DNA from: a bacterium
Lineage (GTDB): Bacteria > UBA9089 > CG2-30-40-21 > SBAY01
Reading direction: 5' to 3'
Length of the DNA: 59,479 nucleotides
NCBI GenBank assembly: GCA_040757115.1
Contig: JBFLYA010000002.1
Location: 1-59,479 of the forward strand
In this document: piece after piece, positions 1-59,479 of the stretch
Layout of the letters: every line of letters starts with the position of its first letter
How positions within the stretch are numbered: the first letter of the stretch is position 1
The notes under the pieces: model-generated
The model's database searches: none
What the model was told of the DNA's origin: nothing
The model's input: only the letters and a program-made list of their open reading frames with translations
Position numbers and translations under genes: made by a program

Positions 1-13
1 CTTTGCTTCATTT

Positions 14-205
14 AATGTCCCATAGGGACAACATATTGGTAGAAATAAATATCATACAAATAATGTCCCATAGGGACAACATATTGGTAGAAATAAATAT
101 CATACAAATAATGTCCCATAGGGACAACATATTGGTAGAAATAAATATCATACAAATAATGTCCCATAGGGACAATATATTGGTAGAATTTTTCCACAAA
201 TTTTC
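14..205. repeat. 48-bp tandem repeat, about 4 copies; unit aatgtcccatagggacaacatattggtagaaataaatatcatacaaat
   Basis: The aatg phase recurs at 14/62/110/158, an exact 48-bp period. Units are near-identical and each carries the palindrome tgtcccatagggaca. The last unit runs into the dispersed element listed next. Confidence 0.95.
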
Positions 206-340
206 TACCAATATATCGTTCCTACGGAACTGATTGATTTGTCTATCTATTCCTACCGATATTATGTTCCTAACGGAACGATTATTCTCATGCCTTATTT
301 ATGGGTATTATCCTATGTAGACTTCCAGTTAATAACCGCT
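158..340 (+). repeat. Dispersed hairpin-rich element, copy A (uninterrupted)
   Basis: Contains four small hairpins: tgtcccatagggaca, tggtagaa..ttctacca, gttcctacggaac and gttcctaacggaac. It is near-identical to 40154-40175 plus 40424-40585. A diverged partial copy lies near 6775-6850. Confidence 0.85.
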
Positions 341-464
341 GTAATTGTTTTTAAGCCTTTTTAAACACCGAAAAACGCGAAAAACACGAAAAAAAGATAT
401 TTTTCTCTCTGTTTCTCTGCGTCTCTGCGGTAAAGGATTACCTGAACGGTTACAATAAAACTCA

Positions 465-493
465 TTGACAATAAATATTCATTATGATATAAT
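465..493 (+). promoter_or_regulatory. Sigma-70-type promoter upstream of secA
   Basis: TTGACA (465-470), 17-nt spacer, TATAAT (488-493), preceded by TGa (extended -10). GGAGGAAGG RBS at 499-507; ATG at 515. Confidence 0.75.
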
Positions 494-514
494 AAACAGA
501 GGAGGAAGGGAAAG

Positions 515-3088
515 ATGTTTGGGAGTTTATTAAAAAAGATTTTTGGGACTAAAAAAGAGCGGGATTTTCGTCGGCTAATGCCTTTAGCTGAAGAAATTAC
601 TGCATTAGAACCAGCAATTACTCAATTATCTGATGCCCAGTTACAGGCAAAAACAGATGAATTTAAAAAAAGATTAGCCGAGGGCGAAACATTGGAAGAT
701 ATTTTATTCGAGGCATTTGCCGTGGTGCGTGAAGTTGGGAAACGCACCATTAATATGCGACATTTTGATGTGCAATTAATTGGTGGGATAGTCTTACACG
801 AAGGTAAAATTGCCGAGATGAAAACAGGTGAAGGGAAAACTTTAGTCGCCACTCTACCCGCATACCTGAACGCATTGACAGGCAAAGGCGTCCATATCGT
901 TACGGTTAATGATTATTTAGCCAAAAGAGACCGCGAATGGATGGGACCAATCTACGAATTTTTAGGTCTTAGCGTAGGGGTCATTCAGCATGATTTGAAT
1001 TTTCGAGAGCGACAACAGGCTTATAGCTGTGATATTACCTACGGCACAAATAATGAGTTTGGTTTTGATTACCTCCGAGATAATATGGTTGGACATAAAG
1101 ACCTGAAGGTGCAACGAGGCCATTATTTTGCCATTGTGGACGAGGTAGATTCTATATTAATCGATGAGGCAAGAACACCACTTATTATCTCAGGCCCAGC
1201 CGAAGAATCTACGGATAAATACTATAAAGTTGATAAAATTATCCCTTACCTTCGTAAGGAAACTGATTATCAGGTTGATGAAAAACTTCGCACGGCTAAT
1301 TTAACTGAAGAAGGGGTAACAAAGGTAGAAAAATTACTTAAGGTAAAAAATCTTTATGAACCGAGTAATATAGATTTATCCCATCATGTTGTTCAGGCAC
1401 TAAAAGCCCATACATTATTCCAGCGAGATGTCGAGTATATGGTTAAAGATGGTGAAGTGGTAATTATAGACGAATTTACTGGTCGGTTGATGCCCGGTCG
1501 CAGATACTCAGAAGGACTTCATCAAGCCCTTGAGGCAAAAGAGGCTCTCCGCGTCAGACAGGAAAATCAAACCCTGGCTACGATTACCTTCCAGAATTAC
1601 TTCCGAATGTATGAAAAATTAGCCGGAATGACCGGAACAGCAGATACAGAGGCAGAAGAATTTGATAAGATTTATAAATTAGAAGTAGTCGTTATTCCAA
1701 CTAATAAATCCCTGATTCGCACCGAGTATCCGGATGTTATTTATAAAACAGAAAAAGCGAAATTCAAAGCCGTTATTCAGGAAATCGTAGAGTTATATAA
1801 AGCCGGCAGACCGGTGTTGGTCGGAACTATCTCTGTAGAAAAGTCAGAACGGCTCAGTGCCCTGCTAAAAAAAGAGGCTATCCCTCATCAGGTGCTTAAT
1901 GCTAAATATCATGAAATGGAGGCACACATAGTTGCCCAGGCTGGACATAAAAAAGCAGTAACTATTGCCACAAATATGGCTGGTAGAGGAACAGATATTG
2001 TCCTTGGCGGTAATCCACCAGATCCAAAAGAACACGATGAAGTCGTCAAATCAGGCGGGTTACATATTCTCGGTACTGAGCGGCATGAATCAAGAAGAAT
2101 TGATAACCAACTTCGGGGTCGGGCTGGAAGACAGGGAGACCCAGGCTCATCTAAATTTTATCTTTCATTAGAAGATGATTTGATGCGAATATTTGGTTCT
2201 GAGAAAATTCAAGGGATTATGGAAACTCTGGGGTTAGGAGAAGACGATGTGATTGAACATCCCTGGATTACTACCGCAATTGAACGAGCCCAAAAACAGG
2301 TGGAAGGCCATAATTTTGACATCCGGAAAAGATTATTAGAATTCGATGATGTCATGAATCAGCAAAGAACCATTATTTATCAAGAAAGGGATAGAATTTT
2401 AAACGAAGAAAGTATCTCAGAACATATCCAGGAAATAATTGATGAAGTTATGGATGACACCATTTATTCTTACGCTAATGAAAAAGACCATCCCAGTGAT
2501 TGGAATAAAGAGGGTTTAATGAATGGATTATATCAAGTTTTTGGGATAATAATGGACTTAAGTAATGTGCAAAACTTTGATGACCTGAAAGAAATGGTAA
2601 CTTCCACAATTAAAGAGGTCTATAAAGAAAGAGAGGATTTAATTGGAAAAGAACAGATGGACCAACTTCAACGAAGCATTATGCTTCATGTGCTTGATGC
2701 CCATTGGAAAGACCATCTCCATAATATGGACTATCTTCGCGAAGGAATTAATTTACGCGCCTATGGACAAAAAGACCCATTAGTTGAATATCGGCATGAA
2801 AGCTATCGAATGTTTGACGCATTAATTGTCAAGGTTAAAGAGGAGGCAGTCGGATACCTCTTTAAAGTTCAAATAGTGGCAAACCCTGTCCTCCAGCAAA
2901 GACCTGTTCAAATGGTAGAAAGAAGAGAAACCATCCCGACAAAACATCCCCAAAAGCAAAAAGAAATACCAATAATAGAAGAAAAACATAAACTGGGCAG
3001 AAATGACCCCTGTCCTTGTGGCAGTGGCAAGAAATACAAAAAATGCTGTCTGGAAAAGGGTAACCGTTCAGGTGGTAATTTACCGTAG
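515..3088 (+). CDS. secA: Preprotein translocase ATPase SecA
   Basis: 857-aa ORF with [39 protein letters not shown] and the C-terminal zinc motif [13 protein letters not shown]. The last ~9 codons (NRSGGNLP) lie inside a dispersed inverted-repeat element starting at 3059. Confidence 0.97.
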
Positions 3089-3314
3089 AGACGCAGAGAA
3101 ACAGAGAAGACATGGAAATAAATCAGATCACAGAAAAGATTATTGAGGTAATCTTTGTAATACATAGGACATCAAAACCAAATTTGTTAATCAATCATGA
3201 TATGTCAGTCCTAAAAAGTTTGCTCTGATGAAAATCAGAGATGGAATGAAACGTATGACAAATAGTTTTTAATTTTTTTCTCTGCGTCTCTGCGTCTCTG
3301 CGGTGAACGGTTAC
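3059..3314 (+). pseudogene. Internally deleted GxxExxY-family gene remnant bounded by inverted repeats
   Basis: Left end: ggtaaccgttca..ccgtagagacgcagaga. Right end: tctctgcgtctctgcggtgaacggttac, its reverse complement. Inside, 3112-3272 reads MEINQITEKIIEVIFVIHR (N-terminal signature) and, in another frame, DGMKRMTNSF* (C-terminal signature). The core of the protein is missing. Confidence 0.6.
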
Positions 3315-3355
3315 GGAAAAGGCAACTGTTTAAATGTCCGTGTAAATAAGGGAAA

Positions 3356-3919
3356 ATGAAAACTGATTTAAGAAAGGCAATCTTAGCCAGAAGAGATTTG
3401 TTAACTATCCAGGAGATAACCGCAAAAAGTTTTAAGATAAAAGGAAGGCTTTTTGATTTAGCAGAATTTAAAGAGTCAGCCTTTGTCTGTTTTTATGTCT
3501 CTTTTAAAAGTGAAGTCCAGACACATCAGATGATTAAAGAGACATTAATGCTGAATAAAAAAGTTGCGGTGCCAATCGTCGAACGAAACAAAAGTTTATC
3601 TCTTTGTGAATTAAAGGATTTTGATAAAGAGCTGGAAGTCGGTAAATTTGGAATTTTAGAGTCAAAACTTGAATATCGAAGACCGGTAGATTTATCAAAA
3701 GTAAAGTTAGTGATTGTTCCGGGGGTAGTTTTTGATAAAAACGGCAATCGCATTGGTTATGGAGGAGGCTATTACGATAATTTATTAAGCAAGATGTGCG
3801 GTATTCCTTTTATTGGTTTAGCATATGAATTGCAAATTGTGAATGATGTGCCTGCAGAAGACCGAGATATCCCGGTGCATAAAATTATTACGGAAAACAG
3901 AGTTATAAATAGGACATAA
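3356..3919 (+). CDS. 5-formyltetrahydrofolate cyclo-ligase
   Basis: 187 aa with a GYGGGYYD motif; size and layout are typical of the MTHFS family. Confidence 0.85.
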
Positions 3920-3929
3920 AGGAGAGAAT

Positions 3930-4400
3930 ATGTCTAAATTAACCCATTTTGACAAACAGGGACAACCCAGGATGGTTGATGTCAGTCAGAAGGATGTAAC
4001 TTCACGAATAGCCATCGCCAGAGCAAAGGTTTTGATGAAAAAAGAAACTATTGAGCTCATTTGTAATAAAAAGATACAAAAAGGCGATGTATTAAGTGTT
4101 GCCGCAACTGCCGGGATTTTAGCCGCTAAAAAAACATCCGAATTAATCCCTATGTGTCATCCATTAATGATAGAATCTGCTGATATTAGGTTTAATCTAA
4201 ATGAGACTGACATAGAAATAGAGGCACAGGTTACTGTCTGGGCTAAAACAGGCGTAGAAATGGAGGTTTTAACCGCAGTTTCTATTGCCGCCTTGACTAT
4301 CTATGATATGTGTAAGTCCGTTGACCGCGAAATGACTATTTCAGAGATACAATTGATTAAAAAAGCAGGCGGTAAAAGCGGAATATGGAAAAGGATATAA
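3930..4400 (+). CDS. moaC: Cyclic pyranopterin monophosphate synthase MoaC
   Basis: 156 aa with [22 protein letters not shown] and [34 protein letters not shown] lies just upstream. Confidence 0.93.
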
Positions 4401-4441
4401 AAAACACCTTATTTTATCAAGATGGATATTCATAAGGAATA

Positions 4442-5260
4442 ATGCTAATGGCGAATAAAAATTTACCTATTGGTATCTTTGACTCTGGAGTTGGTGGGTT
4501 GACGGTAGCGGCTGAAATAATGAAAACCTTACCTTCAGAAGATATAATCTATTTTGGTGATTTAGCCCGAACCCCTTATGGCTCAAAATCTCAAGAAACT
4601 GTCCGCAGATTTTCCCTTGAGATTGCTAACTTTCTTATCGAACAGCAGGTGAAAATGATTGTCGTTGCCTGTAATACTGCATCATCTTTAGCCTTAGGTG
4701 TATTAAAAGAAAGATTTAGCCTGCCAATTATCGGTGTCATCCAGGCTGGTGTTTTGAAGGCAATAAAGATAAGTCGGTCTAAAAGAATAGGTGTGATTGG
4801 CACTCAAGCTACCATTTCCAGCAATGCCTACCTTGAGGCAATTAAAGCCATAGACCCCACCATTCAGGTCACAAATCAACCCTGCCCTTTATTTGTGCCA
4901 TTAGTAGAAGAAGGTTGGTTTGAACATAAAGTAACTAAATTAGTGGCACAAGACTATTTTACCCCATTAAAAAACAATCAAATAGACACACTAATTTTAG
5001 GCTGCACACATTATCCATTCTTAAAAAACATCTTACAAGAAATTATGGGGAATGAAGTCGTATTGGTTGATTCCGCAATTGAAGTTGCCTTCCAGACAAA
5101 AAAGGTATTAGAGGAAAATAACTTACTTTGTAACCAAAATCCTACCCCTGTCTATAAATTTTATGTCAGCGACGCCTCTTCAAAATTTGTCGAAATAGGT
5201 AAAAGATTATTAGGTGAAAAAATTGGGGTAGTAAAGCAGGTTGAAATAGGAACTATGTAA
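4442..5260 (+). CDS. murI: Glutamate racemase MurI
   Basis: Motifs IGIFDSGVGGLTV, VACNTAS and LGCTHYP. The second ATG at 4448 has better spacing to AAGGA (4434-4438) and may be the true start. Confidence 0.93.
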   Translation: MLMANKNLPIGIFDSGVGGLTVAAEIMKTLPSEDIIYFGDLARTPYGSKSQETVRRFSLEIANFLIEQQVKMIVVACNTASSLALGVLKERFSLPIIGVIQAGVLKAIKISRSKRIGVIGTQATISSNAYLEAIKAIDPTIQVTNQPCPLFVPLVEEGWFEHKVTKLVAQDYFTPLKNNQIDTLILGCTHYPFLKNILQEIMGNEVVLVDSAIEVAFQTKKVLEENNLLCNQNPTPVYKFYVSDASSKFVEIGKRLLGEKIGVVKQVEIGTM

Positions 5261-5488
5261 GATAAAGCCGCAACCTGTTTAGCGTGGTCAGAGAACAAAA
5301 GGGAAAGTATTGAGTTATTACAAAACTATTTGAAATACAATAAGTTTTGTAATACAAAATTAAAAATTAAATATTAAAATGCAAAATGACATATCAAATA
5401 TCATATCAAAAATCAAAGAGCAAATATCAAAATTAAGGAATTCTTTTATTCTTATTTTTGATTTTTAATATTTAATATTTGATTTTTT

Positions 5489-5725
5489 GTAACCGTTCAG
5501 GCTATATATCAAAAGTGTAAGAAAGGGGATAAGGAGATAAGAGTGATATGGAGATAAGATAATAGAAATAGATTGAAATTTATAGAAATAGGTAGAAATT
5601 GATTGTGGAAAACAACAAATTTCCATAAATTTCTATTAGTTTCTATTAATTTCAATTTTTTTAATAATATCTCCCTATCTCCTTAATCTCCACATCTCCT
5701 TTTGTTACACCACCTGAACGCTTAC
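5489..5725. repeat. Non-coding inverted-repeat element with 13-bp TIR gtaaccgttcagg / cctgaacgcttac
   Basis: The TIR pair brackets nested low-complexity inverted repeats: ggggataaggagataag..cttaatctccacatctcc and aatagaaatagattgaaattt..aaatttctattagtttctatt. No ORF. The 39624-39826 element has the same TIR. Confidence 0.7.
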
Positions 5726-5907
5726 CAGAAAAGATTATTGAGGTAATCATTGTCATACATAGGACATCAAAACCAAATTATTAATCAATCATGAGATGTC
5801 GGGCCTCAAAAGCTTGCTCTGATGAAAATCAGGAATGGAATGAAGCGTATGGTAAATAGTTTTTAATTTTTTCTCTGCGTCTCTGTGTCTCTGCGGTGAA
5901 CGGTTAC
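5726..5907 (+). pseudogene. Second copy of the internally deleted GxxExxY remnant
   Basis: About 90% identical to 3130-3314 by eye. Carries EKIIEVIIVIHR, NGMKRMVNSF* and the right IR tctctgtgtctctgcggtgaacggttac. The left IR is replaced by the 5489-5725 element. Confidence 0.6.
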
Positions 5908-5915
5908 GAATTTTT

Positions 5916-6725
5916 TTATAAGACCGCAATGACAATTTTAACCTTATCTGCCTCTTTTATCACCGCATCTTTATTTACAATTAATACCTTTTCTGACTCT
6001 AGGGCTAAAACCGTTGCTTTTGCCTTAATCATTGTTTTAATCGTTGAAATACCAACTGTGGGAATATCAAATCGAATATCATGGTCAGATTTAGATGTTT
6101 TAGCCACAACTAATCCCTCTTGACCAAAACTACCAGCCCTTAAAATTGTCTCATCCGTGCCTTCTATTGCCTCTACAGCTAAAACCACTCTATCTTTGAC
6201 AACAACTGACTGGCCAATGTTTAGAGAGGCAATACTTTTCGCCATCAAAAGACCATATTCAATATCGAGCCATTGCTCTTGTGTTGGCTGCATCCGGGTT
6301 AATATGCCTTTTTGAGCTAATAAATCTGACAGATATTGCCTTTGGTCCAAAACCAAAAGACCATCATTTGCAAGTTCATCTATTATTGCTTTCATAATGG
6401 CGTTATCATCTCTGGCTTTTAATTTAGACAATAGACCAATTGCTCTATTGTCTAACTTTGATTTATCAAAGATTATTTCTTTATCAACCTTACCAATCAT
6501 AAAAATCTCTTTTATGCCTTCTTGAATTAATGTCTCAATTATTGTCTGCATCTGACCAATTTCAAAGGAATAGAATTTATTGGCAATTGCCTGCAGTTCA
6601 TTTTGTTCATCTTTAACCAGGCTAATGATAACAAGTTCAATATTTTGTTTTTTTATTTGTTGAGCTAAAATCACAGGTAAATTACCTCTGCCAGTAATCA
6701 GTCCCATCTTTTTATGAGAAACCAA
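5916..6725 (-). CDS. lpxI: LpxI-family protein (UDP-2,3-diacylglucosamine hydrolase, DUF1009)
   Basis: Motifs MGLITGRGNLP, GQSVVVKDRVVLAVEAIEGTDETILRAG and DIRFDIPTVG. The track start is TTG at 6725; ATG at 6707 is an alternative. Confidence 0.8.
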   Translation of the reverse strand: MVSHKKMGLITGRGNLPVILAQQIKKQNIELVIISLVKDEQNELQAIANKFYSFEIGQMQTIIETLIQEGIKEIFMIGKVDKEIIFDKSKLDNRAIGLLSKLKARDDNAIMKAIIDELANDGLLVLDQRQYLSDLLAQKGILTRMQPTQEQWLDIEYGLLMAKSIASLNIGQSVVVKDRVVLAVEAIEGTDETILRAGSFGQEGLVVAKTSKSDHDIRFDIPTVGISTIKTMIKAKATVLALESEKVLIVNKDAVIKEADKVKIVIAVL

Positions 6726-6933
6726 CTAAACCACCATCCTTTCTAAATACGGTATGTATAATATTTTAAAGGTTCCTATCAATATGTGGTTTCTACGGAA
6801 TTGGTTGATTGTCTATGGTTTTCTACCAATATTATCTTCCTCACTAACTTTATACTTTCAAAAAATCCAATCTTCCCCTTCCTACACTTCATTTGGGCAA
6901 AATAATTACTTTATTTTTTATTAAAGAAAACTG

Positions 6934-7377
6934 GTGATTATGCCGATTATATATATTATGCGAGAAAGTGGCTTTATTTTTATTTGCGGCGCAATCTTTT
7001 ATCTTTGCGTTACCTTAAATTATCCTATTCTGGATATATTACTTAATCCGGCTAAAGCGGCCAATAATAGACCCATTAACTTAAAATGTGACGACTTACT
7101 CCTTACTTCTACTGTCAAAACTCATCAGTGGCAAATAACTCCAGTAAAGAATCAATCTGAAAAATCAAATTCCGTAAACTCCCCTCAAAAAACTAATCCT
7201 ATCCTTCAGCAGGAGAAAAAAACTTTCATAACTCATATTGTTAAACCAGGGGATACCTTATACAAGATTTCAAATAAATATAATGTTTCTCCAGGAACTA
7301 TTTGTAAATTAAATAAGTTAAAAGGAAATAGCATCCTTTCTGTTGGGATGGAATTAAAGATAGTGAATAGAAGTTAG
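6934..7377 (+). CDS. Membrane-anchored LysM-domain protein
   Basis: N-terminal hydrophobic segment. The C-terminal HIVKPGDTLYKISNKYNVSPGTICKLNKLKGNSILSVGMELKI matches the LysM pattern. Confidence 0.75.
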   Translation: MIMPIIYIMRESGFIFICGAIFYLCVTLNYPILDILLNPAKAANNRPINLKCDDLLLTSTVKTHQWQITPVKNQSEKSNSVNSPQKTNPILQQEKKTFITHIVKPGDTLYKISNKYNVSPGTICKLNKLKGNSILSVGMELKIVNRS

Positions 7378-7534
7378 AAAGTAACTATTCAGCCACAGAT
7401 GGACACGGATGAAACACTGAAAATTCGTAATCCGTGTTCGTAATTAGGCTGAAGGCTTTTCCTCCTATTATCCTCTGCCTTCTGCCCTCTGCCTTCTGCC
7501 CTCTGCCCTCTGTATTTATCCGTGCTAATCCGTG

Positions 7535-8401
7535 TTAATCAGTGGTTGATAAATCTTTGATTACTGCCTTTCGCATTATCTCAACTGGTGCTTTTTTACC
7601 TGTCCACATCTCAAATGCGAGTGCTCCTTGATGAACCAACATTCCGAGCCCATTTTGTGTTTTGCATCCTTTTTCGCGGGCTACTTTAAGAAGCAGGGTT
7701 TGAACTGGTTTGTAGATGATGTCATAAACTACCTGCCGGGAAGAAAGCCAATCTGGATTAATTAATAAGGGGTCATTTCTCGACATACCACAGGGTGTCG
7801 CATTGATGAGTATATCGCTATCTTTAATATTATCTTCAAATTCTTTATCTTCTAATCTCACGGTCTCAATACATAATTTGGGAAAATAATGTTTAATCTG
7901 TGTCGTGAGTGTTTCTGCCTTAACCACATCTTTATCCATAAAAGTTATTCTTTTGATTCCTGATTTAGCCAATGAGAAGCCGATTGCCCGTGCCGCTCCG
8001 CCGGCACCTAAAATAAAAACCTTTTTATCCGCAGGGTCAACATTCATCTCTTCGATAAGTGAGGCAACAAATCCCTTCCCATCCGTATTATCTCCAATTA
8101 GTTTTCCGTCATCCACACAAATAGTATTTACTGCTCCAATTAAACCTGCCTCATAGGAAAACTTATCTAAATACTTCATTACCACTTCTTTGTAAGGTAT
8201 GGTTACATTTGCTCCAGAAATATTTAAGCCTAACAAACCATTAATGGCTAAATTCAGGTTTTCTGGTTTGACTTTAAATGGTAGATAGACAAAGTTCAGG
8301 TTTAATTCTTTAAATGCGGCATTATGCATCAGGGGGGATAAGGTATAATCTATGGGATAACCAATTAATCCAACTATCTTTGTTAAGGCGTTGATATTCA
8401 T
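7535..8401 (-). CDS. aroE: Shikimate dehydrogenase AroE
   Basis: Motifs SPLMHNAAF, GANVTIPYK, NTDGKGF and GAGGAARA. The last codons (STTD*) fall in a dispersed repeat (ttaatcagtggttga). Confidence 0.93.
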   Translation of the reverse strand: MNINALTKIVGLIGYPIDYTLSPLMHNAAFKELNLNFVYLPFKVKPENLNLAINGLLGLNISGANVTIPYKEVVMKYLDKFSYEAGLIGAVNTICVDDGKLIGDNTDGKGFVASLIEEMNVDPADKKVFILGAGGAARAIGFSLAKSGIKRITFMDKDVVKAETLTTQIKHYFPKLCIETVRLEDKEFEDNIKDSDILINATPCGMSRNDPLLINPDWLSSRQVVYDIIYKPVQTLLLKVAREKGCKTQNGLGMLVHQGALAFEMWTGKKAPVEIMRKAVIKDLSTTD

Positions 8402-8491
8402 TTTTGTTTCTCGGCTCGGGGTATAAATTGGGATATATCAATTGAGCAGACAAAGCAGTGGTAACTTATTTTCTTCTTAACCTTTTCTCCT

Positions 8492-10618
8492 TTATCCTGC
8501 GATTTGTTGAAGATTATGTTGTTCTCGTTCAAGTATTCTGAGAAATGCCTGGACGACTCCCGGATGAAACTGACTTCCTGAGCCTTTCTTTAATTCATTT
8601 ATAGCCACATCCAGCGGCAATGCTTTACGGTAAGGTCTATCTGATGTCATCGCATCAAAGGCATCCGCAACCTTAATAATACTTGCATGTAAAGGTATTT
8701 TGTCATGGCTTAATCCATCAGGGTAACCCTTGCCATCTATTTGTTCATGGTGAAGTCTGACGGCTAACATTATTATTTCCGGAAATTCTACAGGTCCCAG
8801 AATTTTAGCACTAATCATTGGATGTTCCTTGATGACACGCCATTCATCTTCATCTAATTTACCAGGTTTGAGAAGCACATCTTCTTTTATCCCAATTTTA
8901 CCTATGTCATGGAGAAGTGCGGCAATTTCAAGCGATTCTATATCTTCTTCCGTGAGTTCTAATTCTCTGGCTATATCTAATGTATATTTAACTACTGATT
9001 CAGAATGTCCTTTAGTATAGGGGTCTTTAGCATCTACGGCCGCGGCCAATGCCTTAACGGTGCGCAGGAAACTATTATGTATTTCTTCATGTAATTTGGC
9101 ATTTGAAACCGCTATAGCCGCCTGGTCGGCAATAGCCGAAAGTAAATTTACCTGGTCTTGTGTATATCTTTGGCGCCGTGTAGAATATACCGTCAGGACT
9201 CCAATTGATTCTTCCTTCACCACTAATGGAATACATAATAATGAATTTACACCTTCTTTAGCCACATATTCAGGATGGTAGTATTTTTTATCATTAGGGA
9301 CATCAGTGATAATCACTGGTTTTCGTTCTTGAAGTGCCTCCTCACTTATGGTTTTGCGTTGACCAATGGTTGTTCCTTTTTCATTAAAATACTCTTGCAT
9401 TAAACCATAAGAGGCATTTAATACTATTTCCCTTTCTTCTCCAATCAGTCTTAAAGAGCAAATGGATGCTTCCATAAGTCTTGCGGCTACCTCTAAAATT
9501 AAGGTTAAAACCTTCTCTAAATCTAAAGTAGAAGAAATCGTCTTACCTACCTCAAATAATGTGGATAATTCACTTACCTTTTGTTTCATTCCGCGGTATA
9601 ATCGAGCATTTTCTAAGGAAATAGCCACTGTATTGGCTAAAGTAGATAACACCCTTAAATTATCTTGATTAAATGCTTGCTCTTCAACACGGCAGATATT
9701 AAAGATACCAATTACATTCCCTCGAACGACTAATGGAAATGCAAGGAATGATTCAAACTTTTTCCCAATGATAGATTTATCCATTGATTCTCCTATTTTA
9801 TCTATCGTGGTGATAAGGTGTTCCGGGGTAATTTTAATATCTGAGAGGTTACTAAACATAGAGACTAATTTATCTTTAATCTCACTAATATATTTTTGAG
9901 AGAGTTGAGTATTGGTTTTTATCCACAACCAGTTATTTTCGTCATTTTCATAGAGTAGTAGTGCACAAAAATCAAATTTGACTATCTCATGCAGGGTATC
10001 TCCAACTAATCTAAATATTTCCTCCTCACTGCGGATAGAATTAAGTGTTTGAGTAATCTCATTTATTTTAGTCAGTTCATTAATTCTTGATTCGGCTTTA
10101 CTATAAAGTTCTGCATTGGCTATGGCGGAAGCGGCTTGACTGGCGAATAAAGATAAAAGCCCTAAATCTTCACTGGTATAATCTATTGGTTTAATTAGCC
10201 GATTAACAGATATGACACCAATGACTTTATCACGAACCGAAAGAGGAACACACATAGCGGATTTTATTCTTTCTTCTTCCCGTATCTTTCTAAAACGCAG
10301 GTCAGTTACTTTACCAATAAGGAGTAGAGGTTCTCCTTCTTTTGCCACTGTCCCGGCAATCCCATCACCTAATTTTATCCTGGTATTTGAAATTACCTCA
10401 GGTGAAAGCCCTCTGGCGATACTTATTGTTAATTCTCCTTTTTCTTCATTAAGTAACATTATTGAGCCTGTATCAGCTTCTAACTGAGATATGCAGGCAT
10501 CCATAATCAAATCAAGCAGTTCATCCAGAATAATGGTTGAACCCATTGCTTTACCAATTATATAGAGGCTGGATAATCTCTGGAGTTGTTTATTTTGTTC
10601 AATTGTCTCCTCAGACAT
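8492..10618 (-). CDS. Multi-GAF HD-GYP domain protein (c-di-GMP phosphodiesterase type)
   Basis: 708 aa. GAF-like repeats are followed by HDIGKIGI and HHEQIDGKGYPDGL (HD-GYP signature). Confidence 0.85.
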   Translation of the reverse strand: MSEETIEQNKQLQRLSSLYIIGKAMGSTIILDELLDLIMDACISQLEADTGSIMLLNEEKGELTISIARGLSPEVISNTRIKLGDGIAGTVAKEGEPLLLIGKVTDLRFRKIREEERIKSAMCVPLSVRDKVIGVISVNRLIKPIDYTSEDLGLLSLFASQAASAIANAELYSKAESRINELTKINEITQTLNSIRSEEEIFRLVGDTLHEIVKFDFCALLLYENDENNWLWIKTNTQLSQKYISEIKDKLVSMFSNLSDIKITPEHLITTIDKIGESMDKSIIGKKFESFLAFPLVVRGNVIGIFNICRVEEQAFNQDNLRVLSTLANTVAISLENARLYRGMKQKVSELSTLFEVGKTISSTLDLEKVLTLILEVAARLMEASICSLRLIGEEREIVLNASYGLMQEYFNEKGTTIGQRKTISEEALQERKPVIITDVPNDKKYYHPEYVAKEGVNSLLCIPLVVKEESIGVLTVYSTRRQRYTQDQVNLLSAIADQAAIAVSNAKLHEEIHNSFLRTVKALAAAVDAKDPYTKGHSESVVKYTLDIARELELTEEDIESLEIAALLHDIGKIGIKEDVLLKPGKLDEDEWRVIKEHPMISAKILGPVEFPEIIMLAVRLHHEQIDGKGYPDGLSHDKIPLHASIIKVADAFDAMTSDRPYRKALPLDVAINELKKGSGSQFHPGVVQAFLRILEREQHNLQQIAG

Positions 10619-10873
10619 ACTTTATTCCTCCTAAATCTATAGTGAAACGGTAAAAATAAGTTGATATACGAAATGCTAAAATAATCCACAGATTACGATA
10701 AATTTATTTTTCTGCAAAAGTTAGGTTGCAAAAGTTCAGTAACCATACAAAAATAAAACCACGGCACTCTTCAAAAAACGAATTTCCTTCCCTTCAATTA
10801 CAACTCTTTATCTCTAATTCGTCTTCTCCGTGGTTAGATTATGGACACATCATTTCCTTCAGTTCCTTTTTAA

Positions 10874-11344
10874 TTATGCGGCTAATTTCAATTCTCTCCT
10901 TATCCCTGTTACCTCATTTTCAAGTCTTAGAATCTTTATTTCCAACTTCTCATACTCATCTCGTCTGACAATTACCTCATATAGTCGGTCAATCCGTTTA
11001 TTTGTGTCATCTATTCGTATCGTATTTTTAAATATTTCCTCTTTCAATTCTACTCTTAATTCATCAATCCGTTTATTTGTTTCATCAATCCGTTTATTTG
11101 TTTCATCAATCCGCATCGTATTTTTAGCTATTTCTTCTTTCAATTCTACTCTCAGAGCATCAATCCGTTTGTTCGTTTCATCAATTCTTCTGCTCTGGTC
11201 CACCAGATGGGTATTCATATCATCCAGTCGTTTATTCATCATTGCCAGAGCAGTTTTAATCTGTTCATTTTCTGACTTAATGGCTTGCAAATCAGGCACT
11301 ATAAGTTCTTGTATAAGTTTTTTTATTGTCTCTGCTATTTCCAT
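10874..11344 (-). CDS. Coiled-coil protein with tandem IDETNKRID repeats
   Basis: 156 aa with heptad-like composition. RIDETNKRID recurs 5 times, along with a duplicated LRVELKEEI(A/F)KNT(M/I)RID block. The matching DNA tandem repeats lie at about 11040-11130. Confidence 0.6.
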   Translation of the reverse strand: MEIAETIKKLIQELIVPDLQAIKSENEQIKTALAMMNKRLDDMNTHLVDQSRRIDETNKRIDALRVELKEEIAKNTMRIDETNKRIDETNKRIDELRVELKEEIFKNTIRIDDTNKRIDRLYEVIVRRDEYEKLEIKILRLENEVTGIRRELKLAA

Positions 11345-11524
11345 CTTTTCCTCTTCAATATTAATTACTGCGGTAATCTCAAAAACTAACCACAGAGAAT
11401 AAAAGAGGTTAAGAAGTTAAAAGAATAAGAAGTTAAGAAAAAGAGACTTTTAAATCTTAACTTCTCCACCTCTTATCTTCTTAACCTCTTCCCTCTCTCT
11501 GTATCCTCTGTGGTTTCTTTCCTC

Positions 11525-11739
11525 GTAACTATTCACCATTCACAATTTCTTTACTAAATTTCCTTCATAATGGTGAATGGTGAATTGTCAATTGTGAATT
11601 GTGAATTATCACTCTTCACGGTGTCAAGCAAACCTGGCCCAAGAGTTCGATGCACCGCTATAGCGCATCCAATGACTCTATTCGATAATTCATCAAATTT
11701 CACTTCGTGCTCTCCGTACCCTTCGTGGTGAATAGTTAC
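11525..11739 (-). pseudogene. Truncated GxxExxY-family gene fragment inside an IR-bounded cassette
   Basis: Cassette termini are gtaactattcacc (11525) and ggtgaatagttac (11727-11739). The minus strand of 11618-11739 reads VTIHHEGYGEHEV KFDELSNRVIGCAIAVHRTLGPGLLDTV, then degenerates. Confidence 0.65.
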
Positions 11740-11791
11740 CTTTCCTCTTTTTTCCTATTTTAACCCTACCATCTGCTCAATTCGGTAACTC

Positions 11792-12718
11792 TTAGAATTT
11801 TGTCATCAAAGAAATTCGATGGGTATCATCCAAATCATCATAATCACAATAGGCATAATCTAAACCAATACCCGTCCCTGGGAATTTAAATCCCGCACCA
11901 AAAGTCAGGTCTGATGATTTTAAAGCATCTTTCGTCAGTGTTTTATATCCGGCACGAATGGCCATTATTTCCTTGAACCAATATTCTGTCCCAAGATTAA
12001 AGTTTGTATCATTGTCTGAAGGGAAATTAACATCCAGACTTAAGGTCAATGCCTTATCTAATAATTTATAGGCACCACCTACCTTGAAATTTAATGGTAA
12101 TGCGTCTTTTTCACTCACAAATGCCTTTAATTTAGGGCCAAAATTCTGCACTACCATCCCTAAAGTGAGATTTTCAACTTGAGGTTTATATAAACAACCA
12201 ACATCTAAACCAAAGCCGGTAGATTTTTCGGTATCGATCTTCATCTGGATGTATTTTACTGTTGCCCCCACAGAACACTTTTCCATCAGCTGTCTGGCAT
12301 AGGATACCGCTACGGCAATATCTTTACCTTCGTATGTCCCATCCGGAACATTATCATTACCATCAAGATATTTGTCTATGCTTCCCGAATCTAATAGGGT
12401 AATCGCTCCACCCATAATTCCACCCATTATTTGAGCAGGATGGACATAGGCTAAGTAATTGTATTTTATCTCTGCCAGCCAATCTGAGTACATAAAGGTA
12501 CATTGTCTTTGTTCAATCTGAGCAATCCCGGCTGGATTCCAATAGAGGGCGTTAATATCATCTGCTACCGCACAAAATGATTCACCCATACCATTAGCCC
12601 TTGCCCCCTGGCCTAATTTTAAAAACACCGCTCCTTTACTTCCAGGCGAACCCGCCAGGACATAACTACCTGCCAGCAAAACTGCTACCCCTACCATTAA
12701 ACTTACAAACCTTTTCAT
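11792..12718 (-). CDS. PorV/PorQ-family-like outer-membrane beta-barrel, paralogue 1
   Basis: Signal peptide, then GAVFLKLGQGARANGMGESFCAVADDINALYWNPAGIA, which fits the PorV/PorQ N-terminal signature as I recall it. Alternating beta-strand pattern and C-terminal aromatic residue (TKF). AAGGAGG RBS. Confidence 0.6.
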   Translation of the reverse strand: MKRFVSLMVGVAVLLAGSYVLAGSPGSKGAVFLKLGQGARANGMGESFCAVADDINALYWNPAGIAQIEQRQCTFMYSDWLAEIKYNYLAYVHPAQIMGGIMGGAITLLDSGSIDKYLDGNDNVPDGTYEGKDIAVAVSYARQLMEKCSVGATVKYIQMKIDTEKSTGFGLDVGCLYKPQVENLTLGMVVQNFGPKLKAFVSEKDALPLNFKVGGAYKLLDKALTLSLDVNFPSDNDTNFNLGTEYWFKEIMAIRAGYKTLTKDALKSSDLTFGAGFKFPGTGIGLDYAYCDYDDLDDTHRISLMTKF

Positions 12719-12992
12719 TTTAACCTACCTCCTTAATTTTATTTTAGATTTTAGATTGAACCGATCTGTTTTAAAGTCAGTTTTCAATCAAAAATCGCAA
12801 ATCTATTAATTTTGTATTTCGGCTTGTTGCTGATAAATTACAAGCCAAAATTAGAGACATTTTACTCCTTACTCTAATATATCACAATATATTATTTTTG
12901 TCAAGAATTTTTTTTGATTATTTTTTTAATTATGATATGTATAAAGATAAGTTATTAAGAGGGAATATGATTGTGACGAGCAATTTTTTAAC
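12014..12992 (-). repeat. About 0.98-kb block near-identical to 21121-22089 (5' two-thirds of the PorV-like gene, its 5' UTR and promoter)
   Basis: Direct comparison shows identity apart from a ~99-nt diverged patch at 12269-12367 and homopolymer indels upstream. The 3' 220 nt of the two genes are only about 75% identical. Confidence 0.9.
12876..12904 (-). promoter_or_regulatory. Sigma-70-type promoter for PorV-like paralogue 1
   Basis: Minus strand: TTGACA (12904-12899), 17 nt, TATATT (12881-12876), with TGa extended -10. This leaves a ~150-nt leader containing the hairpin ggcttgt..acaagcc. Confidence 0.65.
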
Positions 12993-13052
12993 TTTGTGTC
13001 TTTGGTGCCTTTAGTCTTTGGTCTTCGGTCTGTAGTCTGTAGCCTGTGCTCT

Positions 13053-13316
13053 TTACTTTATCACCCCAATCTTACCTTTCTTAACCGAGCCGAGTTCATC
13101 CTTTAAGAAATAGATGTAAATACCCGAAGCAACATCTTCGTTATCTTTATTCTTTAAATTCCATTTAATCTGGCTATCATTGATGTTATCTTTTTGTTTC
13201 TCAATGACTAATTCACCGGCTATGTTATATATTCTTAAGGTCACCTGTTTATCCGTGGTAATCTGAGTAAAGGTTACCTCTTGCCCTTTATAAGCAGGAT
13301 TAGGATAGACCAAAGC
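13053..13316 (-). other. T9SS type A sorting domain (Por secretion tail)
   Basis: LVYPNPAYKGQEVTFTQ..VTLRIYNIAGELV..IKWNLKNKDNEDVASGIYIYFLKDE..KKGKIGVIK* fits the TIGR04183-type pattern. Confidence 0.8.
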
Positions 13317-16300
13317 ACCCTCTAAATTATTAAATACCGCTGGCACTTTGATAGTTATTTCATCATCTAATACCGCAGGTCGCTGGTCAATAGATTGTTC
13401 CTGACCAATTCTTTCGATAAACTTTGTTTCCCGGTTTTCTTCATCATCAAACTCAAAATTAACTTTAGAATAGACATCACAAGAAATGACCCTGAATGGC
13501 ACGGTAGCTAATAATCCTTCATCATCTATCTCTGGCTCCCAGACTACGACCGCATAATCAATCTTACCTGATGAATTATCTACTTCATTCTTCAGAATAT
13601 CAGCCTGATGTTTCACTGAACCCCGTGGGAAATCCCCCGGTTGAATCTGGATACCATCTTTGCTGTTATCCGCATCTATTACCTGTAATACCTTTGGATT
13701 AAAAGATAAGTGAATCTCACCACCAAGATAGTCTTTGGCATCGCGAACATATATTTTCAGATAGATAATATTCCCCACCCGCAGTTCATCAATATCTACT
13801 CCTTCAAGTGTCTCAAGATTAAATGACAATTCTATTCTGCCTTCAGTCTTTTTAGTTTTAGCCGGCATCGGAGTTAATTTTGCTATTTTAGCCTTTATTT
13901 GCTGTTTCCCAAAATTATCTCCAAAGATTTCAAAATCTAATGAATTAACCTGCTCATCATGATTAAAATCACCCTCTTTATTTCTTTCCCAATTACCTTC
14001 AGGGTTACCTTTATAATCTCCGTAGGCATCAACAAACCCAGGCCAATCGTCAATATTTACCTTACCATCATTAGTTATATCCCCTGCCAATAAGGTCATT
14101 GTGCCGATGTAACTGGTATCCTCAAATTGGGTTGGACTGATATAAATATTAGTTTTACTCGCAGGAGATGCCCCCCAGGTATCAAAGGTAAGGGTGTAGG
14201 TTCCTACAGGAATCTTCCCAAAAAAGAAGTAAGAATTATTATTAGTCATTGTAGTCGTCCCAATTTCTACAATCCTAACTTGAATATCTGAGCAGGTACC
14301 CAATGTCGAAGTCCCTAAATTAAGCAAGCAAAACCCTGCTATATTACCAAATCTTCTCAATGAATAGGCAGTAAAAGTGCAGGGAGAGCCAGTTAATCCT
14401 ACCGAAATAGCCTGGATGGTATATGTGCCTGGTGGTTCTGTGCCTAAGGTAAGAAAGGAAGATGTTGTGCCTTGAATGTTGGTAGTCGTTTTAGTTGGAG
14501 AGATAGAATAATCTATTGACCCGGGCGGCGAAGAGATAATTTTCCATTCTACATCTACCCCAGAGCAAGGATTATTATATTTATCCACTACCTTAACTAT
14601 AAATGGGTCTTTTAAAGTAAAGGTGCAGGTATTAACCTGGTTATTTCCAGAGATATAATGGAGGGTAGTTGGAGTGCCAGGGGTGATAATGATAGAGGTA
14701 GTGCCAATAAACCCAAGATATTCCCCTTTGATGGTATATGTGCCGATGTAATAGGCAGAAAAGGTATTAAGGGTAAATGAACCACCACCCGATGTAGTAA
14801 AAGTAGTAGAGCCAGTAACATCAAGTTCTAAACCACTACAATATGCCACGCAGTTATAATTAATTACCTCATCTGCCTTGACCACTTTATCCTTTGGGAA
14901 AACAGAGATAGAGGTAATAACATAATAGAGGGCAGAGTGAGTATTAAATGGAATATCTATACTTCCTGGCTTTCTTAATCTTGTCATCCGATTGTGTTGC
15001 GAATCAAAATCAAAGATAACACTTGAGGTTCCACCCAGGATAGCTTTAAATTTTATCTGACAAAGTATTCCCGAACCAGTAGCAGAGCCAGAAATTAGCC
15101 CAACGCTATAATCTATCTCACCTTTAGTATTATCATATTTATTCTGGAGTACCCAACCCTCTGGTGGAAATGTTCCTGTGCCTATTTCAATTACCTGAAG
15201 GATATTGGGGTTAAAACTAAGATGTAATTCTGCTACTCTTAATTCTGTTACATCCTCTATTTCCACATAAGCGGTAAATGTTGAATTAACCGCAATATTC
15301 TGTATGGCAGGTGTAATTTTCAAAAGAGTGGTTGGGAGGATATAAAAGGTTGTCTGAGCATAAATATCGGTCATCAAACCATAAGCCGTAATAGTTGTCG
15401 TTCCAATTGGCTGGCTATCGACGGTAAATATTACCTCAAATCCACCGAAGGCATTAGTAGTAGCTAAAGTAATAGTCGGAGTAGTCCCAAACTCAATCCT
15501 GATTAATTCAGTTGCCCCAAAGCCATTACCCATTACGGTGACAATAGAACCGATAGTCCCAGAAGTAGGGTTAATAAAGCCAATATTTGGCAGGATGATA
15601 AAGGGACATCTATCCATATTACCACTTACCATCCCTCTACCTGTAATAGTCGTAATGCCATAAGGTTGGGTATCTATAGTAAATACGGCAGAAAATGCTC
15701 CGTAGAAATTAGTAGTGGTGTAGGCAATTGTAGGCGTAGTGCCAAAGTTAATACAGATACCCTCTGTTGCGTCAAATCCAGCACCTTCTACAGTGATAAG
15801 AGTTCCTACTGTTCCCAGTGATGGCGTAATCATAAATATTCGTGGAATGACAAAAAATATAGTTTCAGCACTCTTACCTGAACTCAAACCTGTCGCCTTC
15901 ACCGTTTTAGTGCCATAAGGTTGGGTGCCAACGGTAAAAGTGGTATTAAATTGCCCTAAACTATCAGTAGAAGTCAAAACAATGGTTTGGGTAGTGCCAA
16001 AATCTATCCTTATCACTTCAGTCACTTTATAATCTATTCCACTTATCGTTACTATTGTTCCTACAGAGCCAGAAATAGGCAAAATCAAAGTAATATTTGC
16101 TGGAGGTCCTTCTGATAACCAAGGCTCATAATCAATATTACCAGAAAATGTCGAAGTAGCAGGTGGATGTTGTCCCCACCAATTATATTCTGCTGTCTGA
16201 GTCCCATCTGTTTGTAGATTATATGTTTGGTTATTATAGATATTATTATAGATAAGTGGAGAAATTTCTGAAGATTTACAATAAATACCTACTCCATTAC

Positions 16301-18260
16301 CAGCTGGATCGCCACCTCGGTTATATCTGAGAGTATTATAGGTAATGTTATTATCATCCGACGAAATTAAGTAAATTCCACTACCTACTTCTCCTGTACC
16401 ACCATCACCACATGGGACTCCTGCTGCTCCTCCTTGCCCGCCTATATTATCTGATGTGGTATTACCTGAAATGGTATTTCCTGTAGATGATGAAAGATAT
16501 ATTCCTGTACCTACACCACCTATACCACCAGAACTACCATACGCTCCTCCAGCTCTTCCTCCTTGACCACCTATATTATGTGATATAGTATTATTTGATA
16601 TAGTATTTCCTGTAGAGAATAAAAGATATATACCAGTACCTATACCACCTGCACCAGTAGAACCTTGATAGCCCAGCGCACCTGCTCCTCCTTGACCACC
16701 TATGTTATGTAATATAGTATTATTTGATATAGTATTTCCTGTAGAGAATAAAAGATATATGGCAGCACCTATTCCACCTGGAACACCAGGGCGGCCTACT
16801 TTTCCATTTTCTCCGATTCCTCCAACGATATAATTATATCGGATAGTAAAATTTGAACAATTAATTAATACAATTCGACCGAGATTTGTTGAACCAGAAC
16901 CAGCAAGAGTCAAAGTTTGATACTCAATAGTAGTTGAAGTAGTAATTCCATAATAATAATGAATTAGTTCACCATTATAGGTATTGGAAGGAAAGATGGT
17001 ATTATTGTAGCTATTTGAGTCAATGTAGAGACCATATCCTTGACCAGATATCCCTTCGTAACCAGCTTCAGCACCTGGTCCTCCTTGTCCCCCTATATTA
17101 TCTGATGTGGTATTACCTGAAATGGTATTTCCTGTAGAAGATGAAAGATATATTCCCACACCTATACCACCTGTACCACCACTACCCCAGTATCCGCCTC
17201 CTGGTCCTCCTTGCCCCCCTATATTATCTGATATGATATTATCTAAGATAGTATTCCCTGTAGAGGATAAAAGATATATTCCCGCACCTACACCACCTAT
17301 ACCACCAGAACTACTAGCACCACCTGACCCTCCTTGTCCCCCTATATTATCTGATGTGGTATTACCTGAAATGGTATTTCCTGTAGAAGATGAAAGATAT
17401 ATTCCTGTACCTACACCACCTATACCACCCATACCTAAACCATTTCCAGATCCCCCTTGACCACCTGTATTATCTGATATAGTATTACCTGAGATGATAT
17501 TTCCTGTAGAAGATAAAAGATATGTTCCCGCACCTATACCACCTATACCACCATCACCATTAAAACCGCCTCCTCCTCCTTGGCCGCCTGTATTTTGTGA
17601 GATTACATTTCCTAAGATGGTGTTATTTGTTGATGATGAGAGGTATATCCCGCAGCCTATACCACCTGCCCCTCCAGAGTAAAAGTCAAAGCCTGCACCT
17701 CCTTGACCACCTACGTTGTTGGAGATAGTATTTGTACCAATGAGATTATTTTTTGATCCTAAAAGGTATATTCCACAACCTATACTACCTGACGAACCAG
17801 TAATTCCATCATTTCCTTTATTTCCATGAATAGAATTATAAGTAATTACAATTTCCCATACATTTTTTAAATACACTGCTTGCTTAGCATAGCTAATTTC
17901 ACAATGACTAATTGTCCCTTTCGCATTTGTTCCATTAAATTCAACTCCTTGCCAATATCCAGGTGTAGGAGAGGAAAAACTAGTAAAGGTAATAGTTCCT
18001 CTCTCTGCCCCAGAAGCATTTAAGGTACCATACACTATCAACGCTGTATTAGTTGCAAACTTTACTTCTACTCTTGGCTCGATAACAAGTGTTTCACCAG
18101 AAGGCACAGTAACAGTAGCCGTAATTATGTAGGGACTACCTCCAAGATTCCAAATACCACTTTGAGTGCCACTCACCTCCATAGCTTCCACAGTTTCTAA
18201 TTTAAACGAGACTCCTATTACTAATAATAAATAAACCACCCATTTCATCTTTTTATCCAT
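13053..18260 (-). CDS. Giant secreted surface protein 1: beta-helix repeats, 3 IPT/TIG-like, cohesin-like x2, Ig-like, dockerin-like, T9SS C-terminal domain
   Basis: The track ORF begins at TTG 18278. ATG 18260 sits 8 nt after AAGGAGG (18275-18269). Signal peptide MDKKMKWVVYLLLVIGVSF. Domain calls are by motif; see the sub-features. Confidence 0.9.
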   Translation of the reverse strand: MDKKMKWVVYLLLVIGVSFKLETVEAMEVSGTQSGIWNLGGSPYIITATVTVPSGETLVIEPRVEVKFATNTALIVYGTLNASGAERGTITFTSFSSPTPGYWQGVEFNGTNAKGTISHCEISYAKQAVYLKNVWEIVITYNSIHGNKGNDGITGSSGSIGCGIYLLGSKNNLIGTNTISNNVGGQGGAGFDFYSGGAGGIGCGIYLSSSTNNTILGNVISQNTGGQGGGGGFNGDGGIGGIGAGTYLLSSTGNIISGNTISDNTGGQGGSGNGLGMGGIGGVGTGIYLSSSTGNTISGNTTSDNIGGQGGSGGASSSGGIGGVGAGIYLLSSTGNTILDNIISDNIGGQGGPGGGYWGSGGTGGIGVGIYLSSSTGNTISGNTTSDNIGGQGGPGAEAGYEGISGQGYGLYIDSNSYNNTIFPSNTYNGELIHYYYGITTSTTIEYQTLTLAGSGSTNLGRIVLINCSNFTIRYNYIVGGIGENGKVGRPGVPGGIGAAIYLLFSTGNTISNNTILHNIGGQGGAGALGYQGSTGAGGIGTGIYLLFSTGNTISNNTISHNIGGQGGRAGGAYGSSGGIGGVGTGIYLSSSTGNTISGNTTSDNIGGQGGAAGVPCGDGGTGEVGSGIYLISSDDNNITYNTLRYNRGGDPAGNGVGIYCKSSEISPLIYNNIYNNQTYNLQTDGTQTAEYNWWGQHPPATSTFSGNIDYEPWLSEGPPANITLILPISGSVGTIVTISGIDYKVTEVIRIDFGTTQTIVLTSTDSLGQFNTTFTVGTQPYGTKTVKATGLSSGKSAETIFFVIPRIFMITPSLGTVGTLITVEGAGFDATEGICINFGTTPTIAYTTTNFYGAFSAVFTIDTQPYGITTITGRGMVSGNMDRCPFIILPNIGFINPTSGTIGSIVTVMGNGFGATELIRIEFGTTPTITLATTNAFGGFEVIFTVDSQPIGTTTITAYGLMTDIYAQTTFYILPTTLLKITPAIQNIAVNSTFTAYVEIEDVTELRVAELHLSFNPNILQVIEIGTGTFPPEGWVLQNKYDNTKGEIDYSVGLISGSATGSGILCQIKFKAILGGTSSVIFDFDSQHNRMTRLRKPGSIDIPFNTHSALYYVITSISVFPKDKVVKADEVINYNCVAYCSGLELDVTGSTTFTTSGGGSFTLNTFSAYYIGTYTIKGEYLGFIGTTSIIITPGTPTTLHYISGNNQVNTCTFTLKDPFIVKVVDKYNNPCSGVDVEWKIISSPPGSIDYSISPTKTTTNIQGTTSSFLTLGTEPPGTYTIQAISVGLTGSPCTFTAYSLRRFGNIAGFCLLNLGTSTLGTCSDIQVRIVEIGTTTMTNNNSYFFFGKIPVGTYTLTFDTWGASPASKTNIYISPTQFEDTSYIGTMTLLAGDITNDGKVNIDDWPGFVDAYGDYKGNPEGNWERNKEGDFNHDEQVNSLDFEIFGDNFGKQQIKAKIAKLTPMPAKTKKTEGRIELSFNLETLEGVDIDELRVGNIIYLKIYVRDAKDYLGGEIHLSFNPKVLQVIDADNSKDGIQIQPGDFPRGSVKHQADILKNEVDNSSGKIDYAVVVWEPEIDDEGLLATVPFRVISCDVYSKVNFEFDDEENRETKFIERIGQEQSIDQRPAVLDDEITIKVPAVFNNLEGALVYPNPAYKGQEVTFTQITTDKQVTLRIYNIAGELVIEKQKDNINDSQIKWNLKNKDNEDVASGIYIYFLKDELGSVKKGKIGVIK
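13905..14095 (-). other. Dockerin-like duplicated Ca-binding segment
   Basis: GDITNDGKVNIDDW followed by DFNHDEQVNSLDFEIFGDNFG. Confidence 0.6.
15340..16095 (-). other. Three tandem IPT/TIG-like domains (about 84 aa each)
   Basis: Example: PRIFMITPSLGTVGTLITVEGAGFDATEGICINFGTTPTIAYTTTNFYGAFSAVFTIDTQPYGITTITGRG, repeated three times with the same pattern. Confidence 0.6.
16280..17800 (-). repeat. Gly-rich right-handed beta-helix-like repeat array in giant protein 1
   Basis: About 40-aa modules, GGQGG..GGIG(V/A/T)GIYL(S/L)SSTGNTISGNT(I/T)SDNIGG, arranged as 6+1 and 4+1 modules around a spacer. About 90-nt near-identical DNA copies lie at 16441-16530, 17091-17160 and 17341-17430. Confidence 0.8.
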
Positions 18261-20577
18261 TTTTATCTCCTCCTTCAATTTTAATTGATATTGTCTGAAA
18301 CATTTGTTTAATATATGTATTTTCAGGATTAATTTTTAAAATTAAATTACATTCTTTTTCTGCCTCAGAATATTTGCCTTGGCTGTAATACACACAGGCT
18401 AAATTTTGGTGTGCTTTAATGTTATTTATATCCATCTTAATTACTTGTTTAAGTTCTCTTATAGCTTCCTTGTATCTTCCTTTTTGAGCATAAAGACTTC
18501 CTAAATAATTATGTAATGTGATATTATTAGGATTCAATTTTGATGCTTTTTGAAATTCAATGACACCCCTTTCAATATTATTTATCTGAAGATAAGCTTT
18601 GGCTAAATTAGTATGAATTAATGCATCGTTTGGATTTACCTTAATTGCTTTCTTAAATTCACGGATTGCGAGTAAAAATTCCCCCTTTTGAAGATATAAT
18701 AGCCCCAAGTTATTATAACTATTGGCATAATTTAATATTACATCATCCTTTGCACTCCAATCTTGTTGATATATTTCTTTATCGTGAATACCTCTAAGAT
18801 TAAATCTTACTTCATTAATATGCGAAATAAATGTTTGTTCATCTTTACTTCTTATTACTCGATAAAATATACCCGCTGGAATCTTGGAGAATCCTTGGGG
18901 TATAAATTCATCCATTAATGCATAAATTGGATAAGTATCAATATTTTGAGTAATGATTTCACTAGCCTTTATCTGATATAATTGTTCGTTAGTAGAAGGT
19001 GATTTTATTTCAGAAACGCTCAATTTAGGATATTTCCTTTTAATCTCTTCTATGTACCAATCTTTATCAAGATAACTAAAGATAGAAATTAAGTCTTGCC
19101 TTTTTCTCTCAATATATTGAAGGTAACAATATGGGAAAAGGACAGCATCCCCCTTTAAAAAGATAATACTCTTTGATTCTAATGGAGCCATAATATTCAT
19201 TCCACAATCATAAGCAAAATAATACTTATGTTTATCATTCTGGAAATAATGAGATTTAAATAGAAAAACTGGACATAAAATTATGATAACAACATATAAT
19301 GAATAAATATAGTTAGGTAAAAGTTTAACAACTAATTTACTTATCTCTATAAAGCCATAACCAATCCATATACTCATAATCATATATGATGGAATATAAT
19401 AATCTTTAATATTAAGAATGGTATAATGAATGGAATAAAAAGCATTAGCACTACATATTAAGGATAAAAATATAAAGAATAAGCGTTGTCTTGAAAGACA
19501 AAATGTTAATCCCATCAAACTAATTATTACAAAATAACTACTAAACTGAAGTGGAAAAAATGTAATTGTATGTTTTACTAATCGTTGAAGAAGTTGAGTA
19601 GAAGCAAAATATCTTTCTCTATATTCTTCTGCGGTTAAATGAGCGATTAATCTTTCAAAAGTACTTGGATCACCCCAATTATACACTGGGTGGGTAGATG
19701 CTCGAATTGGTAGATATAGGTATAGAAACACTGGCAAGATGAATAAGCAAAATAGTTTGATAAGTAGTGAGTAGTCAATCGAGAGCACCCAGAGGTAAGG
19801 TTTTCGAGTTGGATTTTCTTGCCTCCATTTCTTCCAGGACACGACTATGACAAAGAATATGCTTGCTGGGACTAAGTAAATTGTTTGCATGTGATGGGTA
19901 AAAGATAAGCCAAGGGTGAAAGCGAAGAGGTAAAGATATTTTTGATTTTTGATTTTTGATTTTTGATTTTTTTGCTCCGTACTTCCTACTTCTGCCCACT
20001 TTAGGAGGATGAAGATTAAGAGCGTGGCAAACAGAGCGTTTAATGTGTACTTCTCTGCAATTACTGCTTGTTCCCAGAAAGTGGTAGCAAAGGCAAGCAT
20101 CAATGCTCCAACTATCGCAGGGATGAGGAATGAAAGATGAAGGATGAGTTTATTTTCCTCACTTCTTACTTCACACTTCATACTTCCTACCTTTAAGATG
20201 ATAAAATACACCATCATACATGCCAAAGAGGCACATAAGGCAGAGGCTAAATTCATCCGATAGGCAATGTTTCCTATCGGTAGAATAGTCATCCATAGTT
20301 TGCCAAGTAGACAATACAACGGATAACCTGTTGGATGTGGAATGCCCAAAACATAAGCCGCTGTGACCATATCCCCTGAATCATGAAATCCAATCGTAGG
20401 AGTAAGTGTGTGTAGATACACTGCCCAGCAGATAAAAAATACCACTATCCCACCTGCGTAATCTATCAGATTAAATACTTTTGGAACGATTGGCTCATCC
20501 CTTGGGATAAGAAACTTTGGAATTTTAAGATGAACCTTCCATTTCCTCTTTTTCTGCCCTCCACTTTTCTTTCTCAT
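18253..20577 (-). CDS. DUF2723 / TMEM260-like GT-C membrane protein fused to C-terminal TPR repeats
   Basis: TLTPTIGFHDSGDMVTAAYVLGIPHPTGYPLYCLLGKLW matches the DUF2723 signature. More than 10 predicted TM segments, then at least 4 TPRs (NNLGLLYLQKGEF.., HTNLAKAYLQ.., HNYLGSLYAQKGRY.., HQNLACVYYSQGKY..). Its stop overlaps the giant-gene ATG (ATGGATAA). Confidence 0.75.
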   Translation of the reverse strand: MRKKSGGQKKRKWKVHLKIPKFLIPRDEPIVPKVFNLIDYAGGIVVFFICWAVYLHTLTPTIGFHDSGDMVTAAYVLGIPHPTGYPLYCLLGKLWMTILPIGNIAYRMNLASALCASLACMMVYFIILKVGSMKCEVRSEENKLILHLSFLIPAIVGALMLAFATTFWEQAVIAEKYTLNALFATLLIFILLKWAEVGSTEQKNQKSKIKNQKYLYLFAFTLGLSFTHHMQTIYLVPASIFFVIVVSWKKWRQENPTRKPYLWVLSIDYSLLIKLFCLFILPVFLYLYLPIRASTHPVYNWGDPSTFERLIAHLTAEEYRERYFASTQLLQRLVKHTITFFPLQFSSYFVIISLMGLTFCLSRQRLFFIFLSLICSANAFYSIHYTILNIKDYYIPSYMIMSIWIGYGFIEISKLVVKLLPNYIYSLYVVIIILCPVFLFKSHYFQNDKHKYYFAYDCGMNIMAPLESKSIIFLKGDAVLFPYCYLQYIERKRQDLISIFSYLDKDWYIEEIKRKYPKLSVSEIKSPSTNEQLYQIKASEIITQNIDTYPIYALMDEFIPQGFSKIPAGIFYRVIRSKDEQTFISHINEVRFNLRGIHDKEIYQQDWSAKDDVILNYANSYNNLGLLYLQKGEFLLAIREFKKAIKVNPNDALIHTNLAKAYLQINNIERGVIEFQKASKLNPNNITLHNYLGSLYAQKGRYKEAIRELKQVIKMDINNIKAHQNLACVYYSQGKYSEAEKECNLILKINPENTYIKQMFQTISIKIEGGDKNG

Positions 20578-20599
20578 CTCCTCACCTCATCACTTATCC

Positions 20600-20629
20600 A
20601 TTATACCACTACTCTCTTTCCTCTGTCAA
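20600..20629 (-). promoter_or_regulatory. Sigma-70-type promoter for the DUF2723-TPR / giant protein 1 operon
   Basis: Minus strand: TTGACA (20629-20624), 18 nt, TATAAT (20605-20600), with TGg extended -10. GAGGTGAGGAG RBS, then ATG at 20577. Confidence 0.7.
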
Positions 20630-20897
20630 CACAAAAAAACCATCTTAAATTATCAAAGAGCAAAATATTAGGACACAGATGGACGCAGATTATCAGGATA
20701 ATATCCACAGATTTCGCAGAGGACACAGATTATAATTTAAAACCTAAAAATATAAGGGTATAGCCCCTAACACCTTCTGTGCTCTGACCTCTGTTTTCTG
20801 ACTTCTGTCCTCTGATATTTATCCGTGCTAAATCCGTGTTCATCAGTGGCTGAATAATTACTAAAAATCTTAAAAATCTGCGTTTATCTGCGTCCAA

Positions 20898-21818
20898 TTA
20901 AAACTTTGTCACTAATGACACTCGGTGCGTATCATCCAGATCACCATAATCACAATAGGCATAATCAAGTCCTATGCCTGTGCCTGGTAATCTAAATCCT
21001 GCTCCAAAGGTTAAATCTGAGGATTTTAATTCATCTTTAGTTAGTGTTTTGTATCCAGCTCGAAGTGCTACTATTTCTTTGAACCAGTATTCTGCTCCAA
21101 GGTTAAAATTCGTATCATTATCTGAAGGGAAATTAACATCCAGACTTAAGGTCAATGCCTTATCTAATAATTTATAGGCACCACCTACCTTGAAATTTAA
21201 TGGTAATGCATCTTTTTCACTCACAAATGCCTTTAATTTAGGGCCAAAATTCTGCACTACCATTCCTAAAGTGAGATTTTCAACTTGAGGTTTATATAAA
21301 CAACCAACATCTAAACCAAAGCCGGTAGATTTTTCGGTATCGATCTTCATCTGGATGTATTTTACTGTTGCCCCTAATGAGCAGTTCCCCTTTATCTCTC
21401 TGGCATAGGAAACTGCTAATGCCATATCTTTACCATCATAGTTACCTTCTGGATTGGCAGCCGCACCATATTTGTCTATACTTCCCGAATCTAATAGGGT
21501 AATCGCTCCACCCATAATTCCACCCATTATTTGAGCAGGATGGACATAGGCTAAGTAATTGTATTTTATCTCTGCCAGCCAATCTGAGTACATAAAGGTA
21601 CATTGTCTTTGTTCAATCTGAGCAATCCCGGCTGGATTCCAATAGAGGGCGTTAATATCATCTGCTACCGCACAAAATGATTCACCCATACCATTAGCCC
21701 TTGCCCCCTGGCCTAATTTTAAAAACACCGCTCCTTTACTTCCAGGCGAACCCGCCAGGACATAACTACCTGCCAGCAAAACTGCTACCCCTACCATTAA
21801 ACTTACAAACCTTTTCAT
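20898..21818 (-). CDS. PorV/PorQ-family-like outer-membrane beta-barrel, paralogue 2
   Basis: 306 aa. Residues 1-116 and about 151-243 are identical to paralogue 1. One loop and the C-terminal ~65 aa are diverged. Confidence 0.6.
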   Translation of the reverse strand: MKRFVSLMVGVAVLLAGSYVLAGSPGSKGAVFLKLGQGARANGMGESFCAVADDINALYWNPAGIAQIEQRQCTFMYSDWLAEIKYNYLAYVHPAQIMGGIMGGAITLLDSGSIDKYGAAANPEGNYDGKDMALAVSYAREIKGNCSLGATVKYIQMKIDTEKSTGFGLDVGCLYKPQVENLTLGMVVQNFGPKLKAFVSEKDALPLNFKVGGAYKLLDKALTLSLDVNFPSDNDTNFNLGAEYWFKEIVALRAGYKTLTKDELKSSDLTFGAGFRLPGTGIGLDYAYCDYGDLDDTHRVSLVTKF

Positions 21819-22089
21819 TTTAACCTACCTCCTTAATTTTATTTTAGATTTTAGATTGAACCGATCTGTTTTAAAGTCAGTTTTCAATCAAAAATCGCAA
21901 ATCTATTAATTTTGTATTTCGGCTTGTTGCTGATAAATTACAAGCCAAAATTAGAGACATTTTACTCCTTACTCTAATATATCACAATATATTATTTTGT
22001 CAAGAATTTTTTTGATTATTTTTTAATTATGATGTGGGTAAAGATAAGTTATTAAGAGGGAATATGATTGTGACGAGCAATTTTTTAAC
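21121..22089 (-). repeat. Partner of the 12014-12992 duplicated block
   Basis: See 12014-12992. The diverged patch here is about 21374-21468. Confidence 0.9.
21976..22003 (-). promoter_or_regulatory. Sigma-70-type promoter for PorV-like paralogue 2
   Basis: Same boxes as at 12876-12904, but with a 16-nt spacer (one T fewer in the run). Confidence 0.6.
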
Positions 22090-22296
22090 CTGTGCGGTTA
22101 GGTTATAGACTGCCAATTTGAGTTCCCCCCGCTGATGGAATCTGAAATCTCCCCCGCTGGCGGGGGATTAAGGGGGTGGAAATCTTCTTGTCACATCGTA
22201 ACTATTCACCACGAAGAGCACGAAGGACACGACGATGTTACAGAACAAATCTCTGTAAGGGTTTAGGTAGGATAAAAATAAGGAGAAAGGGAGAAG

Positions 22297-22380
22297 ATGG
22301 AGAAGTGGAGAAAAGAAGAGTTAACTGATAGGATTATTAATGCCTGTATTAATGTCCATAAAAAGTTAGTGTCGTGTTGA
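22297..22380 (+). pseudogene. GxxExxY-family N-terminal fragment
   Basis: MEKWRKEELTDRIINACINVHKKLVSC*. It is flanked by the low-complexity pair ggagaaagggagaagatggagaagtggag / ttctccaattctcccttttccccatttctcc. Confidence 0.5.
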
Positions 22381-22817
22381 ACAAATAACGCACGGAATTC
22401 GATTCTGGTAACTGGTGATTGGTAACTGGTAATTAAATACCGTTTGGCTGAGCTCAGGACGAAACTATTTAACCAGTTACCAGTTACCAATTATCCGTTT
22501 GCAGGTTATGAAATCTGATGATACGCCGTGCAAAACTTACTCAACACCACACCAGGATTGATGTCCGAAGGGTGGAGTAAGAAAAAGTTTGAGCCATTTC
22601 TCCAATTCTCCCTTTTCCCCATTTCTCCTTGTTTACACTTCTGAGGAATACCGTGCACATCCTTTATCCCTTTCCTACTTACCTACTACCTACTTACCTA
22701 CTATTTCCATTGCTTTGTCCTCCACAGGTTAATGTTCGTTCCCCCAAATAACTAACCCATTACAGGCACGCAGCAATTCTCATTCCTAAAAATACATAAC
22801 AATAAATAAAAAAAGTC

Positions 22818-22846
22818 TTGACAAATTAAAAAATATATGTTATAAT
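22818..22846 (+). promoter_or_regulatory. Consensus sigma-70 promoter for the PEP-CTERM protein gene
   Basis: TTGACA (22818-22823), 17 nt, TATAAT (22841-22846), with TGt extended -10. AAGGAGGA RBS at 22881; ATG at 22898. Confidence 0.8.
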
Positions 22847-22897
22847 ATAACCAAGTTGATAAAATAAATAAAAAAATATCAAGGAGGATAAAAAACA

Positions 22898-23575
22898 ATG
22901 AGAAAAATATTTTTTAAAGGGGTTAATCAACTAATTCTTTTTTTATGGGGGATAATCTTTATTGTTTCTTCAGCTTATGCTATCCCCAGCCTTCAATTGT
23001 ATATTCCAGGCTCTACTTACGACCCTATCACTGAGTCCTGGACCACTACTGCTTCTGATTTTGAACTGCAAGTTCTGGGAGCCTCATCTCCACATAATGC
23101 TGATTATATAAAGAATGTCACTCTTTATATTGCTATAAATGAGAACGAAAAGGGATTGCCAGGAGCCTATGTAAATATCAACGGTTCTCCAATAGATTTT
23201 AACTACTATGGCAACCCATTCTTGATGCCTCCTCATGGTATCTATCCAACCTATTATCGTGCTTATTGGCTACCTAATTTAATGGTTAGTACAGCCGGGG
23301 AGATTGTCCATAATTATAATCCTGGTGGGAGTGGAACAGATTTGGGGGATATTCATTATCTCTCGATAAACTGGGGTGGTTATAGCCGTATTCATTTTGA
23401 TCTAGCGGGTATTGTTGTGAACAAATATGGGAAAAAATACTATAGAAGGGCGCCTTTCTCTCATGATGCTGAAGTAAATTCACCACCCCCGGCACCTGTT
23501 GTTCCAGAACCTTCAACTATGTTACTTTTATTGCCTGGTTTGTTAGGATTGGCAAATTTCAGAAGGAGTATCTAA
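22898..23575 (+). CDS. PEP-CTERM sorting-domain secreted protein
   Basis: Signal peptide. The C-terminus VPEPSTMLLLLPGLLGLANFRRSI shows the PEP motif, a hydrophobic helix and a basic tail. Confidence 0.8.
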   Translation: MRKIFFKGVNQLILFLWGIIFIVSSAYAIPSLQLYIPGSTYDPITESWTTTASDFELQVLGASSPHNADYIKNVTLYIAINENEKGLPGAYVNINGSPIDFNYYGNPFLMPPHGIYPTYYRAYWLPNLMVSTAGEIVHNYNPGGSGTDLGDIHYLSINWGGYSRIHFDLAGIVVNKYGKKYYRRAPFSHDAEVNSPPPAPVVPEPSTMLLLLPGLLGLANFRRSI

Positions 23576-23601
23576 GTATTTCAACCTGTTCAATCAGCTG
23601 A

Positions 23602-25929
23602 TTATACCACACAGACACGGGGATATATAATTACGAAAAATATTAGACATAAAATGGTCAAACCAGTAATAAACATCCCTATTTTGACTGATAAAGGTTC
23701 ATATCTAAATTCTACAAGATGATTACCTTTTTCAAGAGGAACTGCTCTAAAGGTATGATAAGCACGATATATCTTTTCCTTTTTTCCATCTACATAAGCC
23801 TGCCAGCCAGGATAATATGTGTCCGATAATACAAGAAAACCACTTTTATTAAGAGCAACTTTGACCGTTACTTTCTCTGGTTGATAGTCTATAATTTTGG
23901 ATTTTGGAGTGTCCTTTGCTTTCGTCTGACCTCTGACCTCTGACTTCTGACTTCTAACCTCTTCTTCCAGAATAACATATTGTTCTGGATTAAATTCTTT
24001 ACTGCTTAATTCCTGAAGAACAGCCTCTTTTTCTTTAATTAATTTAGAGTTATGCACGATAAATGCCCGTGGAAGAACATCTTTATTTTCGATAATCTTA
24101 ACGCTCTTATCTTCAAATACCATCCTAAATTTGTCATCAGGAATATCCCGGGTCAATAAAATATATTTAACATTAAATAAATTAAGTAACTGTCTATTTT
24201 TAATCATAAGGGGAATTACTTCTTGTTCGGTAATATGTATAGGCGTGTCTTTTCGGAAAAGTTTTATAACCTCTAACCAATGCCTTACACAAATCAAACC
24301 CGTTTTCATATTCATCTCAGAGAGATGGGTGCAAATATTCATATTGGGTGATAATACTCTATTCAAGAACTCTTCTATTTCTTCATTACTTTCTATCAGT
24401 ATAATACCTGGGTAGATTGACATATATCTATATATGTCTTCATCTTGTAACAGAAACTTACCGGTATTTGGAGTAAATATCTCCGGTAAATGTGATATTT
24501 TAACCGTAGTTGGCCCCCCCCTCATATTAAATAAGAATAGGTCAATTATAATAAAAAGGACAACAAGGAATTTAAAAATCATTAGTTGTAATTTTTGTTT
24601 AACCCAAAAATATAAGATGATAAAACTCATACATAAAAAGATTAGAAATATGTAGGCATCTTGTTTGATGTATTTAATTTTATTTAAAGGAAAATCCCGG
24701 GGTAAAAATTTTTCAATATCCATTGTAAAAATAATCCCACCTAAGATTAATATTAAGGATAAGTATAATATTCGCAGGATAACTTTTCTATTTATTTTTT
24801 GAGTGATTAGATATGAAAAGCCAAAACCGGCTAAGATAGAAATAGAAAAGGTCAAAAGGTAACAAAATCGTGCCGGTGCCCTAATGCTATTAAATATAGG
24901 TAGGTGCCATAACATAGTATATAAAGGTGTCACATTACCCATCATCAATATGGCTGATAGGATTAATAAGGATAAGAAAAAATAAATATGTCTATTTTTG
25001 TCTCTTAAGATGCCAAATAATCCTAATATTAGCGGAAAAATACCTACATAACCATATCCTTCACTAAAATTCCATTTCCCAAAATAATTTGCATTATCTC
25101 CTAAAAAATAAGGTAAAATGAAGGTGATGAAATTTATAGGTGGGAAATTAGCAATATTAGCAAATTTCAGACTTATCCCTTCCCCTCGATTAGAAAGGGA
25201 TAATACTTCATAAGTTGGGATTATTTGAATAGCGGCCAGACCAATAGCTATTATCATCACTAATCCAAAGCTGACCAAAAAATTCAATATCCGGCATCGA
25301 CCTTCAAATAAAACTCCAGAGAAAAAGTATAAACTGACACATAATAATGAATAAAATGTTATCTGTTGATGTCCAGCAAGGATTTGAATGCCGATAAATA
25401 TGCCGGCTAAGACTACATAAATATGAGTTTTTTCCCTTTTGAGAATCTTTTCCATAAAGATTAAGATTAAAGGTAACCATATACTGGAACTTAATATATC
25501 TATATGGGTAAGATGGGCGACGAAAAATCCACTAAACATAAAGATTATCCCTGAGATTAAAGCAGAAACCCGAGGCAACCCAATTACCTGTGCATAAAAA
25601 TAAGTAAATATTCCGGCAAGAATAAAATGGATAATATAATGGAGATTTTGGGCAATAGGGACAGGAAGATTAAAAAATAGTAAAAGATTTATCGGATATA
25701 AAAAACCAAGATTACCAATGGCAAAAATAGGATATCCACACTGGATATACGGCAACCATAAGGGGAAATCAAATTTCTTTAGATTTTCTGCATAAAATGA
25801 TTTCATCGGATAGAATATGTATGTTATGTCCTCTTGAAGAAAAATCCTGGACATAGTAATTATATCTATGAAGAATATAGCAATTAAGCCGATGAATATG
25901 CCTATTGGTAATAAATCCTCTCTTTTCAT
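23602..25929 (-). CDS. YfhO-family polytopic membrane protein (GT-C-type glycosyltransferase family)
   Basis: 775 aa with many TM segments. The C-terminal YYPGWQAYVDGKKEKIYRAYHTFRAVPLEKGNHLVEFRYEP is typical of YfhO. Confidence 0.8.
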   Translation of the reverse strand: MKREDLLPIGIFIGLIAIFFIDIITMSRIFLQEDITYIFYPMKSFYAENLKKFDFPLWLPYIQCGYPIFAIGNLGFLYPINLLLFFNLPVPIAQNLHYIIHFILAGIFTYFYAQVIGLPRVSALISGIIFMFSGFFVAHLTHIDILSSSIWLPLILIFMEKILKREKTHIYVVLAGIFIGIQILAGHQQITFYSLLCVSLYFFSGVLFEGRCRILNFLVSFGLVMIIAIGLAAIQIIPTYEVLSLSNRGEGISLKFANIANFPPINFITFILPYFLGDNANYFGKWNFSEGYGYVGIFPLILGLFGILRDKNRHIYFFLSLLILSAILMMGNVTPLYTMLWHLPIFNSIRAPARFCYLLTFSISILAGFGFSYLITQKINRKVILRILYLSLILILGGIIFTMDIEKFLPRDFPLNKIKYIKQDAYIFLIFLCMSFIILYFWVKQKLQLMIFKFLVVLFIIIDLFLFNMRGGPTTVKISHLPEIFTPNTGKFLLQDEDIYRYMSIYPGIILIESNEEIEEFLNRVLSPNMNICTHLSEMNMKTGLICVRHWLEVIKLFRKDTPIHITEQEVIPLMIKNRQLLNLFNVKYILLTRDIPDDKFRMVFEDKSVKIIENKDVLPRAFIVHNSKLIKEKEAVLQELSSKEFNPEQYVILEEEVRSQKSEVRGQTKAKDTPKSKIIDYQPEKVTVKVALNKSGFLVLSDTYYPGWQAYVDGKKEKIYRAYHTFRAVPLEKGNHLVEFRYEPLSVKIGMFITGLTILCLIFFVIIYPRVCVV

Positions 25930-25938
25930 ACCTTTATG

Positions 25939-25967
25939 ATATTATCAGAATTTGAGATTTAAGTCAA
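25939..25967 (-). promoter_or_regulatory. Promoter for YfhO paralogue 1
   Basis: Minus strand: TTGACT (25967-25962), 17 nt, TAATAT (25944-25939). Only 9 nt separate the -10 from ATG 25929. Confidence 0.6.
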
Positions 25968-25975
25968 TAAAAAAT

Positions 25976-26004
25976 TTGACATTAATTACTTGATTTGCTA
26001 TACT
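25976..26004 (+). promoter_or_regulatory. Promoter for YfhO paralogue 2
   Basis: TTGACA (25976-25981), 17 nt, TATACT (25999-26004). Only 12 nt separate the -10 from ATG 26017. Confidence 0.6.
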
Positions 26005-26016
26005 TTGGGATAAGAA

Positions 26017-28404
26017 ATGAAGATAAAGGATTATTTAGCCATTGGAATATTGACCATATTAACCGTAGTCTATTTCTGGAAATTTTTCTTCTTAGGCTTA
26101 TTGCCTATGGGAGGAGATATTACTACCTATACTTACCCACCATGGTATTATTGTTATCAGGCACAGGATAAAAGTCAAAATCCTCTTTTATCAGACCCTG
26201 TTTTCCTTCATTACCCTTTACGAAAATTAGCTGTAGAAAGATTAAAGGAGGGTAAAATTACCCTCTGGAATCCATATATTTTTTGTGGTAATCCACATTT
26301 TAGCACCAACTCGGTATCTTTTTCACCTCTTAATATCTTCTTCTTATTCTTTGAGCCATTAACCGGATGGAGTTTAATCCTCATTTGCCAGATGTTACTA
26401 TCGGGGATATTTATGTATATATTTCTCCGGGGCTCACTTAACTTAGCCCGGTTTGGGGCATTGATTGGTGGTATAATTTATGAATTTTCTGGTTTTGCTA
26501 TTGTCTGGTTAGAAATGGGCATATTAAGTGGGTTCTTATTGCCATTAATACTTTTTTTAATTGATAAAGCCATTATTAAAAGAAGTATATTCTATGTTAT
26601 GTTAGCCGGGACGGCATTAGGGATGCAATTTCTATCCACATTTTTACAAATAAGTCTATTTGTCTTACTGGCAATAATACCTTACTCATTATTTAGAATC
26701 TTTTCCCTTCGAGCCTTTAAATTTATACCCTTTGTCGGACTTGTTTTTATCATTGGATTTAGTCTATCGGCTATCCAGTTAGTTCCTTCTTATGAATTGA
26801 TAAGAAATTCGCATCGGGAGCCGGTCAAGGATTATCGAATGTTATCTCCCTTGCCCTGGCAGAATTTAATTACCCTTTTAGTGCCAAATTATTATGGTAA
26901 TCCTGTGGATTATAACTATAACATTATCAGACCACATTTCCGTGAGATATTTAAAAAATATGGACTAAATCTCCCCCCACTCCATCCCAAAAGAGGTAGA
27001 ATGGAGGATAATTATAACGAGCATTGTGCTTATATGGGCATTTTACCTTTAATATTGGCACTTTTATCTATATTTCTAAAAAGAAATAAAAATACACTCT
27101 ATTTTTCTTCCTTTACTTTAATTTCCTTACTCCTCACTCTTGGAACGCCCTTATATTATTTACTTTATGTGGGTATCCCTGGATGTGATAAATTGATTAT
27201 TAGCCGGTTTATCTTCCTCTACACATTTGGGGTAGCTGTATTAGCCGGGTTAGGAAGTAATTATATCTTTAATACACTCATAAAGGTATATTCGATAAGT
27301 ATTATTTTATTATTTGGCTTAATAATTATAATCAGTCTTTATCTGGGCAAATTTGTCGCCAGATTTTATATTAATGCAACATTACTTCAACATTTCACCT
27401 TATCAAATATAGATTTTCTTTGCCCAATTTTATTATTAATAATTAGTGGAGTAATCCTTTTAAGTATTAATAGAGTGAGAAATTTATATATTAAAATACT
27501 TATTTTTGGAATAATCATCTTTGATATTTTTGGATTTGGGATGAGGTATAATCCCTTTGTCCACAGAAATGTATTATATACGACGACACCATCATTAAGA
27601 TTTTTAGCCGATAAGATAACAGATGAGGAAAAAAGTAGAATATTAGGCTTTGAGCACATATTGCCGGTAAGTATAAATATAATCTATGGATTTGAGACGG
27701 CTGAAGGCTATGATGGAATGTTTACTAAAAGATACGATGAATTTATAAATTTAGTTGCTCCAGAAGGTTGTGGCTGGGAAAATGCAAAAGAATTGGATTA
27801 TTCGGCTAACCGTAATCTACTCTGCCTGCTGAATACTAAATATCTCCTTACCTCTAAAAAAATAAAAGCAGATAATCTAAAACTTATCTTTGACAAAGAA
27901 ATAAAAATCTACGAAGACCTGTCTGCTTTACCAAGGGTATGGATAGTTTCAGAAGCCAAACTCCTCAAAACAAAAGAGAAAATATTTAAAGAATTACGCC
28001 ATCCAGACTTTGACCCAAGGGAAACGGTTATTCTTGAAGAAGAATATAAAAAAATCCAAAATCCAAAATCCAACCTTAAATCAAGTTCAGGGCAAAGTCC
28101 AAAATGCCAAATCCTCGATTATCAACCGGAGAGAGTAGTTATCAAAGCAACACTTAACAAAAGTGGCTTTCTTGTGTTATCTGATGCCTATTATCCAGGC
28201 TGGCAGGTATTTGTAGATGGGAGGGAAGAAAGGCTATTTTGTGCAAATTATATCCTTCGGGCAGTATATCTTACTGCAGGGAAACATCTGGTAGAATTTC
28301 GATATTCGCCTTTATCCTTTAGAATTGGATGTTTTTTTTCCATTTTAACTTTAATCATCCTGATATTTTTAATGACTTTGACACTTTTTAATACAAAAAA
28401 ATAA
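26017..28404 (+). CDS. YfhO-family polytopic membrane protein, paralogue 2
   Basis: 795 aa. C-terminal YYPGWQVFVDGREERLFCANYILRAVYLTAGKHLVEFRYSP. Transcribed divergently from paralogue 1. Confidence 0.8.
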   Translation: MKIKDYLAIGILTILTVVYFWKFFFLGLLPMGGDITTYTYPPWYYCYQAQDKSQNPLLSDPVFLHYPLRKLAVERLKEGKITLWNPYIFCGNPHFSTNSVSFSPLNIFFLFFEPLTGWSLILICQMLLSGIFMYIFLRGSLNLARFGALIGGIIYEFSGFAIVWLEMGILSGFLLPLILFLIDKAIIKRSIFYVMLAGTALGMQFLSTFLQISLFVLLAIIPYSLFRIFSLRAFKFIPFVGLVFIIGFSLSAIQLVPSYELIRNSHREPVKDYRMLSPLPWQNLITLLVPNYYGNPVDYNYNIIRPHFREIFKKYGLNLPPLHPKRGRMEDNYNEHCAYMGILPLILALLSIFLKRNKNTLYFSSFTLISLLLTLGTPLYYLLYVGIPGCDKLIISRFIFLYTFGVAVLAGLGSNYIFNTLIKVYSISIILLFGLIIIISLYLGKFVARFYINATLLQHFTLSNIDFLCPILLLIISGVILLSINRVRNLYIKILIFGIIIFDIFGFGMRYNPFVHRNVLYTTTPSLRFLADKITDEEKSRILGFEHILPVSINIIYGFETAEGYDGMFTKRYDEFINLVAPEGCGWENAKELDYSANRNLLCLLNTKYLLTSKKIKADNLKLIFDKEIKIYEDLSALPRVWIVSEAKLLKTKEKIFKELRHPDFDPRETVILEEEYKKIQNPKSNLKSSSGQSPKCQILDYQPERVVIKATLNKSGFLVLSDAYYPGWQVFVDGREERLFCANYILRAVYLTAGKHLVEFRYSPLSFRIGCFFSILTLIILIFLMTLTLFNTKK

Positions 28405-28410
28405 TGGTAA

Positions 28411-29529
28411 CTATTCCTTTGAGAGACATTCTTTATAAACTGAGAGAGTTCGTTTTGCCGTATTTTCCCAGGTAAATAATTTTGCCCGTTCAATCCCTTT
28501 CTCTGACAACCTTTTTTGTATCTGGGGATTAGACAGGACATCATAAATTGCTTTGGCGATATCATCAACACTATGGGGAGATACCGTTACGCCTGCATCT
28601 CCTACTACTTCAGGAAAAGATGAGGTATTTGAGGTTATGACTGGAGTTCCACAAGCCATAGATTCTAAAGGTGGAATTCCAAATCCTTCAAATATAGATG
28701 GATAAACAAAAACCTCCGCGGCATTATATAATAAAGGCAAATCTTCTTGAGGAACATATTCGGTAAAGACAATCTCATTTTCCAATCCCATTTCTCTAAC
28801 TCTTTTAAACACATCCGCATATAACCACGCCTTCTTCCCAACAATAACTAATTTATGCTTGATATTATGGTTTTTCTTTAGTAAGCAGTAAGCCTCAATC
28901 AGACGACCTAAATTCTTTCTGGGGTGGATATTGCCCACATAGAGGATAAATTTATTAATTATACCATATTTTGCCATAATCTCATCTAATAATTCTTTAT
29001 TATCAATAGGATGAAAACTTTCATTAACGCCATCATAGGTAACGACTATTTTATCCTCCGGGATGCGGTAAGAATTGATAATATCTTTTTTAGAATATTC
29101 AGATACCGCTAATATCTTTGTTGCCTGACGAGCGGTAATTGGAATTAACATAGACATCCGAAGTTGTTCCCGTTTAGTAAAATATTGAGGATAATGTATA
29201 AATGATAAGTCGTGAATGGTAACAATTATCGGACACGGACACAAAGGTGGGGCAATATACTGCACATGGAAGAGGTCAATCGGTCTTTTTAGAATTTCTA
29301 ATGGAAAACTAAAAGGTATTCGTATCAAAGGGGAATGTGGTTTAATTAATATCTCTTGAAAGTTCGGTTGATTAATAAACCCATTTTTTACTATCTCTGG
29401 ATTAGTATAATAGAGTTTATAAGAATTTTCTTTATCAATCTTTGCCAATGCTTTGATAATATTTGAGATGTATGTCTCATTGCCGGTTACTTTATGACCA
29501 ATTGTATGAGCATCTATACCAATCTTCAT
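28411..29529 (-). CDS. Glycosyltransferase family 4 (GT-B, group 1)
   Basis: C-terminal EGFGIPPLESMACGTPVITSNTSSFPEVVGDAG signature. Confidence 0.88.
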   Translation of the reverse strand: MKIGIDAHTIGHKVTGNETYISNIIKALAKIDKENSYKLYYTNPEIVKNGFINQPNFQEILIKPHSPLIRIPFSFPLEILKRPIDLFHVQYIAPPLCPCPIIVTIHDLSFIHYPQYFTKREQLRMSMLIPITARQATKILAVSEYSKKDIINSYRIPEDKIVVTYDGVNESFHPIDNKELLDEIMAKYGIINKFILYVGNIHPRKNLGRLIEAYCLLKKNHNIKHKLVIVGKKAWLYADVFKRVREMGLENEIVFTEYVPQEDLPLLYNAAEVFVYPSIFEGFGIPPLESMACGTPVITSNTSSFPEVVGDAGVTVSPHSVDDIAKAIYDVLSNPQIQKRLSEKGIERAKLFTWENTAKRTLSVYKECLSKE

Positions 29530-29530
29530 C

Positions 29531-32077
29531 TTAGCCTCCTATATTGATTCTAATGAGGGTAACACTATTTGTTTCCAGGTCAAGGTCTATCATATCATTA
29601 CAGAGGACATCATTTTCAACCCGGGCTAATTCTTTTGCCCCAAATAGCGTATGCTGACTATCAATGAGATAGCGGTCGTATTTTATCTTTTTATCCCCGG
29701 ATAGTTTTATTTTTACCTTTCTATTTATCTTTCTTTCCGTTATATCATAGTTCCAAATAAGAAGACTTATCTGTTTCCCATTATCTGATTTAGTAGCAAT
29801 TGCTCCCATATTTAGAGCGTTATCTATATCCACAGATATCCGGTTGTTATCCAACATATTAAACATTTTAAAGGTGTAATAGATAGCTTTCTTAATATAA
29901 CGAGGGGGGAGAGTTGGATTTTTAGGCTCATGAGATTCTACCAACAACCCCCAAACAGGATAAAAATCCCCAATTTCACGAGTTCCTGATTCTATAAGAC
30001 AATGATAAACTGAGTGATCTAATTCATTATCAATCATTGTCTGTAAGACAGCAGCCGCATAAGCGGCATTGACATTATTATCTGCAATTTGAAGTATCAT
30101 CTCTTCGTTTTTTGTAACTCCATCTGTGATATTTATGTATGGAACTAAGGATAAAGCCCATTCGTCAATAATTAGTTCTACATTTGCCAATCCATAATGA
30201 GATAACATTTGTCTTACCATTTGAATATCATTTTTATACGCGATAGGTTCATAACTATACTTATGCCATGAGATAAAATCCAATTTTTTGTTATTCTTGG
30301 CACAGTGTTTGATTAACATTTCGACATATTTAAGCATTTTATATTTATCTTCGCCTACTTTTATAGATGCCGGACCACCAATCTTTATAGGAGACATAAT
30401 CCTTAAAGCAGATTCTACAGCAGAATTATACATCTTAAGATAAATCTCAAGTTTCTCTCGTTGATAAGAATCAGAATGTATGGAATGTTTACTCTCTATA
30501 AAGAATCCCACAGGAATCTCTGGTTCATTTAGAACTTCCCAATACTGAACAACATTAGGAAATTTATGAGTAAAATACTCTATGATTATTTTCCATAAAT
30601 TGGTATAAGATACAAGATCCTTTGGAGCATACTCCCAGTAATGTTTGGAGTAATTATATTCTTTTTTTGTCTCTTCAGGAGATAATGGATTAGATGATAA
30701 CCAACGAGGAACATTAGCTAAACAAAGTATTGCTTTGATGTTATGAGTATTATAAAAATCAAGGATTTCATCAAGTCTCTGCATATATTCCTTATCATAA
30801 CCTATTGGCTCACGAATAATAATATCCTCCTTTTTCACAAATCTATAAAATTTCTTAATAAGAATTTCTTTCTCCTTTTGGTTCAGTGAATTAATGAAGT
30901 CTTCCAAATCTTCTTGATTTTGGATATTTACCTTGTAATTTTTCCAGAACCAATTCTTTATTTTATCTTTATGAATAGAAGTAAATATGTTGGGAACTGA
31001 ATACATAAAATGAGTATCTAAAGAAAATCTTGTAAAGGTAAGTCCCAAGTCCTTCATTAGGATAAATATTTCCTTGGAGAGTCCTTTGTATCTTTTTCCA
31101 AGCCAAACAAACGCAGATACAATAAAAACTACACCTTTCTGAAAATCATGGAATCTTTCATTAATTATCTTATCTTGAGCTAAAGTAATAGTTGATGGTA
31201 ACTCAATTTGCTCAATCGTTCCTTGGGGTTTTTGGATTCCATTTGGAGTAAAGTTATTTTTAGCTAAGACAAATGCATCTATTTGTTTAAAATATGTTGA
31301 AGTATGATTTTTTTCAATTACCAATTGGAGTATGTGCCTACCTCTGGATAAAAATATATTTCCATACTTCACCCACCTTATTCCAAGTTTTCGTTCCTCT
31401 TCATGACTCTGTGAATTAGGTAATTCTTTGAAATCTTTTATTGAATGCCATTTACCTTCATCAAATCTCCATTTGATAGGAGAAGTTTGGGAAACAATTC
31501 GTTCACGGACATATAGCACATAATCTCTTTCCTCAAGGATATTTACCTCATATTTTAGATAATGCCCATCCTTATGCCATGGATTTTCATCTGTATTTAT
31601 ATTGAAATAAAACCCATTACTGACTATACTTTTCAGTCTCTTTTTGGACTCTGGTGACGCTAATAATCCTGGTTCTACCCCATGTTCTGATAGACTATAA
31701 TAAAACGAATGGTCAATAGTATCCTCTGCCTCAAACCATAGAAATTTAAAATCATTAGAATTTAAAAATTTGTTTGTAGCCTCTGATTTATAATTACCTG
31801 TGGAAGGAATTAATATAATAAAAAATAAAGAAAGCATCCAACCTAAAGAAAACATTCGAATTATACTCCCTTTACTTGATTTTTCTCTATAATTCTCCAA
31901 AATCAACGAAAATATTATTCCGAGCGAAATGAGGGAACTATAACTTATTGCGATTAAAAGATTTGTCGTTGCGCTCGAAATGATGGAGTGAACCTCTGGC
32001 TTAATTTTGCAGAAGTCTATGATTTTTTTCCTCTGTTTCGAGATTTGATATGACATACGGAATAGCAGCCAGTGCAT
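29531..32077 (-). CDS. Membrane-anchored glycoside hydrolase-like protein (clan GH-A, GH39/PslG-like)
   Basis: YWEVLNEPE (acid/base NEP motif), IGGPAS, DFISWHKY and LIIDEWA (candidate nucleophile). The track start overlaps the upstream gene by 77 nt; ATG 32056 or 31855 are alternatives. Confidence 0.5.
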   Translation of the reverse strand: MHWLLFRMSYQISKQRKKIIDFCKIKPEVHSIISSATTNLLIAISYSSLISLGIIFSLILENYREKSSKGSIIRMFSLGWMLSLFFIILIPSTGNYKSEATNKFLNSNDFKFLWFEAEDTIDHSFYYSLSEHGVEPGLLASPESKKRLKSIVSNGFYFNINTDENPWHKDGHYLKYEVNILEERDYVLYVRERIVSQTSPIKWRFDEGKWHSIKDFKELPNSQSHEEERKLGIRWVKYGNIFLSRGRHILQLVIEKNHTSTYFKQIDAFVLAKNNFTPNGIQKPQGTIEQIELPSTITLAQDKIINERFHDFQKGVVFIVSAFVWLGKRYKGLSKEIFILMKDLGLTFTRFSLDTHFMYSVPNIFTSIHKDKIKNWFWKNYKVNIQNQEDLEDFINSLNQKEKEILIKKFYRFVKKEDIIIREPIGYDKEYMQRLDEILDFYNTHNIKAILCLANVPRWLSSNPLSPEETKKEYNYSKHYWEYAPKDLVSYTNLWKIIIEYFTHKFPNVVQYWEVLNEPEIPVGFFIESKHSIHSDSYQREKLEIYLKMYNSAVESALRIMSPIKIGGPASIKVGEDKYKMLKYVEMLIKHCAKNNKKLDFISWHKYSYEPIAYKNDIQMVRQMLSHYGLANVELIIDEWALSLVPYINITDGVTKNEEMILQIADNNVNAAYAAAVLQTMIDNELDHSVYHCLIESGTREIGDFYPVWGLLVESHEPKNPTLPPRYIKKAIYYTFKMFNMLDNNRISVDIDNALNMGAIATKSDNGKQISLLIWNYDITERKINRKVKIKLSGDKKIKYDRYLIDSQHTLFGAKELARVENDVLCNDMIDLDLETNSVTLIRINIGG

Positions 32078-33317
32078 AAAAATTTATCATAAATCCAACA
32101 TACTGATATAAACTTTCGTTCATAATCATTATTAAATAGCTAATTAAAATAGCAACAATAGCGAGAAGAACAGTTTTGAAATAAGGCTCTAAAGTTTTTC
32201 TATAAGTATTAACTGTATCCCTTATTAAATTAATCAACATCCATAAAAAACCACTTAATCCGAGTATCCCTGTTTCCGTAGCAAATCTAATATATTCATT
32301 ATGAGGATGTGAAATCATACCTACTACCTGTATAGCCTCAACCTCAAAACTTCCCAATCCTATACCTAAAATTGGATGATGAAGAAACTGATTTAATCCC
32401 TTTTCCCAAAGTAAAATACGTATCATAAAGGCACTCATATCTTGAAATCGTAAAAGTATTACGGAAGATAAAGCTATTAACAATATAGATGTAATTATCA
32501 ATATCTTCCTATATTTCAAAGTAGATATAACTAACATAACTATCCCAAAACCTATCCAACTTCCTCTCGAGAATGTTAAAAATAAAGCCAGAATCATCAT
32601 TAAGGAGAAAATTCCAAATCCAAGTTTTTCTAAACTAAATTTAGGATAATAAAAAGATAAAGTCATAGTTATAGGTAAGACTAATGTCAGATAAAACCCA
32701 AAAAGATTTGGATGTTTAAAGGTACCTGCAATCCGGTAATTACCGGTCATATCAAACATATTTATGTTTGTCAAAAACTGATAATATCCGACTATACACG
32801 AGATAATCATAGAAAGTATAGTAATATTAATCAAGCGACCAACATACTTTCTATTTTTAAAAAGATCCGTTATCAAAACATATATTATAAATGGAGATGT
32901 TATGGTAAACCATCTTTTTATCCCTGTCATTATATCATAACTAATAAATACACTAATTAGACAAATAATTAAAAATATGAGAGAAGACTTTCCAATTGGT
33001 AGTTTAAATACTTTAATTTTATTCGTTATAATATAAAAAACTCCACCTATTAAAATAAATAAGTTAAGTCCCCCCACAAGATTTATAGTAGTTAAACCTT
33101 CAAGAGATATCCGCGTTATTTCAATAGTACTGTTTAGAGGAGGCATTACAAAAATTAGAGATAAAATAGCAAATCGTGGATTTATAAAAAATATTAAAAA
33201 AAACAATGTTATGATAGGAATACCAATAGCATAAGAAGGTGGTATGTTAATTACTGATATGGTTCCCAAACCAATCCCAATGAAAATATAGATAACTGGG
33301 GAAATATTAATTCTCAT
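32001..33317 (-). CDS. O-antigen ligase / Wzy-like polymerase family membrane protein
   Basis: Polytopic, with SRGSWIGFG and HPHNEYIRFATETGILGL (Wzy_C-type motif). Confidence 0.8.
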   Translation of the reverse strand: MRINISPVIYIFIGIGLGTISVINIPPSYAIGIPIITLFFLIFFINPRFAILSLIFVMPPLNSTIEITRISLEGLTTINLVGGLNLFILIGGVFYIITNKIKVFKLPIGKSSLIFLIICLISVFISYDIMTGIKRWFTITSPFIIYVLITDLFKNRKYVGRLINITILSMIISCIVGYYQFLTNINMFDMTGNYRIAGTFKHPNLFGFYLTLVLPITMTLSFYYPKFSLEKLGFGIFSLMMILALFLTFSRGSWIGFGIVMLVISTLKYRKILIITSILLIALSSVILLRFQDMSAFMIRILLWEKGLNQFLHHPILGIGLGSFEVEAIQVVGMISHPHNEYIRFATETGILGLSGFLWMLINLIRDTVNTYRKTLEPYFKTVLLAIVAILISYLIMIMNESLYQYVGFMINFYALAAIPYVISNLETEEKNHRLLQN

Positions 33318-33346
33318 AAACTATTTTCTCAAATTTTCTCCAATAC

Positions 33347-35110
33347 TTATGATGTCTTCTGATAAATAAATATCTTTCCATCTCCTGGAGAATCAAATTC
33401 TTTTATTTTAACATAAGAATCTTTAAATGTTTTTAAATTAGTTATTGGTTTTTCGAATTTTTTAAAGAGAACAGATTCCTTATCATGAAATATTATATAG
33501 TTAGGCTTATATTTATAAAACCAATAGGTCATATCCTGCTTCATGAGGTGATAAGCTATCTCTCTAGGCATAACTAATCCACAGATATCAACCATTCTTC
33601 GTTGACTATAATATCCAACAATACCTATTTCAACAGCTGCCACTGAGACATTTTGAGGAGTATTTCTCTTCAACCATAATCCAACTTCTCGATATTGGAG
33701 ATAATATTCCGAAGGTAAACTTTTATACTCTTTATAGTCTATTTTAATAAGTGGAAAGATTACTATCAATAATATGAGAAAAAATGTTATTATTCTAAGT
33801 AATTTAGTTCTGAGATATGGATTGAAGATTAACCATTCACAACCCAGCCCAAGGAAATAACCCGTGGGTAAAAACAAAGGTATATAATATTGATGGTAAG
33901 GAGGAACATTTAATAAAGAATATGCGGTATAATATAAAATCATCCACATAAAAATTGAGATATCCAGAAGTCTTTTTTGATAAAGATGTAATATTCCAAA
34001 AAAGAATGGAACGGTTAGAAGAAGAACAAGAATATCCTTTCTTAAATAATAATCTATCTCATAAAAAATCCCTCCACAGAAGTTTAGTTTCCAATAGCCT
34101 GCTTTACCTTGACAAATTTTTGCATATAGGGTATTGGGTGTAATTGAACCAAAATATAGATAAAGGAAGAGTAAAAATGGTAATAATATTAATCCAAATA
34201 AGACTAATGATTTGAAAGGAATCTTCTTTGAATTTATTGAATATATACCATATAAAACTATGGCTAAAATAATACCATCTCCTCGTGTTAAGTAAAGTAA
34301 AGCCAAACAGATACCCATTGGCATTAATTTATTTTTCTCATAAAAATATAATGAAAGTATCATTAACATTAAATAAAGCATTGATTCTAATCCATAAGAT
34401 TGAATTAGATATGGATTTATTGTGATGAAAACAGAGCTAATTATTCCTCCTAAAATTCTCTTTTTATTGTAGAATATTAAAAATAAAAAATATGATGCAA
34501 AAAATAGTGAAATGGTATTTATTACTCTGGCAGCAAGTGGAATATCTTTATAAAAGAAACTACCTATCACATAGAGAATAGTATTTAAAGTGGATGTGGT
34601 ACCATTAATATGTTCACCTAAATTATATACCCAGCCTTGTCCTGAAAGGATATTATTCACATACCGAAATATAATGTAAGGGTCATCTTTTTCTAATCCA
34701 ACTGGTAAAAAAATAGCTATAATGATTACAACTACTGATAAGAATAGTGGATAAAACCACTTTAAGTACTTTTTAAAAAATCTTTCCCTACCTATCTCTA
34801 AAAACTTTTTATCCTCTGGAAGTTGGATTTCAAAGAGATTTTTAAAGGTAAATTTTCTTAAGAGAACTCCAAGATACAGGCATATAACTCCTAAGGATAT
34901 CATTTGAAAGATTAAAAAAATGAGGATAGGATATATTTCCCTTTCTGCACTTGGGTCAAATCCCTTTACAAAGTGGATAATTATTGTTTTGAAATATAAA
35001 AACATATCTTCTTTGAAAAAGAATAAGACTGTTGATAAAATTAATAAAATTATACCCAATATCATAAGAATTTTTGGTATTAACCCCTTTTTATTGAAAT
35101 TATCTCTCAT
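33347..35110 (-). CDS. Polytopic membrane protein, possible GT-C-fold glycosyltransferase
   Basis: 587 aa with at least 12 hydrophobic segments and a soluble C-terminal ~130 aa. No motif I can name with certainty. Confidence 0.5.
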   Translation of the reverse strand: MRDNFNKKGLIPKILMILGIILLILSTVLFFFKEDMFLYFKTIIIHFVKGFDPSAEREIYPILIFLIFQMISLGVICLYLGVLLRKFTFKNLFEIQLPEDKKFLEIGRERFFKKYLKWFYPLFLSVVVIIIAIFLPVGLEKDDPYIIFRYVNNILSGQGWVYNLGEHINGTTSTLNTILYVIGSFFYKDIPLAARVINTISLFFASYFLFLIFYNKKRILGGIISSVFITINPYLIQSYGLESMLYLMLMILSLYFYEKNKLMPMGICLALLYLTRGDGIILAIVLYGIYSINSKKIPFKSLVLFGLILLPFLLFLYLYFGSITPNTLYAKICQGKAGYWKLNFCGGIFYEIDYYLRKDILVLLLTVPFFFGILHLYQKRLLDISIFMWMILYYTAYSLLNVPPYHQYYIPLFLPTGYFLGLGCEWLIFNPYLRTKLLRIITFFLILLIVIFPLIKIDYKEYKSLPSEYYLQYREVGLWLKRNTPQNVSVAAVEIGIVGYYSQRRMVDICGLVMPREIAYHLMKQDMTYWFYKYKPNYIIFHDKESVLFKKFEKPITNLKTFKDSYVKIKEFDSPGDGKIFIYQKTS

Positions 35111-35235
35111 TATACTATCTCTCCCATTTAATCTCAGAGAATAAAAATCCTTTCATTAATTATTTTTTGATAACAGATTACTTTACGCCATCAGAAATTT
35201 TCGAGTTGGATACTTAGTAATAAGATAAAAAGTCT

Positions 35236-35967
35236 CTATGTTTTCTCATATTCCACAAAAAAATGCGCATGGGTCCAATTTAATAATTTATTGTTTGTCA
35301 GTTTATGTTTTAGAAACCACAAATAAGTTAAAATTTTAAAATTTCTGCAATATGTTATTTCCCCATCAAATCGCTCTAAATATATTCTTTTAAATTTATC
35401 TTTACATAACTTATCTAATTTGTGTATTGAATTTGCTCGATAATAACATTTATAATGTTCAACATCATCACATTTATGTAATATCTTTAAAATTTTTAGT
35501 TTCAGCGAATGAGGAATTATCATTGAGAATCCCAAACTACTCTTTATATTTGAAGTACATATCATCAAAATACCTCCCTCTTTTAATATTCTATAAGATT
35601 CATCAATAAATCTACGGGGGGACTTGAGATGTTCGACAACCCAACGGGTGTATATGATATCAAAGGTAGAATCTTTAAATGGCATCTGTTCGATATCTCC
35701 TACTTCAAAAAAGAGATTCTCAGCTTTGTATTTTTCTTTTCCTTCTCTAATATCTTTTTCATTTATGTCTATGGTATAGATTTTTTTAACAAATGGGTGA
35801 AAATGATAGCTTTCTGTTCCAGAACCGCATCCAGCATTCAGGACAACCATATTTTTAACTGCCGTTAAGTCTATTTTTCTCTCTTTCCAATCTTTCCAAC
35901 CTACATAAACTCCTTTTCTCTTTAGCCATTCGATTCCATCAAATTTTTCTTTCCCTTTTTCTACCAT
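35236..35967 (-). CDS. Class I SAM-dependent methyltransferase
   Basis: VLNAGCGSGTE (motif I); DIIYTRWVVEHL. Confidence 0.82.
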   Translation of the reverse strand: MVEKGKEKFDGIEWLKRKGVYVGWKDWKERKIDLTAVKNMVVLNAGCGSGTESYHFHPFVKKIYTIDINEKDIREGKEKYKAENLFFEVGDIEQMPFKDSTFDIIYTRWVVEHLKSPRRFIDESYRILKEGGILMICTSNIKSSLGFSMIIPHSLKLKILKILHKCDDVEHYKCYYRANSIHKLDKLCKDKFKRIYLERFDGEITYCRNFKILTYLWFLKHKLTNNKLLNWTHAHFFVEYEKT

Positions 35968-35994
35968 AACTTTACCTCTTTAAAGTATGATAAA

Positions 35995-37485
35995 TCATTC
36001 CAGGTCAATATTTTTTTCATAACAAATTACCTCAAGCCCTGAAAACTTTTTACTATCAATTCTCCGATAGTTTTTGTCAAAATAACTTTTAGTCAAATTT
36101 TCAGGGTCACTTTCCCATAAACGCCCTAATATTAACCATACTCTCCTATATTTCTGAAGTTCCTGTTTAGCTTTGTTAGAAATTTTAGAATTGATGAATA
36201 TTTGATTGGCCATAAATGAATATCTCTGTAACCATCCTGAATAATAGTAGTTAAATGGCACCAGCAGGGAAGGAGCAGTGATTAAAATTACATCATTTAA
36301 AATAGCATTTGTCCCAATATATTTAGTTACCTCTCGATAATCTTCCTTCGCATATTTTTCATTAAAATAATAATTATTTAATGAGAACGAACTACATAAA
36401 ATGAGCAATAATATAAAGCAAGCCCGATATCCCTTCCTTTTAACATGAGATATTCCACTAGCTAAAATAAGATAATATGCAGGTAAAGACATACAGACAT
36501 ATCTTACATTATAGGTAATATTAGTGTGTTGAACGATTAAAAACGACCCTAACATTGGTATTCCCAGATGTAGGAGTAAAAAAATTGCTTTTTCTTTATC
36601 CTTTACTAATGCTTGAAGACCTACGATAAAGATTACTCCAAATATAATTGTCACAGGAATAAGTTCAAACAAATATGGTAAACACAAAGAGATAGAATGA
36701 TACAGATGTAATTCAGCTATCGATGGACCTACTGAAAATCCCACACTAAAAGCAAAAAAAGTATATGGAAATACCATAATACCTATATTTTGGGCAAACC
36801 CTGCCGAATTGTTTATCAGGTTTATATAGATAAACATCCACGGTAAATAAAATAAACCAATTACGACTTGAGATAGTACCAATTTCTTGAAGACACATTG
36901 ATATTTTTTCCACATTAAAACCATAAATGAATTTTCAAAAATTATGAGAAAGATTATATATGGATGGGTATAAAGCCCTAAGGTAGTTGTTAACACATAT
37001 CCTGACCAGGCAAGATAATAATTTTCTCTAATAGATTTTAAGAAAAATATTACTGAAGTTATTGATAATAATATGACTAAAGAATACATCCTGACTTCCT
37101 GGGAATACCAAATATGAAAGGAAGAGATAGATATAAGTAAGGCACTAATTAACCCAATTTCTTTATTAAATAGCAATCTTCCTAATAGAAAGAACAGATA
37201 AATACTTGCTGTTCCCAATATAGATGGTAGTAATCTCATAGCAAATTCACTTTTACCAAAATACAACCAGTAGTGAAGTAAAATATGAAAGAAAGGAGGA
37301 AGATTATCAGCACTTGCTTTAATATTTTCAATTATTGTAGCCGCAGGTTTTTCTGAGATATTTATTTGGACTACTTCATCAAGCCATAGACTTTGACTTC
37401 CCAGGTGGTAAATTCGTAAAAAAAATCCTATCATTAAAATAATTATTATAAAAATCTTAGTTTTATCAAAGCGAGTAGTTAACAT
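35995..37485 (-). CDS. GT39 / PMT_2 (ArnT-like) GT-C glycosyltransferase
   Basis: LGSQSLWLDEVVQ motif in the first loop; polytopic. I moved the start to Met43 (ATG 37485). The track ORF (to 37611) would add a non-membrane leader overlapping the divergent gene. Confidence 0.75.
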   Translation of the reverse strand: MLTTRFDKTKIFIIIILMIGFFLRIYHLGSQSLWLDEVVQINISEKPAATIIENIKASADNLPPFFHILLHYWLYFGKSEFAMRLLPSILGTASIYLFFLLGRLLFNKEIGLISALLISISSFHIWYSQEVRMYSLVILLSITSVIFFLKSIRENYYLAWSGYVLTTTLGLYTHPYIIFLIIFENSFMVLMWKKYQCVFKKLVLSQVVIGLFYLPWMFIYINLINNSAGFAQNIGIMVFPYTFFAFSVGFSVGPSIAELHLYHSISLCLPYLFELIPVTIIFGVIFIVGLQALVKDKEKAIFLLLHLGIPMLGSFLIVQHTNITYNVRYVCMSLPAYYLILASGISHVKRKGYRACFILLLILCSSFSLNNYYFNEKYAKEDYREVTKYIGTNAILNDVILITAPSLLVPFNYYYSGWLQRYSFMANQIFINSKISNKAKQELQKYRRVWLILGRLWESDPENLTKSYFDKNYRRIDSKKFSGLEVICYEKNIDLE

Positions 37486-37587
37486 ATAATTACCTTCATA
37501 AACTTTTTCCTTTATAGGATAGCATAATTTAGAAGAAAATGCAACTATTTTTTGTTGACATAGCTGGAATTGTGAATTATAATAATT

Positions 37588-38784
37588 ATGATGAAGGTTC
37601 TGGTCATACATGATAATTGTAGTATTGGTGGTGGAGCCAATATATATCGAAAAAAACTATCTGAGTTGTTAGAAAAAGAAGGGGTGAAGACATTTGTCTT
37701 TACTTATGCCAGTCAAGAAGAGGATAAAGAGACCTATTATTGTTATCATCCCCCTGGTGGAATAAAATTTATTCGATATATCCATAAATACCTTAATCTA
37801 TTTATCAGTTTAAGAAAATGGATAAATAAGATAAAGCCGGATATTATCCACATTCATCATAATTACATTTTTACCAACACCATCCTCCTGGCGTGTCGAA
37901 ATAAGGTCCCTATTATCCAGACAGTGCACGATTATAGATTTATCTGCCCCATTGGCACCGGCGTGAAGAAGGTAAAAAAAGAGATTTGTTCTCATTATCA
38001 AGGGTTTGGAATTTTGTGTTATCTTGAAGGATGTATTTCTTTAAGAGATTTCATCCGCCAATTTATACTGAAGAAAATTAATAAGTATCTATTAAAGAAG
38101 GTCGTAACTTTATTTATTGCTCCCTCTATGTTTATGAAGAATGCCCTGAAGGATTATGGATTAGAGGCGTTATTTATCCCTTTTGGCATAGATTATTCAA
38201 AATACGAGGGGATTTCTCCGGCTGGCCAACAATACAGAGTGCTTTTTATCGGCGACCTATATCGCAGTAAAGGAGTGGACATACTATTAAAGGCATTTTG
38301 CCGGGTCAGCAAGATTATCCCTAGGGCAAGATTAGATATAGTCGGCGATGGTCCGATAAAAGAAGAATTGAAAAATGAATGCCAAAGGCTAAATCTCCAG
38401 AATAATGTTACCTTTTATGGTCGTATGCCTGATGATGAGACGCTAAAGTTTTATTCTAAAACTAATGTTGTTGTGTTACCCTCTATTGTCCTTGAAAATA
38501 GCCCATTGATTATCTATGAGGCGATGGCAGCGGCAAGACCCATCATCGGAAGCAGAATCGGTGGCATTCCAGAATTAATCATTGAAGAAGAAACCGGGCT
38601 TTTATTTACCCCTGGTGATACACAAGAATTGAGTGAAAAGATATTGCAAACCTTGACGGATAAAGATAAGGCAACTAAAATGGGTATGGCTGGCAGGAAA
38701 AAGGTCGAATCACAATTCGGTCAACAAAAATTCCTACAAGAATATCTTAAAATATTTAATGAGTTGGTTAATGAAAAATCATAA
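37588..38784 (+). CDS. Glycosyltransferase family 4
   Basis: SIVLENSPLIIYEAMAAARPIIGSRIGGIPELIIEEETGLLF (the EX7E region). Confidence 0.88.
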   Translation: MMKVLVIHDNCSIGGGANIYRKKLSELLEKEGVKTFVFTYASQEEDKETYYCYHPPGGIKFIRYIHKYLNLFISLRKWINKIKPDIIHIHHNYIFTNTILLACRNKVPIIQTVHDYRFICPIGTGVKKVKKEICSHYQGFGILCYLEGCISLRDFIRQFILKKINKYLLKKVVTLFIAPSMFMKNALKDYGLEALFIPFGIDYSKYEGISPAGQQYRVLFIGDLYRSKGVDILLKAFCRVSKIIPRARLDIVGDGPIKEELKNECQRLNLQNNVTFYGRMPDDETLKFYSKTNVVVLPSIVLENSPLIIYEAMAAARPIIGSRIGGIPELIIEEETGLLFTPGDTQELSEKILQTLTDKDKATKMGMAGRKKVESQFGQQKFLQEYLKIFNELVNEKS

Positions 38785-38921
38785 CCGTTCACCGCAAGAT
38801 GCCACAGAGACGCATACTATGGTTTTTTGAAAAATATGTAGCGAAGGTCGAGATATCTGTGTTTGTGATTTAAAAAAGCATAAATAGGAAAGGCTACAAG
38901 AAAAATTATAAACGAAAGGGG

Positions 38922-39371
38922 GTGAAAAAAATGAAAAAAATAAGAAAGTTGTTAGTAACAGCGTTTGTTCTTTCGGTGATAGCTACACCTATGTCTGCGT
39001 GGGCAATTAACGATCTCTGCTGGAACATAAACGGCTGGTATATAAAGGTGACGGCTAACTATGAGGGAAGTTATTTAGGAAATCAGATATGGTCTTTGCA
39101 TGGAAAAGGGCCTGCCGGTCCCTGTGAAGGGACAGCCCTTCTTCCTGTAGATGGTTCGTCTATATCAGTCAGTGTTGAATTACTCCAGGCAGGCAATGCT
39201 TATGCTGTAATGCACCAGGCAACTCTTAATCCAAATACACTTAGTGGAACAGGTTATTGGCGTTGGTTTGACAGTAGCGCTGCAGGTAGCTCAACCTGGA
39301 CATTCACAGCACCCGTACCATGGATGCCGGCTGAAACTAAAGGAGACCTTACATCCGCAGGAGTCAAGTAA
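38922..39371 (+). CDS. Small secreted protein of unknown function
   Basis: Signal peptide MKKMKKIRKLLVTAFVLSVIATPMSAWA. Two sampled 60-nt lines are 47% and 50% GC, well above neighbouring genes. Confidence 0.6.
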   Translation: MKKMKKIRKLLVTAFVLSVIATPMSAWAINDLCWNINGWYIKVTANYEGSYLGNQIWSLHGKGPAGPCEGTALLPVDGSSISVSVELLQAGNAYAVMHQATLNPNTLSGTGYWRWFDSSAAGSSTWTFTAPVPWMPAETKGDLTSAGVK

Positions 39372-39397
39372 TTTTTCCCTTTTCAGGGAGAAAACAG

Positions 39398-39449
39398 GTG
39401 AGGAGGGGGAAAATGTGAAGGGTTGCCCTTTATATTTTCCCCTCCTCAT
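39398..39449 (+). terminator. Strong GC-rich hairpin downstream of 38922-39371
   Basis: gtgaggagggggaaaat, loop, attttcccctcctcat. The loop holds a second small hairpin, aagggttgcccttt. No clear U-tract, so terminator function is uncertain. Confidence 0.4.
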
Positions 39450-39623
39450 TCAGCCTCGTAGAGGCGTCCTGGGTGTAGTAGTAGGGTCAGGTGACCTTAC
39501 TATTACTACTCTACCGTAAATTAAAAAGGAGGGTAACTATTCACCACGAAGAGCACGAAGAACACGAAATGGAATTTAATGTCTTGTAATTTTCGGTAGT
39601 GTCTGACAATAACTACAATTTTT

Positions 39624-39826
39624 TGTAACCGTTCAGGTTTTGAGTTACTAATATTGATTGAGATTTCGGAACACTTACAAAATATTGAATGTAGAATGTA
39701 GAATATCGAATGTAGAATGTTCAAAGTATAAAAACGGCTAAACAGAAAAATCCAGAAACTTCATCATTCTACATTCAGTATTCTACATTCGATATTCAAT
39801 ATTATTCCTCTTGCCTGAACGATTAC
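39624..39826. repeat. Non-coding inverted-repeat element with 13-bp TIR gtaaccgttcagg / cctgaacgattac
   Basis: The TIR pair encloses aatattgaatgtagaatgtagaatatcgaatgtagaatg and its reverse complement. Its TIR matches 5489-5725 but the interior differs. Confidence 0.7.
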
Positions 39827-39936
39827 AATTTTTTTAACCACAAAGATCACAAAGAGTTTCACAAAAGAGTCAAAGATTTTTGAGAGAATAAATTTTTCCC
39901 TTTATTTCTTTGTGTATTCTTTGTGTACTTTGTGGT

Positions 39937-40048
39937 TATAGCAGTTATTATTCAAAACTTTACTTAGAATTAAATACTCGTGACTACTCGTAGTGAATTA
40001 ACAAGTTATGCGTAAACCATTGCTACACTATGTCAAATTAGTGCTATA
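39937..40048 (-). mobile_element. MITE, short 112-bp variant of the 248-bp family
   Basis: Ends tatagcagttattattcaaaactttact and ctatgtcaaattagtgctata match both termini of the 248-bp copies. The interior is unrelated. Confidence 0.6.
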
Positions 40049-40175
40049 ACTCTCTATATTTTTAGACAATTATGTCCATTTGGCTTGCCTTCCCCCATTT
40101 CTTATGATAAAATGGGGAAAAATAGAATGTGAAAATTCTACCTCATCCTTCATTTAATGTCCCATAGGGACAATA

Positions 40176-40423
40176 TATAGCACTTATTAATCGAAATTTG
40201 ACCAGATATGGCTATGAAATTCCAAATCACAAATTCCAAATTCCATTTAGTGAATTAGTGAATTAAGCGAATTAGCGAATTAGTAAAATCTAATCTCTAA
40301 TTCACTAATCTCTAATTCGCTTTTTGGTATGTGGAATTTGGTGCTTATTTGGGATTTGGTGCTTGGGATTTGGGATTTTTTACTTATCCACCCTGAGTAA
40401 AATTTTGACTAATAACTGCTATA
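40176..40423 (+). mobile_element. MITE copy 1 (248 bp), inserted into the hairpin-rich dispersed element
   Basis: TIRs are tatagcacttattaatcgaaattt and aaattttgactaataactgctata. It interrupts a sequence that is continuous at 170-200 (gggacaatatat|tggtagaa). Confidence 0.8.
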
Positions 40424-40585
40424 TCGGTAAATGGCTTTCCATAAATTTTCTACCAATATATCGTTCCTACGGAACTGATTGATTTGTCTATCTATTGCTA
40501 CCGATATTATGTTCCTAACGGAACGATTATTCTCATGCCTTATTTATGGGTATTATCCTATGTAAACTTTCAGTTAATAACCGCT
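40424..40585 (+). repeat. Dispersed hairpin-rich element, copy B (3' part, downstream of the MITE)
   Basis: Near-identical to 182-340. The 5' part (cttcatttaatgtcccatagggacaatatat) lies at about 40147-40175, with a single 48-bp-type unit. Confidence 0.85.
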
Positions 40586-40655
40586 ATAGTTACCATCAAA
40601 GTTATTTTTGAGCCTAACTCTTTTGATCTTTTTGGTAATCAGTTAAAATTCTTTG

Positions 40656-40684
40656 TTGACAATAGGGAAAGATTTTGGTAAAAT
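40656..40684 (+). promoter_or_regulatory. Orphan sigma-70-type promoter with no downstream ORF
   Basis: TTGACA (40656-40661), 17 nt, TAAAAT (40679-40684), with TGg extended -10. The next ~300 nt have no credible ORF. Confidence 0.4.
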
Positions 40685-40982
40685 ATTCCCATAATGGGCA
40701 AACCCCGTTAGAAATATCTATAAGTAGTAGAGTGATGAGAAATGGGGAGTGAAACAATCAATAGTGTAGAAGTGTAGAATAACCAAATAAGCTTCTATGA
40801 CAGACAGTATAAAGGGGAACTGGGGGATTGCAATCCCGGTAACCGTTTAGGGATATAGCCACAGAGCCACAGAGAACACAGAGAGAATATATAACCACGA
40901 ATGAATACGAATAATAAAAAGCAGGAAAGCGAACCTAAAGGTTCCCACTACACTTATCGAATGTCACAGGTTAATTCGTGTC

Positions 40983-41231
40983 TATAGCAGTTATTAGTCA
41001 AAATTTTACTCAGGGTGGATAAATAAAAAATCCCAAATCCCAAGCACCAAATCCCAAATAAGCACCAAATTCCACATACCAAAAAGCGAATTAGAGATTA
41101 GTGAATTAGAGATTAGATTTTACTAATTCGCTAATTCGCTTAATTCACTAATTCACTAAATGGAATTTGGAATTTGTGATTTGGAATTTCAGAGCCATAT
41201 CTATGTCAAATTTCGATTAATAAGTGCTATA
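40983..41231 (-). mobile_element. MITE copy 2 (249 bp), inverted relative to copy 1
   Basis: Its reverse complement matches 40176-40423 with only 3 small differences seen by eye. Confidence 0.8.
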
Positions 41232-41711
41232 TTTGTGGCTAATTTTCCTAATTCTCTGTGAACTCTATACCTCTGTGGCTGAACGCTTACCAATCCCGTA
41301 CCTGTTTAGCGTGGTCAGAGAGTACAAATGAATGGTACTGACTTAGTGCGAAACCACTTCAAACACAGCAGGTTGTGTAATACAAAATCAAAAATTAAAT
41401 ATTAAAATGCAAAATTACAAATCAAATTTCAAAAAGGACTTCAAGTATTTTAACGCTGAAAGGAAAGAGATAATTTTACTGAACTTTGGCAAAGATAGTT
41501 TATAGTTTATAGTTGATACTTATCAGATAGTAGATAGTTGATAGTTGAAGGACTATAGACTATAAACTATAAACCATAAACTATAAACGAGTTTTGCATT
41601 TTGCTCTTTGGAGGAAATTGATAAAAATAAAGGTTTTAAATACCTGCTTAAAAACTACAGTTTCCTAATTTTGCAGAACTCTAATGGACAATTAATAAAA
41701 GGAGGAAAAGT

Positions 41712-42416
41712 ATGGCTGTTTCATTACTAAAAACAGAAGAGGAACATATTCTTAGAGTCTTACCTACCTTGTTAAAAAGGGATGAACAATTCAAGGGTTC
41801 TCTCTATACCATCTTAGGAGAAACCTTTATTAAAAGGGATGACTTCTCTGAACTTAAGGATATTGTAAAGGAACTTGCACTTGCACAGAAAAAGACAGAA
41901 GTAAGGGTTGAAGAGCTTGCAGAGGCACAGAAAAGGACAGAGGAGGAACTTAGATTACTGGCATCAGAAGTAAAGATTACCAGAAAAGAACTTAAGGATG
42001 ATATTAAGGATACCAGAATAAACTTAAGTGGATTAGGTAAAAGTATGAGCTACGCCTTAGAAAATGAAGCATTTCGAATGATTCCTGGCGTATTGAAGGA
42101 AAAATATGGCATTCAGCTAAAAGAAAAGCTTATCAGGACAAAACTTGGGAAGAAAGAGATAAACATATTCGGTAAAGCTGAAATAAATGGGGAGGAGGTA
42201 GTGCTCGTAGGCGAGACACAACTAAGACTGGATGAGACACGGAAGAAAGACAAAGAAGGTATATTTAAGGACTTAAAAGAAAAAGCAGAGGTAGTAAGTA
42301 AGGAATATCAAGGGAAAAGGATAGAGAAGTTGTTAATTGCCCATTTTGCTACCCCGGGGTTTATAAAAGAGGCAGAAGGAAGAGGCATAATCGTCATCCA
42401 AAGCTTTGAGTGGTAG
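41712..42416 (+). CDS. Coiled-coil protein with C-terminal nuclease-fold-like domain (DUF3782-like)
   Basis: LALAQKKTEVRVEELAEAQKRTEEELRLL repeat, then a C-terminal alpha/beta region (EINIFGKAE..VVLVGETQLRL). From memory it resembles proteins annotated DUF3782. AAGGAGGA RBS. Confidence 0.5.
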   Translation: MAVSLLKTEEEHILRVLPTLLKRDEQFKGSLYTILGETFIKRDDFSELKDIVKELALAQKKTEVRVEELAEAQKRTEEELRLLASEVKITRKELKDDIKDTRINLSGLGKSMSYALENEAFRMIPGVLKEKYGIQLKEKLIRTKLGKKEINIFGKAEINGEEVVLVGETQLRLDETRKKDKEGIFKDLKEKAEVVSKEYQGKRIEKLLIAHFATPGFIKEAEGRGIIVIQSFEW

Positions 42417-42505
42417 TTATAGAGGGATAGTTAACCGTCTTCTCTGGAGTACGGTAATCGTTCAGGTGGTAATAATTCACCGCAGATGCGGTAAACAGTT
42501 ACAAG

Positions 42506-43261
42506 ATGTTAAATAGAATACTTTCTCGGCAAATAAAAAATTACCTGAAAACATTTTTAAGACCCAAAAATCTGATATTTTGTCCCGAAGTGGTTGATAA
42601 ACCTGAAGGGAATAATATCATAGTTTTATCTCCGCACTTTGATGATGATGTCATTGGCTGTGGGGGAACTTTGCATAAACATATTCTTGCTCAGGATAAA
42701 GTAGCGATTATCTATTTTACTGATGGTCGAGAAGGAGACCCATCCTTTGAGGATAAAGAGTTATTGGAAAAGACAAGAAAACAAGAGGCAATGAATGCCA
42801 CAAAGACTTTAGTGATTGAAAATTTGATATTTTTAGATGAGCCGGAAACAAGATTAAAATCAACCAAACCCTTAATTAATAGATTATCTGAGATATTTAA
42901 CCAGATAAAACCAAATTTAGTCTATTTACCCTGGTTTCTGGATAACCATATTGACCACTTTGAGTTAAACAGGATATTTTTAGACCTATCTAAAGAGATT
43001 CAATTGGACTTCAATATCTGTGCTTATGAATGCTGGACTCCTTTAATCCCCAATATTGTAGTCGATATTGGAGATGTCATTCCCAAAAAACAGGAGGCAC
43101 TAAAATCCTACCAGACTCAAATTAGACAGGTAGATTATCTTAGCACGATTTTAGCCTTGAATAAATATCGCTCGGTGACCAATTTACGAGGCAGGAGTTA
43201 TAGCGAGGCGTTTTTATATCTACCCGTTAAAGATTACTTGAATTTAATGGATAAATTATGA
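42506..43261 (+). CDS. PIG-L family (LmbE-like) deacetylase
   Basis: VLSPHFDDDVIGCGGTL and HIDH motifs. Confidence 0.85.
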   Translation: MLNRILSRQIKNYLKTFLRPKNLIFCPEVVDKPEGNNIIVLSPHFDDDVIGCGGTLHKHILAQDKVAIIYFTDGREGDPSFEDKELLEKTRKQEAMNATKTLVIENLIFLDEPETRLKSTKPLINRLSEIFNQIKPNLVYLPWFLDNHIDHFELNRIFLDLSKEIQLDFNICAYECWTPLIPNIVVDIGDVIPKKQEALKSYQTQIRQVDYLSTILALNKYRSVTNLRGRSYSEAFLYLPVKDYLNLMDKL

Positions 43262-44514
43262 AAAAAGCATTGATAATCACGGAAATAGATTATAAAAAAG
43301 CACCTAATGATAGAGTTCAACACCTGATTGAATATCTCTCGCATAAATTTGAAGAGGTAACCGTAGTTTATCGCAAAAGAAATGCGACCAATTCCCTTAA
43401 AGCCCTTTTCCTTTTACAAATAACTACATTTCAAGAAAAAAATATCAGATTTATCGAGATAGACCCTTTATTAAATTATAGCCTGGGACTTGTGGGTAGT
43501 TTTACTGGTTATAATTTAACAAATCGGTCTTCTATTAAATCCGCTTTTATAAAAGTTTTCTGTTTTTTTTCTTTTATAAAAGATATTTTTCTTGTTTTAT
43601 CCCTGATTGTGAGTATTCCTTTTAAGATTAAAGATAAATTTGATGTCTGTATTTATCAAAATCCCTGGGAAGGGACAATTAGTCTTTTATTGAAAAGATT
43701 AGGCAGGGTTAAATTTATAGTTTATGATAATATAGATTATTTGCCTGTGTTGACAAAATTTCGCACATTTTACACTAAATGGGTAGATAAATATCTTTTA
43801 AATAAGACAGATTTAATTATTTGTGTCAGTAAAAAATTATACCAATTGCGGAAATTACAGACGAAAAAAGAGGTATATATTGTCCCTAATGGAGTTAACC
43901 ACACCTTATTTAAACCAGCACAAAACAAAATTCTACATCCTCCGACATTAATCTATACAGGTAATGTAACACATTGGAGTGGATTAGATTTGGTTATTCA
44001 TAGTTTAGCCGAGATTAAGAAGGAAATCCAAAATATCAGGCTTCTCATTGTGGGCGCTTCCTTTCCGGCTACCTATGGTGAAGGATTAAAAGAAATTAGT
44101 CCCAGACTTAATCTTGAGGAAAATGTTGTCTTTGTTGGCGTAAAGGGATATGCAGAATTACCAGTATTTTTAAAGGAGGCAGACATAGGTTTAGCCTTTT
44201 TTCAACCAGTGCCTTTGCGGCAATATGCCTTCCCACTTAAAGTTGTAGAATATATGTCCGCTGGACTACCAGTTATAGGAACAAAAGACACGGAAACTGA
44301 GGAGATTATTAATGAGTATAAATGTGGTCAGGCGATTGAATTCACCAAAGAGGCATTTGTGGAATCTATCTGTTCATTACTTACGGATAAAGATAAATAC
44401 GACTATCTCTCCTCAAATGCAAAAAAATATAGTCCCCAATTTGATTGGAATAATGTTCTTGAAAAAGAATACTTATTAATCAAAAATCTCCACTTGACAA
44501 AAATAACAATGTAA
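43258..44514 (+). CDS. Glycosyltransferase family 4
   Basis: ATGA overlap with the PIG-L gene. C-terminal FPLKVVEYMSAGLPVIGTKDTETEEII signature. Confidence 0.82.
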   Translation: MKKALIITEIDYKKAPNDRVQHLIEYLSHKFEEVTVVYRKRNATNSLKALFLLQITTFQEKNIRFIEIDPLLNYSLGLVGSFTGYNLTNRSSIKSAFIKVFCFFSFIKDIFLVLSLIVSIPFKIKDKFDVCIYQNPWEGTISLLLKRLGRVKFIVYDNIDYLPVLTKFRTFYTKWVDKYLLNKTDLIICVSKKLYQLRKLQTKKEVYIVPNGVNHTLFKPAQNKILHPPTLIYTGNVTHWSGLDLVIHSLAEIKKEIQNIRLLIVGASFPATYGEGLKEISPRLNLEENVVFVGVKGYAELPVFLKEADIGLAFFQPVPLRQYAFPLKVVEYMSAGLPVIGTKDTETEEIINEYKCGQAIEFTKEAFVESICSLLTDKDKYDYLSSNAKKYSPQFDWNNVLEKEYLLIKNLHLTKITM

Positions 44515-44530
44515 TCTATAATATTTAAAA

Positions 44531-45316
44531 ATGAAGATAATAGTTTGTATAAAACAGGTGCCTGAAACCTCTGCGGTAAGGATAGACCCAAACACGCATA
44601 CTTTAATTCGCGAAGGGGTAAAATCTATCATCAATCCCTTTGATATGAATGCGATAGAAACGGCTTTGCAACTAAAGGAAAAGTATTCCGGAGAGGTAGT
44701 AGCTATTTCTATGGGACCACCACAGGCAGAAGAAGCCTTGCGCGAGGCTATATCACTTGGAGTAGATGAGGCGGTGTTATTGAGTGATAAGGCATTTGCG
44801 GGCGCAGATACATTAGCCACTTCTTATACATTATCTATGGGAATTAAAAAAATAGGCGAATTTGACCTGATAATCTGTGGCAAACAGGCAATAGATGGCG
44901 ATACTGCCCAGGTAGGTCCTGAATTAGCCCAGATGTTAAATATTCCCCAGATATGCTTTGTTCGTAAGATAGTAGAAATAAAAAACCACACACTTATCGT
45001 TGAACGAGTATTAGAAGATGGCTATGAAGTCGTGGAAACTCAACTATCTGCTTTACTCACAGTCGTCAAAGAGATTAATGAACCAAGACTCCCTTCATTA
45101 CGAGGCAAATTAACCTCTAAAAAGAAAGAAATTATTAAGTGGGGTGCACAAGAACTTGATGTTAACCCGGATGATGTTGGGCTGACGGGTTCTCCCACTC
45201 GAGTAATTCGCACATTTACCCCGCCACCTCGAAAAGATAGAAAAATCCTCCAGGGTGAGGTTAAAGATATAGTCAAAGAATTAGTCTGTGAATTGAAACA
45301 GAGAAAGATAGTATGA
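44531..45316 (+). CDS. etfB: Electron transfer flavoprotein beta subunit (EtfB/FixA)
   Basis: MKIIVCIKQVPETSAVRIDP, INPFDMNAIETALQLKE and ICGKQAIDGDTAQVGPELAQ. Confidence 0.88.
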   Translation: MKIIVCIKQVPETSAVRIDPNTHTLIREGVKSIINPFDMNAIETALQLKEKYSGEVVAISMGPPQAEEALREAISLGVDEAVLLSDKAFAGADTLATSYTLSMGIKKIGEFDLIICGKQAIDGDTAQVGPELAQMLNIPQICFVRKIVEIKNHTLIVERVLEDGYEVVETQLSALLTVVKEINEPRLPSLRGKLTSKKKEIIKWGAQELDVNPDDVGLTGSPTRVIRTFTPPPRKDRKILQGEVKDIVKELVCELKQRKIV

Positions 45317-45442
45317 AATAGTGGACAGTGAACAATAGATAGTAATCAGTGACTAGAGGTGTAGTAAGTGGTAACTAATTACCAATTACCAGTTACCAAT
45401 TACCAGTTACCAATTACCAAAATAAGAAGGAGGGCTTTTAAA

Positions 45443-46162
45443 ATGACCAGGATTAAAGTATGTGGGATAACAAGTAAAACAGATGCCTTTATGTGTATTG
45501 ATGCGGGCGTAGATATTTTAGGATTTGTTTTTGTAGGGGAGTCTCCAAGAAAAATTGCACCTGAAGAGGCTCAGCGTATTATAAATGACATACCATCTTT
45601 TGTTATCACGGTGGGTATATTTGTGAATAGACCAGAAAATGAAGTTGTCAAAATTGCCGAGTTATGTAAATTAGATAGATTACAACTTCATGGGGAAGAA
45701 TCTCCTCAATATTGTGCTTCTTTTAATCGTAAGATAATCAAGGCATTTAGAATTAGAAGTAGTGATGACCTCACTGTTATCCCCGGGTATAAGGTTTCGG
45801 GATATTTACTGGATAGCTATGAAGAAGAGCGTGCTGGTGGAACTGGTAGAACATTTGAATGGAGTTTAGCCCAGGAGGCAACTAAATTTGGACCGATTAT
45901 CCTGGCAGGTGGACTTACTCCTGAAAATGTCAATCGGGCTATATCCATCGTTCGTCCTTATGCCGTTGATGTAAGCACGGGCGTAGAGGAAAAAGATACA
46001 CCAGGGAAGAAAAATAAAATAAAATTAACCGAATTCATTAGACAGGTTCAAAATGCTGATAGTGATATTATTATCGCTGATAAGGCAAAAAAACTATTTG
46101 AATGGGAAGGGGAAGAAGTAAGAGAGAAAAAAGGTGGATTTCTGTTTTGGAAGAAAAAGTAA
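45443..46162 (+). CDS. trpF: Phosphoribosylanthranilate isomerase TrpF
   Basis: MTRIKVCGIT and LQLHGEE. I placed the start at ATG 45443, after the AAGGAGGG RBS. The track ORF 5' extension (VTNYQLPVTNYQLP) is a low-complexity repeat. Confidence 0.88.
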   Translation: MTRIKVCGITSKTDAFMCIDAGVDILGFVFVGESPRKIAPEEAQRIINDIPSFVITVGIFVNRPENEVVKIAELCKLDRLQLHGEESPQYCASFNRKIIKAFRIRSSDDLTVIPGYKVSGYLLDSYEEERAGGTGRTFEWSLAQEATKFGPIILAGGLTPENVNRAISIVRPYAVDVSTGVEEKDTPGKKNKIKLTEFIRQVQNADSDIIIADKAKKLFEWEGEEVREKKGGFLFWKKK

Positions 46163-46210
46163 CAAGGATACGGAAGTCCGAACTTATTCGGGTAAAAGAG
46201 GAATAAAGTA

Positions 46211-47413
46211 ATGTTACCAGACAAATATGGACATTTCAAAGCTAAGGATAATTTTTTCGGGGGAAAGTTTGTTCCTGAAACCTTGATGTCTGCATTAGAA
46301 GAATTAGAGTCAAATTATCTTAAGACTAAAAATGACACTGAATTCCAGACTCAACTTGACTACTACCTGAAGGTTTATGCAGGCAGACCAACACCATTAT
46401 ATTTTGCTCAAAGGCTAACAGAAAAACTTAACTCTGCAAAAATTTATTTAAAGCGAGAGGATTTATGTCACACTGGCGCTCATAAGATAAATAATACCTT
46501 AGGACAGGTGCTTCTGGCTAAATATATGGGGAAGCCACGCGTCATTGCGGAAACTGGGGCAGGACAACATGGTGTAGCCACAGCAACGGCAGCCGCTATG
46601 TTTGGATTACAATGTGAAGTTTATATGGGGACCGAGGATGTCCACCGCCAGGCGTTAAATGTCTTTCGGATGAAACTCTTAGGGGCTAAAGTTCATCCAG
46701 TAGAATCAGGAAGTAAAACTTTAAAAGATGCCATCAATGAGGCTATCCGTGATTGGGTCACAAATGTTAGAACAACCCATTATGTCATAGGCTCGGTCGT
46801 TGGACCGCATCCATACCCAATGATGGTGCGGGATTTTCAAGCAATAATTGGTCAGGAAACCAGAGAACAAATCCTTAAATTAGAAGGTCGTCTGCCAGAT
46901 TATCTATTAGCCTGCGTTGGTGGTGGAAGTAATTCGATAGGTCTATTTTACCCATTTTTTAAAGATAAAAAGGTGAAATTTATAGGCATTGAAGCCGCCG
47001 GTAAAGGACTTAATACAGAATTTCATGCCGCATCATTGCAAGCAGGTAGCCCTGGGGTTTTACATGGTAGCCTCTCTTATGTGCTTCAGGATAAAAATGG
47101 TCAGATTACTCCAACTCACTCTGTCTCTGCAGGATTAGATTATCCAGGGGTAGGACCAGAACATAGCTACTACAAAGAGACTGGTAGAGCAGAATATGTT
47201 GGAGTGACAGATGATGAGGCACTGGAGTCATTCCAGATTTTAGCCCAAACAGAAGGAATAATTCCAGCATTAGAATCTGCTCACGCCATTGCCTATGCAA
47301 AAAAATTAGCCCAAAGACTAAATAAGGATGAGATTATTGTAATTAATCTCTCTGGTCGGGGAGATAAAGATGTAGAAACAGTATCAAAAATATTAAATGA
47401 AGAGGTAGATTAA
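46211..47413 (+). CDS. trpB: Tryptophan synthase beta chain TrpB
   Basis: [19 protein letters not shown] and GGGSNSIG. Confidence 0.96.
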
Positions 47414-47414
47414 A

Positions 47415-47627
47415 ATGGAGGTATTAGGGTTAATATTAGGAATGTTAGGGTTAATTTTTACTTATATCTGGAGAGCTAATAGTAAACTCCAGAAAGAGAT
47501 GATGCAAGCATCGGAGAAGATTGAAGAAGGTGCGGTGAAAATTGAAGAAACACAAAGAGATATAGTTCAAATGCTTCTTGAACACACAAGAATTTTGGAC
47601 AGGATGGAAAGAAAGATGGCCACCTGA
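47415..47627 (+). CDS. Small single-pass membrane / coiled-coil protein between trpB and trpA
   Basis: 70 aa, with its ATG 1 nt after the trpB stop. N-terminal TM segment (LGLILGMLGLIFTYIW) followed by a charged helix. Confidence 0.45.
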   Translation: MEVLGLILGMLGLIFTYIWRANSKLQKEMMQASEKIEEGAVKIEETQRDIVQMLLEHTRILDRMERKMAT

Positions 47628-47688
47628 AAGTATATGTCAGGTTAAGGTTTTATAGGGTTTCAGGAAATTAAAAGCAAGTAATTGGTTA

Positions 47689-47748
47689 AATGGTAACTGG
47701 TGATTGGTGAATGGTAACTAATTACCATTCACCAGTTACCATTTACCA
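47689..47748. repeat. Imperfect ~60-nt palindrome of ggtaactggtga-type low-complexity repeats
   Basis: aaatggtaactggtgattggtgaatggtaac ta attaccattcaccagttaccattt. The left arm has one extra 7-nt unit. Same family as 22405-22490 and 45368-45420. Confidence 0.8.
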
Positions 47749-47767
47749 GATATAAGGAGAGAAAAGA

Positions 47768-48568
47768 TTGAGCAATAGGATTGACTTAAAATTTCAAGAA
47801 CTTAAGGCAAAAAAACAGAAGGCATTAATTACATTCATTACGGCAGGTGACCCCAGTTTTGAACTTACTTATGAATTAGTGCTCAAATTAGAAAAAAGTG
47901 GGGCAGATATAATTGAACTTGGCGTGCCTTTCTCCGACCCATTAGCGGATGGACCGGTAATTCAAGCCTCATCAGAACGGGCATTGAAGAACAAAACATC
48001 TCTGACAAAGGTACTGGATTTAGTCAAAGTCCTTCGCAACATTTCTCAGATTCCCATCGTGTTACTTAGTTATTATAACCCTATTTATAAATACGGGGTA
48101 TCTCAATTTGTCAAAGATGCAAGTTTTGTTGGTGTAGATGGTGTGATTATCCCTGATTTACCACCAGAAGAGGCAGAAGAATTGAGAGATGAAGCTCAAT
48201 CAAAAAACTTAGCCACTATATTTTTGTTAGCACCGACAAGCACATCAAAGAGAATAAAATTGATTAGTCGAACATCCAGCGGATTTATCTATTATGTTTC
48301 CTTAACAGGAATAACAGGTATGCGTGAAAAATTAGAAGGAACATTAGAAGATGTTTTAAGGCAAATTCGACTAATAACGAATAAACCTATTGCCGTGGGA
48401 TTTGGCATATCAACAAAAGAGCATGTGCATAAGGTTACCTCGATAGCAGATGCCGCTATTGTCGGCAGTGCAATCGTTAATCTTATAGCTAAACATGAAA
48501 AAGACCTCAATCTGGTCAATCTCGTAGGCGATTTTGTCTCAAACTTATCTTCCGGGAAATATCAATAA
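47768..48568 (+). CDS. trpA: Tryptophan synthase alpha chain TrpA
   Basis: TTG start after an AAGGAGAG RBS. ITAGDP and ELGVPFSDPLADGPVIQ. Confidence 0.93.
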   Translation: MSNRIDLKFQELKAKKQKALITFITAGDPSFELTYELVLKLEKSGADIIELGVPFSDPLADGPVIQASSERALKNKTSLTKVLDLVKVLRNISQIPIVLLSYYNPIYKYGVSQFVKDASFVGVDGVIIPDLPPEEAEELRDEAQSKNLATIFLLAPTSTSKRIKLISRTSSGFIYYVSLTGITGMREKLEGTLEDVLRQIRLITNKPIAVGFGISTKEHVHKVTSIADAAIVGSAIVNLIAKHEKDLNLVNLVGDFVSNLSSGKYQ

Positions 48569-48569
48569 A

Positions 48570-50525
48570 ATGATTGTTATCTTTTTATCATTTTTTATAA
48601 TCCTAACTAATCTTTTCTTATTAGCATTTACACTTTTAGAAAAAAGAAGTAGTCTCAGAACAACTTACTCATCTCTTCTATCTACCTTAACCCTCTGGAT
48701 TTTGGGTTTTGGGACATCATCACTTTTTTTAGATGAAACCAATGTTCTTATCTGGCTAAGATGTTCTTATACAGGACTTATATTCTTTCCTGTCATCTTC
48801 TTCCATTTTGTCCTATCGTTAACTATGAACCATTCTAAATTCCCTACTATATTAAAGCAAGCGGGATATTCCCTCAGTCTAATATTTGGTATTTTAAATC
48901 TCTTAGGTGGACTTATTCAAGGAGTAATCTTTAAAGACGGCTTTTATTATCCAGATATTGGGGTGTTCTATTACTATTATGGAATATATTTTATCCTTTT
49001 TATCTTGTATGGAAATTGGTTGTTATATCAAAGATATAACAAGACTAAAAGTGTTATAGAAAAGGAAAGGTTAAAATATTTACTCATAGGAAGTTGTTGT
49101 GGAATATTAAGCAGTCTTTCCAATATGGGCATTGATTTTTTTAAAATGCTATATTTAGTAGAATATTTGACCATTGTTATTTTTAACTTGTTCATAAATT
49201 ATGTCTGTATCAAGTATAAATTAATAGAATTAAATATATTTATAAGGCGAGAACATCTCCATTACCTGACATCAACTATTTTAGTCGGACTAATTGCTTT
49301 TATTATTTTAGTTGGACAGAGATTATTTCCATCTAATTTTTTTCTATTAAGCATGATACTGGCTATTGGTTTCGGCTTAAGTTTTCATTTAGTCAGTAGA
49401 ACAATTAGCCAATTTATAGAAAGGCGATTTTTTAAAGAAACATTCGATAAAAAAGAGTTCCTGAAAAGATTTTCTCAAAATATTACCTCTACATTTGATA
49501 AAAATTTGCTTCTTCCATCAATACTTGATGTCCTGGTAAATATTATGGAGATTAAAACAGCCTTGATAATACTTTATTCCCCGGATGAGGAAGAATGTAA
49601 AGTAGATTTTGATATGGGATTAAGTGAGACAAAGAGGCGTAAGGCGATATTCTCAAAAACAAAGGGGATGATTAAATGGTTTAGCGAGAATAAAAAAACA
49701 CTTCTGAAAGAGAATCTACGATTAGACCCCAGATTTGAAAATGTCTTTCAAGATATAGAAAATGATCTTGAAAAGGTAGAGAGTATCTTAGCCATACCGC
49801 TGGTTGGGAAAGAAGGGTTAAGGGGGATAGTTTGTTTAGGTGAGAAAGAAAATTTGCAGGGATATAATGATGAGGATATAGCCTTCCTGAATACATTTTG
49901 TGACGAAACTACGGTTGCCCTTGAAAATACATTTTTGTATGAAGAGAAGATGAAATATTTTTTAAATACCATTTTGACTTTATTATTCACGATAGAGGCA
50001 AAAGATAAATATACTAAAGGGCATTGTGAAAATGTAGGGCGATATGCGGCAATCGTGGCACAGGCACTTGGACTCTCTCCCACAGAAGTAGAAAATATTA
50101 AAATTGGTGGCTATCTCCATGATATTGGTAAAATTGGTATTGATGACAAAATTCTACTTAAACCAGGACAACTTACAGGGGATGAATTCGAACAAATTAA
50201 AAAACACCCGGAGATTGGCGTGAAAATATTGGAAGCGATTAATCTCCCAGGAGATATTATCGATGCCGTTAAGTACCACCATGAACGAATTAGTGGAAAT
50301 GGCTACCCAAACTCCTTAACCAAAGATGGAGAACCTTCTTTGCCTTTAGCCGCCTCCATTATTGGTATCGTAGATTCTTATGAGGCAATGACATCTGATA
50401 GACCTTATCGAAAGGCATTTAGTAAAGAAGATGCCATCCTTGAATTAGAAAGAGGAAGTGAAAAATTGTATGACCCTAAAATAGTTGAGGTGTTCATTAA
50501 ATTAGTCAAGGAAGGAAAGATATGA
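48570..50525 (+). CDS. 7TM-sensor / GAF / HD-GYP domain protein
   Basis: About 7 N-terminal TM segments, a GAF-like middle, HDIGKIGIDDKILLKPG and HHERISGNGYPNSL. I used ATG 48570 rather than the track TTG 48534, which overlaps trpA. Confidence 0.82.
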   Translation: MIVIFLSFFIILTNLFLLAFTLLEKRSSLRTTYSSLLSTLTLWILGFGTSSLFLDETNVLIWLRCSYTGLIFFPVIFFHFVLSLTMNHSKFPTILKQAGYSLSLIFGILNLLGGLIQGVIFKDGFYYPDIGVFYYYYGIYFILFILYGNWLLYQRYNKTKSVIEKERLKYLLIGSCCGILSSLSNMGIDFFKMLYLVEYLTIVIFNLFINYVCIKYKLIELNIFIRREHLHYLTSTILVGLIAFIILVGQRLFPSNFFLLSMILAIGFGLSFHLVSRTISQFIERRFFKETFDKKEFLKRFSQNITSTFDKNLLLPSILDVLVNIMEIKTALIILYSPDEEECKVDFDMGLSETKRRKAIFSKTKGMIKWFSENKKTLLKENLRLDPRFENVFQDIENDLEKVESILAIPLVGKEGLRGIVCLGEKENLQGYNDEDIAFLNTFCDETTVALENTFLYEEKMKYFLNTILTLLFTIEAKDKYTKGHCENVGRYAAIVAQALGLSPTEVENIKIGGYLHDIGKIGIDDKILLKPGQLTGDEFEQIKKHPEIGVKILEAINLPGDIIDAVKYHHERISGNGYPNSLTKDGEPSLPLAASIIGIVDSYEAMTSDRPYRKAFSKEDAILELERGSEKLYDPKIVEVFIKLVKEGKI

Positions 50526-51394
50526 AAAACGATAAGATTACCTGGATATTTTTTATCTTACTTTTAGCCGGCGTAATAGGCGGGATATTTAACCTCCTTC
50601 GATTATCCCAGTTCCCTGTAAAAAAAAGAGAGGTTACGGTTAAGGAAAAAATAAGACTCGAAAAGCAACTCCAACCACTTCCGACTAAAATTAAACCTGT
50701 TTACCAAAAACCAATTCCTGCTCAACCATCTAAACCGAATAGATTTGGAACCGTTAGTATCTTAAGCTCTCCAGCCGGAGCAAAGATATATCTTGACACT
50801 ATCCTGCAAACTAAAATTACACCAATGGTTTCTAAAATTAAAACAGGGGCACATCAGATAAAATTAGTTAAAAATGGTTATCAACCATATCAATCAGAAA
50901 TAATAATAAAACAAGGATTAACAACCTGCATAAATGCTAAATTAGAATTATCTTCGGCAAGTGTATTTATTAACTCAACTCCTCAAGGGGCAACTGTTTT
51001 TGTCAATAATGAAAAAAAAGGGATAACTCCTTTAACGATTTCTCCCCTAACTCCCTGGCAACCTTACCAACTACAACTTAGGTTATCTAAATATAATGAT
51101 TGGTCAGCTAATATATTTGTTGAACCAGGAGAAGAGGCAAAGATGGAAGTAACATTAAAACCCAAACCTAAAGGTTTTATTTATATAACATCTCTTCCTT
51201 CAGGGGCTATGGTATATTTAGACGATGAATTAATTGGTAAGACACCCGTGCGGGAATGGACAGTCAGGGCTGGGAATCATATACTCAAAGTCAACAAAGA
51301 AGGATTTTTTTCTGCTATAAAAAAAGTTAATGTGCCTGCGGATGAAAGTGTCTTTGTTAATTTTGAATTAACATCGGAGAGTAGTAATCAGTAA
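50522..51394 (+). CDS. Membrane-anchored PEGA-domain protein (3 PEGA repeats)
   Basis: ATGA overlap with the upstream gene. SSPAGAKIYLD, STPQGATVFVNNEKKGITPL and SLPSGAMVYLDDELIGKTPV. Confidence 0.78.
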   Translation: MKNDKITWIFFILLLAGVIGGIFNLLRLSQFPVKKREVTVKEKIRLEKQLQPLPTKIKPVYQKPIPAQPSKPNRFGTVSILSSPAGAKIYLDTILQTKITPMVSKIKTGAHQIKLVKNGYQPYQSEIIIKQGLTTCINAKLELSSASVFINSTPQGATVFVNNEKKGITPLTISPLTPWQPYQLQLRLSKYNDWSANIFVEPGEEAKMEVTLKPKPKGFIYITSLPSGAMVYLDDELIGKTPVREWTVRAGNHILKVNKEGFFSAIKKVNVPADESVFVNFELTSESSNQ

Positions 51395-51435
51395 AGAAAT
51401 TTTTCAATACTAAATAAAACTATCTACTTTTTAGA

Positions 51436-51464
51436 TTGACAAAATAAATAAATTATGGTATAGT
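51436..51464 (+). promoter_or_regulatory. Sigma-70-type promoter upstream of the DUF2079-TPR / giant protein 2 operon
   Basis: TTGACA (51436-51441), 17 nt, TATAGT (51459-51464). The ~440-nt leader contains the cassette listed next. Confidence 0.6.
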
Positions 51465-51493
51465 TTATATGAAGGTTTTGATGAAGTTAAAAG

Positions 51494-51858
51494 GTAACTA
51501 TTCACCACGAAGGACACGGAGAGCACGAAGTGAAATTTGATGAATTATCGAATTCATGAAGCTCAAATATTAACATAAATGAAAATAGTAGGCAAGTAGG
51601 TAGTAGGGAAGTAGGAAAGGGATAAAGGATGTGCACGGTATTCCTCTTTTGGGGGCAATGTCTCCCCCTTTCCTACTCTCCTACTTCCTACTTTCAGGAG
51701 AATCCCCCATTTCACTGACCCATTACCATATATGAAATTGGCAAATATCAAGGTTGGTCTATTGATAAATTTCAATGTGGAAAGATTGAAAGAAGGCATA
51801 AAGAGATTTGTTCTGTAACATCTCCCTGCCCTTCGTGCTCTTCGTAGTGAATAGTTAC
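51494..51858 (+). pseudogene. Disrupted GxxExxY-family cassette bounded by inverted repeats, with a nested IR insertion
   Basis: Termini are gtaactattcaccacgaaggacacg and cgtgctcttcgtagtgaatagttac. N-terminal fragment VKFDELSNS* (51530-51558); C-terminal fragment YMKLANIKVGLLINFNVERLKEGIKRFVL* (51729-51818). A ggtagtagggaagtaggaaaggg / ccctttcctactctcctacttcc hairpin element lies between them. Confidence 0.7.
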
Positions 51859-51905
51859 TAAATAATTTGAAAGTATGAATTCAAATTTGAGGAGAAAATA
51901 TATTA

Positions 51906-54440
51906 ATGTCAAAAAAGAAAAGATCAATTTTTTATCTATCAGATAACATCAAAATATTTATTAGTTTGTTAATAGTTCTTATATCATCTTTTTCAGTAGG
52001 ATTATTTATATGGAATCTTTGTTATCCTGGTAATCTATCTTCCTTTTTATCTATATTTATATTTTCTCTTAAAGAAATTCATACTCAGTCACTTTTAAGA
52101 TTTTTAATGACCTCTGGAATTTATTTTATTATAATCTGGGTTATCATCTCATTTTTTATTAATAAGGTTACTAAAGATAATTTAAAAGATGTGTTGATAA
52201 GAGATGGGTTGAGTTACCTTCCATGTTTAGTTTTAATTCCAGCTGCCTTCTTACAAACTTTTTTCCCTCAATTACCCAACTTTACTCTCTACCAATCTTT
52301 TATTTTTGTTCTTATAGGAGGAAGTATTCTACCTGTTAAGTTGTTTCTTTTCCCTAATTTTAAAATATCTATTTCTTCTCGATTTTCACTAATAGTAATT
52401 AGTTTTCTTATAATATCTTATATAGCCATTTTTACACTTATAAGTTTTACTAAATTAGATAAATTTTTATATGGATTATGTGATTTAGGGATGTTTACTC
52501 ATGTGATGTGGAATACTATTAATGGCAAAATATTATACTTCCAAGTTTTTGGTAAAGGTATTAATTTTTTAGGAGAGCACATGTCTCCTATCTTATTATT
52601 ACTTGTTCCTTTTTACTGGGTTTATCCAGACCCGAAAACATTGTTGTTTATCCAAACAGTGCTTATTTCATTTGGTGCTATACCTGTATACTTAATTGCT
52701 ATAAGTGTATTAAAAGATAGATTTGCAGGTTTATGTTTTGTAGTTGCCTATCTATTTTATCCATTTACTGGGAGGGTTAATCTATTTGAATTTCATGAGG
52801 TATGTTTTGTTATCCCATTTCTTTTATTTTGTTTTTATTTTCTACAAAGAAGAAATTATAAATTATATTATCTTTTTATGATATTATCATTATCTGTAAA
52901 AGAAGAGATAAGTATCGCTATTTTTATGATAGGGTTATATGCATTTTTAGTAATGAGAGAAAAAAAATTGGGGTTAATTACTATAGTTATATCTATAATC
53001 TGGGCTCTTTTAGCAATAAAGGTTCTTATACCATTTTTTAGAGGAGGGGAAGAATATTCTCATATCCAAAGATATGTTACCGAAGGTGGTGGAGGATTTC
53101 TCCAAATAATTCAATATTATCTTAAGCATCCATTATTAACTTTAAAAAATGCCTTTGGAAATATTCAAATAGTAACTTTATGCTTATTGTTAGTACCTCT
53201 TGGGCTTTTACCTTTATTTGCACCAAAGGTTTTATGTTTAGCTTTTCCTTTAATACTTCTTCATTTCCTATCTACATTTGAATTACAACAGGCACTTCAA
53301 TGGCAATATTCTGCTTCTATTATTCCCTTCCTTATAATTGCTGGAATATATGGATTAAGGAATATAATTATTGGAATAGGGGAAAAAACATCTTATTTAA
53401 CATCCAAAAGACAAATTAAAGCAAAAGATAATAAAAAAAATATTATATCACTATTAGGAGAAAAAAGAATTACTTTTATAGGTGCAAGTTTTATCCTATC
53501 TACTTCTGTTATAGGAAGTTATTTTTTTTCTCATCCTCCATTTTTAAAATTAACAACATGGGAAGGATGGGAATTTAATAATTATAAGAGATTTCTCTCT
53601 TTATCATTATCTCCCAAAGATTATTCTACTTCTATTCACCGCAGGTTATACTTTGAGATTAAAAAGATTATTTCGGATAAAGCCAGTTTGTCAGTTCAGG
53701 ATAGTTTAGCTCCAGAGTTATGTAATCGAGAAAATGTATATCAATACCCTTCTTGTAGTCCAGAAATTGAATACTTTTTTTTAGATGTTTCAACTAATTT
53801 TATAAGGACAGGAAGTTTTTGGGAAACTTATAAAAATAACTTATCAGCACTTTTAAATGATGTTAATTATCAACTCCTATTTTATGGAGATGGATTTTAT
53901 TTATTTTGTAAAAAAGAGAATTGGAATGAAAATATCCTTTTAAGATATGAAAAAGCATTAGAAAAAAAACCTAAAAGATGGGAAAGATTTTATGTAATAG
54001 GTGTGGTTTATTCTTTATTAGGTAAATGGAGTGAGGCAAAAGAAATGTTTAAATCCTCCTCAGAAATTGACCTAAATCTTACTATCAAATATCTTCATGA
54101 ACTTGGAAATTTCCATTATGAGAAAAAAGAATTAGAGAAATGTATGAGTATATTTGAATTAATTGTAGAATTAAATCCTAAATATGAGGATATAGAAATG
54201 TATAACAGGTTAGCTAGAATTTATCATCATAAGGGAATGATCGATAAAACTATCATTATAGCACAAAAAATTATAAAGATTGATCCTAAAAATATCAAAG
54301 TTTATAACAACTTAGGTTTACTTTATTATAAAAAAGGATTATCTCATAAAGCAAGGGAATTATTTAATAATGTCTTAAAACTTGACCCGCATAATTCCGA
54401 TGCTAACAAAATGTTACAGATAATATCAAATAAATTTTAA
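51906..54440 (+). CDS. DUF2079-family polytopic membrane protein fused to C-terminal TPR repeats
   Basis: CDLGMFTHVMWNTINGK fits the DUF2079 N-terminal signature. More than 12 TM segments. TPRs at the C-terminus (YNRLARIYHHKGM.., YNNLGLLYYKKGLSHKA..). Confidence 0.7.
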   Translation: MSKKKRSIFYLSDNIKIFISLLIVLISSFSVGLFIWNLCYPGNLSSFLSIFIFSLKEIHTQSLLRFLMTSGIYFIIIWVIISFFINKVTKDNLKDVLIRDGLSYLPCLVLIPAAFLQTFFPQLPNFTLYQSFIFVLIGGSILPVKLFLFPNFKISISSRFSLIVISFLIISYIAIFTLISFTKLDKFLYGLCDLGMFTHVMWNTINGKILYFQVFGKGINFLGEHMSPILLLLVPFYWVYPDPKTLLFIQTVLISFGAIPVYLIAISVLKDRFAGLCFVVAYLFYPFTGRVNLFEFHEVCFVIPFLLFCFYFLQRRNYKLYYLFMILSLSVKEEISIAIFMIGLYAFLVMREKKLGLITIVISIIWALLAIKVLIPFFRGGEEYSHIQRYVTEGGGGFLQIIQYYLKHPLLTLKNAFGNIQIVTLCLLLVPLGLLPLFAPKVLCLAFPLILLHFLSTFELQQALQWQYSASIIPFLIIAGIYGLRNIIIGIGEKTSYLTSKRQIKAKDNKKNIISLLGEKRITFIGASFILSTSVIGSYFFSHPPFLKLTTWEGWEFNNYKRFLSLSLSPKDYSTSIHRRLYFEIKKIISDKASLSVQDSLAPELCNRENVYQYPSCSPEIEYFFLDVSTNFIRTGSFWETYKNNLSALLNDVNYQLLFYGDGFYLFCKKENWNENILLRYEKALEKKPKRWERFYVIGVVYSLLGKWSEAKEMFKSSSEIDLNLTIKYLHELGNFHYEKKELEKCMSIFELIVELNPKYEDIEMYNRLARIYHHKGMIDKTIIIAQKIIKIDPKNIKVYNNLGLLYYKKGLSHKARELFNNVLKLDPHNSDANKMLQIISNKF

Positions 54441-54458
54441 ACAGAAGGTAAATAAAAA

Positions 54459-57400
54459 ATGTGGAAAAAGATAAAAGTGGTAGTTTATTTATTAATAATA
54501 GGAAGTTTCTTTAACATAGAAATAGGAGAAGCAGTGGAAGTAAATGGTAATCAAAGTGGTATATGGAGTTTAAGTAATAGCCCTTATGTAGTGACAGGTA
54601 CTGTTACTGTCCTTTCTGGGGAAACACTTGTCATTGAGCCCAAGGTAGAAGTGAGATTTGCTACTAATACTTCGTTGGTGGTTTGTGGAACATTATCAGC
54701 TATTGGTACACTTGATGGAACGATTACTTTTACATCTAATGCAGGTACACCTACTCCAGGTAATTGGAATAGTATTAAATTTAGTGGTGTCCAGAGTAAA
54801 GGAACAATTAGTTATTCTCTTATAGAATATGGTAAACAAGCGATTTATTTAGAAAATGTTTCCAAAATTACTGTTACTCATAATACAATTAGAAATAATA
54901 AAGGTGATGACGGTTCTATATGTGCAGATGGTGAAATAGGAGCAGGAATTTGTCTCTTTTCATCCACCAATAATACTCTTGCCGGAAATATTATTTCAAA
55001 TAATCAAGGGGGGCAAGGTGGACCAGCTGATTATGGAATCTCAGGTGGTGAAGGAGGTATAGGTGCAGGAATATACTTATTATCTTCGACCAATACTACT
55101 ATCATAGATAATATCATCTCCAATAATAATGGTGGAGAAGGCGGTCAAGGTGCTGATCGCGCGGCAGGTGGCCACGGAGGTAGTGGTGTAGGGATTTACT
55201 TAGAATCATCCACTAATAATACTATTACAGATAACACCATCTCTAATAATAATGGTGGGCAAGGAGGGAGAGAGGGATTTCTATTCTCTTCAGCAGGTGG
55301 AGGAGGTATTGGTGCAGGGATATATTTATCATCAAATACTAATATTATTACAGGTAATACCATCTCTAATAATAGTGGTGGTGGTGGTGGTAGTGGTAAT
55401 GGTTTGGGTGCAGGTGGTGCAGGCGGTATTGGTGTAGGAATATATTTAATCTCATCAACAAATGTTACCATATCAACTAACACTATTTCCTATAATCAAG
55501 GTGGTCAAGGAGGACCAGGCGGTGACCACGGTGCAGGTGGTGCAGGCGGTATTGGTGTAGGAATATATTGGCAACAATCGACTAATAATACTATTACAAA
55601 TAATACAATATCTGATAATAGAGGAGGACAAGGAGGAGGTAGTGGTAGTGAGAATTTAGGAGGTGGTGGAGGTAAAGGTGTAGGAATGTATTTATCATCA
55701 TCCACTAATAATACTATTACAGGTAATACCGTCTCTAATAATAGAGGAGGAGATGGAGGATCAGGTGGTTTTAAAAGTCCAGGAGGAACAGGAGGTACTG
55801 GTGGAGGAATACATTTATTCTCATCGACTCACAATACTATTACAAGTAACACTATTTCCAATAATAGTGGTGGTAAAGGAGGGGGGCCAAATGGTAGTCA
55901 TGGGAATGGTTATGGTATCTATATTGATTCCAATAGTTATAATAATATCATTGATTCTAATAATACTTACAATGGTGAACCTATCCATTATTACTATGGA
56001 ATTACTCTACCAACTACAGTTGAAAATCGAACTTTGACACTTACAGGTTCTGGTTCAACCAATCTGGGGAGGATTGTGTTAATTAATTGCTCAAATTTTA
56101 CTATTAGGAACAATTATATTACTGGTGGAATAGGGGAAAATGGTCAAACAGGAGGTGGATATGATTACCCCGGAGGTACAGGAAGTATTGGTGCAGGAAT
56201 ATACTTATCATCATCCACTAATAATACTATTACAGGCAATACCATCTCTGGTAACAGGGGTGGTCAGGGAGGAGCAGCTGGACCTCATGGCTCAGGAGGG
56301 TTAGGAGGTATTGGCGTTGGGATATATTTATTATTATCTACTAATAATACCATTAAAGGTAATACCATCTATAATAATAGTGGTGGTGAAGGAGGAGCAG
56401 GCTACGAAATTGGTTCAAGAGGGAGAGGGGGAAGTGGTGTAGGAATCTATTTAGATTCATCTTCCAGTAATACCATTGCCCAGAACAATACTATTACTAA
56501 TAACATTGGTGGTGCCGGTAATCCAGATGGGAATGGAGTAGGTATTTATTGTAAATCTTCACAAATCTCTCCACTTATTTACAATCATATTTATAACAAC
56601 CAAACTTACAACCTCCAAACAGACATATCTCCCGGTCCCCAGATAGCCGAATATAACTGGTGGGGTTCTGATCCACCTGAGATATCTAAGTTCTCGGGTA
56701 ATATCGATTATGACCCATGGCTTAGGGGTACTTATACTACACAAATTATGATTTCTCCTGTAGCGGGGACGGTAGGGACTATCGTTACCGTCTCAGGTCA
56801 AGGATTTGGAGAAAATGAATTAATTAGCATAGAATTTGGAACAACTGGCACTATTACCACGGGTAGTACTAATATTTTAGGTACATTCACTACTATTTTT
56901 ACGGTTAATACCCAACCTTACGGCACTACTACAGTAAGGGCGGTTGGGGTAGATTCGAACAGGTCCTCTGAAATGGTATTTTGCATCCTGCCAAAAATAT
57001 TTATGGTTAGTCCTACGATAGGAACAGTAGGAACCTTTATCACGGTAAGGGGTAATGGATTTGGGGCAACAGAATCTATTTGTATTGATTTTGGCACTAC
57101 CAAAACTATTATAGTTACTTTCTCTACCCACAGTGGAAACTTTACTACTATATTTACCGTAAATAGTCAACCATTAGGCACAACAACTATTATAGGAAAA
57201 GGTATGCTCTCAGAATGTTTTGCAATAGAAATTTTTTATATCTTGCCACCAACAATATTGAAGATTACCCCTGCCATACAGAATATTGCTGTTAATTCAA
57301 CATTTACCTGCCAGGTCGAGATAGAGGATGTAAGTAATTTAGTGGCAGGTGATTTGTATATTAGCTATGACTCTAATATCCTTGAAGTAACAGGAGTAGG

Positions 57401-59479
57401 TAGCGGCACATTTCCACCCAATTGTAATGCAGTAAGTAAAATTACTGCTGGTAAGATAGATTACTCCTTTGGATTATTCTCTGGCTCTGCTACTGGCTCA
57501 GGAATACTCTGCTTTTTACATTTTAAAGCGATTGCAGGTGGGACATCAAGTGTAGCAATTGATACAACCCAAGACCGCAAAACAATATTACTTAAAATTG
57601 ATATAGACACCCCAGAGGAAATCCCGTTTACTAAAGAAGATGCGATATATTATGTAATTAGTAAGATTAAAATTAAACCTCAGGATAAAATAATAAAGGC
57701 AGATGAGGATGTTGAATATCAATGTATTGGAGAGTGTGGTAGTGGGTTAGAACTTGATGTTACTGGCTCTACTACCTTTAGTTCAAATGGAGGTGGCTCA
57801 TTTACACTTAATACCTTCCATGCAAAATATATGAGTACATACACAATTCAAGGGGAATATCTTGGATTTATTGGAACTACATCAGTGATTATCCTACCTG
57901 GCACTCCAACAACTTTAGTTTATGTCTCAGGAAATGGTCAGGTTAATACCTGTACCTTTACCTTAAAAGACCCATTTATAGTTAAGGTAGTGGATAAATA
58001 TGAAAACCCTTGCCAGGATGTAGAGGTAAAGTGGGAAATTATCTCTATCCCTTCTGGTGCAACTTTATATTCTATCTCTCCAACTAATACTACAACCAAT
58101 GCTCAAGGGACAGTTTCATCTTTCCTTACCTTAGGTACAGAACCTCCAGGAACATATACCATACATGCAATATCAACTGGGCTATCAGGCTCTCCTTGTA
58201 TCTTTACTGCCCATTCATTAAGACGATTTGGCAATATAGCTGGTTTTTGTTTGTTGAAGTTAGGCACTATTTCCTTAGGTACATGCTCAGATATTCGGGT
58301 AAGGATTGTAGAGCTTGGGACAACTACAATGACTAATGATAGTTCTTACTTCATATTTGAGAATATACCAGTAGGAACCTACACCCTTAACTTTGATACC
58401 TGGGGAGCATCTCCATCAACTAAGACCAATATTTGTATTAGTCCAACACAATTTGAAGATACTACTTACATTGGTACTATTACGCTATTAGCAGGAGATG
58501 TAAATAATGATGGTCAGGTAAATATTGGAGATTGGCCGTTATTTGCAGATGCATGGCGAGAGAAGGCAACTAAAACTCATACCAATTGGGAGCTATATAA
58601 AGAGGCAGATTTTAATCATGATAGTAAAGTAGATGCATACGATTTTATTGTTATTAGAAATAATTTTGGTGAACAACAAAAAGGTAAGGCTAAAGAATTA
58701 ATTGCGATGTCCACAAAGGCTAAAAAGACCTCTGGTAAAATAGAGTTATCTTTTGACCTTGAGACACTTGAAGGGGTAGATATTAACGAGTTGCGTGTTG
58801 GGAATATTATCTATCTTAAAATATATGTTCGTGATGCAAAAGACTACCTTGGTGGTGAAATCCATCTTGCTTTTAATCCAAAGGTATTACAAGTAATAGA
58901 TGCGGATAACAGCAAAGATGGTATCCAGATTCAACCAGGGGATTTTCCACAAGGTTCATTAAATTATACACCTGTTGAACTAAAGAATGAAGTAGATAAT
59001 TTAGTTGGTAAGATTGATTATGCAGTAGCAGTTTGGGAACCAGAGCAAGGAGAGAAGGGGATATTAGCTATTGTCCCATTTAAGGTAATCTCTTGCGGTG
59101 CTTATTCTAAAGTTAATTTTGAGTTTGATGATGAAGAAAACCGCGAAACAAAGTTTATCGAAAGAATTGGTCAGGAACAACCTGTTGACCAGCAACCTGA
59201 GGTATTAGATGAGGAAATAATTATCAAAGTGCCAGCGGTATTTAATAATTTAGAGGGTGCATTGGTCTATCCCAATCCTGCTTATAAAGGGCAAGAGGTA
59301 ACCTTTGATCAGCTTACTACGGATAAGCAAATTACCTTAAGAATTTATAGCCTTGCAGGGGAATTAGTATTTGAAAAGAGTGGAATGAATGAAATCAAAT
59401 GGAACCTAAAGAATAAAGATAACGAAGATGTTGCCTCAGGTATTTATATCTATTTTTTAAAGGATGAACTCGGCTCGGT
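54459..59479 (+). CDS. Giant secreted surface protein 2, paralogue of 13053-18260; 3'-partial at the window end
   Basis: Not in the ORF track. I read ATG 54459 (GAAGG RBS, 18 nt after the upstream stop) through to 59479 in one frame without meeting a stop. Signal peptide MWKKIKVVVYLLIIGSF. Domain order matches paralogue 1, but with 8+1/3+1 beta-helix modules and 2 IPT-like domains. Confidence 0.88.
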   Translation, partial: MWKKIKVVVYLLIIGSFFNIEIGEAVEVNGNQSGIWSLSNSPYVVTGTVTVLSGETLVIEPKVEVRFATNTSLVVCGTLSAIGTLDGTITFTSNAGTPTPGNWNSIKFSGVQSKGTISYSLIEYGKQAIYLENVSKITVTHNTIRNNKGDDGSICADGEIGAGICLFSSTNNTLAGNIISNNQGGQGGPADYGISGGEGGIGAGIYLLSSTNTTIIDNIISNNNGGEGGQGADRAAGGHGGSGVGIYLESSTNNTITDNTISNNNGGQGGREGFLFSSAGGGGIGAGIYLSSNTNIITGNTISNNSGGGGGSGNGLGAGGAGGIGVGIYLISSTNVTISTNTISYNQGGQGGPGGDHGAGGAGGIGVGIYWQQSTNNTITNNTISDNRGGQGGGSGSENLGGGGGKGVGMYLSSSTNNTITGNTVSNNRGGDGGSGGFKSPGGTGGTGGGIHLFSSTHNTITSNTISNNSGGKGGGPNGSHGNGYGIYIDSNSYNNIIDSNNTYNGEPIHYYYGITLPTTVENRTLTLTGSGSTNLGRIVLINCSNFTIRNNYITGGIGENGQTGGGYDYPGGTGSIGAGIYLSSSTNNTITGNTISGNRGGQGGAAGPHGSGGLGGIGVGIYLLLSTNNTIKGNTIYNNSGGEGGAGYEIGSRGRGGSGVGIYLDSSSSNTIAQNNTITNNIGGAGNPDGNGVGIYCKSSQISPLIYNHIYNNQTYNLQTDISPGPQIAEYNWWGSDPPEISKFSGNIDYDPWLRGTYTTQIMISPVAGTVGTIVTVSGQGFGENELISIEFGTTGTITTGSTNILGTFTTIFTVNTQPYGTTTVRAVGVDSNRSSEMVFCILPKIFMVSPTIGTVGTFITVRGNGFGATESICIDFGTTKTIIVTFSTHSGNFTTIFTVNSQPLGTTTIIGKGMLSECFAIEIFYILPPTILKITPAIQNIAVNSTFTCQVEIEDVSNLVAGDLYISYDSNILEVTGVGSGTFPPNCNAVSKITAGKIDYSFGLFSGSATGSGILCFLHFKAIAGGTSSVAIDTTQDRKTILLKIDIDTPEEIPFTKEDAIYYVISKIKIKPQDKIIKADEDVEYQCIGECGSGLELDVTGSTTFSSNGGGSFTLNTFHAKYMSTYTIQGEYLGFIGTTSVIILPGTPTTLVYVSGNGQVNTCTFTLKDPFIVKVVDKYENPCQDVEVKWEIISIPSGATLYSISPTNTTTNAQGTVSSFLTLGTEPPGTYTIHAISTGLSGSPCIFTAHSLRRFGNIAGFCLLKLGTISLGTCSDIRVRIVELGTTTMTNDSSYFIFENIPVGTYTLNFDTWGASPSTKTNICISPTQFEDTTYIGTITLLAGDVNNDGQVNIGDWPLFADAWREKATKTHTNWELYKEADFNHDSKVDAYDFIVIRNNFGEQQKGKAKELIAMSTKAKKTSGKIELSFDLETLEGVDINELRVGNIIYLKIYVRDAKDYLGGEIHLAFNPKVLQVIDADNSKDGIQIQPGDFPQGSLNYTPVELKNEVDNLVGKIDYAVAVWEPEQGEKGILAIVPFKVISCGAYSKVNFEFDDEENRETKFIERIGQEQPVDQQPEVLDEEIIIKVPAVFNNLEGALVYPNPAYKGQEVTFDQLTTDKQITLRIYSLAGELVFEKSGMNEIKWNLKNKDNEDVASGIYIYFLKDELGS
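56742..57241 (+). other. Two tandem IPT/TIG-like domains in giant protein 2
   Basis: IMISPVAGTVGTIVTVSGQGFGENELISIEFGTT.. and IFMVSPTIGTVGTFITVRGNGFGATESICIDFGTT.. Confidence 0.6.
58487..58670 (+). other. Dockerin-like segment in giant protein 2
   Basis: GDVNNDGQVNIGDW followed by DFNHDSKVDAYDFIVIRNNFG. Confidence 0.6.
59262..59479 (+). other. T9SS type A sorting domain of giant protein 2 (truncated by the window end)
   Basis: LVYPNPAYKGQEVTFDQ..ITLRIYSLAGELV..IKWNLKNKDNEDVASGIYIYFLKDELGS. About 90% nucleotide identity to the reverse complement of 13053-13316 by eye. Confidence 0.8.

What the first reader, a model, noticed from the sequence alone, without database searches (positions are those of the whole stretch)
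3059..5907. GxxExxY-type genes behave like inverted-repeat-bounded cassettes and leave internally deleted, MITE-like derivatives
Seen: 3059-3314 has termini that are reverse complements of each other, gtaaccgttca..ccgYagagacgcagaga and tctctgcgtctctgcggtgaacggttac. Between them lie only the first ~20 codons (ITEKIIEVIFVIHR) and the last ~10 codons (DGMKRMTNSF*) of a GxxExxY-family protein. A second ~90%-identical copy of the same deletion derivative is at 5726-5907.

Other fragments with the same logic are at 11525-11739, 22198-22380 and 51494-51858.

Established: GxxExxY proteins are a PD-(D/E)XK-fold family of unknown role that is massively expanded in some genomes.

Inference: the same internal-deletion product has been duplicated and keeps both IR termini. 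That is the behaviour expected of a mobile cassette and its non-autonomous derivatives, not of random gene decay.
Basis: partly seen in the sequence, partly recalled or inferred. Interest (0 to 1): 0.7.

Follow-up and report, generated by a model that had tools for sequence, protein, structure and literature searches.

The report
Mobile hairpin cassettes from GxxExxY genes
The two short repeats are dead, internally deleted copies of a small nuclease-like (GxxExxY) gene; such genes nearly always lie between inverted-repeat arms, and here the arms end in insertion-sequence-like tips with 8-bp insertion scars, which marks them as mobile DNA found in many bacterial phyla.

Summary
Element 3060-3314 is bounded by inverted repeats and flanked by a perfect 8-bp target-site duplication (GGAAAAGG). 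Bases 5726-5907 are a 91% identical second copy in a different gene context, so this is not a segmental duplication. Copy 2 has lost its own left arm.

The window holds no intact GxxExxY gene. HMMs confirm strong remnants at 11525-11739 and 51494-51858. The remnants in the two focal copies are weak.

Of 68 intact GxxExxY genes from metagenomes, 59 are bracketed by inverted arms, against 1 of 58 displaced controls. The arms are built of degenerate 8-9-nt units (RCRRAG). They co-vary within a locus and abut the start and stop codons.

In this lineage, and in more than 100 loci from over ten phyla, the arms carry a terminal cap, GTAAC(C/T)(G/A)TTCA. Fifteen of 65 cap pairs have perfect 8-bp duplications (0.001 expected). 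Two genuine IS66-family elements show the same terminal heptamer and duplication length.

A related MAG lacks one window element and carries another at a site that is empty in the window.

Best reading: these are non-autonomous elements derived from GxxExxY cassettes and moved in trans by an IS66-like transposase. That transposase was not found. The closest structural analogue is the 23S rRNA intervening sequence.

The parts
406..453 (-). Solo capped left end (cap plus RCRRAG arm) upstream of secA. It is 90% complementary to 3060-3107, so secA appears bracketed by two element ends.
   Evidence: (I3)
3052..3059 (.). Left copy of the 8-bp target-site duplication GGAAAAGG. The insertion lies in the last codons of secA and gives SecA a new tail, GNRSGGNLP*.
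3060..3314 (+). Copy 1: a capped, internally deleted GxxExxY cassette. Sub-parts: outer terminus 3060-3074; degenerate inner terminus plus left arm 3075-3107; N-terminal remnant 3112-3189; C-terminal remnant and stop 3219-3272; right arm 3278-3303; right cap 3304-3314.
3315..3322 (.). Right copy of the target-site duplication GGAAAAGG.
5489..5725 (+). Hairpin MITE with the same cap (GTAACCGTTCAGG ... CCTGAACGCTTAC), a low-complexity palindromic interior and no ORF. A 98.5% identical copy sits at a different site in a related MAG.
5726..5907 (+). Copy 2 of the deletion derivative, 91.3% identical to 3131-3314. It has the right arm and cap only. Together with 5489-5725 it forms a composite flanked by GATTTTTT / GAATTTTT (7/8).
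7381..7549 (+). Capped element of a sister subfamily (arms of ACAGAT/ACGGAT units; right cap degenerate). It is absent from the orthologous aroE / LysM-gene junction of a related MAG.
11525..11739 (-). Capped derivative that keeps the GTG start and the first ~29-40 GxxExxY codons (VKFDELSNRVIGCAIAVHRTLGPGLL). It has a perfect target-site duplication, CTTTCCTC (11517-11524 and 11740-11747).
20800..20861 (+). Right end (arm plus cap CTGAATAATTAC) of an ACGGAT-type element.
22198..22400 (.). Rearranged remnant. Cap, arm and the last GxxExxY codons lie in reverse orientation at 22198-22256, followed by a weak N-terminal-like piece at 22318-22378. No partner end was found.
38781..38830 (+). Degenerate capped left end that overlaps the stop codon of the upstream gene (ATAACCGTTCACCGCAAG...).
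39533..39590 (+). Solo capped left end plus arm and the first six GxxExxY codons (MEFNVL*).
   Evidence: (D14)
39625..39826 (+). Capped hairpin MITE with a perfect target-site duplication, AATTTTTT.
40839..41290 (+). Capped MITE with RCRRAG arms and a nested 220-nt repeat. It has a perfect target-site duplication, CAATCCCG.
42454..42502 (+). Minimal 49-bp element made only of termini (outer cap, inner cap, arm unit and right cap). No duplication.
51494..51858 (+). Capped derivative containing GTG plus 9 N-terminal codons, a nested unrelated hairpin (51594-51693), the last ~36 GxxExxY codons (KVGLLINFNVERLKEGIKRFVL*), the right arm and the cap. No target-site duplication.
   Evidence: (I10, I23)

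Best explanation
The finding covers two copies of a non-autonomous transposable element that arose by internal deletion from a GxxExxY hairpin cassette.

Shown:
- GxxExxY genes are, as a rule, bracketed by 25-50-nt inverted arms. The arms are built from 2-4 degenerate 8-9-nt units (RCRRAG plus 2-3 nt) that start at TT(A/C/T)ACC and abut the start and stop codons.
- The arms differ between loci but stay complementary within a locus.
- The cassettes sit in the sense orientation inside host transcription units.
- In this genome's lineage, and in more than 100 loci from over ten phyla, the arms are extended by a terminal cap, GTAAC(C/T)(G/A)TTCA. Such elements are 83-452 bp long, lack any intact ORF and are flanked by 8-bp target-site duplications.
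- Elements are present or absent at orthologous sites in a closely related MAG.

Inferred:
- The cap and the 8-bp duplication are the signature of the IS66 family. The elements are therefore cut and inserted by an IS66-type DDE transposase supplied in trans from elsewhere in the genome.
- The GxxExxY ORF is a passenger that movement does not need. This would explain why deleted and empty versions spread.
- By analogy with the 23S rRNA intervening sequence, the arms pair in the read-through transcript into a long stem that RNase III can cut. That would limit polar damage to the host operon and would sequester the purine-rich, Shine-Dalgarno-like units upstream of the ORF.
For: Target-site duplications. 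Perfect 8/8 duplications flank 3060-3314, 11525-11739, 39625-39826 and 40839-41290. Overall, 15 perfect and 8 near-perfect (7/8) cases occur among 65 cap pairs, against 0.001 and 0.025 expected.

Distribution. The cap plus arm motif is found in more than 120 genome loci across Planctomycetota, SAR324, Chloroflexota, Nitrospirota, Desulfobacterota, Bacteroidales, Gammaproteobacteria, Desantisbacteria and others.

IS66 comparison. Two genuine IS66-family elements were fetched here. One has the terminus GTAACGGCCCGG with duplication GATCAATT. The other has GTAACCGGCTCA / GTAAGCGACTCG with duplication TCTTACGG. The literature states that IS66 inverted repeats start GTAAGCG and give 8-bp direct repeats (PMC11946415).

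Inverted arms on intact genes. 59 of 68 genes have them against 1 of 58 controls. At the two variable R positions the arms of one locus match in 97% and 92% of loci, against 50% after shuffling loci.

Size classes. Cassette sizes are bimodal, about 100-299 bp and about 430-600 bp.

GxxExxY remnants inside capped elements. L016 from a Planctomycetota MAG has the same architecture.

Polymorphism with a related MAG, about 91-98% identical in aligned segments.

Orientation. The upstream neighbour is co-oriented in 47 of 57 cases. Both neighbours are in sense in 29 cases and both antisense in 3.

Analogue. The Coxiella 23S intervening sequence has a 28-bp terminal stem, a small ORF, tandem heptamers (GACAGAT) before the ATG, and is excised by RNase III (PMC4990558).
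Against: No IS66 tnpB or tnpC gene, and no other transposase bounded by these termini, was found in the window or in 1.25 Mb of fetched loci.

No intact GxxExxY gene with the GTAAC cap was found among about 130 capped ends or about 80 intact genes. A capped master copy is therefore inferred, not seen.

Uncapped intact cassettes show no target-site duplication at any offset, so how they spread is unexplained.

Elements 51494-51858 and 42454-42502 lack duplications. The 7381 element's junction against the empty site is not clean: 7 nt are present only in the empty allele.

Similarity to IS66 termini is limited to about the first 7-11 nt.

RNase III processing and any activity of the protein are untested.
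Confidence: 0.6

Rival explanations
1. The GxxExxY protein is itself the mobility enzyme. Under this view a PD-(D/E)XK nuclease recognises the repeated RCRRAG units, or the cruciform or hairpin formed by its own arms, and excises or inserts the cassette. The deleted copies would then be its non-autonomous dependants, much as REPINs depend on RAYT.
For: The gene is almost always found with the arms. The D...ExK residues are invariant across 23 members. The arms are made of repeated units like the multiple binding sites at transposon ends, and the unit type co-varies between the arms. Deletion derivatives keep both ends. No other transposase was found.
Against: An 8-bp duplication with GTAA(C/G)CG termini is the specific hallmark of DDE IS66 elements. 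Capped, duplication-flanked elements never carry an intact gene, and intact cassettes show no duplication. Several intact-looking genes have lost their start codon, to ACG in L213 and ATA in L214. The structural search gives only weak, generic PD-(D/E)XK matches.
Confidence: 0.15
2. The arms are primarily an RNA-level device, such as an RNase III processing stem, a translational lock or an insulator, belonging to a resident gene family that multiplies by duplication and recombination. The capped MITEs would then be a secondary, lineage-specific capture of arm sequence by an unrelated MITE.
For: The cassettes show a strong sense-orientation bias inside operons. The arms co-vary. Uncapped cassettes have no duplication. 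About 19 of 68 cassettes lie in head-to-tail arrays. There is a precedent in the 23S intervening sequence.
Against: This does not explain the window elements: perfect 8-bp duplications, presence/absence polymorphism, and identical deletion products at unlinked sites. Capped elements contain GxxExxY N- and C-terminal remnants in the correct register, so they descend from cassettes rather than sharing arms by chance.
Confidence: 0.15
3. A DDE family other than IS66 that also makes 8-bp duplications (ISL3, IS6, IS256 or IS1595) mobilises the elements.
For: Several families give 8-bp duplications (general knowledge). An ISL3 transposase lies beside one intact cassette in L218.
Against: The ISL3 copy in L218 has its own GGCTCT terminus and is simply absent from the otherwise identical contig L219. 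Of the named families, only IS66 is described as starting GTAAGCG, and both real IS66 elements examined start GTAAC or GTAAG.
Confidence: 0.07
4. The repeats reflect ordinary pseudogene decay or a segmental duplication, and the inverted repeats arise by chance.
For: The GxxExxY similarity of copies 1 and 2 is weak.
Against: The flanks of the two copies are unrelated. The duplications, the motif excess (26 against 4.2 expected), conservation across phyla and the fold z-score all exclude chance.
Confidence: 0.02

Closest known systems
IS66-family insertion sequences and the MITEs derived from insertion sequences
   Same: The termini begin GTAAC/GCG and the target-site duplication is 8 bp. Both features were verified here on two real IS66 elements and are stated in PMC11946415. 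The elements are short, have terminal inverted repeats, encode no transposase, are multicopy and are polymorphic between related genomes.
   Different: Similarity to IS66 termini ends after about 7-11 nt. The interior is a GxxExxY-cassette hairpin with subterminal 8-9-nt repeat units rather than a deleted IS66. No cognate IS66 element with these termini was found. The cap is conserved across more than ten phyla.
23S rRNA intervening sequences carrying an S23p (four-helix-bundle) ORF, as in Coxiella and Leptospira
   Same: An element of a few hundred nucleotides is bounded by terminal inverted repeats that form a long stem. A small ORF lies in the loop in the sense orientation to the host transcript. 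Tandem 7-nt repeats (GACAGAT, close to the RCRRAG/ACAGAT units here) lie just upstream of the ATG. The ORF is often decaying. The element is regarded as selfish, with an unknown means of spread (PMC4990558).
   Different: The elements here lie in intergenic or operon positions, not in 23S helix 25 or 45. The ORF belongs to a different family (PD-(D/E)XK GxxExxY, not S23p). The capped forms have clear target-site duplications. RNase III cleavage has not been tested.
REP/REPIN elements and their RAYT transposases
   Same: A single small gene is flanked by inverted copies of a repeat, and that repeat also forms many gene-less hairpin doublets dispersed in intergenic regions.
   Different: RAYT is an HUH/Y1 enzyme, and REPINs make no target-site duplication. 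Here the gene has a PD-(D/E)XK fold, and the dispersed forms carry IS66-like tips with 8-bp duplications.
Mobile insertion cassettes (MICs): terminal inverted repeats plus a passenger gene, with no transposase
   Same: A passenger ORF lies between terminal inverted repeats and is mobilised in trans (this description is from my own knowledge).
   Different: No capped copy with an intact passenger gene was observed. The passenger family and the arm architecture are conserved across phyla rather than being an occasional capture.

Membership tests
MITE (non-autonomous element with terminal inverted repeats) | Terminal inverted repeats | tested here: met
   GTAACCGTTCA ... TGAACGGTTAC plus inner arms
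MITE (non-autonomous element with terminal inverted repeats) | Target-site duplication of fixed length | tested here: met
   8 bp: 15 perfect and 8 near-perfect cases among 65 pairs, against 0.001 and 0.025 expected. Elements 51494-51858 and 42454-42502 lack one.
MITE (non-autonomous element with terminal inverted repeats) | Small size, no transposase, multiple copies | tested here: met
   83-452 bp, no intact ORF, at least 12 ends or elements in the window
MITE (non-autonomous element with terminal inverted repeats) | Presence/absence polymorphism (filled and empty sites) | tested here: met
   The element at 7381-7549 is absent in a related MAG. A 5489-type MITE is present in that MAG where the window is empty, with only one junction visible.
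IS66 family (as source of the termini and of the transposase) | Inverted repeat begins GTAAGCG or a close variant | tested here: met
   GTAACCG, GTAAGCG, GTAATCG and GTAACTA in the window. Real IS66 elements show GTAACGG, GTAACCG and GTAAGCG. See also PMC11946415.
IS66 family (as source of the termini and of the transposase) | 8-bp direct repeat at the insertion site | tested here: met
IS66 family (as source of the termini and of the transposase) | A cognate tnpA/tnpB/tnpC element with matching termini in the same genome | tested here: not met
   tblastn with TnpB and two TnpC sequences found nothing in the window or in 1.25 Mb of loci. Whole genomes could not be scanned, so absence is not established.
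IS66 family (as source of the termini and of the transposase) | Similarity over the full 20-30-bp inverted repeat | tested here: inconclusive
   Only about 7-11 nt are alike (GTAACCG-[G]-YTCA); the sequences diverge beyond that.
GxxExxY protein (TIGR04256 / Pfam PF13366 PDDEXK_3) | Match to the family HMM | tested here: met
   For 11620-11703(-): TIGR04256 positions 1-25, 23.5 bits; Pfam 22.0 bits (gathering score 22). For 51708-51812: positions 89-116, 29.6 bits; Pfam 28.5 bits. Both are below NCBIfam's whole-protein cut-off of 35 because they are fragments. The custom HMM gives E = 1e-11 and 2e-16.
GxxExxY protein (TIGR04256 / Pfam PF13366 PDDEXK_3) | Match to the family HMM for the two focal copies (3060-3314 and 5726-5907) | tested here: inconclusive
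   Curated HMMs give no hit. The custom HMM gives E = 0.004 for the N-terminal piece of copy 1 only.
GxxExxY protein (TIGR04256 / Pfam PF13366 PDDEXK_3) | Intact catalytic core (D ... ExK) | tested here: not met
   The core is deleted in every window copy. All are pseudogenes.
23S rRNA intervening sequence (IVS) | Terminal inverted-repeat stem enclosing a small sense ORF, with tandem short repeats before the start codon | tested here: met
   compared with PMC4990558
23S rRNA intervening sequence (IVS) | Located in helix 25 or 45 of the 23S rRNA | tested here: not met
   Rfam finds no rRNA in the window. The elements lie between or at the ends of protein-coding genes.
23S rRNA intervening sequence (IVS) | Excised from the transcript by RNase III | not testable with these tools
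   Requires RNA end-mapping or an rnc mutant.
REP/RAYT system | The flanked gene encodes an HUH/Y1 (IS200-like) transposase | tested here: not met
   The gene matches PF13366, a PD-(D/E)XK family.

The most novel reading that the evidence does not exclude
GxxExxY cassettes and the ORF-bearing 23S rRNA intervening sequences may be two branches of one ancient, pan-bacterial class of hairpin-bounded selfish cassettes. In this reading, the encoded PD-(D/E)XK protein recognises its own repeated arm units, or the hairpin or cruciform they form, and catalyses or licenses excision or insertion at the DNA or RNA level. The IS66-like capped MITEs seen here would be one derived offshoot. This would assign a function to a very large orphan protein family and would add a nuclease-driven type of mobile element.
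Probability: 0.15. Interest if true: 0.85.

Novelty: new variant of a known kind. Interest (0 to 1): 0.65.

Why it matters
GxxExxY (TIGR04256 / PF13366) is a very large family, with thousands of hits at E < 1e-10 in one search. No function is known and the searchable literature on it is almost nil: three papers mention the name, none about its biology.

Three results give the family a concrete, testable biological context, namely that of a selfish cassette:
- The genes come in a conserved hairpin cassette.
- The cassette's anatomy mirrors the long-puzzling ORF-bearing intervening sequences of 23S rRNA.
- Capped, gene-less derivatives with IS66-like tips and 8-bp insertion scars are scattered over more than ten phyla.

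There are practical consequences too. These elements break short-read assemblies: a Logan contig of the same strain ends inside an arm. They rewrite gene ends, as with the SecA and AroE tails here. They mark synteny breakpoints between related MAGs. They also generate spurious low-complexity N-terminal extensions and small ORFs in annotation.

Tried and rejected
- Rfam, on the window at gathering threshold and on seven cassette loci at E <= 0.1, found no relevant family.
- A PDB sequence search with the family profile found nothing. The AlphaFold2 model (pLDDT 77) searched with Foldseek against the PDB gave only weak generic PD-(D/E)XK neighbours (lambda exonuclease, CidB, splicing endonuclease, HsdR; all E >= 0.04). 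No specific function can be read from it.
- Long cap pairs were examined for an autonomous element. L003 1215-3854 (2.6 kb) turned out to be two solo ends around a host RNase R gene. ORFs downstream of about 130 capped ends are host genes. A few pattern hits are chance matches inside gyrB and relA/spoT coding sequence.
- A scan for duplications of 4-8 bp at every offset around uncapped intact cassettes found none.
- The viral-contig scan for the cap gave only 9 loci and was not informative.
- A search for four-helix-bundle (S23p) cassettes in the fetched loci, using a consensus I recalled from memory, gave no hits. The link to the intervening sequence therefore rests on the literature.
- Cyanobacterial plasmid hits to the arm sequence are uncapped solo arms and added nothing.
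- Exact-protein look-ups of the closest deletion ORFs (P0229, P0217) found no contigs.
- My first homologue search used a chimera padded with a Bacteroidota-like consensus. It therefore returned mostly Bacteroidota-type relatives. This was useful as a general sample but not for the window's own lineage.

Full report
**1. What is in the window**

The window is a 34.7% G+C contig of an uncultured bacterium. NCBI labels it "MAG: bacterium".

Bases 3060-3314 begin GTAACCGTTCA and end TGAACGGTTAC. Inside these termini lie complementary arms made of short repeats: ACCGTAGAGACGCAGAGAAACAGAGA on the left and TCTCTGCGTCTCTGCGTCTCTGCGGT on the right. The 255-nt strand folds at -84.3 kcal/mol, with z = -7.9 and no shuffle folding as well.

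Immediately outside the element both flanks read GGAAAAGG (3052-3059 and 3315-3322). Removing the element and one copy of that octamer restores a secA ending of ...CCLEKATV*. With the element in place, SecA instead reads through into it (...[14 protein letters not shown]).

Bases 5726-5907 are 91.3% identical to 3131-3314 (168/184). They lie between murI and an lpxI-like gene, so the two copies are not part of a larger duplication.

Copy 2 has lost its own left arm. Its left neighbour, 5489-5725, is a separate 237-bp hairpin element with the same terminal motif. The composite 5489-5907 is flanked by GATTTTTT / GAATTTTT.

**2. Are these GxxExxY remnants?**

No intact family member is present in the window (tblastn). 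Two fragments are secure:
- 11620-11703 (minus strand) matches positions 1-25 of TIGR04256 and of PF13366.
- 51708-51812 matches positions 89-116.

With a 177-sequence custom HMM these two score E = 1e-11 and 2e-16.

The two focal copies are much more decayed. Curated HMMs find nothing. The custom HMM gives E = 0.004 for the N-terminal piece of copy 1 only. Their assignment rests on position: an N-terminal-like piece lies right after the left arm, and a stop codon lies right before the right arm. It also rests on the aligned, better-preserved relatives.

22198-22400 is a scrambled remnant.

**3.

I sampled 80 metagenome loci with a family alignment. Of 68 genes with enough flank, 59 have an inverted repeat between the 200 nt upstream and the 200 nt downstream (local score >=24). 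Only 1 of 58 controls with the same geometry displaced by 900 nt reached that score. At score >=30 the counts are 45 against 0.

The arms have a common grammar:
- They start at TT(A/C/T)ACC.
- They continue with 2-4 units of RCRRAG plus 2-3 nt, and they end a few bases before the start codon.
- The mirror image follows the stop codon and ends GGT(T/G/A)AA.

Unit types differ between loci (GCAAAG, ACAGAG, ACGAAG, ACGGAG, GCTGAG) but the two arms of one locus agree. At the two R positions of the first unit, the arms of a locus match in 97% and 92% of loci, against 50% after shuffling loci.

Every intact close relative of the window's remnants that I fetched has the same arms (L211, L213-215, L218-225).

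Across all loci, cassettes with these arms fall into two size classes. One is about 430-600 bp, and the ORFs of at least 60 aa found in this class are GxxExxY genes. The other is about 100-299 bp, deleted or empty.

A search with a deliberately deleted query returned dozens of natural in-frame deletion ORFs of 49-113 aa with different end points. Two of them (P0229, P0217) come from NCBI MAGs labelled only "bacterium" and carry exactly the window's leader and N-terminus. L212 shows one such 64-aa derivative with both arms, sitting between pheA and an aminotransferase gene.

**4. Evidence for transposition**

In the window the arms are extended outward by a 7-nt cap, giving GTAAC(C/T)(G/A)TTCA. 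This motif occurs 26 times against 4.2 expected.

They come from Planctomycetota, SAR324, Chloroflexota, Nitrospirota/Nitrospinae, Desulfobacterota, Bacteroidales, Gammaproteobacteria, Desantisbacteria, Aerophobetes, Vulcanimicrobiota and others. In most of them further RCRRAG units follow the cap, although the search pattern did not require them.

I took every forward and reverse cap pair lying 30-6000 bp apart and compared the 8 nt outside each end. Of 65 pairs, 15 are identical 8/8 and 8 match 7/8, against 0.001 and 0.025 expected. All of these elements are 83-452 bp long.

Four of the perfect cases are in the window: 3060-3314, 11525-11739 (CTTTCCTC), 39625-39826 (AATTTTTT) and 40839-41290 (CAATCCCG).

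**5. Filled and empty sites**

A shikimate dehydrogenase 90%-cluster mate led to contig JBFLXS010000070 of GCA_040755795.1, which is 91-98% identical to the window in aligned segments. Three comparisons are informative:
- In that contig the aroE stop and the LysM-gene stop are 8 nt apart. In the window, the 7381-7549 element separates them and adds STTD to AroE. The junction is not clean: 7 nt are present only in the empty allele and the left cap is degenerate.
- That contig carries a 98.5% identical copy of the 5489-5725 MITE, inserted after ...AAATAAAG. The window runs straight on at the same point, 6909. Only one junction is visible because the contig ends.
- Synteny between the two contigs breaks at element ends. 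For example, L226 9866-9909 is a solo right end like 51815-51858.

**6. Which machinery?**

The literature states that IS66 inverted repeats start GTAAGCG and give 8-bp direct repeats (PMC11946415). I checked this on two annotated IS66-family elements:
- Cupriavidus: 2442 bp, termini GTAACGGCCCGG..., flanks GATCAATT / GATCAATT.
- E. coli: GTAACCGGCTCA on one end and GTAAGCGACTCG on the other, flanks TCTTACGG / TCTTACGG.

The window elements use GTAACCG, GTAAGCG, GTAATCG and GTAACTA. The match in terminal heptamer and duplication length is therefore specific, but it does not extend beyond about 11 nt.

An ISL3 transposase next to one intact cassette (L218) has its own GGCTCT end and is absent from the sister contig L219, so it is unrelated.

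No IS66 tnpB or tnpC gene, and no other transposase bounded by these caps, was found in the window or in 1.25 Mb of fetched DNA. Trans-mobilisation by an IS66-type enzyme is therefore an inference.

**7. What the intact cassettes suggest**

None of about 80 intact genes carries the cap, and no duplication of 4-8 bp is detectable at any offset around them. The capped population I sampled contains only deleted or empty forms.

Different capped derivatives keep different parts of the gene: N-terminal residues 1-52 in P0229, 1-29 at 11525, and 1-9 plus the last 36 at 51494. This argues that a capped intact progenitor once existed.

Intact cassettes are strongly co-oriented with their neighbours: upstream 47 of 57, downstream 42 of 52, and both in sense 29 against both antisense 3, by crude ORF calling. 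They can sit inside operons, for example between ribBA and ribH in L221 and between pheA and an aminotransferase gene in L212. Some have lost their start codon, to ACG in L213 and ATA in L214. About 19 of 68 lie in head-to-tail arrays.

This anatomy closely parallels that described for the Coxiella 23S rRNA intervening sequence. That element is 428 nt long with a 28-bp terminal stem and a small decaying ORF in the sense orientation. It has tandem heptamers (GACAGAT) before the ATG and is excised by RNase III, which removes the Shine-Dalgarno region (PMC4990558).

By analogy, I infer that the arms pair in read-through transcripts and are processed. That would limit harm to the host operon.

**8. 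The protein**

The family alignment keeps the PD-(D/E)XK residues invariant. There is no sequence relative in the PDB. An AlphaFold2 model (pLDDT 77, pTM 0.72) finds only weak PD-(D/E)XK neighbours (E >= 0.04). No specific activity can be deduced. The literature library holds three papers that mention the family name, none on its biology, and the 2012 PD-(D/E)XK survey lists PF13366 as "Unknown".

**9. Verdict**

GxxExxY genes are cassettes bounded by inverted repeats, and the window elements are their internally deleted, MITE-like and demonstrably mobile derivatives.

My additions are:
- the 8-bp target-site duplications;
- the IS66-like cap, and hence a probable trans-acting DDE transposase rather than the GxxExxY nuclease;
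- the cross-phylum spread;
- the filled and empty sites;
- the sense-orientation bias;
- the structural parallel to rRNA intervening sequences.

Still open are the identity of the transposase, how uncapped intact cassettes spread, and what the protein does.

Noticed in passing
window 13-188 and 191-346; 40155-40185 and 40436-40591: There is a 48-bp tandem repeat of about 3.7 copies containing the palindrome GTCCCATAGGGAC. All units are identical, so it is not a CRISPR array. It is followed by a 156-bp segment that recurs at 96% identity at 40436-40591. This looks like another dispersed repeat family at the contig start and in the 39.4-41.7 kb region.
   Followed up: no
window 39380-41700: A 2.3-kb gene-free stretch is packed with nested hairpin elements. 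It includes a 220-nt segment present twice in inverted orientation at 99% identity (40204-40423 and 40983-41202), with one copy inside the 40839-41290 MITE. The arms are made of many different short tandem units (gaatgtaga, ccaaattcc, tagtgaatt and others).
   Followed up: partly
window 3060-3107, 406-453, 42454-42502; L063 4500-4549: One end of many capped elements is doubled: an outer cap (GTAACCGTTCAGGTG) is followed directly by a degenerate inner cap (GTAATTTACCG...) before the arm. The doubling is on the left in the window elements and on the right in L063. Its origin is unexplained; nesting or one-ended events are possible.
   Followed up: partly
L226 9866-9909; window 51815-51858 and 22236-22256: The GxxExxY stop-codon context ...GTTCTGTAAC creates an internal GTAAC. 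A 44-bp unit GTAAC...GTTAC (stop codon, right arm and cap) stands alone in the related MAG. This may be a mini-element that uses the internal pseudo-terminus. No duplication was seen.
   Followed up: no
window 11792-12992 and 20898-22089: A ~1.2-kb duplication (85-100% identical) contains an outer-membrane-type gene and its upstream region. A capped element end lies just beside each copy (11525-11739 and 20800-20861), but the two belong to different subfamilies.
   Followed up: partly
window 16299-17796 and 54902-56518; L226 900-2100: Long arrays with a 123-bp period (41-residue coding repeats, 60-90% identical) lie inside large ORFs and are conserved in the related MAG.
   Followed up: no
window 45364-45424 and 47679-47739: Inverted low-complexity arms (ccagttaccaattacc units), 61 nt long and 74% complementary, lie 2.25 kb apart and bracket two protein-coding genes. 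Similar units occur at 22410-22490.
   Followed up: no
L097 5900-6360: An intact GxxExxY gene is flanked by inverted arms of a different unit type (GGAAxCCAGGAAxGCAGGA). The cassette principle is therefore not tied to RCRRAG units.
   Followed up: no
L213 2470-2500; L214 2175-2205: Otherwise intact-looking GxxExxY genes have ACG or ATA where relatives have the ATG or GTG start codon, which suggests that many copies are not translated.
   Followed up: no
L128, L141, L176, L123, L158 (flanks of the GxxExxY gene): Cassettes occur head-to-tail in arrays separated by only 0-10 nt (for example ...GGTTAAgtgtttTTTACCAC...). About 19 of 68 loci show strong direct similarity between the upstream and downstream flanks for this reason.
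   Followed up: partly
L001 (Logan contig of the same strain) against window 3287-5333: A 2047-bp short-read contig, 100% identical to the window, starts inside the right arm of copy 1 and ends near the next repeat block. The elements evidently break assemblies.
   Followed up: partly
window 10874-11344 (minus strand) and 10989-11180: A 96-bp tandem duplication lies inside a coiled-coil-like ORF (repeats of DETNKRID...LRVELKEEI), just upstream of a hairpin at 11403-11490.
   Followed up: no

Follow-up and report, generated by a model that had tools for sequence, protein, structure and literature searches.

Organization of the locus

The window analysed here, a stretch of 59,479 nucleotides, carries on its reverse strand an ORF for a 774-aa TMEM260-family enzyme (18253-20577), recognized from the ORF list and profile matches, followed by an ORF for a giant secreted cargo of 1735 aa (13053-18260), relatives of which lie 3' of GT-C genes elsewhere. 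The parts of this cassette and of its flanking repeat described below are all on the same strand. A predicted sigma-70-type promoter, TTGACA-N18-(TG)TATAAT, precedes the enzyme gene (20600-20629) and matches the consensus at 12/12 positions with an extended -10 element. The enzyme stop and the giant start overlap by 8 nt (ATGGATAA, 18253-18260, read directly off the sequence), and a Shine-Dalgarno sequence, GGAGGAG, is found about 8 nt 5' of the giant start. Judged from this arrangement, the two genes are predicted to be translationally coupled. In the related loci L001, L005, L014, L015 and L016, enzyme and giant likewise overlap by 4-11 nt or are separated by a small gap.

The cassette is bracketed by a 1.2-kb direct repeat, whose arms (11792-12992 and 20898-22089) were identified by nucleotide comparison and are 92.4% identical over 1201 nt. 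Each arm contains a PorV/PorQ-family barrel gene: a downstream one of 308 aa (11792-12718) with a promoter-like site at 12904-12876 (11/12 consensus match), and a second one of 306 aa (20898-21818) with a predicted promoter-like site at 22003-21976. Both score 232 bits against NF033709 (cutoff 90), and the two proteins are 91.6% identical. The downstream barrel falls below the PorV and PorQ equivalog cutoffs, so the assignment is at family level. An earlier note on this DNA had described the promoter, the overlap and the neighboring barrel with its own promoter, all of which hold, while the second barrel was absent from it. The order upstream PorV/Q, enzyme, giant recurs in L001, and PorV/Q genes adjoin the cassette in the window, L001, L093 and L098, but most other cassettes have none beside them.

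A large glycan gene cluster with two YfhO genes, GT4s, Wzy_C and PMT_2 genes was detected at 23.6-38.8 kb by profile scan. No polyprenyl-phosphate sugar synthase was found within the window by profile scans.

A TMEM260-family membrane enzyme

The enzyme was expected to be a DUF2723 protein with TPRs, and profile searches agree, with 144 bits against PF11028 (cutoff 24.2) and at least four TPRs at residues 616-757; PF28495 (TMEM260_2) is also in its precomputed Pfam list. It consists of an 11-TM GT-C core, a Rossmann-like lobe and C-terminal TPRs. Human TMEM260 (PDB 9rql) is matched by phmmer over residues 41-518 (E = 4e-32). In the pairwise alignment, D66 corresponds to human D52, H81 to H67, the Tyr of an EEY motif to Y267, and a KGD motif to RGD441, with the peptide-side Asp D441 retained; human R264 and R355 have no matching residues in the enzyme. 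By sequence, the protein is a genuine member of the TMEM260 family.

All 15 paralogues compared share D66 and H228, and nearly all share H81 and D477. Cassette paralogues have 79-84% identity in the donor-side module (residues 40-300) but only 26-42% in the TM8-11, Rossmann-like and TPR parts. Human TMEM260 binds its acceptor peptide in extended form through the Rossmann-like lobe and TPR (bioRxiv 10.64898/2026.03.17.711096). The contrast between a conserved donor side and divergent acceptor-side parts would fit a shared donor and diversified acceptor recognition.

A modular giant with divergent IPT/TIG-like repeats

The giant has a signal peptide, as anticipated for a secreted protein of 1735 aa, followed by a Gly-rich parallel beta-helix at aa ~27-715 (16116-18182; NosD 75 bits, Beta_helix 72 bits, TIGR03804 93 bits) with 24% Gly and 21% Ser+Thr. 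Three tandem 85-aa IPT/TIG-like Ig-fold repeats, delineated with an in-house HMM, occupy aa 722-976 (15333-16097). A per-segment Pfam scan of aa 977-1645 (13326-15332) gave a cohesin (aa 977-1116, Cohesin 1.6e-7), a Big_1-like and CarboxypepD_reg-like region (aa 1117-1392, 1.2e-6 and 2.7e-5, both sub-threshold), a dockerin (aa 1393-1470, Dockerin_1 1.4e-5) and a second cohesin-like module (aa 1471-1645, Cohesin 0.013). The protein ends in the T9SS type-A C-terminal sorting domain (CTD) that had been proposed, at aa 1646-1735 (13056-13325; TIGR04183 32.9 bits, cutoff 23; PF18962 31 bits, cutoff 27). The beta-helix and the modules between the repeats and the CTD were missing from the earlier description.

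The repeats had been described as three IPT/TIG-like domains. Against Pfam TIG, R2 and R3 score 18.6 bits each, below the cutoff of 20.9, R1 has no match and the whole three-repeat segment gives no score. Homologous repeats pass the TIG threshold in P0128 (2e-17) and in L098 (13181-15181, 2e-14), the sole PDB match of a 33-repeat profile is CGTase domain D over its full length (E = 1e-4), and AF2 models of the repeats are 7-strand sandwiches with pLDDT 90-97 (90 and 96.6). The profile, the homologues and the models lend indirect support to a divergent IPT/TIG-like fold; as IPT/TIG-like domains the repeats are not fully confirmed.

Recurrent pairing of GT-C enzymes with related giants

A second cassette lies at 51906-59479 on the forward strand of the window and was likewise absent from the earlier note. 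It comprises an 844-aa DUF2079 membrane protein with C-terminal TPRs (51906-54440; PF09852 215 bits) and a giant recognized by homology to the first (54459-59479), which has at least 1673 aa and continues past the window end. The two giants are 68% identical over aa 809-1725. The second has a signal peptide, a beta-helix, two IPT-like repeats (HMM matches at aa 762-931), a dockerin and a CTD-like end, with Pfam matches to Beta_helix, NosD, Dockerin_1 and CHU_C.

In a reverse survey of related giants with readable upstream DNA, a GT-C gene lies directly 5' of 14 of the 16. Eleven of these genes are TMEM260-like (window, L001, L002, L005, L014, L015, L016, L056, L074, L059 and L063), two are DUF2079+TPR (window 51906-54440 and L048) and one, in L093, is a PMT_2 gene without TPR; giants L097 and L098 have no adjoining GT-C gene. 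Two MAGs (SBAY01 and JBFMDD01) hold three TMEM260-like/giant cassettes each. If, as a rough guess, about 20 of some 2,500 genes per genome encode GT-C proteins, chance adjacency would be near 1%, and against this guessed background the observed adjacency is far above chance. The enzyme-giant pairing is kept in related MAGs, where the two genes have been duplicated together. The TMEM260-like family has at least 7-15 paralogues per genome, and most of those outside the 11 named pairs adjoin unrelated genes without a giant 3'. The family is therefore not uniformly cis-paired with giants. In Armatimonadota, the gene directly after each of three TMEM260-like homologues is pilin-like and of the GFTLVE type. 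Pilins are textbook targets of O-glycosylation by enzymes encoded in cis, and by analogy this adjacency may be a second enzyme-substrate pairing.

Could the membrane protein be mainly a non-catalytic TPR chaperone or tether of the giant, or the adjacency be functionally meaningless? TPR domains often bind extended peptides, and the DUF2079 enzyme aligns with the TMEM260-like family in the TPR part only (hhalign E = 7e-27, 23% identity), as would suit a shared tethering role. However, the catalytic residues are kept across the 15 paralogues, the PMT_2 partner lacks TPRs and the adjacency far exceeds chance, which makes this explanation highly improbable.

Candidate acceptor domains

All cassette partners have in common the IPT-like repeats, the cohesin, the Big/CarboxypepD_reg region, the dockerin and the CTD. 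Since each of them has several S/T-rich modules, the acceptor domain is not identifiable from context.

One candidate is the B-strand Thr of the IPT/TIG-like repeats, whose O-glycosylation by the TMEM260-like enzyme would give the human TMEM260-IPT pair a counterpart in bacteria. IPT-like repeats, 1-6 in number, are present in all full-length giants paired with a TMEM260-like gene, and the giant of L093 has FG-GAP in place of the beta-helix yet retains them. The A-B strand segment P..G..G[TS].[IV]T[IV].G, present in all three repeats of the giant, is the best-conserved part of the repeat, the B-strand position is Ser/Thr in 91% of 33 repeats, and the acceptor-side KGD is retained in the enzyme. 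Human TMEM260 works on unfolded A-B strands (10.64898/2026.03.17.711096), a mode of action compatible with Sec export. However, giants with DUF2079+TPR or PMT_2 partners bear the same repeats, and no TIG match occurs among the 25 most frequent of the 44 families matched by 36 distinct other downstream neighbors of TMEM260-like genes. The B-strand Thr is equally kept beside a TMEM260-like enzyme, another enzyme or none, and CGTase domain D has it too, so it looks like a feature of the fold; Thr positions 14, 55, 63 and 65 are conserved just as strongly. The giant lacks the published sequon of human TMEM260, its distance from P to T being 3 residues less, and the repeats score below the Pfam TIG threshold. 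IPT-specific modification is possible but unproven, and we regard it as rather doubtful.

A proposed model for cargo-dedicated glycosylation

Because the pairing recurs across related genomes, the enzyme probably glycosylates the giant, and the conserved, co-duplicated coupling of enzyme and CTD cargo makes a cargo-dedicated periplasmic glycosylation cassette the best reading of the locus, to which we assign a probability of roughly 0.55. The earlier proposal of a dedicated enzyme-cargo module is to this extent supported, but its IPT specificity is not, given the DUF2079+TPR and PMT_2 partners and the missing human sequon. Taken as a whole, the earlier observation is confirmed in part and its interpretation supported in part.

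We then propose a mechanistic model. A single transcript from the 20629-20600 promoter would yield the inner-membrane GT-C enzyme and, by coupling, the Sec-exported surface giant, so that the giant would never be produced without its modifying enzyme. The active site would face the periplasm, formed by Asp66/His81 of the first periplasmic loop and the KGD loop of the Rossmann-like lobe, with the TPR domain also periplasmic. The donor may be a polyprenyl-phosphate-linked monosaccharide, and Ser/Thr residues of the giant would be O-glycosylated while it is still unfolded, on leaving SecYEG. The glycosylated giant would then be exported and anchored via its T9SS-type CTD, with the flanking PorV/PorQ-family barrels as possible shuttle or anchor components. 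Points against this reading are the sugar synthase not found in the window, the giants L097 and L098 with no GT-C gene beside them, the human R264 and R355 left unmatched in the alignment, and the unrelated neighbors of most other TMEM260-like paralogues.

The GT-C enzymes might instead act on a non-protein acceptor, such as lipopolysaccharide, a lipid or a surface glycan, needed to anchor CTD cargo. Bacteroidota T9SS cargo is anchored to anionic LPS once the CTD is cleaved, GT-C families such as ArnT, YfhO and the Wzy-like proteins act on lipids or polymers, and the glycan gene cluster at 23.6-38.8 kb is nearby. A shared anchor glycan, however, poorly explains one coupled, co-duplicated enzyme gene per giant; the nearest characterized relative is a protein O-mannosyltransferase whose peptide-side Asp (D441) is kept here, and the TPR and Rossmann-like lobes diverge between paralogues. 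We consider this alternative improbable.

Comparison with known systems

Human TMEM260 (PF11028/PF28495) is an ER protein O-mannosyltransferase for the IPT domains of plexins, MET, RON and fibrocystin. The enzyme described here resembles it by family (E = 4e-32, covering the GT-C core and the first part of the Rossmann-like lobe), in the GT-C, Rossmann-like and TPR layout, and in the equivalents of D52, H67, Y267 and D441; the candidate substrate also has IPT/TIG-like Ig repeats with a strand-B Thr, and an extracytoplasmic active site is likewise expected. Human TMEM260 uses Dol-P-Man, whereas the bacterial donor would be some polyprenyl-P-sugar, and its TPR is a five-helix module, compared with at least four canonical repeats here. 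The human sequon is not in the giant. Further differences are that the bacterial substrate is cis-encoded and apparently translationally coupled, that the bacterial family is expanded into the many paralogues counted above, and that other GT-C families stand in beside cargo of this type.

GT-C enzymes dedicated to a protein substrate encoded next to them are known from Pseudomonas aeruginosa, with TfpW and group IV pilin, and from Streptococcus mutans, with Pgf (PgfM1/PgfM2, YfhO-type) and the Cnm adhesin. In both, a polytopic GT-C dependent on lipid-linked sugar adjoins its surface-protein substrate, similar to the gene arrangement here, and the Armatimonadota genes followed by pilin-like genes recall TfpW and its pilin. 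The cassette differs from both in its GT-C family, in a multi-domain T9SS-type cargo of more than 1700 aa, and in being multi-copy with interchangeable enzyme families.

Bacteroidota general O-glycosylation modifies T9SS cargo at D(S/T)(A/I/L/V/M/T). It is periplasmic and modifies CTD cargo either before type IX export or while it proceeds, as we propose here. That system is genome-wide and motif-driven, whereas here the enzyme is cargo-linked, the giant has only one such motif and the host is a Desantisbacteria-like lineage outside Bacteroidota.

Eukaryotic TMTC1-4 (GT-C plus TPR, acting on cadherin EC domains) and POMT1/2 belong to distinct GT-C families with beta-sandwich or mucin-like substrates. 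The GT-C plus TPR architecture is common to TMTC and this enzyme, with no sequence relationship detected outside the TPRs. In this lineage, three GT-C families (TMEM260-like, DUF2079 and PMT_2) adjoin one family of cargo instead of separate classes.

Gene organization of the cassette

The gene for the TMEM260-like enzyme (774 aa; 20577-18253, minus strand) lies downstream of a perfect extended sigma-70-type promoter, TTGACA-N18-(TG)TATAAT, recognized by sequence match at 20629-20600 on the same strand. Its stop codon, TAA at 18255-18253, is read within ATGGATAA, and the ORF of the 1735-aa giant secreted protein (18260-13053, minus strand) starts with an ATG at 18260, about 8 nt downstream of a GGAGGAG Shine-Dalgarno sequence. 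A 334-nt gap separates the end of the giant gene from the next ORF, which encodes a 308-aa barrel protein (12718-11792, minus strand) and has a promoter-like site within that gap (12904-12876, minus strand; 11/12 match). The gene coordinates and the 8-nt overlap of enzyme stop and giant start in the earlier note are therefore correct, and the promoters that it placed ahead of the enzyme and barrel genes were both seen.

This barrel, previously described as PorV/PorQ-like, and a second copy at 20898-21818 each score 232 bits with NF033709 (PorV/PorQ family, cutoff 90), but both fall short of the equivalog models, scoring 142-149 for PorQ (cutoff 220) and 114-116 for PorV (cutoff 250). Thus, the family assignment stands for both barrels and neither subtype is assigned. 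The two barrel genes and their promoters are contained in a 1201-nt direct repeat (11792-12992 and 20898-22089, 92.4% identity), whose arms flank the enzyme-giant pair and through which the cassette could be duplicated or excised. Adjacent PorV/Q genes are found in the window and at the related loci L001, L093 and L098, and are absent from most other cassettes. They are the only genes of the type IX secretion system (T9SS) machinery in the window, the rest of the machinery being SprA/Sov, PorK-N and PorU.

A signalling protein with three GAF domains and an HD-type (HD_5) domain is encoded 3' of the giant both in the window (8492-10618, minus strand) and in L001 (12497-14626). It directly follows the giant in L001; in the window, the PorV/Q copy and a coiled-coil ORF (10874-11344) lie between. 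Shortly 5' of cassettes there is a PEGA-domain protein, at 50522-51394 (plus strand) before a DUF2079+TPR gene in the window and at 992-2725 before PorV/Q in L001. The window also encodes a PEP-CTERM 'choice-of-anchor N' protein (22898-23575, plus strand) with a perfect TTGACA-N17-TATAAT promoter at 22818-22846, and therefore PEP-CTERM/exosortase-type and T9SS-type sorting signals occur in one organism.

The enzyme belongs to the TMEM260 family

As the earlier note had proposed, the enzyme matches PF11028 (TMEM260-like), with 144 bits against a cutoff of 24.2 over residues 66-251. PF28495 (TMEM260_2) is present in its precomputed Pfam list, and TPR_1, TPR_2 and TPR_8 match residues 616-757. 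From homology and the basic N-terminus, the C-terminal TPR domain is presumably extracytoplasmic. The only non-TPR match of the enzyme in the PDB is human TMEM260 (9rql/9rqm/9rqn). The phmmer alignment to 9rql (E = 4e-32; query 41-518, chain 27-483) extends past the first seven transmembrane helices.

Cryo-EM of human TMEM260 revealed a GT-C core, a Rossmann-like lobe and a TPR domain (bioRxiv 10.64898/2026.03.17.711096), and the window enzyme has the same layout. In the human enzyme, D52, H67 and R355 engage the donor mannose, D52A abolishes activity, Y267 belongs to the donor-loading loop, R264 contacts the phosphate and D441 adjoins the acceptor Thr (same preprint). Pairwise alignment to 9rql places D66 and H81 of the window enzyme at human D52 and H67, the Tyr of AEEY at Y267 in human REEY, and KGD at RGD441. 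Human R264 and R355 are unmatched, facing Ala and Asp (with an adjacent Lys), respectively, in a low-identity stretch of the alignment. Comparison of 15 paralogues showed D66 in all of them, and H81 and D477 in nearly all. Judged by its sequence, the window enzyme is a real TMEM260-family member and is probably an active glycosyltransferase. The idea that the membrane protein serves purely as a chaperone is contradicted by the invariant catalytic residues.

Conservation differs markedly along the chain. Cassette paralogues are 79-84% identical in the donor-side module (residues 40-300) and only 26-42% identical in TM8-11 and the Rossmann-like and TPR parts, as expected for a shared donor and diversified acceptor recognition. 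The closest homologue (67% identity), in L013, has genes for an ECF sigma factor and a zf-HC2 anti-sigma factor directly 5' (5167-6087), overlapping the TMEM260-like gene; this contig stops before any gene 3' of it.

Domain architecture of the giant

The earlier note correctly described a giant with tandem repeats and a C-terminal T9SS-type domain (CTD), but overlooked its beta-helix, cohesin and dockerin modules. A signal peptide (aa 1-26, read from the sequence) is followed by a Gly-rich parallel beta-helix (aa ~27-715, 24% Gly; NosD, Beta_helix, TIGR03804) and three tandem 85-aa repeats, R1 to R3 (aa 722-976). Pfam then identifies a cohesin (aa 977-1116), Big_1-like and CarboxypepD_reg-like domains (aa 1117-1392, both sub-threshold) and a dockerin (aa 1393-1470). 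A second cohesin-like domain (aa 1471-1645, E = 0.013) precedes the T9SS type-A CTD (aa 1651-1731), which exceeds the cutoffs of both TIGR04183 (32.9 bits, cutoff 23) and PF18962 (31 bits, cutoff 27) and, together with the signal peptide, bears out the predicted cargo character. Ser and Thr make up 21-27% of the beta-helix, the repeats and the Big/CarboxypepD_reg region, and 18% of cohesin 1.

Cohesin-like and dockerin modules thus occur in one chain (aa 977-1645, window 13326-15332), likewise in paralogues, which suggests that the giants could assemble with one another as a network on the cell surface.

The repeats as divergent IPT/TIG-like domains

The earlier note had read the repeats as IPT/TIG domains. 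They miss the gathering threshold of PF01833: R2 and R3 reach 18.6 bits (threshold 20.9), with TIG as their sole Pfam match, and neither R1 nor the whole three-repeat segment gives any match. However, a profile of 33 repeats searched against the whole PDB matched only domain D of cyclodextrin glucanotransferase (CGTase; E = 1.3e-4), aligning with it end to end (2-84). This domain is classed as IPT/TIG. Homologous repeats also exceed the TIG threshold, in the related protein P0128 (2.3e-17) and in L098 (13181-15181, 1.9e-14).

AlphaFold2 models a single repeat with seven strands (pLDDT 96.6) and the three repeats as confident sandwiches (pLDDT 90.4). Foldseek returned generic Ig-like matches only (best E = 5e-3), among which CGTase domain D came up repeatedly at 20-26% identity; no match of the single repeat fell below E = 1e-3, and no plexin or MET IPT domain was among the top 50 matches. 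The search with the three-repeat model, whose matches were all generic tandem-Ig structures superposing at high rmsd, was set aside as uninformative about IPT identity. From the profile matches and the predicted fold, we call the repeats divergent IPT/TIG-like.

The enzyme-giant pairing recurs in related genomes

In related genomes, the enzyme-giant pairing is conserved for a subset of TMEM260-like genes. A TMEM260-like gene directly precedes a giant at 11 loci (the window, L001, L002, L005, L014, L015, L016, L056, L074, L059 and L063), mostly with a 4-11-nt overlap or a gap below 25 nt. The architecture common to all full-length partners comprises a beta-helix, 1-6 IPT-like repeats, cohesin, Big/CarboxypepD_reg, dockerin, cohesin and CTD; the giants of L002 and L016 have their C-terminal part in a different frame. 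Each of two MAGs carries three such cassettes. The TMEM260-like family is strongly expanded in Desantisbacteria-like MAGs (loci L017-L069), with at least 15 genes counted for MAG210 (JBFMDD01) and at least 7 for SBAY01, and in a neighbor-joining tree the paired enzymes are scattered at several places among unpaired paralogues.

The window itself holds a second cassette on the plus strand, in which the gene for a DUF2079+TPR membrane protein (51906-54440) is followed after 18 nt by giant 2 (ATG at 54459; 54459-59479; at least 1673 aa, cut by the window end). Giant 2 combines a signal peptide and a beta-helix with two IPT-like repeats, a dockerin and a CTD-like end, and shares 68% identity with giant 1 over ~920 residues. 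The same DUF2079+TPR-giant order is found in L048. In L093, a PMT_2-type GT-C without TPR lies 5' of a giant that has an FG-GAP N-terminus instead of the beta-helix and keeps the IPT-like repeats and the remaining architecture. A PDB search with the DUF2079 protein gave zero matches, and hhalign aligned the DUF2079 and TMEM260-like families in the TPR part only; this alignment gives no sign that their membrane modules are related.

Counted from the giants, upstream DNA is readable for 16, and a GT-C gene lies directly 5' of 14 of these (11 TMEM260-like, 2 DUF2079 and 1 PMT_2), the exceptions being those of L097 and L098; at a rough guess of ~20 GT-C genes among ~2,500 genes per genome, any one giant would have such a neighbour by chance with a probability near 1%. 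The recurrence of this gene order with three enzyme families, co-duplicated within genomes, is a robust signal. A search for contigs encoding the related proteins P0006 and P0012 returned none.

L014 (GCA_040755795.1, JBFLXS010000070) is a 92-98% identical relative whose gene order is a mosaic when set against window positions 51750-59476, 5487-5731 and 6909-8492. It encodes, in order, DUF2079+TPR, the N-terminal beta-helix of giant 2 (a 504-aa ORF), a different TMEM260-like protein, a giant with six IPT-like repeats and the C-terminus of giant 2, and shikimate dehydrogenase. The mosaic arose by recombination between cassettes or else is an artefact of a chimeric assembly. The 504-aa ORF was considered as independent evidence for a "beta-helix only" partner of DUF2079 and then discounted: it matches the N-terminus of window giant 2 at 98% identity, and its contig is rearranged or chimeric.

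Most other TMEM260-like paralogues adjoin other genes. The commonest families among 36 distinct downstream neighbours are prepilin N_methyl (7) and PMT_2 (5), followed by methyltransferases, response regulators and GT2; TIG is not among the 25 most frequent of the 44 matched families. At three Armatimonadota loci, the TMEM260-like gene lacks the long TPR tail, and a type IV pilin-like gene with a GFTLVE motif comes immediately 3' of it (L006 11984-12421, L008 3101-3553, L010 11932-12378), a possible pilin glycosylation pair. Elusimicrobia MAGs (L070, L071, L079, L081, L084) carry three tandem TMEM260-like paralogues with 4-nt overlaps, then further membrane or PMT_2-like genes.

A model for cargo-dedicated glycosylation

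The simplest mechanism, and the most likely one, is that the cassette performs periplasmic glycosylation dedicated to its own cargo. With a polyprenyl-phosphate sugar as donor, the enzyme would glycosylate Ser/Thr residues of the unfolded giant as it leaves SecYEG, and CTD-dependent export of the modified giant would follow. Modification of the unfolded chain is suggested by the mechanism of human TMEM260, whose substrates are extended, unfolded A-B strand peptides and whose TPR domain alone suffices for peptide binding (bioRxiv 10.64898/2026.03.17.711096). Translational coupling, which would make giant synthesis contingent on the enzyme, fits this model, as does the contrast between the well-conserved donor-side module and the divergent remainder of the cassette enzymes. 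A search of the window for a polyprenyl-phosphate sugar synthase (GT2) found none.

A large glycan gene cluster adjoins the cassette (23602-38784), comprising GT4 genes, a GH39-like protein, Wzy_C, a methyltransferase and a PMT_2 GT-C. It also holds two divergently oriented YfhO-type GT-C genes with weak C-terminal similarity to PgfM1/PgfM2. With such a cluster at 23.6-38.8 kb, a possible alternative is that the acceptor is not a protein but, for example, an anchor glycan; the presence of one enzyme for each giant is hard to reconcile with this.

Which domain of the giant would be the acceptor cannot be assigned from gene context. The beta-helix was first suspected as a common denominator because phmmer missed it in some partners; the L056 and L048 giants do carry Beta_helix or PMP repeats by Pfam. 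It was rejected as a universal feature given the FG-GAP giant of L093, which argues mildly against a beta-helix being required. The IPT-like repeats of L097 and L098 need no cis-encoded enzyme and may be served in trans.

The earlier note favoured a narrower form of cargo-dedicated glycosylation, in which the IPT domains are the specific target, as in a TMEM260-IPT enzyme-substrate pair. Such a pair is not established, and the claim is weakened because the enzyme families are interchangeable beside this type of cargo: giants with IPT-like repeats also stand beside DUF2079+TPR or PMT_2 enzymes. The human sequon, P-x5-P-x3-G-P-x2-[GA]-G-G-x2-[TS] on strands A-B of the substrate domain (10.64898/2026.03.17.711096), is absent from the giant in strict or core form; the repeats have P-x2-G-x2-G-[TS]-x-[IV]-T, with a P-to-T distance 3 residues shorter. 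Human TMEM260 tolerates sequon variation (2026 fibrocystin preprint), so this absence lowers the case for IPT without being fatal to it. The B-strand position, occupied in giant 1 by T738, T823 and T908, is Ser/Thr in 91% of repeats, and positions 14, 55, 63 and 65 are Ser/Thr in 85-94%. The B-strand Thr is kept irrespective of whether the adjacent enzyme is DUF2079, PMT_2 or none, and CGTase domain D also has it; by these alignments, it is not diagnostic. The lack of TIG in the 25 most frequent of 44 matched families downstream of other paralogues also speaks against IPT-specific modification, which we regard as unlikely.

Equally doubtful is an ancient TMEM260-IPT relationship, in which the bacterial enzyme would glycosylate the B-strand Thr of the IPT/TIG-like repeats in cis-encoded cargo leaving Sec unfolded, a specificity inherited by metazoan TMEM260. 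The Rossmann-like and TPR lobes that bind the acceptor would then have diversified over 7-15 or more paralogues serving different surface proteins.

Comparison with known systems

Cargo-dedicated glycosylation by the cassette would combine elements already known separately. These are the TMEM260 family, of which human TMEM260 is, to our knowledge, the only characterised member; dedicated GT-C enzymes beside their own substrate, as TfpW with pilin and Pgf with Cnm; and periplasmic O-glycosylation of T9SS cargo in Bacteroidota. Our literature searches found no functional study of a bacterial DUF2723 or DUF2079 member, nothing on bacterial members in work on GT-C/TPR periplasmic O-glycosylation, and no description of a TMEM260-family enzyme combined with a T9SS-type giant; the TMEM260 papers cite only "distant homologs in bacteria".

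The cassette supplies a natural, cis-encoded candidate substrate for a bacterial TMEM260 homologue, and so allows what such homologues do, and what their ancestral specificity was, to be tested unusually directly. A positive result would make this enzyme the first protein glycosyltransferase of the TMEM260 type from a bacterium, test whether IPT specificity is older than the metazoa, and bring to light cargo-specific glycosylation that serves a T9SS-type pathway in an organism outside Bacteroidota. Three interchangeable GT-C families with cohesin/dockerin giants in multi-copy, recombining cassettes suggest a diversifiable glycoprotein coat in an uncultivated phylum. Relative to the known systems, what appears to be new at the gene level is a TMEM260-family enzyme translationally coupled to a T9SS-type giant outside Bacteroidota, and multi-copy cassettes that place three interchangeable GT-C families beside one giant family.

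What the first reader, a model, noticed from the sequence alone, without database searches (positions are those of the whole stretch)
39937..41231. A 248-bp MITE family with a filled site and an empty site visible in the same window
Seen: 40176-40423 and 40983-41231 are about 98% identical in inverted orientation. Each ends in imperfect ~25-bp TIRs, tatagcaSttattaRtcRaaattt. A 112-bp variant with the same termini lies at 39937-40048.

Copy 1 interrupts the hairpin-rich dispersed element exactly where the paralogous copy at 170-200 is continuous. The empty site reads gggacaaTATAT|tggtagaa. The filled site reads gggacaaTATAT[agcac...ctgcTATAT]cggtaaa. That is compatible with a short A/T-rich target duplication.

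The interior is itself built of nested low-complexity inverted repeats, and no transposase gene is in the window.

Inference: this is a recently active non-autonomous element whose autonomous partner is elsewhere in the genome.
Basis: seen in the sequence. Interest (0 to 1): 0.65.

Follow-up and report, generated by a model that had tools for sequence, protein, structure and literature searches.

The report
IS630-derived MITEs nested in repeats
The two 248-bp repeats and the 112-bp variant are small non-coding mobile elements (MITEs) that insert at TA and carry the end sequences of a 1.09-kb IS630-family insertion sequence found in other metagenomes; this is a well-documented but ordinary kind of bacterial mobile DNA.

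Summary
Copy c1 (40176-40423) and copy c2 (40983-41231) are 98.4% identical in inverted orientation, and their homology stops exactly at the terminal inverted repeats (TIRs). A 112-bp element (39937-40048) has the same ends.

- The target duplication is TA, not TATAT. The core is 244-245 bp and reads TAGCA...TGCTA.
- The "hairpin-rich dispersed element" hit by c1 is itself a MITE of the same TIR superfamily, so c1 is a nested insertion.

New here:
- The same TIRs bound 38 distinct ~115-bp MITEs in groundwater metagenome contigs.
- They bound a 291-bp deletion derivative that still encodes the last 82 residues of an IS630-type transposase.
- They bound four full 1086-1087-bp IS630-family elements. 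Each has a 121-aa helix-turn-helix orfA, an A-run frameshift site and a 203-aa DDE_3 orfB, and each is flanked by TA.
- The window's MITE ends match these IS ends at 24-25 of 27 bases.

In the public run that holds this organism I saw about nine copies' worth of the c2-type end. I saw no transposase-coding sequence at 80% identity or more, so a resident autonomous partner is unproven.

Verdict: new member of a known kind, of modest interest.

The parts
40176..40423 (+). MITE copy c1. TA (40176-40177) + 244-bp core TAGCAC...CTGCTA (40178-40421) + TA (40422-40423). The left end is IRR-type (TATAGCACTTATTAATCGAAATTTGAC). The right end is IRR's partner, IRL-type (TATAGCAGTTATTAGTCAAAATTTTAC).
   Evidence: folds as one hairpin, z -6.6
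40983..41231 (-). MITE copy c2, inverted relative to c1. TA (40983-40984) + 245-bp core (40985-41229) + TA (41230-41231). 98.4% identical to c1.
   Evidence: A contig joint 40982->41230 (skips 247 = core + one TA) in runs X1 and X2 gives gtgtcTAtttgtgg, seen only in diverged paralogues.
39937..40048 (+). 112-bp MITE of another subfamily. TA + 108-bp core + TA. The left end is IRL-type; the right end is IRR-type with a 10-nt deletion. The interior is unrelated to c1/c2.
40144..40588 (+). Its right TIR TATAGCGGTTATTAACTGAAAGTTTACATAGGATAATAC lies at 40551-40588 on the minus strand and is followed by TA-side flank. Its canonical left TIR is missing here.
   Evidence: In L007 the same element is bounded by TATAGCAG... 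and ...CCGCTATA. Contigs join a 39937-39969-type TIR + ATACAAA to 40155.
150..346 (+). Paralogous, uninterrupted copy of the host MITE: the empty site GGGACAATATAT|TGGTAG at 171-188. Its right end is mutated (CCGCTGTA).
   Evidence: 91% identity to the filled copy once 40178-40423 is removed
1..175 (+). About three tandem 58-bp copies of the 5' part of the host MITE (unit ...atacaaataatgtcccatagggacaacatattggtagaaataaatatc).
   Evidence: read directly
40857..41280 (.). A separate repeat hairpin (arms 40857-40884 and 41253-41280, CACAGAG-type units, 82% complementary). c2 sits between its arms.
   Evidence: (I13)

Best explanation
These are non-autonomous derivatives (MITEs) of an IS630/Tc1-mariner-family insertion sequence.

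The parent type is a 1086-1087-bp element with this layout:
- TA | IRL (TATAGCAGTTATTAACCAAAATTT...)
- orfA, 121 aa, helix-turn-helix
- a slippery A8-9 run that would fuse orfA to orfB by a programmed frameshift
- orfB, 203 aa, DDE_3 catalytic domain
- IRR, which encodes the last residues MSN(Y/F)D and the stop | TA

Inferred mechanism. Internal deletion leaves one IRL-type and one IRR-type end around a short interior. In c1/c2 that interior has become a hairpin of 7-8-nt repeat units. A transposase supplied in trans binds the ~27-bp ends through its N-terminal HTH domain and cuts the element out. It then inserts the element at a TA dinucleotide, which is duplicated. This cut-and-paste mechanism was shown in vitro for ISY100 (PMC2170065).

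In this window:
- c1 landed in an older MITE of the same TIR superfamily.
- c2 landed between the arms of another repeat hairpin.
- A 112-bp relative lies next door.

Shown: TIRs, TA flanks, one precise filled/empty pair, further copies in reads, an IS with matching ends, and a deletion intermediate.

Inferred: the deletion origin, mobilisation in trans, the frameshift, and when and by which enzyme these copies last moved.
For: Within the window:
- c1 and c2 are 98.4% identical, and homology ends at the TIR tips while the flanks are unrelated.
- The TIR pattern has 5 matches against 0 expected.
- Every end in the window and in 90+ loci starts TA|TAGC.
- Removing the core plus one TA restores the paralogous empty site exactly.
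- Contigs of run X1 join 40174->40421 (skip 246) at >=97% likeness.

Copy number in reads:
- X1 holds the organism at about 320-340x.
- An exact 60-nt unitig of the c2 end has depth 2850, about 9 copies.
- Long contigs carry c1/c2-type ends with other flanks.
- In X2 and X3 the interior unitigs are about 6x single-copy depth.

Same TIRs elsewhere:
- MAG contigs labelled Nitrospirota or 'bacterium'.
- 38 distinct-flank copies of a ~115-bp MITE in Ga0180007-9 contigs.

Link to a transposase:
- L083 2484-2774 is a TIR-bounded 291-bp element encoding 82 aa DNTGWHK...YSPDLNPIEELW (Pfam DDE_3, E 3e-8, 34 bits against a cutoff of 28.6; NCBIfam IS630, E 7e-11).
- phmmer and a homologue search led to 203-aa DDE_3 proteins on ~1-1.6-kb contigs.
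- Four loci show full elements with orfA and orfB, family TIRs and TA flanks.
- P0002 scores 126.5 bits on NF033545 'IS630 family transposase' against a cutoff of 100.
- The window's MITE ends match the IS ends at 24-25 of 27 bases ungapped.
Against: - No autonomous copy was found in the window.
- None appeared in the run that holds the organism. At >=80% nucleotide likeness, X1 and X2 cover only the two TIRs of the L083 element. Contigs show presence rather than absence, and a more diverged family member would be missed.
- The TA duplication rests on one within-window filled/empty pair between 91%-identical paralogues, plus joints from paralogous contigs. No allelic empty site was seen at >=98%.
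- TA is also the first two bases of every copy, so without empty sites it could not be told apart from the element terminus.
- Read depths summed over contigs are not true copy numbers.
Confidence: 0.88

Rival explanations
1. The three elements are products of local segmental or inverted duplication within one repeat-rich intergenic zone, not of transposition.
For: c1 and c2 lie only 559 bp apart in inverted orientation, inside a 2.3-kb gene-free zone full of other repeats.
Against: - The repeated segment ends exactly at the TIR tips at both copies, and the flanks are unrelated.
- Contigs of X1 carry the same ends next to other flanking sequences.
- The same TIRs bound elements in many other genomes and a full IS.
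Confidence: 0.03
2. They are host-maintained structured repeats, such as heptamer-hairpin, REP-like or terminator/RNA elements. Their conserved ends would serve a cellular function rather than transposase binding.
For: - The element folds as one long hairpin.
- Single TIR-like sequences lie upstream of genes in some loci.
Against: - The ends are those of an IS630-family IS, and the IRR-type end is the coding 3' end of its transposase gene.
- A deletion intermediate exists.
- There is no Rfam match above threshold.
- Promoter-like sites are not enriched: 10 found against 10.4 expected.
Confidence: 0.05
3. They are MITEs mobilised by a different transposase family that makes short duplications. 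Candidates are the IS5/IS427 group, IS30, or PIF/Harbinger-like enzymes.
For: No cognate IS630-type gene was detected in the organism's run. Short A/T-rich duplications also occur in those families (established knowledge of IS families).
Against: - The duplication is exactly TA at both independent sites where an empty form is visible.
- The ends match IS630-family elements at 24-25 of 27 bases, and one end is IS630 transposase coding sequence.
Confidence: 0.03

Closest known systems
RUP (repeat unit of pneumococcus), mobilised by IS630-Spn1
   Same: A small (~107 bp), non-coding, hairpin-forming element with a TA target. Its TIRs resemble those of a resident IS630-family IS. It often inserts into other mobile elements (PMC2229807, PMC3049150).
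   Different: - Unrelated sequence and host.
- Here several subfamilies (108, ~115, ~228 and 244 bp) share one TIR type.
- The 244-bp interior is built of 7-8-nt repeat arrays.
- A resident autonomous IS has not been shown.
ISY100 / IS630 (IS630-Tc1-mariner family insertion sequences)
   Same: The parent elements found here (L098-L101) have ~27-29-bp imperfect TIRs, TA flanks, an N-terminal HTH region and a C-terminal DDE domain. ISY100 needs only its ~24-30-bp ends in cis and duplicates TA (PMC2170065).
   Different: - The transposase here is split into orfA (121 aa) and orfB (203 aa) with an A8-9 run at the junction, so a programmed frameshift is inferred but not shown.
- The window's elements carry no gene at all.
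Correia repeat-enclosed elements (CREE/NEMIS) of Neisseria
   Same: - TA duplication and ~26-bp TIRs starting TATAG.
- Size classes of ~70-157 bp and a long hairpin transcript.
- Their mobilising mechanism has 'not been determined' (PMC2649163).
- The published TIRs (tatagtggattaacaaaaaccggtacgg and variants, PMC5039591) share TATAG, ATTAAC, an A-run and xAC with the ends seen here.
   Different: - The resemblance is weak. In an end-anchored alignment against shuffles the best of 28 comparisons gave p about 0.003, and most gave p above 0.05. It is not significant after correction.
- Different phylum.
- No IHF site was tested, and no promoter enrichment was seen here.
Stowaway MITEs of plants (Tc1/mariner-derived)
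   Same: TA target duplication, short TIRs, hairpin potential, nested insertions, and many subfamilies sharing ends (established knowledge).
   Different: These are eukaryotic and share no sequence with the elements here.

Membership tests
IS630/Tc1-mariner-derived MITE | Terminal inverted repeats at both ends | tested here: met
   ~27-nt imperfect TIRs on c1, c2 and the 112-bp element. The pattern has 5 matches against 0 expected.
IS630/Tc1-mariner-derived MITE | Insertion at TA with a 2-bp TA duplication | tested here: met
   Filled versus paralogous empty site inside the window. Contig joints skip exactly core + TA at both c1 and c2. All 38 copies of the 115-bp family are TA-flanked with no longer shared flank. 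Caveat: the empty sites are paralogues, not alleles.
IS630/Tc1-mariner-derived MITE | No transposase coding capacity | tested here: met
   tblastn of family transposases against the window gives no hit at E<=1. No IS630 motif appears in the six frames.
IS630/Tc1-mariner-derived MITE | Ends match those of an autonomous IS630-family element | tested here: met
   24-25 of 27 bases ungapped to IRL/IRR of L098 and L101. Those elements encode HTH + DDE_3 proteins; NF033545 scores 126.5 bits against a cutoff of 100. A deletion intermediate is L083.
IS630/Tc1-mariner-derived MITE | Multiple dispersed copies in the same genome | tested here: inconclusive
Contigs of run X1 suggest about 9 copies of the c2-type end and show other flanks. 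These are metagenome depths, not counts in the assembly.
IS630/Tc1-mariner-derived MITE | A source of transposase in the same cell | tested here: inconclusive
   X1 and X2 cover only the TIRs of the L083 element at >=80% likeness, whereas X3 has ~1.1-kb contigs on the coding part. A diverged copy cannot be excluded.
IS630/Tc1-mariner-derived MITE | Transposase-dependent excision and insertion | not testable with these tools
   This needs an in vivo or in vitro transposition assay.
Correia (CREE) elements | The 26-bp Correia repeat at both ends | tested here: inconclusive
   Shared blocks TATAG/ATTAAC/AAAA/xAC, but the shuffle test was weak: best p about 0.003 of 28 comparisons. Sequences were taken from PMC5039591.
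Correia (CREE) elements | Internal IHF site and end-generated sigma-70 promoters | tested here: not met
   No promoter-like site lies at the element ends, and there is no enrichment in the zone: 10 found against 10.4 expected. An IHF site was not searched for.

The most novel reading that the evidence does not exclude
The lineage may keep and amplify a whole superfamily of TA-inserting MITEs without a resident cognate transposase, as Neisseria does with Correia elements. The partial likeness of the ends (TATAG..ATTAAC.AAAA..xAC) could mean that Correia elements descend from this orfA/orfB-frameshift subgroup of IS630. That would name a candidate enzyme type for a mobilisation mechanism that the CREE literature reports as undetermined (PMC2649163).
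Probability: 0.07. Interest if true: 0.7.

Novelty: new member of a known kind. Interest (0 to 1): 0.3.

Why it matters
The result gives a clean, checkable example of MITE biology in an uncultivated groundwater bacterium. One TIR type is shared by a full IS630-family element, a deletion intermediate that still carries the transposase 3' end, and at least four MITE size classes, including one MITE nested in another.

For annotation, it explains a good part of the gene-free repeat zones in this genome and its relatives. It also gives a 27-nt signature for masking or counting these elements.

The result does not change how MITEs are understood. The only wider lead is the weak resemblance to the ends of Correia elements.

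Tried and rejected
- Looking for an autonomous element as a pair of TIRs 0.6-3.5 kb apart in 94 loci gave only chance pairs. ORFs next to solitary TIRs were ordinary genes.
- The viral contig scan for the TIR gave 3 unrelated hits.
I did not resend it and used L083 instead.
- Orthologous locus in sister strains. Exact-product look-ups for both flanking genes and for a 94%-identical homologue found nothing on record.
- Allelic empty sites. The joints seen at >=90% likeness disappear at >=98%, so they are paralogues.
- TATAT as the target duplication is rejected. It puts the two ends out of register and does not fit c2 (flanks gtgtc/tttg) or the 112-bp element.
- Known RNA family. There is no Rfam hit near any gathering score.
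- Promoter function of the ends. No support. The TTGAC in the IRR-type end is the reverse complement of the codons for ...SMS... of the transposase.
- Heptamer hairpins spreading as MITE cargo. Other repeat hairpins in the same zone lack these TIRs, so this is not the general explanation.

Full report
**What is there**

The stretch lies in a 2.3-kb gene-free zone between a 149-aa gene (38922-39371) and a 234-aa gene (41712-42416). Copy c1 (40176-40423, 248 nt) and copy c2 (40983-41231, 249 nt) are inverted relative to each other. They differ by three substitutions and one single-base indel, 98.4% identity.

The similarity stops at the tips of the elements, and the flanks are unrelated. A looser search adds a sixth end at 40565-40588.

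The 112-bp element at 39937-40048 has a left end 28/31 identical to the c1/c2 end. Its right end equals the other end type with a 10-nt deletion.

The interior of c1/c2 consists of short arrays of 7-8-nt units that mirror each other. The element folds as one long hairpin: DNA dG -39.5 kcal/mol, z -6.6. No Rfam family comes near its threshold.

**Target duplication**

The filled site reads GGGACAATATA|TAGCAC...CTGCTA|TATCGGTA. The uninterrupted paralogue at 163-195 reads GGGACAATATATTGGTA. Removing 40178-40423 (244-bp core plus one TA) restores the empty sequence exactly. The two paralogues are 91% identical overall.

Only a TA duplication keeps the two ends in register (TAGCA.../...TGCTA). Only TA also fits c2 (gtgtc TA[...]TA tttg) and the 112-bp element (gtggt TA[...]TA actc). 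A 5-bp TATAT duplication does not fit.

Public reads give independent support. In run X1, a groundwater metagenome that holds this organism at about 320-340x, one contig joins 40174 to 40421 (skip 246) at >=97% likeness. Contigs in X1 and X2 join 40982 to 41230 (skip 247 = 245-bp core + TA), giving gtgtcTAtttgtgg. At >=98% likeness these joints vanish. They are therefore other, uninterrupted copies of the repeats that were hit, not empty alleles of this locus.

**The 'host' is a MITE too**

The element interrupted by c1 ends at 40588 in TATAGCGGTTATTAACTGAAAGTTTACATAGGATAATAC (minus strand), an end of the same family. In locus L007, a MAG contig that is 97% identical over 40475-40588, the same element is bounded by TATAGCAG... 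and ...CCGCTATA.

Contigs in X1, X2 and X3 join a 39937-39969-type TIR plus ATACAAA to 40155. This gives the canonical left end, which is missing in the window. So c1 is a nested insertion of one family member into another. Copy c2 sits between the arms of a different repeat hairpin (40857-40884 and 41253-41280).

**Copies elsewhere**

The evidence from reads is as follows.
- An exact 60-nt unitig of the c2 end (41163-41222) has depth 2850 against 321-337 for neighbouring single-copy contigs. That is about nine copies.
- Long contigs at genome-like depth, for example 1538 nt at 305x, end in c1/c2-type tips with other flanks.
- In X2 and X3 the interior unitigs are about six times single-copy depth.

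These are metagenome word depths and only rough guides.

A scan of species-representative genomes found the TIR in MAGs labelled Nitrospirota, Nitrospira sp. or simply 'bacterium'. A metagenome scan found it mostly in three related samples, Ga0180007-9. There, a ~115-bp MITE occurs in 38 copies with distinct flanks, a mean of 92% identical to one reference copy. Each copy is TA-flanked, with no longer shared flank.

**Link to a transposase**

A six-frame motif scan of all loci found one hit. L083 2484-2774 is a 291-bp element bounded by family TIRs. It still encodes 82 residues, DNTGWHKTK...YSPDLNPIEELW...STYTMSNYD*. This is the C-terminal third of a DDE_3 domain:
- Pfam E 3e-8, 34 bits against a cutoff of 28.6.
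- NCBIfam IS630 E 7e-11.

phmmer with this piece against 1.84 billion representatives found 232 relatives. Among them were P0002 (203 aa, 76% identical, ending SICSMSNYD) and full-length 339-344-aa IS630-type proteins. A homologue search with P0002 found many 203-aa DDE_3 proteins on ~1.0-1.6-kb contigs.

Four places were fetched:
- L098, positions 165-1251
- L099, positions 177-1263
- L100, positions 2-1088
- L101, positions 29-1114

Each is a 1086-1087-bp element with this layout: TA, IRL, orfA (121 aa; HTH_23/28/29/32), orfB (203 aa; DDE_3), IRR, TA. P0002 scores 126.5 bits on NF033545 'IS630 family transposase' against a cutoff of 100.

orfA ends at a run of 8-9 A (TTAAAAAAAAG). There the orfB frame is already open and reads ...LKKKYDLEISYS..., so a programmed frameshift that fuses the two is likely. 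This is inferred. IRR encodes the last codons MSN(Y/F)D and the stop.

The window's MITE ends match these IS ends without gaps:
- c1-right and c2-left match L101 IRL at 25 of 27 bases.
- c1-left and c2-right match L098 IRR at 24 of 27 bases.

Each MITE has one IRL-type and one IRR-type end, as expected for internal-deletion derivatives.

**Is the partner in this genome?**

This is not shown. The window has no similarity to the transposases. Laying the four runs on the L083 element at >=80% likeness gave only the two TIRs in X1 and X2. X3, a biofilm metagenome, has 1114-, 1485- and 941-nt contigs over the coding part.

Contigs show presence rather than absence, and family members diverge to 50% protein identity. 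A distant helper therefore remains possible.

**Mechanism**

By analogy with ISY100, the ~24-30-bp ends suffice in cis, the transposase alone performs excision and integration, and TA is duplicated (PMC2170065). On that basis the window's elements are substrates for an IS630-type transposase acting in trans.

- Shown here: the anatomy, the TA signature and the sequence link to the IS.
- Inferred: the actual mobilisation, its timing and the frameshift.

**Comparison with known elements**

The closest bacterial analogue is RUP of the pneumococcus with IS630-Spn1 (PMC2229807, PMC3049150).

Correia elements of Neisseria share the TA duplication and the TATAG start. Their published repeats (PMC5039591) share the blocks ATTAAC, AAAA and xAC with the ends seen here. 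In an end-anchored alignment test against shuffles, the best of 28 comparisons reached only p about 0.003, and most were above 0.05. I treat this as a lead, not a relationship. The Correia mobilising mechanism is reported as undetermined (PMC2649163).

**Verdict**

The corrections are a TA duplication, a host that is itself a MITE, and an unproven resident partner. This is a new member of a known kind, of modest interest.

Noticed in passing
window 1-175: The 5' part of the host MITE is tandemly repeated about three times with a 58-bp period before the complete copy. This is a local expansion inside a MITE.
   Followed up: no
window 40656-40684 (+): A near-consensus sigma-70-like site, TTGACA-17-TAAAAT with a TG, lies between c1 and c2 and outside any MITE. 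The zone as a whole is not enriched in such sites.
   Followed up: partly
L098 137-168 and 1250-1281: An exact 32-nt direct repeat, TATACTTTAGGTTACAAAATACTCCTTCTATA, overlaps both ends of the full IS. The IS core is therefore flanked by the same ~28-bp host segment on both sides. It could be a real long duplication, insertions at two TA sites 28 bp apart merged by the assembler, or an insertion into a tandem repeat.
   Followed up: partly
L098 ~570-630; L099 ~585-640; L101 ~430-520: A conserved A8-9 run (TTAAAAAAAAG) lies at the orfA/orfB junction of the autonomous IS. The orfB frame is open 37-187 nt upstream of its ATG, so this is a likely programmed frameshift site.
   Followed up: partly
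L057 2445-2560 (also L037): One copy of the ~115-bp MITE carries an internal tandem expansion of a 14-nt unit (AGAGCAATTTAAAT, at least 5 copies) just inside its TIR.
   Followed up: no
L003 3397-3561: In another MAG (JASEHU01) the same TIR is followed by a hairpin of 7-nt units (GAAATTT/GGAAATT). This resembles the interior of c1/c2 in design but not in sequence.
   Followed up: no
L090 4261-4390; L061 13350; L030 5097; L035 13233: Solitary TIR-like sequences without a recognisable partner end lie just upstream of ordinary genes, for example before fliW-csrA-flagellin in L090.
   Followed up: partly
window 39468-41735, read depth in run X1: Almost the whole intergenic zone, not only the MITEs, has summed contig depth 10-300 times the single-copy level. 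Several other repeat families here are therefore high-copy in this organism or community.
   Followed up: no

Follow-up and report, generated by a model that had tools for sequence, protein, structure and literature searches.

The window, as the whole stretch of 59,479 nt analysed here is called, encodes an 844-aa protein with a DUF2079 membrane domain and C-terminal TPRs, followed on the same strand by a very large open reading frame, giant 2 (Table 1). Pfam assigns residues 184-664 of the 844-aa protein to PF09852 (DUF2079; E 2.1e-63, 215.5 bits vs. a cut-off of 28.2), and this match spans positions 2-457 of the 459 positions in the model. Several TPR models (Pfam TPR_1/2/8 and related) match residues 675-840, where the AlphaFold2 model has an arm of 10 helices forming about five repeats. 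An N-terminal extension precedes the Pfam domain in the window protein, in homologues P0002-P0008 and in the proteins of loci L008, L009 and L040; it is missing or shorter in P0009-P0014. The alpha/beta domain located ahead of the TPRs falls within the Pfam DUF2079 model, and its strands were predicted by AlphaFold2 at residues 595-597, 611-613, 623-627, 655-661 and 664-669. The spacer to giant 2, acagaaggtaaataaaaa, holds a Shine-Dalgarno-like GAAGG and no terminator-like site was found between the two genes, which are probably co-transcribed. The original prediction of a DUF2079 gene with C-terminal TPRs directly ahead of giant 2 was confirmed by the open reading frame, Pfam and AlphaFold2.

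Upstream of the DUF2079-TPR gene, a promoter-like site begins at the very coordinate from which the original prediction counted its stretch, about 440 nt ahead of the ATG. Because the scanned region contains no excess of such sites over shuffled sequence, this match is weak evidence for a promoter. The intergenic region itself contains interspersed repeats, segments of which recur at positions 11680-11743, 22198-22254, 22643-22711 and 39533-39577. Its second frame reads ...LANIKVGLLINFNVERLKEGIKRFVL* and was assigned by eye to a GxxExxY-like gene remnant.

Table 1. Positions of the DUF2079-TPR gene, its parts and the associated genes in the window.
Feature	Position	Strand	Description
Giant 1	13053-18278	-	1741 aa; paralogue of giant 2; T9SS type A sorting domain
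TMEM260-like GT-C + TPR gene, partner of giant 1	18253..20577	-	774 aa; PF11028, E 5e-42
Intergenic region, upstream PEGA gene to DUF2079-TPR gene	51395..51905	+	511 nt
Promoter-like site	51436..51464	+	TTGACA-17-TATAGT with TG ahead of the -10 hexamer; 11/12 matches
DUF2079-TPR gene	51906..54440	+	844 aa; predicted inner-membrane GT-C-fold glycosyltransferase (Pfam, AlphaFold2, Foldseek)
N-terminal extension	51906..52355	+	aa 1-150; four predicted TM helices, 5' of the Pfam DUF2079 domain
First predicted periplasmic loop	52443..52655	+	aa 180-250; Asp193 at 52482-52484, His225 at 52578-52580
Predicted periplasmic alpha/beta domain	53583..53921	+	aa 560-672; between last TM helix and TPRs (AlphaFold2)
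C-terminal TPR arm	53928..54431	+	aa 675-842; Pfam TPR, AlphaFold2 helices, Foldseek/PDB TPR matches
Spacer, DUF2079-TPR stop to giant 2 ATG (54459)	54441..54458	+	18 nt
Giant 2	54459..59479	+	at least 1673 aa; frame open to the window end

Giant 2 has a signal-peptide-like N-terminus and Beta_helix/NosD repeats, two IPT-like modules (at aa 763 and 848), a dockerin (aa 1345-1402) and a putative, partial T9SS-type C-terminal domain. A cohesin-like region was read by eye and agrees with a Cohesin match in the L008 homologue. The CHU_C match of giant 2, which is cut by the window end, reaches 21.6 bits and stays below the cut-off of 27; the sorting domain of giant 1 scores above both of its thresholds (TIGR04183, 32.9 vs. 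23; PF18962, 30.9 vs. 27). The proposed paralogy of the two giants was borne out at both ends, with 68% of residues identical in the C-terminal 922 aa and 46% in the N-terminal 640 aa. Giants in related loci are followed by different genes, such as aroE in L001 and a TMEM260-TPR gene in L008, and a PorV-like gene was seen after the giant in none of the related loci. The window contains no rRNA or tRNA.

The full-length 844-aa protein was modelled by AlphaFold2 with a pLDDT of 88.3 and a pTM of 0.86. As TPR matches dominated the Foldseek list of this model, residues 1-672 were modelled again (pLDDT 86.4, pTM 0.85) and then gave a clean GT-C result. Ranks 1-19 against the PDB are all GT-C enzymes (probability 0.96-1.00, E 1e-5 to 1.3e-2), including ArnT, STT3, PglB, AglB, DPY19, ALG9 and AftA, and every match with an E-value below 0.02 belongs to this class. 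The best match is ArnT (5f15; E 9.8e-6, TM-score on target 0.51). Emb chains appear at rank 20 and below with E-values of about 0.5 or higher, and non-GT-C proteins only at about 0.7 or higher with a probability of 0.12 or lower. The TM-scores are moderate (0.35-0.51). A PDB sequence search with the DUF2079 core gave no match at E-values up to 10 and yielded no solved structure for any DUF2079 member. The GT-C-like fold anticipated for this domain is thus predicted by the structural model. An identity as oligosaccharyltransferase of the PglB/STT3/AglB type was rejected because the protein lacks the WWDxG motif; neither WW nor W.D.G nor D.D occurs in its sequence. As far as the model goes, the likeness to these enzymes is limited to the GT-C core.

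Hydropathy indicates 13 TM segments with the N-terminus inside and places the loop with Asp193 and the 304-aa C-terminal tail outside, with loop 312-323 departing from the positive-inside pattern. From this crude hydropathy and positive-inside count, the TPRs are predicted to lie on the same side of the membrane as Asp193. Conservation was counted over 41 homologues with 20-76% identity: Asp193 is present in 40/41, His225 in 37/41, Lys332 in 35/41 and Glu333 in 39/41, and Pro615 of the alpha/beta domain is kept in 39/41. The motif CDLGMFTHVMWN, which the original prediction had quoted for this protein, corresponds to residues 192-203, and the periplasm-facing acidic residue sought there is found in Asp193, located in the first predicted outward loop. 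Asp193, His225, Lys332 and Glu333 are candidate active-site residues.

Related loci were sought with an alignment of 14 clade sequences. Of the 11 clade loci whose downstream sequence could be read, 9 have a homologous beta-helix/IPT giant as the next gene on the same strand (the window together with its relative L001, and L003, L008, L040, L081, L082, L083, L084 and L085), whereas no giant homologue was found at about 59 distinct DUF2079 loci outside the clade. The two exceptions are L009, which has a protein with a giant-like C-terminal domain upstream instead, and L012, where the giant is absent and the DUF2079 core and the TPR part are on separate ORFs. Gaps between enzyme and giant measure 18-420 nt, and glycan-assembly genes are absent from these co-directional pairs. 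In the relevant clade, adjacency to the giant is conserved well beyond chance, which supports the view that it is functional rather than accidental. The converse, that gene order was inherited within the lineage and has been kept or reshuffled by recombination between giant paralogues and by repeat assembly artefacts, appears improbable. Part of the synteny may indeed be inherited, as all giant-linked loci stem from related, similar low-GC MAGs; moreover, giant 2 is a mosaic relative to L001, the contig breaks off within the repeated C-terminal region, and interspersed repeats flank the cassettes. However, the pairing persists in no fewer than nine loci, drawn from seven or more assemblies or samples, where the DUF2079 proteins, L001 excepted, are only 31-37% identical to that of the window. 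It also persists in varied surroundings (rpoBC, thiE, toxin-antitoxin genes, aroE), while a third partner, the TMEM260-TPR gene, moves to either side. Chance would place the two genes side by side in roughly 4% of cases per locus, an estimate based on a frequency of about 2 giants among 50 window genes.

This third partner is also present in the window, upstream of giant 1. The 774-aa protein contains the second motif of the original prediction, FHDSGDMV..HPTGYP, and its profile matches the human TMEM260 cryo-EM chain 9rql_A with an E-value of 7e-39; judged by sequence, it is a genuine TMEM260 homologue. According to the original prediction, two families with unrelated membrane domains had converged on one architecture. 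As far as sequence is concerned the domains do differ: neither BLASTP nor hhalign detected similarity between the DUF2079 and TMEM260-like cores, and the alignments of both programs are confined to the last TPR and a 'DPxNxYAKQML' tail, so that homology of the cores rests on the fold alone. TMEM260, however, is itself a GT-C enzyme (PMC10214176; bioRxiv 10.64898/2026.03.17.711096), so that the two families have diverged within a single fold superfamily. Convergence of unrelated families is an inaccurate description; the combination of GT-C and TPRs is already recurrent (TMTC1-4, TMEM260). Nor does each enzyme have a giant of its own, because single cassettes in L001, L003, L008 and L084 hold both genes. 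This suggests that the DUF2079-TPR and TMEM260-like enzymes act together on the same cargo family, of which two TMEM260-linked giants were available for comparison.

Within the clade the number of TPRs in the arm ranges from one to five, and a long arm is not required for giant linkage: a giant follows P0004, P0011 and P0014 even though each has one TPR-like hairpin at most. These cases bear on the possibility that the protein is mainly a periplasmic TPR chaperone or a membrane scaffold that keeps the repeat-rich giant export-competent, with the GT-C core serving as an anchor or in an unrelated housekeeping activity. TPR proteins often are secretion chaperones or scaffolds, and the NCBIfam TPR matches include PilW, Tgl, GltE, BamD-like and LcrH/SycD models. 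The separate TPR ORF of L012 fits this idea, as does L001, the 98%-identical relative, in which the DUF2079 gene is broken by an insert of ~235 bp and the downstream beta-helix ORF is still open; the gene may thus be dispensable. A single TPR-like hairpin would, however, make a poor chaperone platform, and the retention of the candidate catalytic residues in 35-40 of 41 sequences, clade members included, argues for an active enzyme. We consider a role mainly as chaperone or scaffold improbable.

More than 10,000 representative clusters (E 1e-10 or better) make DUF2079 a large family, and the giant-linked clade accounts for 11 of them. The other members share with the window protein the Pfam domain including its alpha/beta part and the conserved D, H, K-E and P, but typical representatives comprise 450-530 aa and lack the N-terminal extension and the TPRs, and long proteins outside the clade carry sugar-binding domains or another GT-C domain in place of the TPRs. 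They also differ in genomic context, which is a pyrimidine operon (efp...pyrR-pyrB-pyrC-carA) in Actinomycetota and clusters with GT4 and epimerase genes in Anaerolineales and Thermoplasmata. The cargo-modifying role originally proposed for DUF2079 may therefore hold for the small giant-linked clade, but it cannot be carried over to the whole family. In the literature searched, DUF2079 is named nowhere, and PF09852 in a single unrelated bioinformatics paper.

It is conceivable, though unlikely, that the window protein is a GT-C glycosyltransferase with a glycan or glycolipid acceptor, for instance the surface polymer that anchors T9SS-type cargo after removal of the C-terminal domain. The TPRs would then dock the enzyme to secretion or assembly machinery, and the linkage to the giant would reflect a shared surface-display pathway. 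Most characterised bacterial GT-C enzymes work on lipids or glycans, ArnT heads the Foldseek list in which AftA and Emb are also present, and the glycan clusters and carbohydrate-binding domains of other DUF2079 members point in the same direction. Furthermore, glycan enzymes abound in the window (Wzy_C, PMT_2, two YfhO, three GT4, PIG-L), and the lineage also fuses TPRs to an enzyme of the Wzy_C type resembling O-antigen ligases. The tight co-directional pairing, however, is with the giant specifically and involves no glycan-assembly genes; the clade has peptide-binding TPRs where other members have sugar-binding C-terminal domains or none; and proteins are the demonstrated substrates of the family to which the adjacent TMEM260 homologue belongs.

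Protein glycosylation is the reading we prefer, and from the evidence above we infer activity, acceptor and donor alike: with about an even chance, the TPR-bearing DUF2079 proteins of this small clade are inner-membrane GT-C glycosyltransferases that glycosylate the neighbouring giant. The giant would be exported via Sec by means of its N-terminal signal peptide, and the TPR hairpins and the alpha/beta domain above the membrane would hold an acceptor segment, possibly an IPT-like or beta-helix repeat, while the giant is still extended in the periplasm. The TM core would present a polyprenyl-phosphate-linked sugar at the membrane-periplasm interface, where Asp193, His225, Lys332 and Glu333 are candidates for the transfer of the sugar from the lipid carrier to the giant. 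The glycosylated giant may then leave by a T9SS-like route, to which its C-terminal sorting domain would direct it; modification would presumably precede secretion. Since the cassettes of relatives also contain a TMEM260-like enzyme, the one cargo family is probably modified in two different ways, one by each enzyme. Neither the window nor the compact cassettes contain a gene for a polyprenyl-phosphate sugar synthase (GT2), and the supply of the donor is thus unaccounted for locally.

Tentatively, and with somewhat less assurance, this clade can be regarded as a group of previously unrecognised bacterial protein glycosyltransferases of the GT-C and TPR type, each sharing a cassette with a giant beta-helix/IPT surface protein of its own and, in many cases, with a TMEM260-type enzyme. 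If this is true, it would be the first function for DUF2079, and these uncultivated low-GC bacteria would glycosylate one cargo family in the periplasm with two sequence-unrelated GT-C-TPR enzymes before T9SS-like export, which would make their giant adhesin-like proteins glycoproteins. Domain selection by a TPR arm could then also be studied in a bacterial enzyme-substrate pair, beside the animal TMEM260-IPT system. The analysis gives DUF2079 a predicted fold (GT-C) and candidate catalytic residues; for one clade it also names a candidate substrate, the product of the adjacent gene.

Among structurally characterised GT-C enzymes, those closest to the modelled core are ArnT, PglB/STT3, DPY19 and PMT; they share with it a polytopic membrane domain and an acidic residue in the first external loop, which is catalytic in these enzymes. 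They use lipid-phosphate-linked sugar donors, but they are only 9-16% identical to the window protein in structural alignments and have no TPR arm. A GT-C core combined with a TPR arm that picks a class of protein domains is known from the animal TMTC and TMEM260 enzymes. TMTC1-4 (GT105) are O-mannosyltransferases acting on cadherins; in these enzymes a luminal TPR array, fused to the GT-C core, is described as the likely selector of a specific protein-domain class (PMC10214176). The fusion of a GT-C membrane core to TPRs is common to them and the DUF2079-TPR protein, but TMTCs, with their 8-10 TPRs, are members of the PMT_2/DUF1736 sequence family, and the window protein matches them neither in Pfam nor in sequence.

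TMEM260 (PF11028, formerly DUF2723) is a protein O-mannosyltransferase acting on IPT domains. The older name DUF2723 was encountered, in the literature searched, only in the TMEM260 discovery paper. In the human enzyme, the TPR domain suffices to bind the IPT acceptor peptide, and catalysis is performed by the GT-C core together with a Rossmann-like domain (bioRxiv 10.64898/2026.03.17.711096). TMEM260 and the DUF2079-TPR protein have in common a GT-C core, an extracytoplasmic alpha/beta domain, a C-terminal TPR arm and, in the first outward loop, an Asp and a His that are conserved (D52/H67 in human TMEM260, D193/H225 here), and the likely client of the DUF2079-TPR protein contains IPT-like modules. 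They differ in Pfam family, the DUF2079 core matching neither PF11028 nor TMTC/PMT_2 and its sequence having no detectable similarity to the TMEM260 core, and in the Asp-His spacing of 32 residues vs. 15 in TMEM260. The four-helix N-terminal extension is an additional feature of the DUF2079-TPR protein, which, unlike TMEM260, has a bacterial host and a presumed substrate encoded next door. We read the DUF2079-TPR protein as a new variant on the known GT-C and TPR design for protein glycosyltransferases, which suggests that bacteria also use this design, with at least two catalytic families in one cassette.

The membrane part of the DUF2079-TPR protein belongs to DUF2079 (PF09852; residues 184–664, E = 2.1e-63, 215.5 bits against a cut-off of 28.2), and residues 675–840 match several TPR models in Pfam. 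In NCBIfam the membrane part matches no model, and the TPR families that were hit all scored below their cut-offs. As originally observed, the gene ends immediately 5' of giant 2, one of two paralogous large beta-helix surface-protein genes: 18 nt separate its stop codon (last base 54440) from the following ATG at 54459. This spacer includes a Shine-Dalgarno-like GAAGG, and no terminator-like site was found between the two genes. The motifs quoted for this protein and for the TMEM260-like partner of giant 1 are likewise present. After a signal-peptide-like segment, giant 2 has Beta_helix/NosD repeats, a pair of IPT-like modules, a dockerin, and the beginning of a C-terminal domain of the T9SS type. 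Its identity to giant 1 is 68% across the C-terminal 922 aa and 46% across the N-terminal 640 aa. The leader upstream of the DUF2079-TPR gene contains short interspersed repeats, which are found again at either edge of the giant-1 cassette and elsewhere in the window. It also includes what by eye resembles the C-terminal end left over from a small gene of the GxxExxY/PD-(D/E)XK type (ending in KVGLLINFNVERLKEGIKRFVL and a stop).

Features of the window and of two homologous loci in other assemblies (L009, L012)
Feature	Coordinates	Strand	Remarks
DUF2079-TPR gene	51906–54440	+	844 aa
Giant 2	54459–59479 (window end)	+	open frame, at least 1673 aa
Giant 1	13053–18278	-	paralogue of giant 2
TMEM260-like gene with TPRs	18253–20577	-	upstream of giant 1; PF11028, E = 5e-42
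PorV-like outer-membrane beta-barrel genes	11792–12718; 20898–21818	-; -	bracket the giant-1/TMEM260-TPR pair
Leader of DUF2079-TPR gene	51395–51905		interspersed repeats
Recurrences of leader repeats	11680–11743; 22198–22254; 22643–22711; 39533–39577
PEGA-domain protein	50522–51394	+	directly 5' of leader
GAF + HD_5 (HD-GYP-type) proteins	8492–10618; 48534–50525	-; +	adjoin both giant cassettes
225-aa ORF	22898–23575	+	between giant-1 cassette and YfhO genes
YfhO-family proteins	23602–25929; 26017–28404	-; +
GH39-like protein	29531–32077	-	848 aa
Wzy_C (O-antigen-ligase-like) protein	32001–33317	-
ORF without Pfam match	33347–35110	-	587 aa
PMT_2-type GT-C	35995–37611	-
Polytopic protein	L009:3783–5522	+	at least 580 aa; after DUF2079-TPR gene
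Split DUF2079/TPR member	L012:9821–12270	+	core 528 aa, TPR part 288 aa; ATGA overlap
Wzy_C-TPR fusion	L012:16635–18914	-	759 aa; 4 kb from split member

The full-length AlphaFold2 model, built from an alignment of 41 homologues, was confident (pLDDT 88.3, pTM 0.86). Because TPR proteins dominated its Foldseek list, with ArnT as the sole membrane match, residues 1–672 were modelled alone (pLDDT 86.4, pTM 0.85). Against the PDB, ranks 1–19 were then all of the GT-C fold of lipid-linked-sugar glycosyltransferases (probability 0.96–1.00, E = 1e-5 to 1.3e-2), led by ArnT (5f15; E = 9.8e-6, TM-score on target 0.51) and including STT3 (human, yeast, canine), PglB, AglB, the C-mannosyltransferase DPY19, ALG9, and AftA, at moderate structural TM-scores. 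EmbA/B/C chains followed from rank 20 onward (E about 0.5 or higher), and non-GT-C matches all had E values from about 0.7 upward and probabilities no greater than 0.12. The DUF2079 core sequence had no match in the PDB. The GT-C-like fold proposed as a test of the original prediction is thus found in the predicted model.

Among the 41 homologues (20–76% identity), Asp193 is conserved in 40, Glu333 in 39, His225 and Gln250 in 37 each, and Lys332 in 35. A crude hydropathy and positive-inside count, made on the sequence rather than on model coordinates, gave 13 transmembrane segments with a cytoplasmic N-terminus. It predicts a periplasmic location for the Asp193/His225 loop (residues 180–250) and for the C-terminal tail of 304 residues; Asp193 would accordingly provide the anticipated periplasm-facing acidic motif. 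An alpha/beta domain (strands within residues 595–669, inside the Pfam family model) lies between the last transmembrane helix and the TPRs, so that the layout is GT-C core, alpha/beta domain, TPR arm. The reading we favor, at an even chance, is that this protein is a periplasm-facing GT-C glycosyltransferase of giant 2. The giant would be exported via Sec, an extended acceptor segment would be presented by the TPR and alpha/beta domains, the sugar would be transferred from a polyprenyl-phosphate donor on the periplasmic side, and the modified giant would then leave by T9SS-like export. Enzyme activity and protein acceptor are what we infer here; a literature search found no biochemistry on any DUF2079 family member, and no donor synthase (GT2) gene was found within the window.

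A profile run exhaustively against 1.84 billion representatives recovered 10,284 relatives at E of 1e-10 or better. Only 11 exceeded 500 bits and the next best reached 363, so that the distinct clade formed by the nearest homologues (31–76% identity) is a minor branch within a large family. Every fetchable clade locus was examined, and 11 had a readable downstream gene; three others, whose contigs end before that gene, were left out of the count. In nine of the 11 a giant homologue follows directly on the same strand, after gaps of 18 to about 420 nt: the window together with the 98%-identical L001 (counted as one), L003 and L082 (two separate enzyme/giant pairs of one MAG), L008, L081, L083, L085, and L040 and L084, whose downstream proteins differ in the type of their N-terminal beta-helix, that of L084 lacking a BLAST match to the giants and being tied to that of L040 by eye. 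In L009, the first exception, a polytopic membrane protein is downstream and giant-like fragments with a C-terminal sorting domain are upstream. This polytopic protein (motif RWNTEDAFISFRV, zero Pfam matches) may represent another GT-C-like enzyme that is so far uncharacterised. In L012, from the same MAG as L008, DUF2079 core and TPR protein are separate overlapping ORFs and a giant is absent. The Wzy_C-TPR fusion in L012 indicates that in this lineage polytopic glycan enzymes of several types carry TPR arms.

With about two giants per 50 genes in the window, chance adjacency would be a few per cent per locus; the observed frequency is far above this, in loci that are not phylogenetically independent. 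It might also reflect inherited synteny without functional meaning, which we consider improbable; the pairing persists at 31–37% enzyme identity and in varied surroundings. By comparison, none of about 59 distinct non-clade DUF2079 loci contained a giant homologue, and the predicted enrichment of linkage is therefore borne out. Non-clade genes occur in a pyrimidine operon (Actinomycetota) or in GT4/epimerase glycan clusters (Anaerolineales, Thermoplasmata), and long non-clade members have sugar-binding domains or a second GT-C domain in place of TPRs. Given these differing contexts, the role in cargo modification is proposed for the clade and not for DUF2079 generally. That the acceptor is instead a glycan or glycolipid of the same surface-display pathway is rather unlikely. 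The TPR arm is a single hairpin in clade proteins P0004, P0011, and P0014 and reaches about five repeats in the window protein, P0002, P0003, and P0008, and giant linkage is unaffected by its length; that the protein is chiefly a TPR chaperone or scaffold we regard as improbable too.

The two membrane domains had been considered unrelated and their architecture convergent. They indeed lack sequence similarity, but share the GT-C fold: the family profile of the giant-1 partner matches the human TMEM260 cryo-EM chain 9rql (E = 7e-39), and TMEM260 is an established GT-C enzyme (PMC10214176). Instead of convergence, the arrangement thus represents parallel use of one superfamily, for DUF2079 by predicted fold. 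Nor does each giant have its own enzyme type, since TMEM260-TPR genes or fragments join the DUF2079 gene, on either side, in the cassettes of L001, L003, L008, and L084. This sharing points to joint action of both enzymes on one cargo family. An A-B strand motif of the IPT type is conserved in the giants and their homologues: [IVLF]x[IVLFM]xPxxGxxG[TS]x[IVL]x[IVL]xGx[GN]F (for example giant 2 aa 763–783 and 848–868, giant 1 aa 815–835). It resembles the animal IPT region O-mannosylated by TMEM260 (proposed sequon ...G-P-x-x-G/A-G-G-x-x-T/S) and bears on the TMEM260-like enzyme paired with giant 1. No PorV-like gene was seen in the vicinity of the DUF2079/giant-2 pair, or in the relatives examined, including after their giants; aroE follows the giant in L001 and a TMEM260-TPR gene in L008, which suggests one of these rather than PorV after giant 2.

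Compared with L001:3094–12525, giant 2 is a mosaic. Identity is 98% across the DUF2079 gene and the initial 1.7 kb of giant 2 (a truncated 504-aa ORF in L001). Beyond this the two diverge: in L001 the frame is closed by a stop codon, and a further TMEM260-TPR gene precedes a different, 1613-aa giant, to whose 3' end the last 2.4 kb of giant 2 are 92% identical. The aroE behind that giant is 97% identical to window 7999–8492. The window also ends inside this C-terminal region, which is repeated, so giant paralogues may have recombined or the assembly may be faulty at the repeats; either leaves the DUF2079–giant 2 junction, identical in both assemblies, unaffected. In L001 the DUF2079-TPR gene is divided into ORFs of 185 and 668 aa. 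The interrupting insert (about 235 bp, L001:854–1098) is 96% identical to the intergenic segment 5487–5731 of the window. Part of the same intergenic region (about 5726–5908) recurs at 3131–3315 and other parts at 41300–41431; the insert resembles a small mobile or MITE-like repeat.

Polytopic glycan enzymes are unusually numerous in the window: the two YfhO-family proteins, the PMT_2-type GT-C, the Wzy_C protein, the GH39-like protein, and the 587-aa ORF without a Pfam match are counted here. Three GT4 proteins and a PIG-L deacetylase are also encoded. The 225-aa ORF has a weak C-terminal PEP-CTERM match (E = 3.5e-4). Together with a GAF-GGDEF protein close to the DUF2079 gene in L012, the GAF/HD_5 signalling proteins suggest that the surface proteins may be under cyclic-di-GMP control.

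Overall, fold model, conservation, and census uphold the fold, acidic motif, and linkage of the original prediction, and speak against unrelated convergence, own-giant pairing, and a family-wide role. The predicted GT-C fold and the conserved enzyme–cargo cassette make DUF2079 directly testable. The combination of GT-C and TPRs is already known from TMTC1-4 and TMEM260 (PMC10214176), and the order of GT-C core, alpha/beta domain, and TPRs is that reported for human TMEM260, whose TPR domain suffices to bind the IPT acceptor peptide (bioRxiv 10.64898/2026.03.17.711096). The locus is thus best described as a variant of this known protein-glycosyltransferase design, on an uncharacterised family and beside the gene of its presumed substrate.
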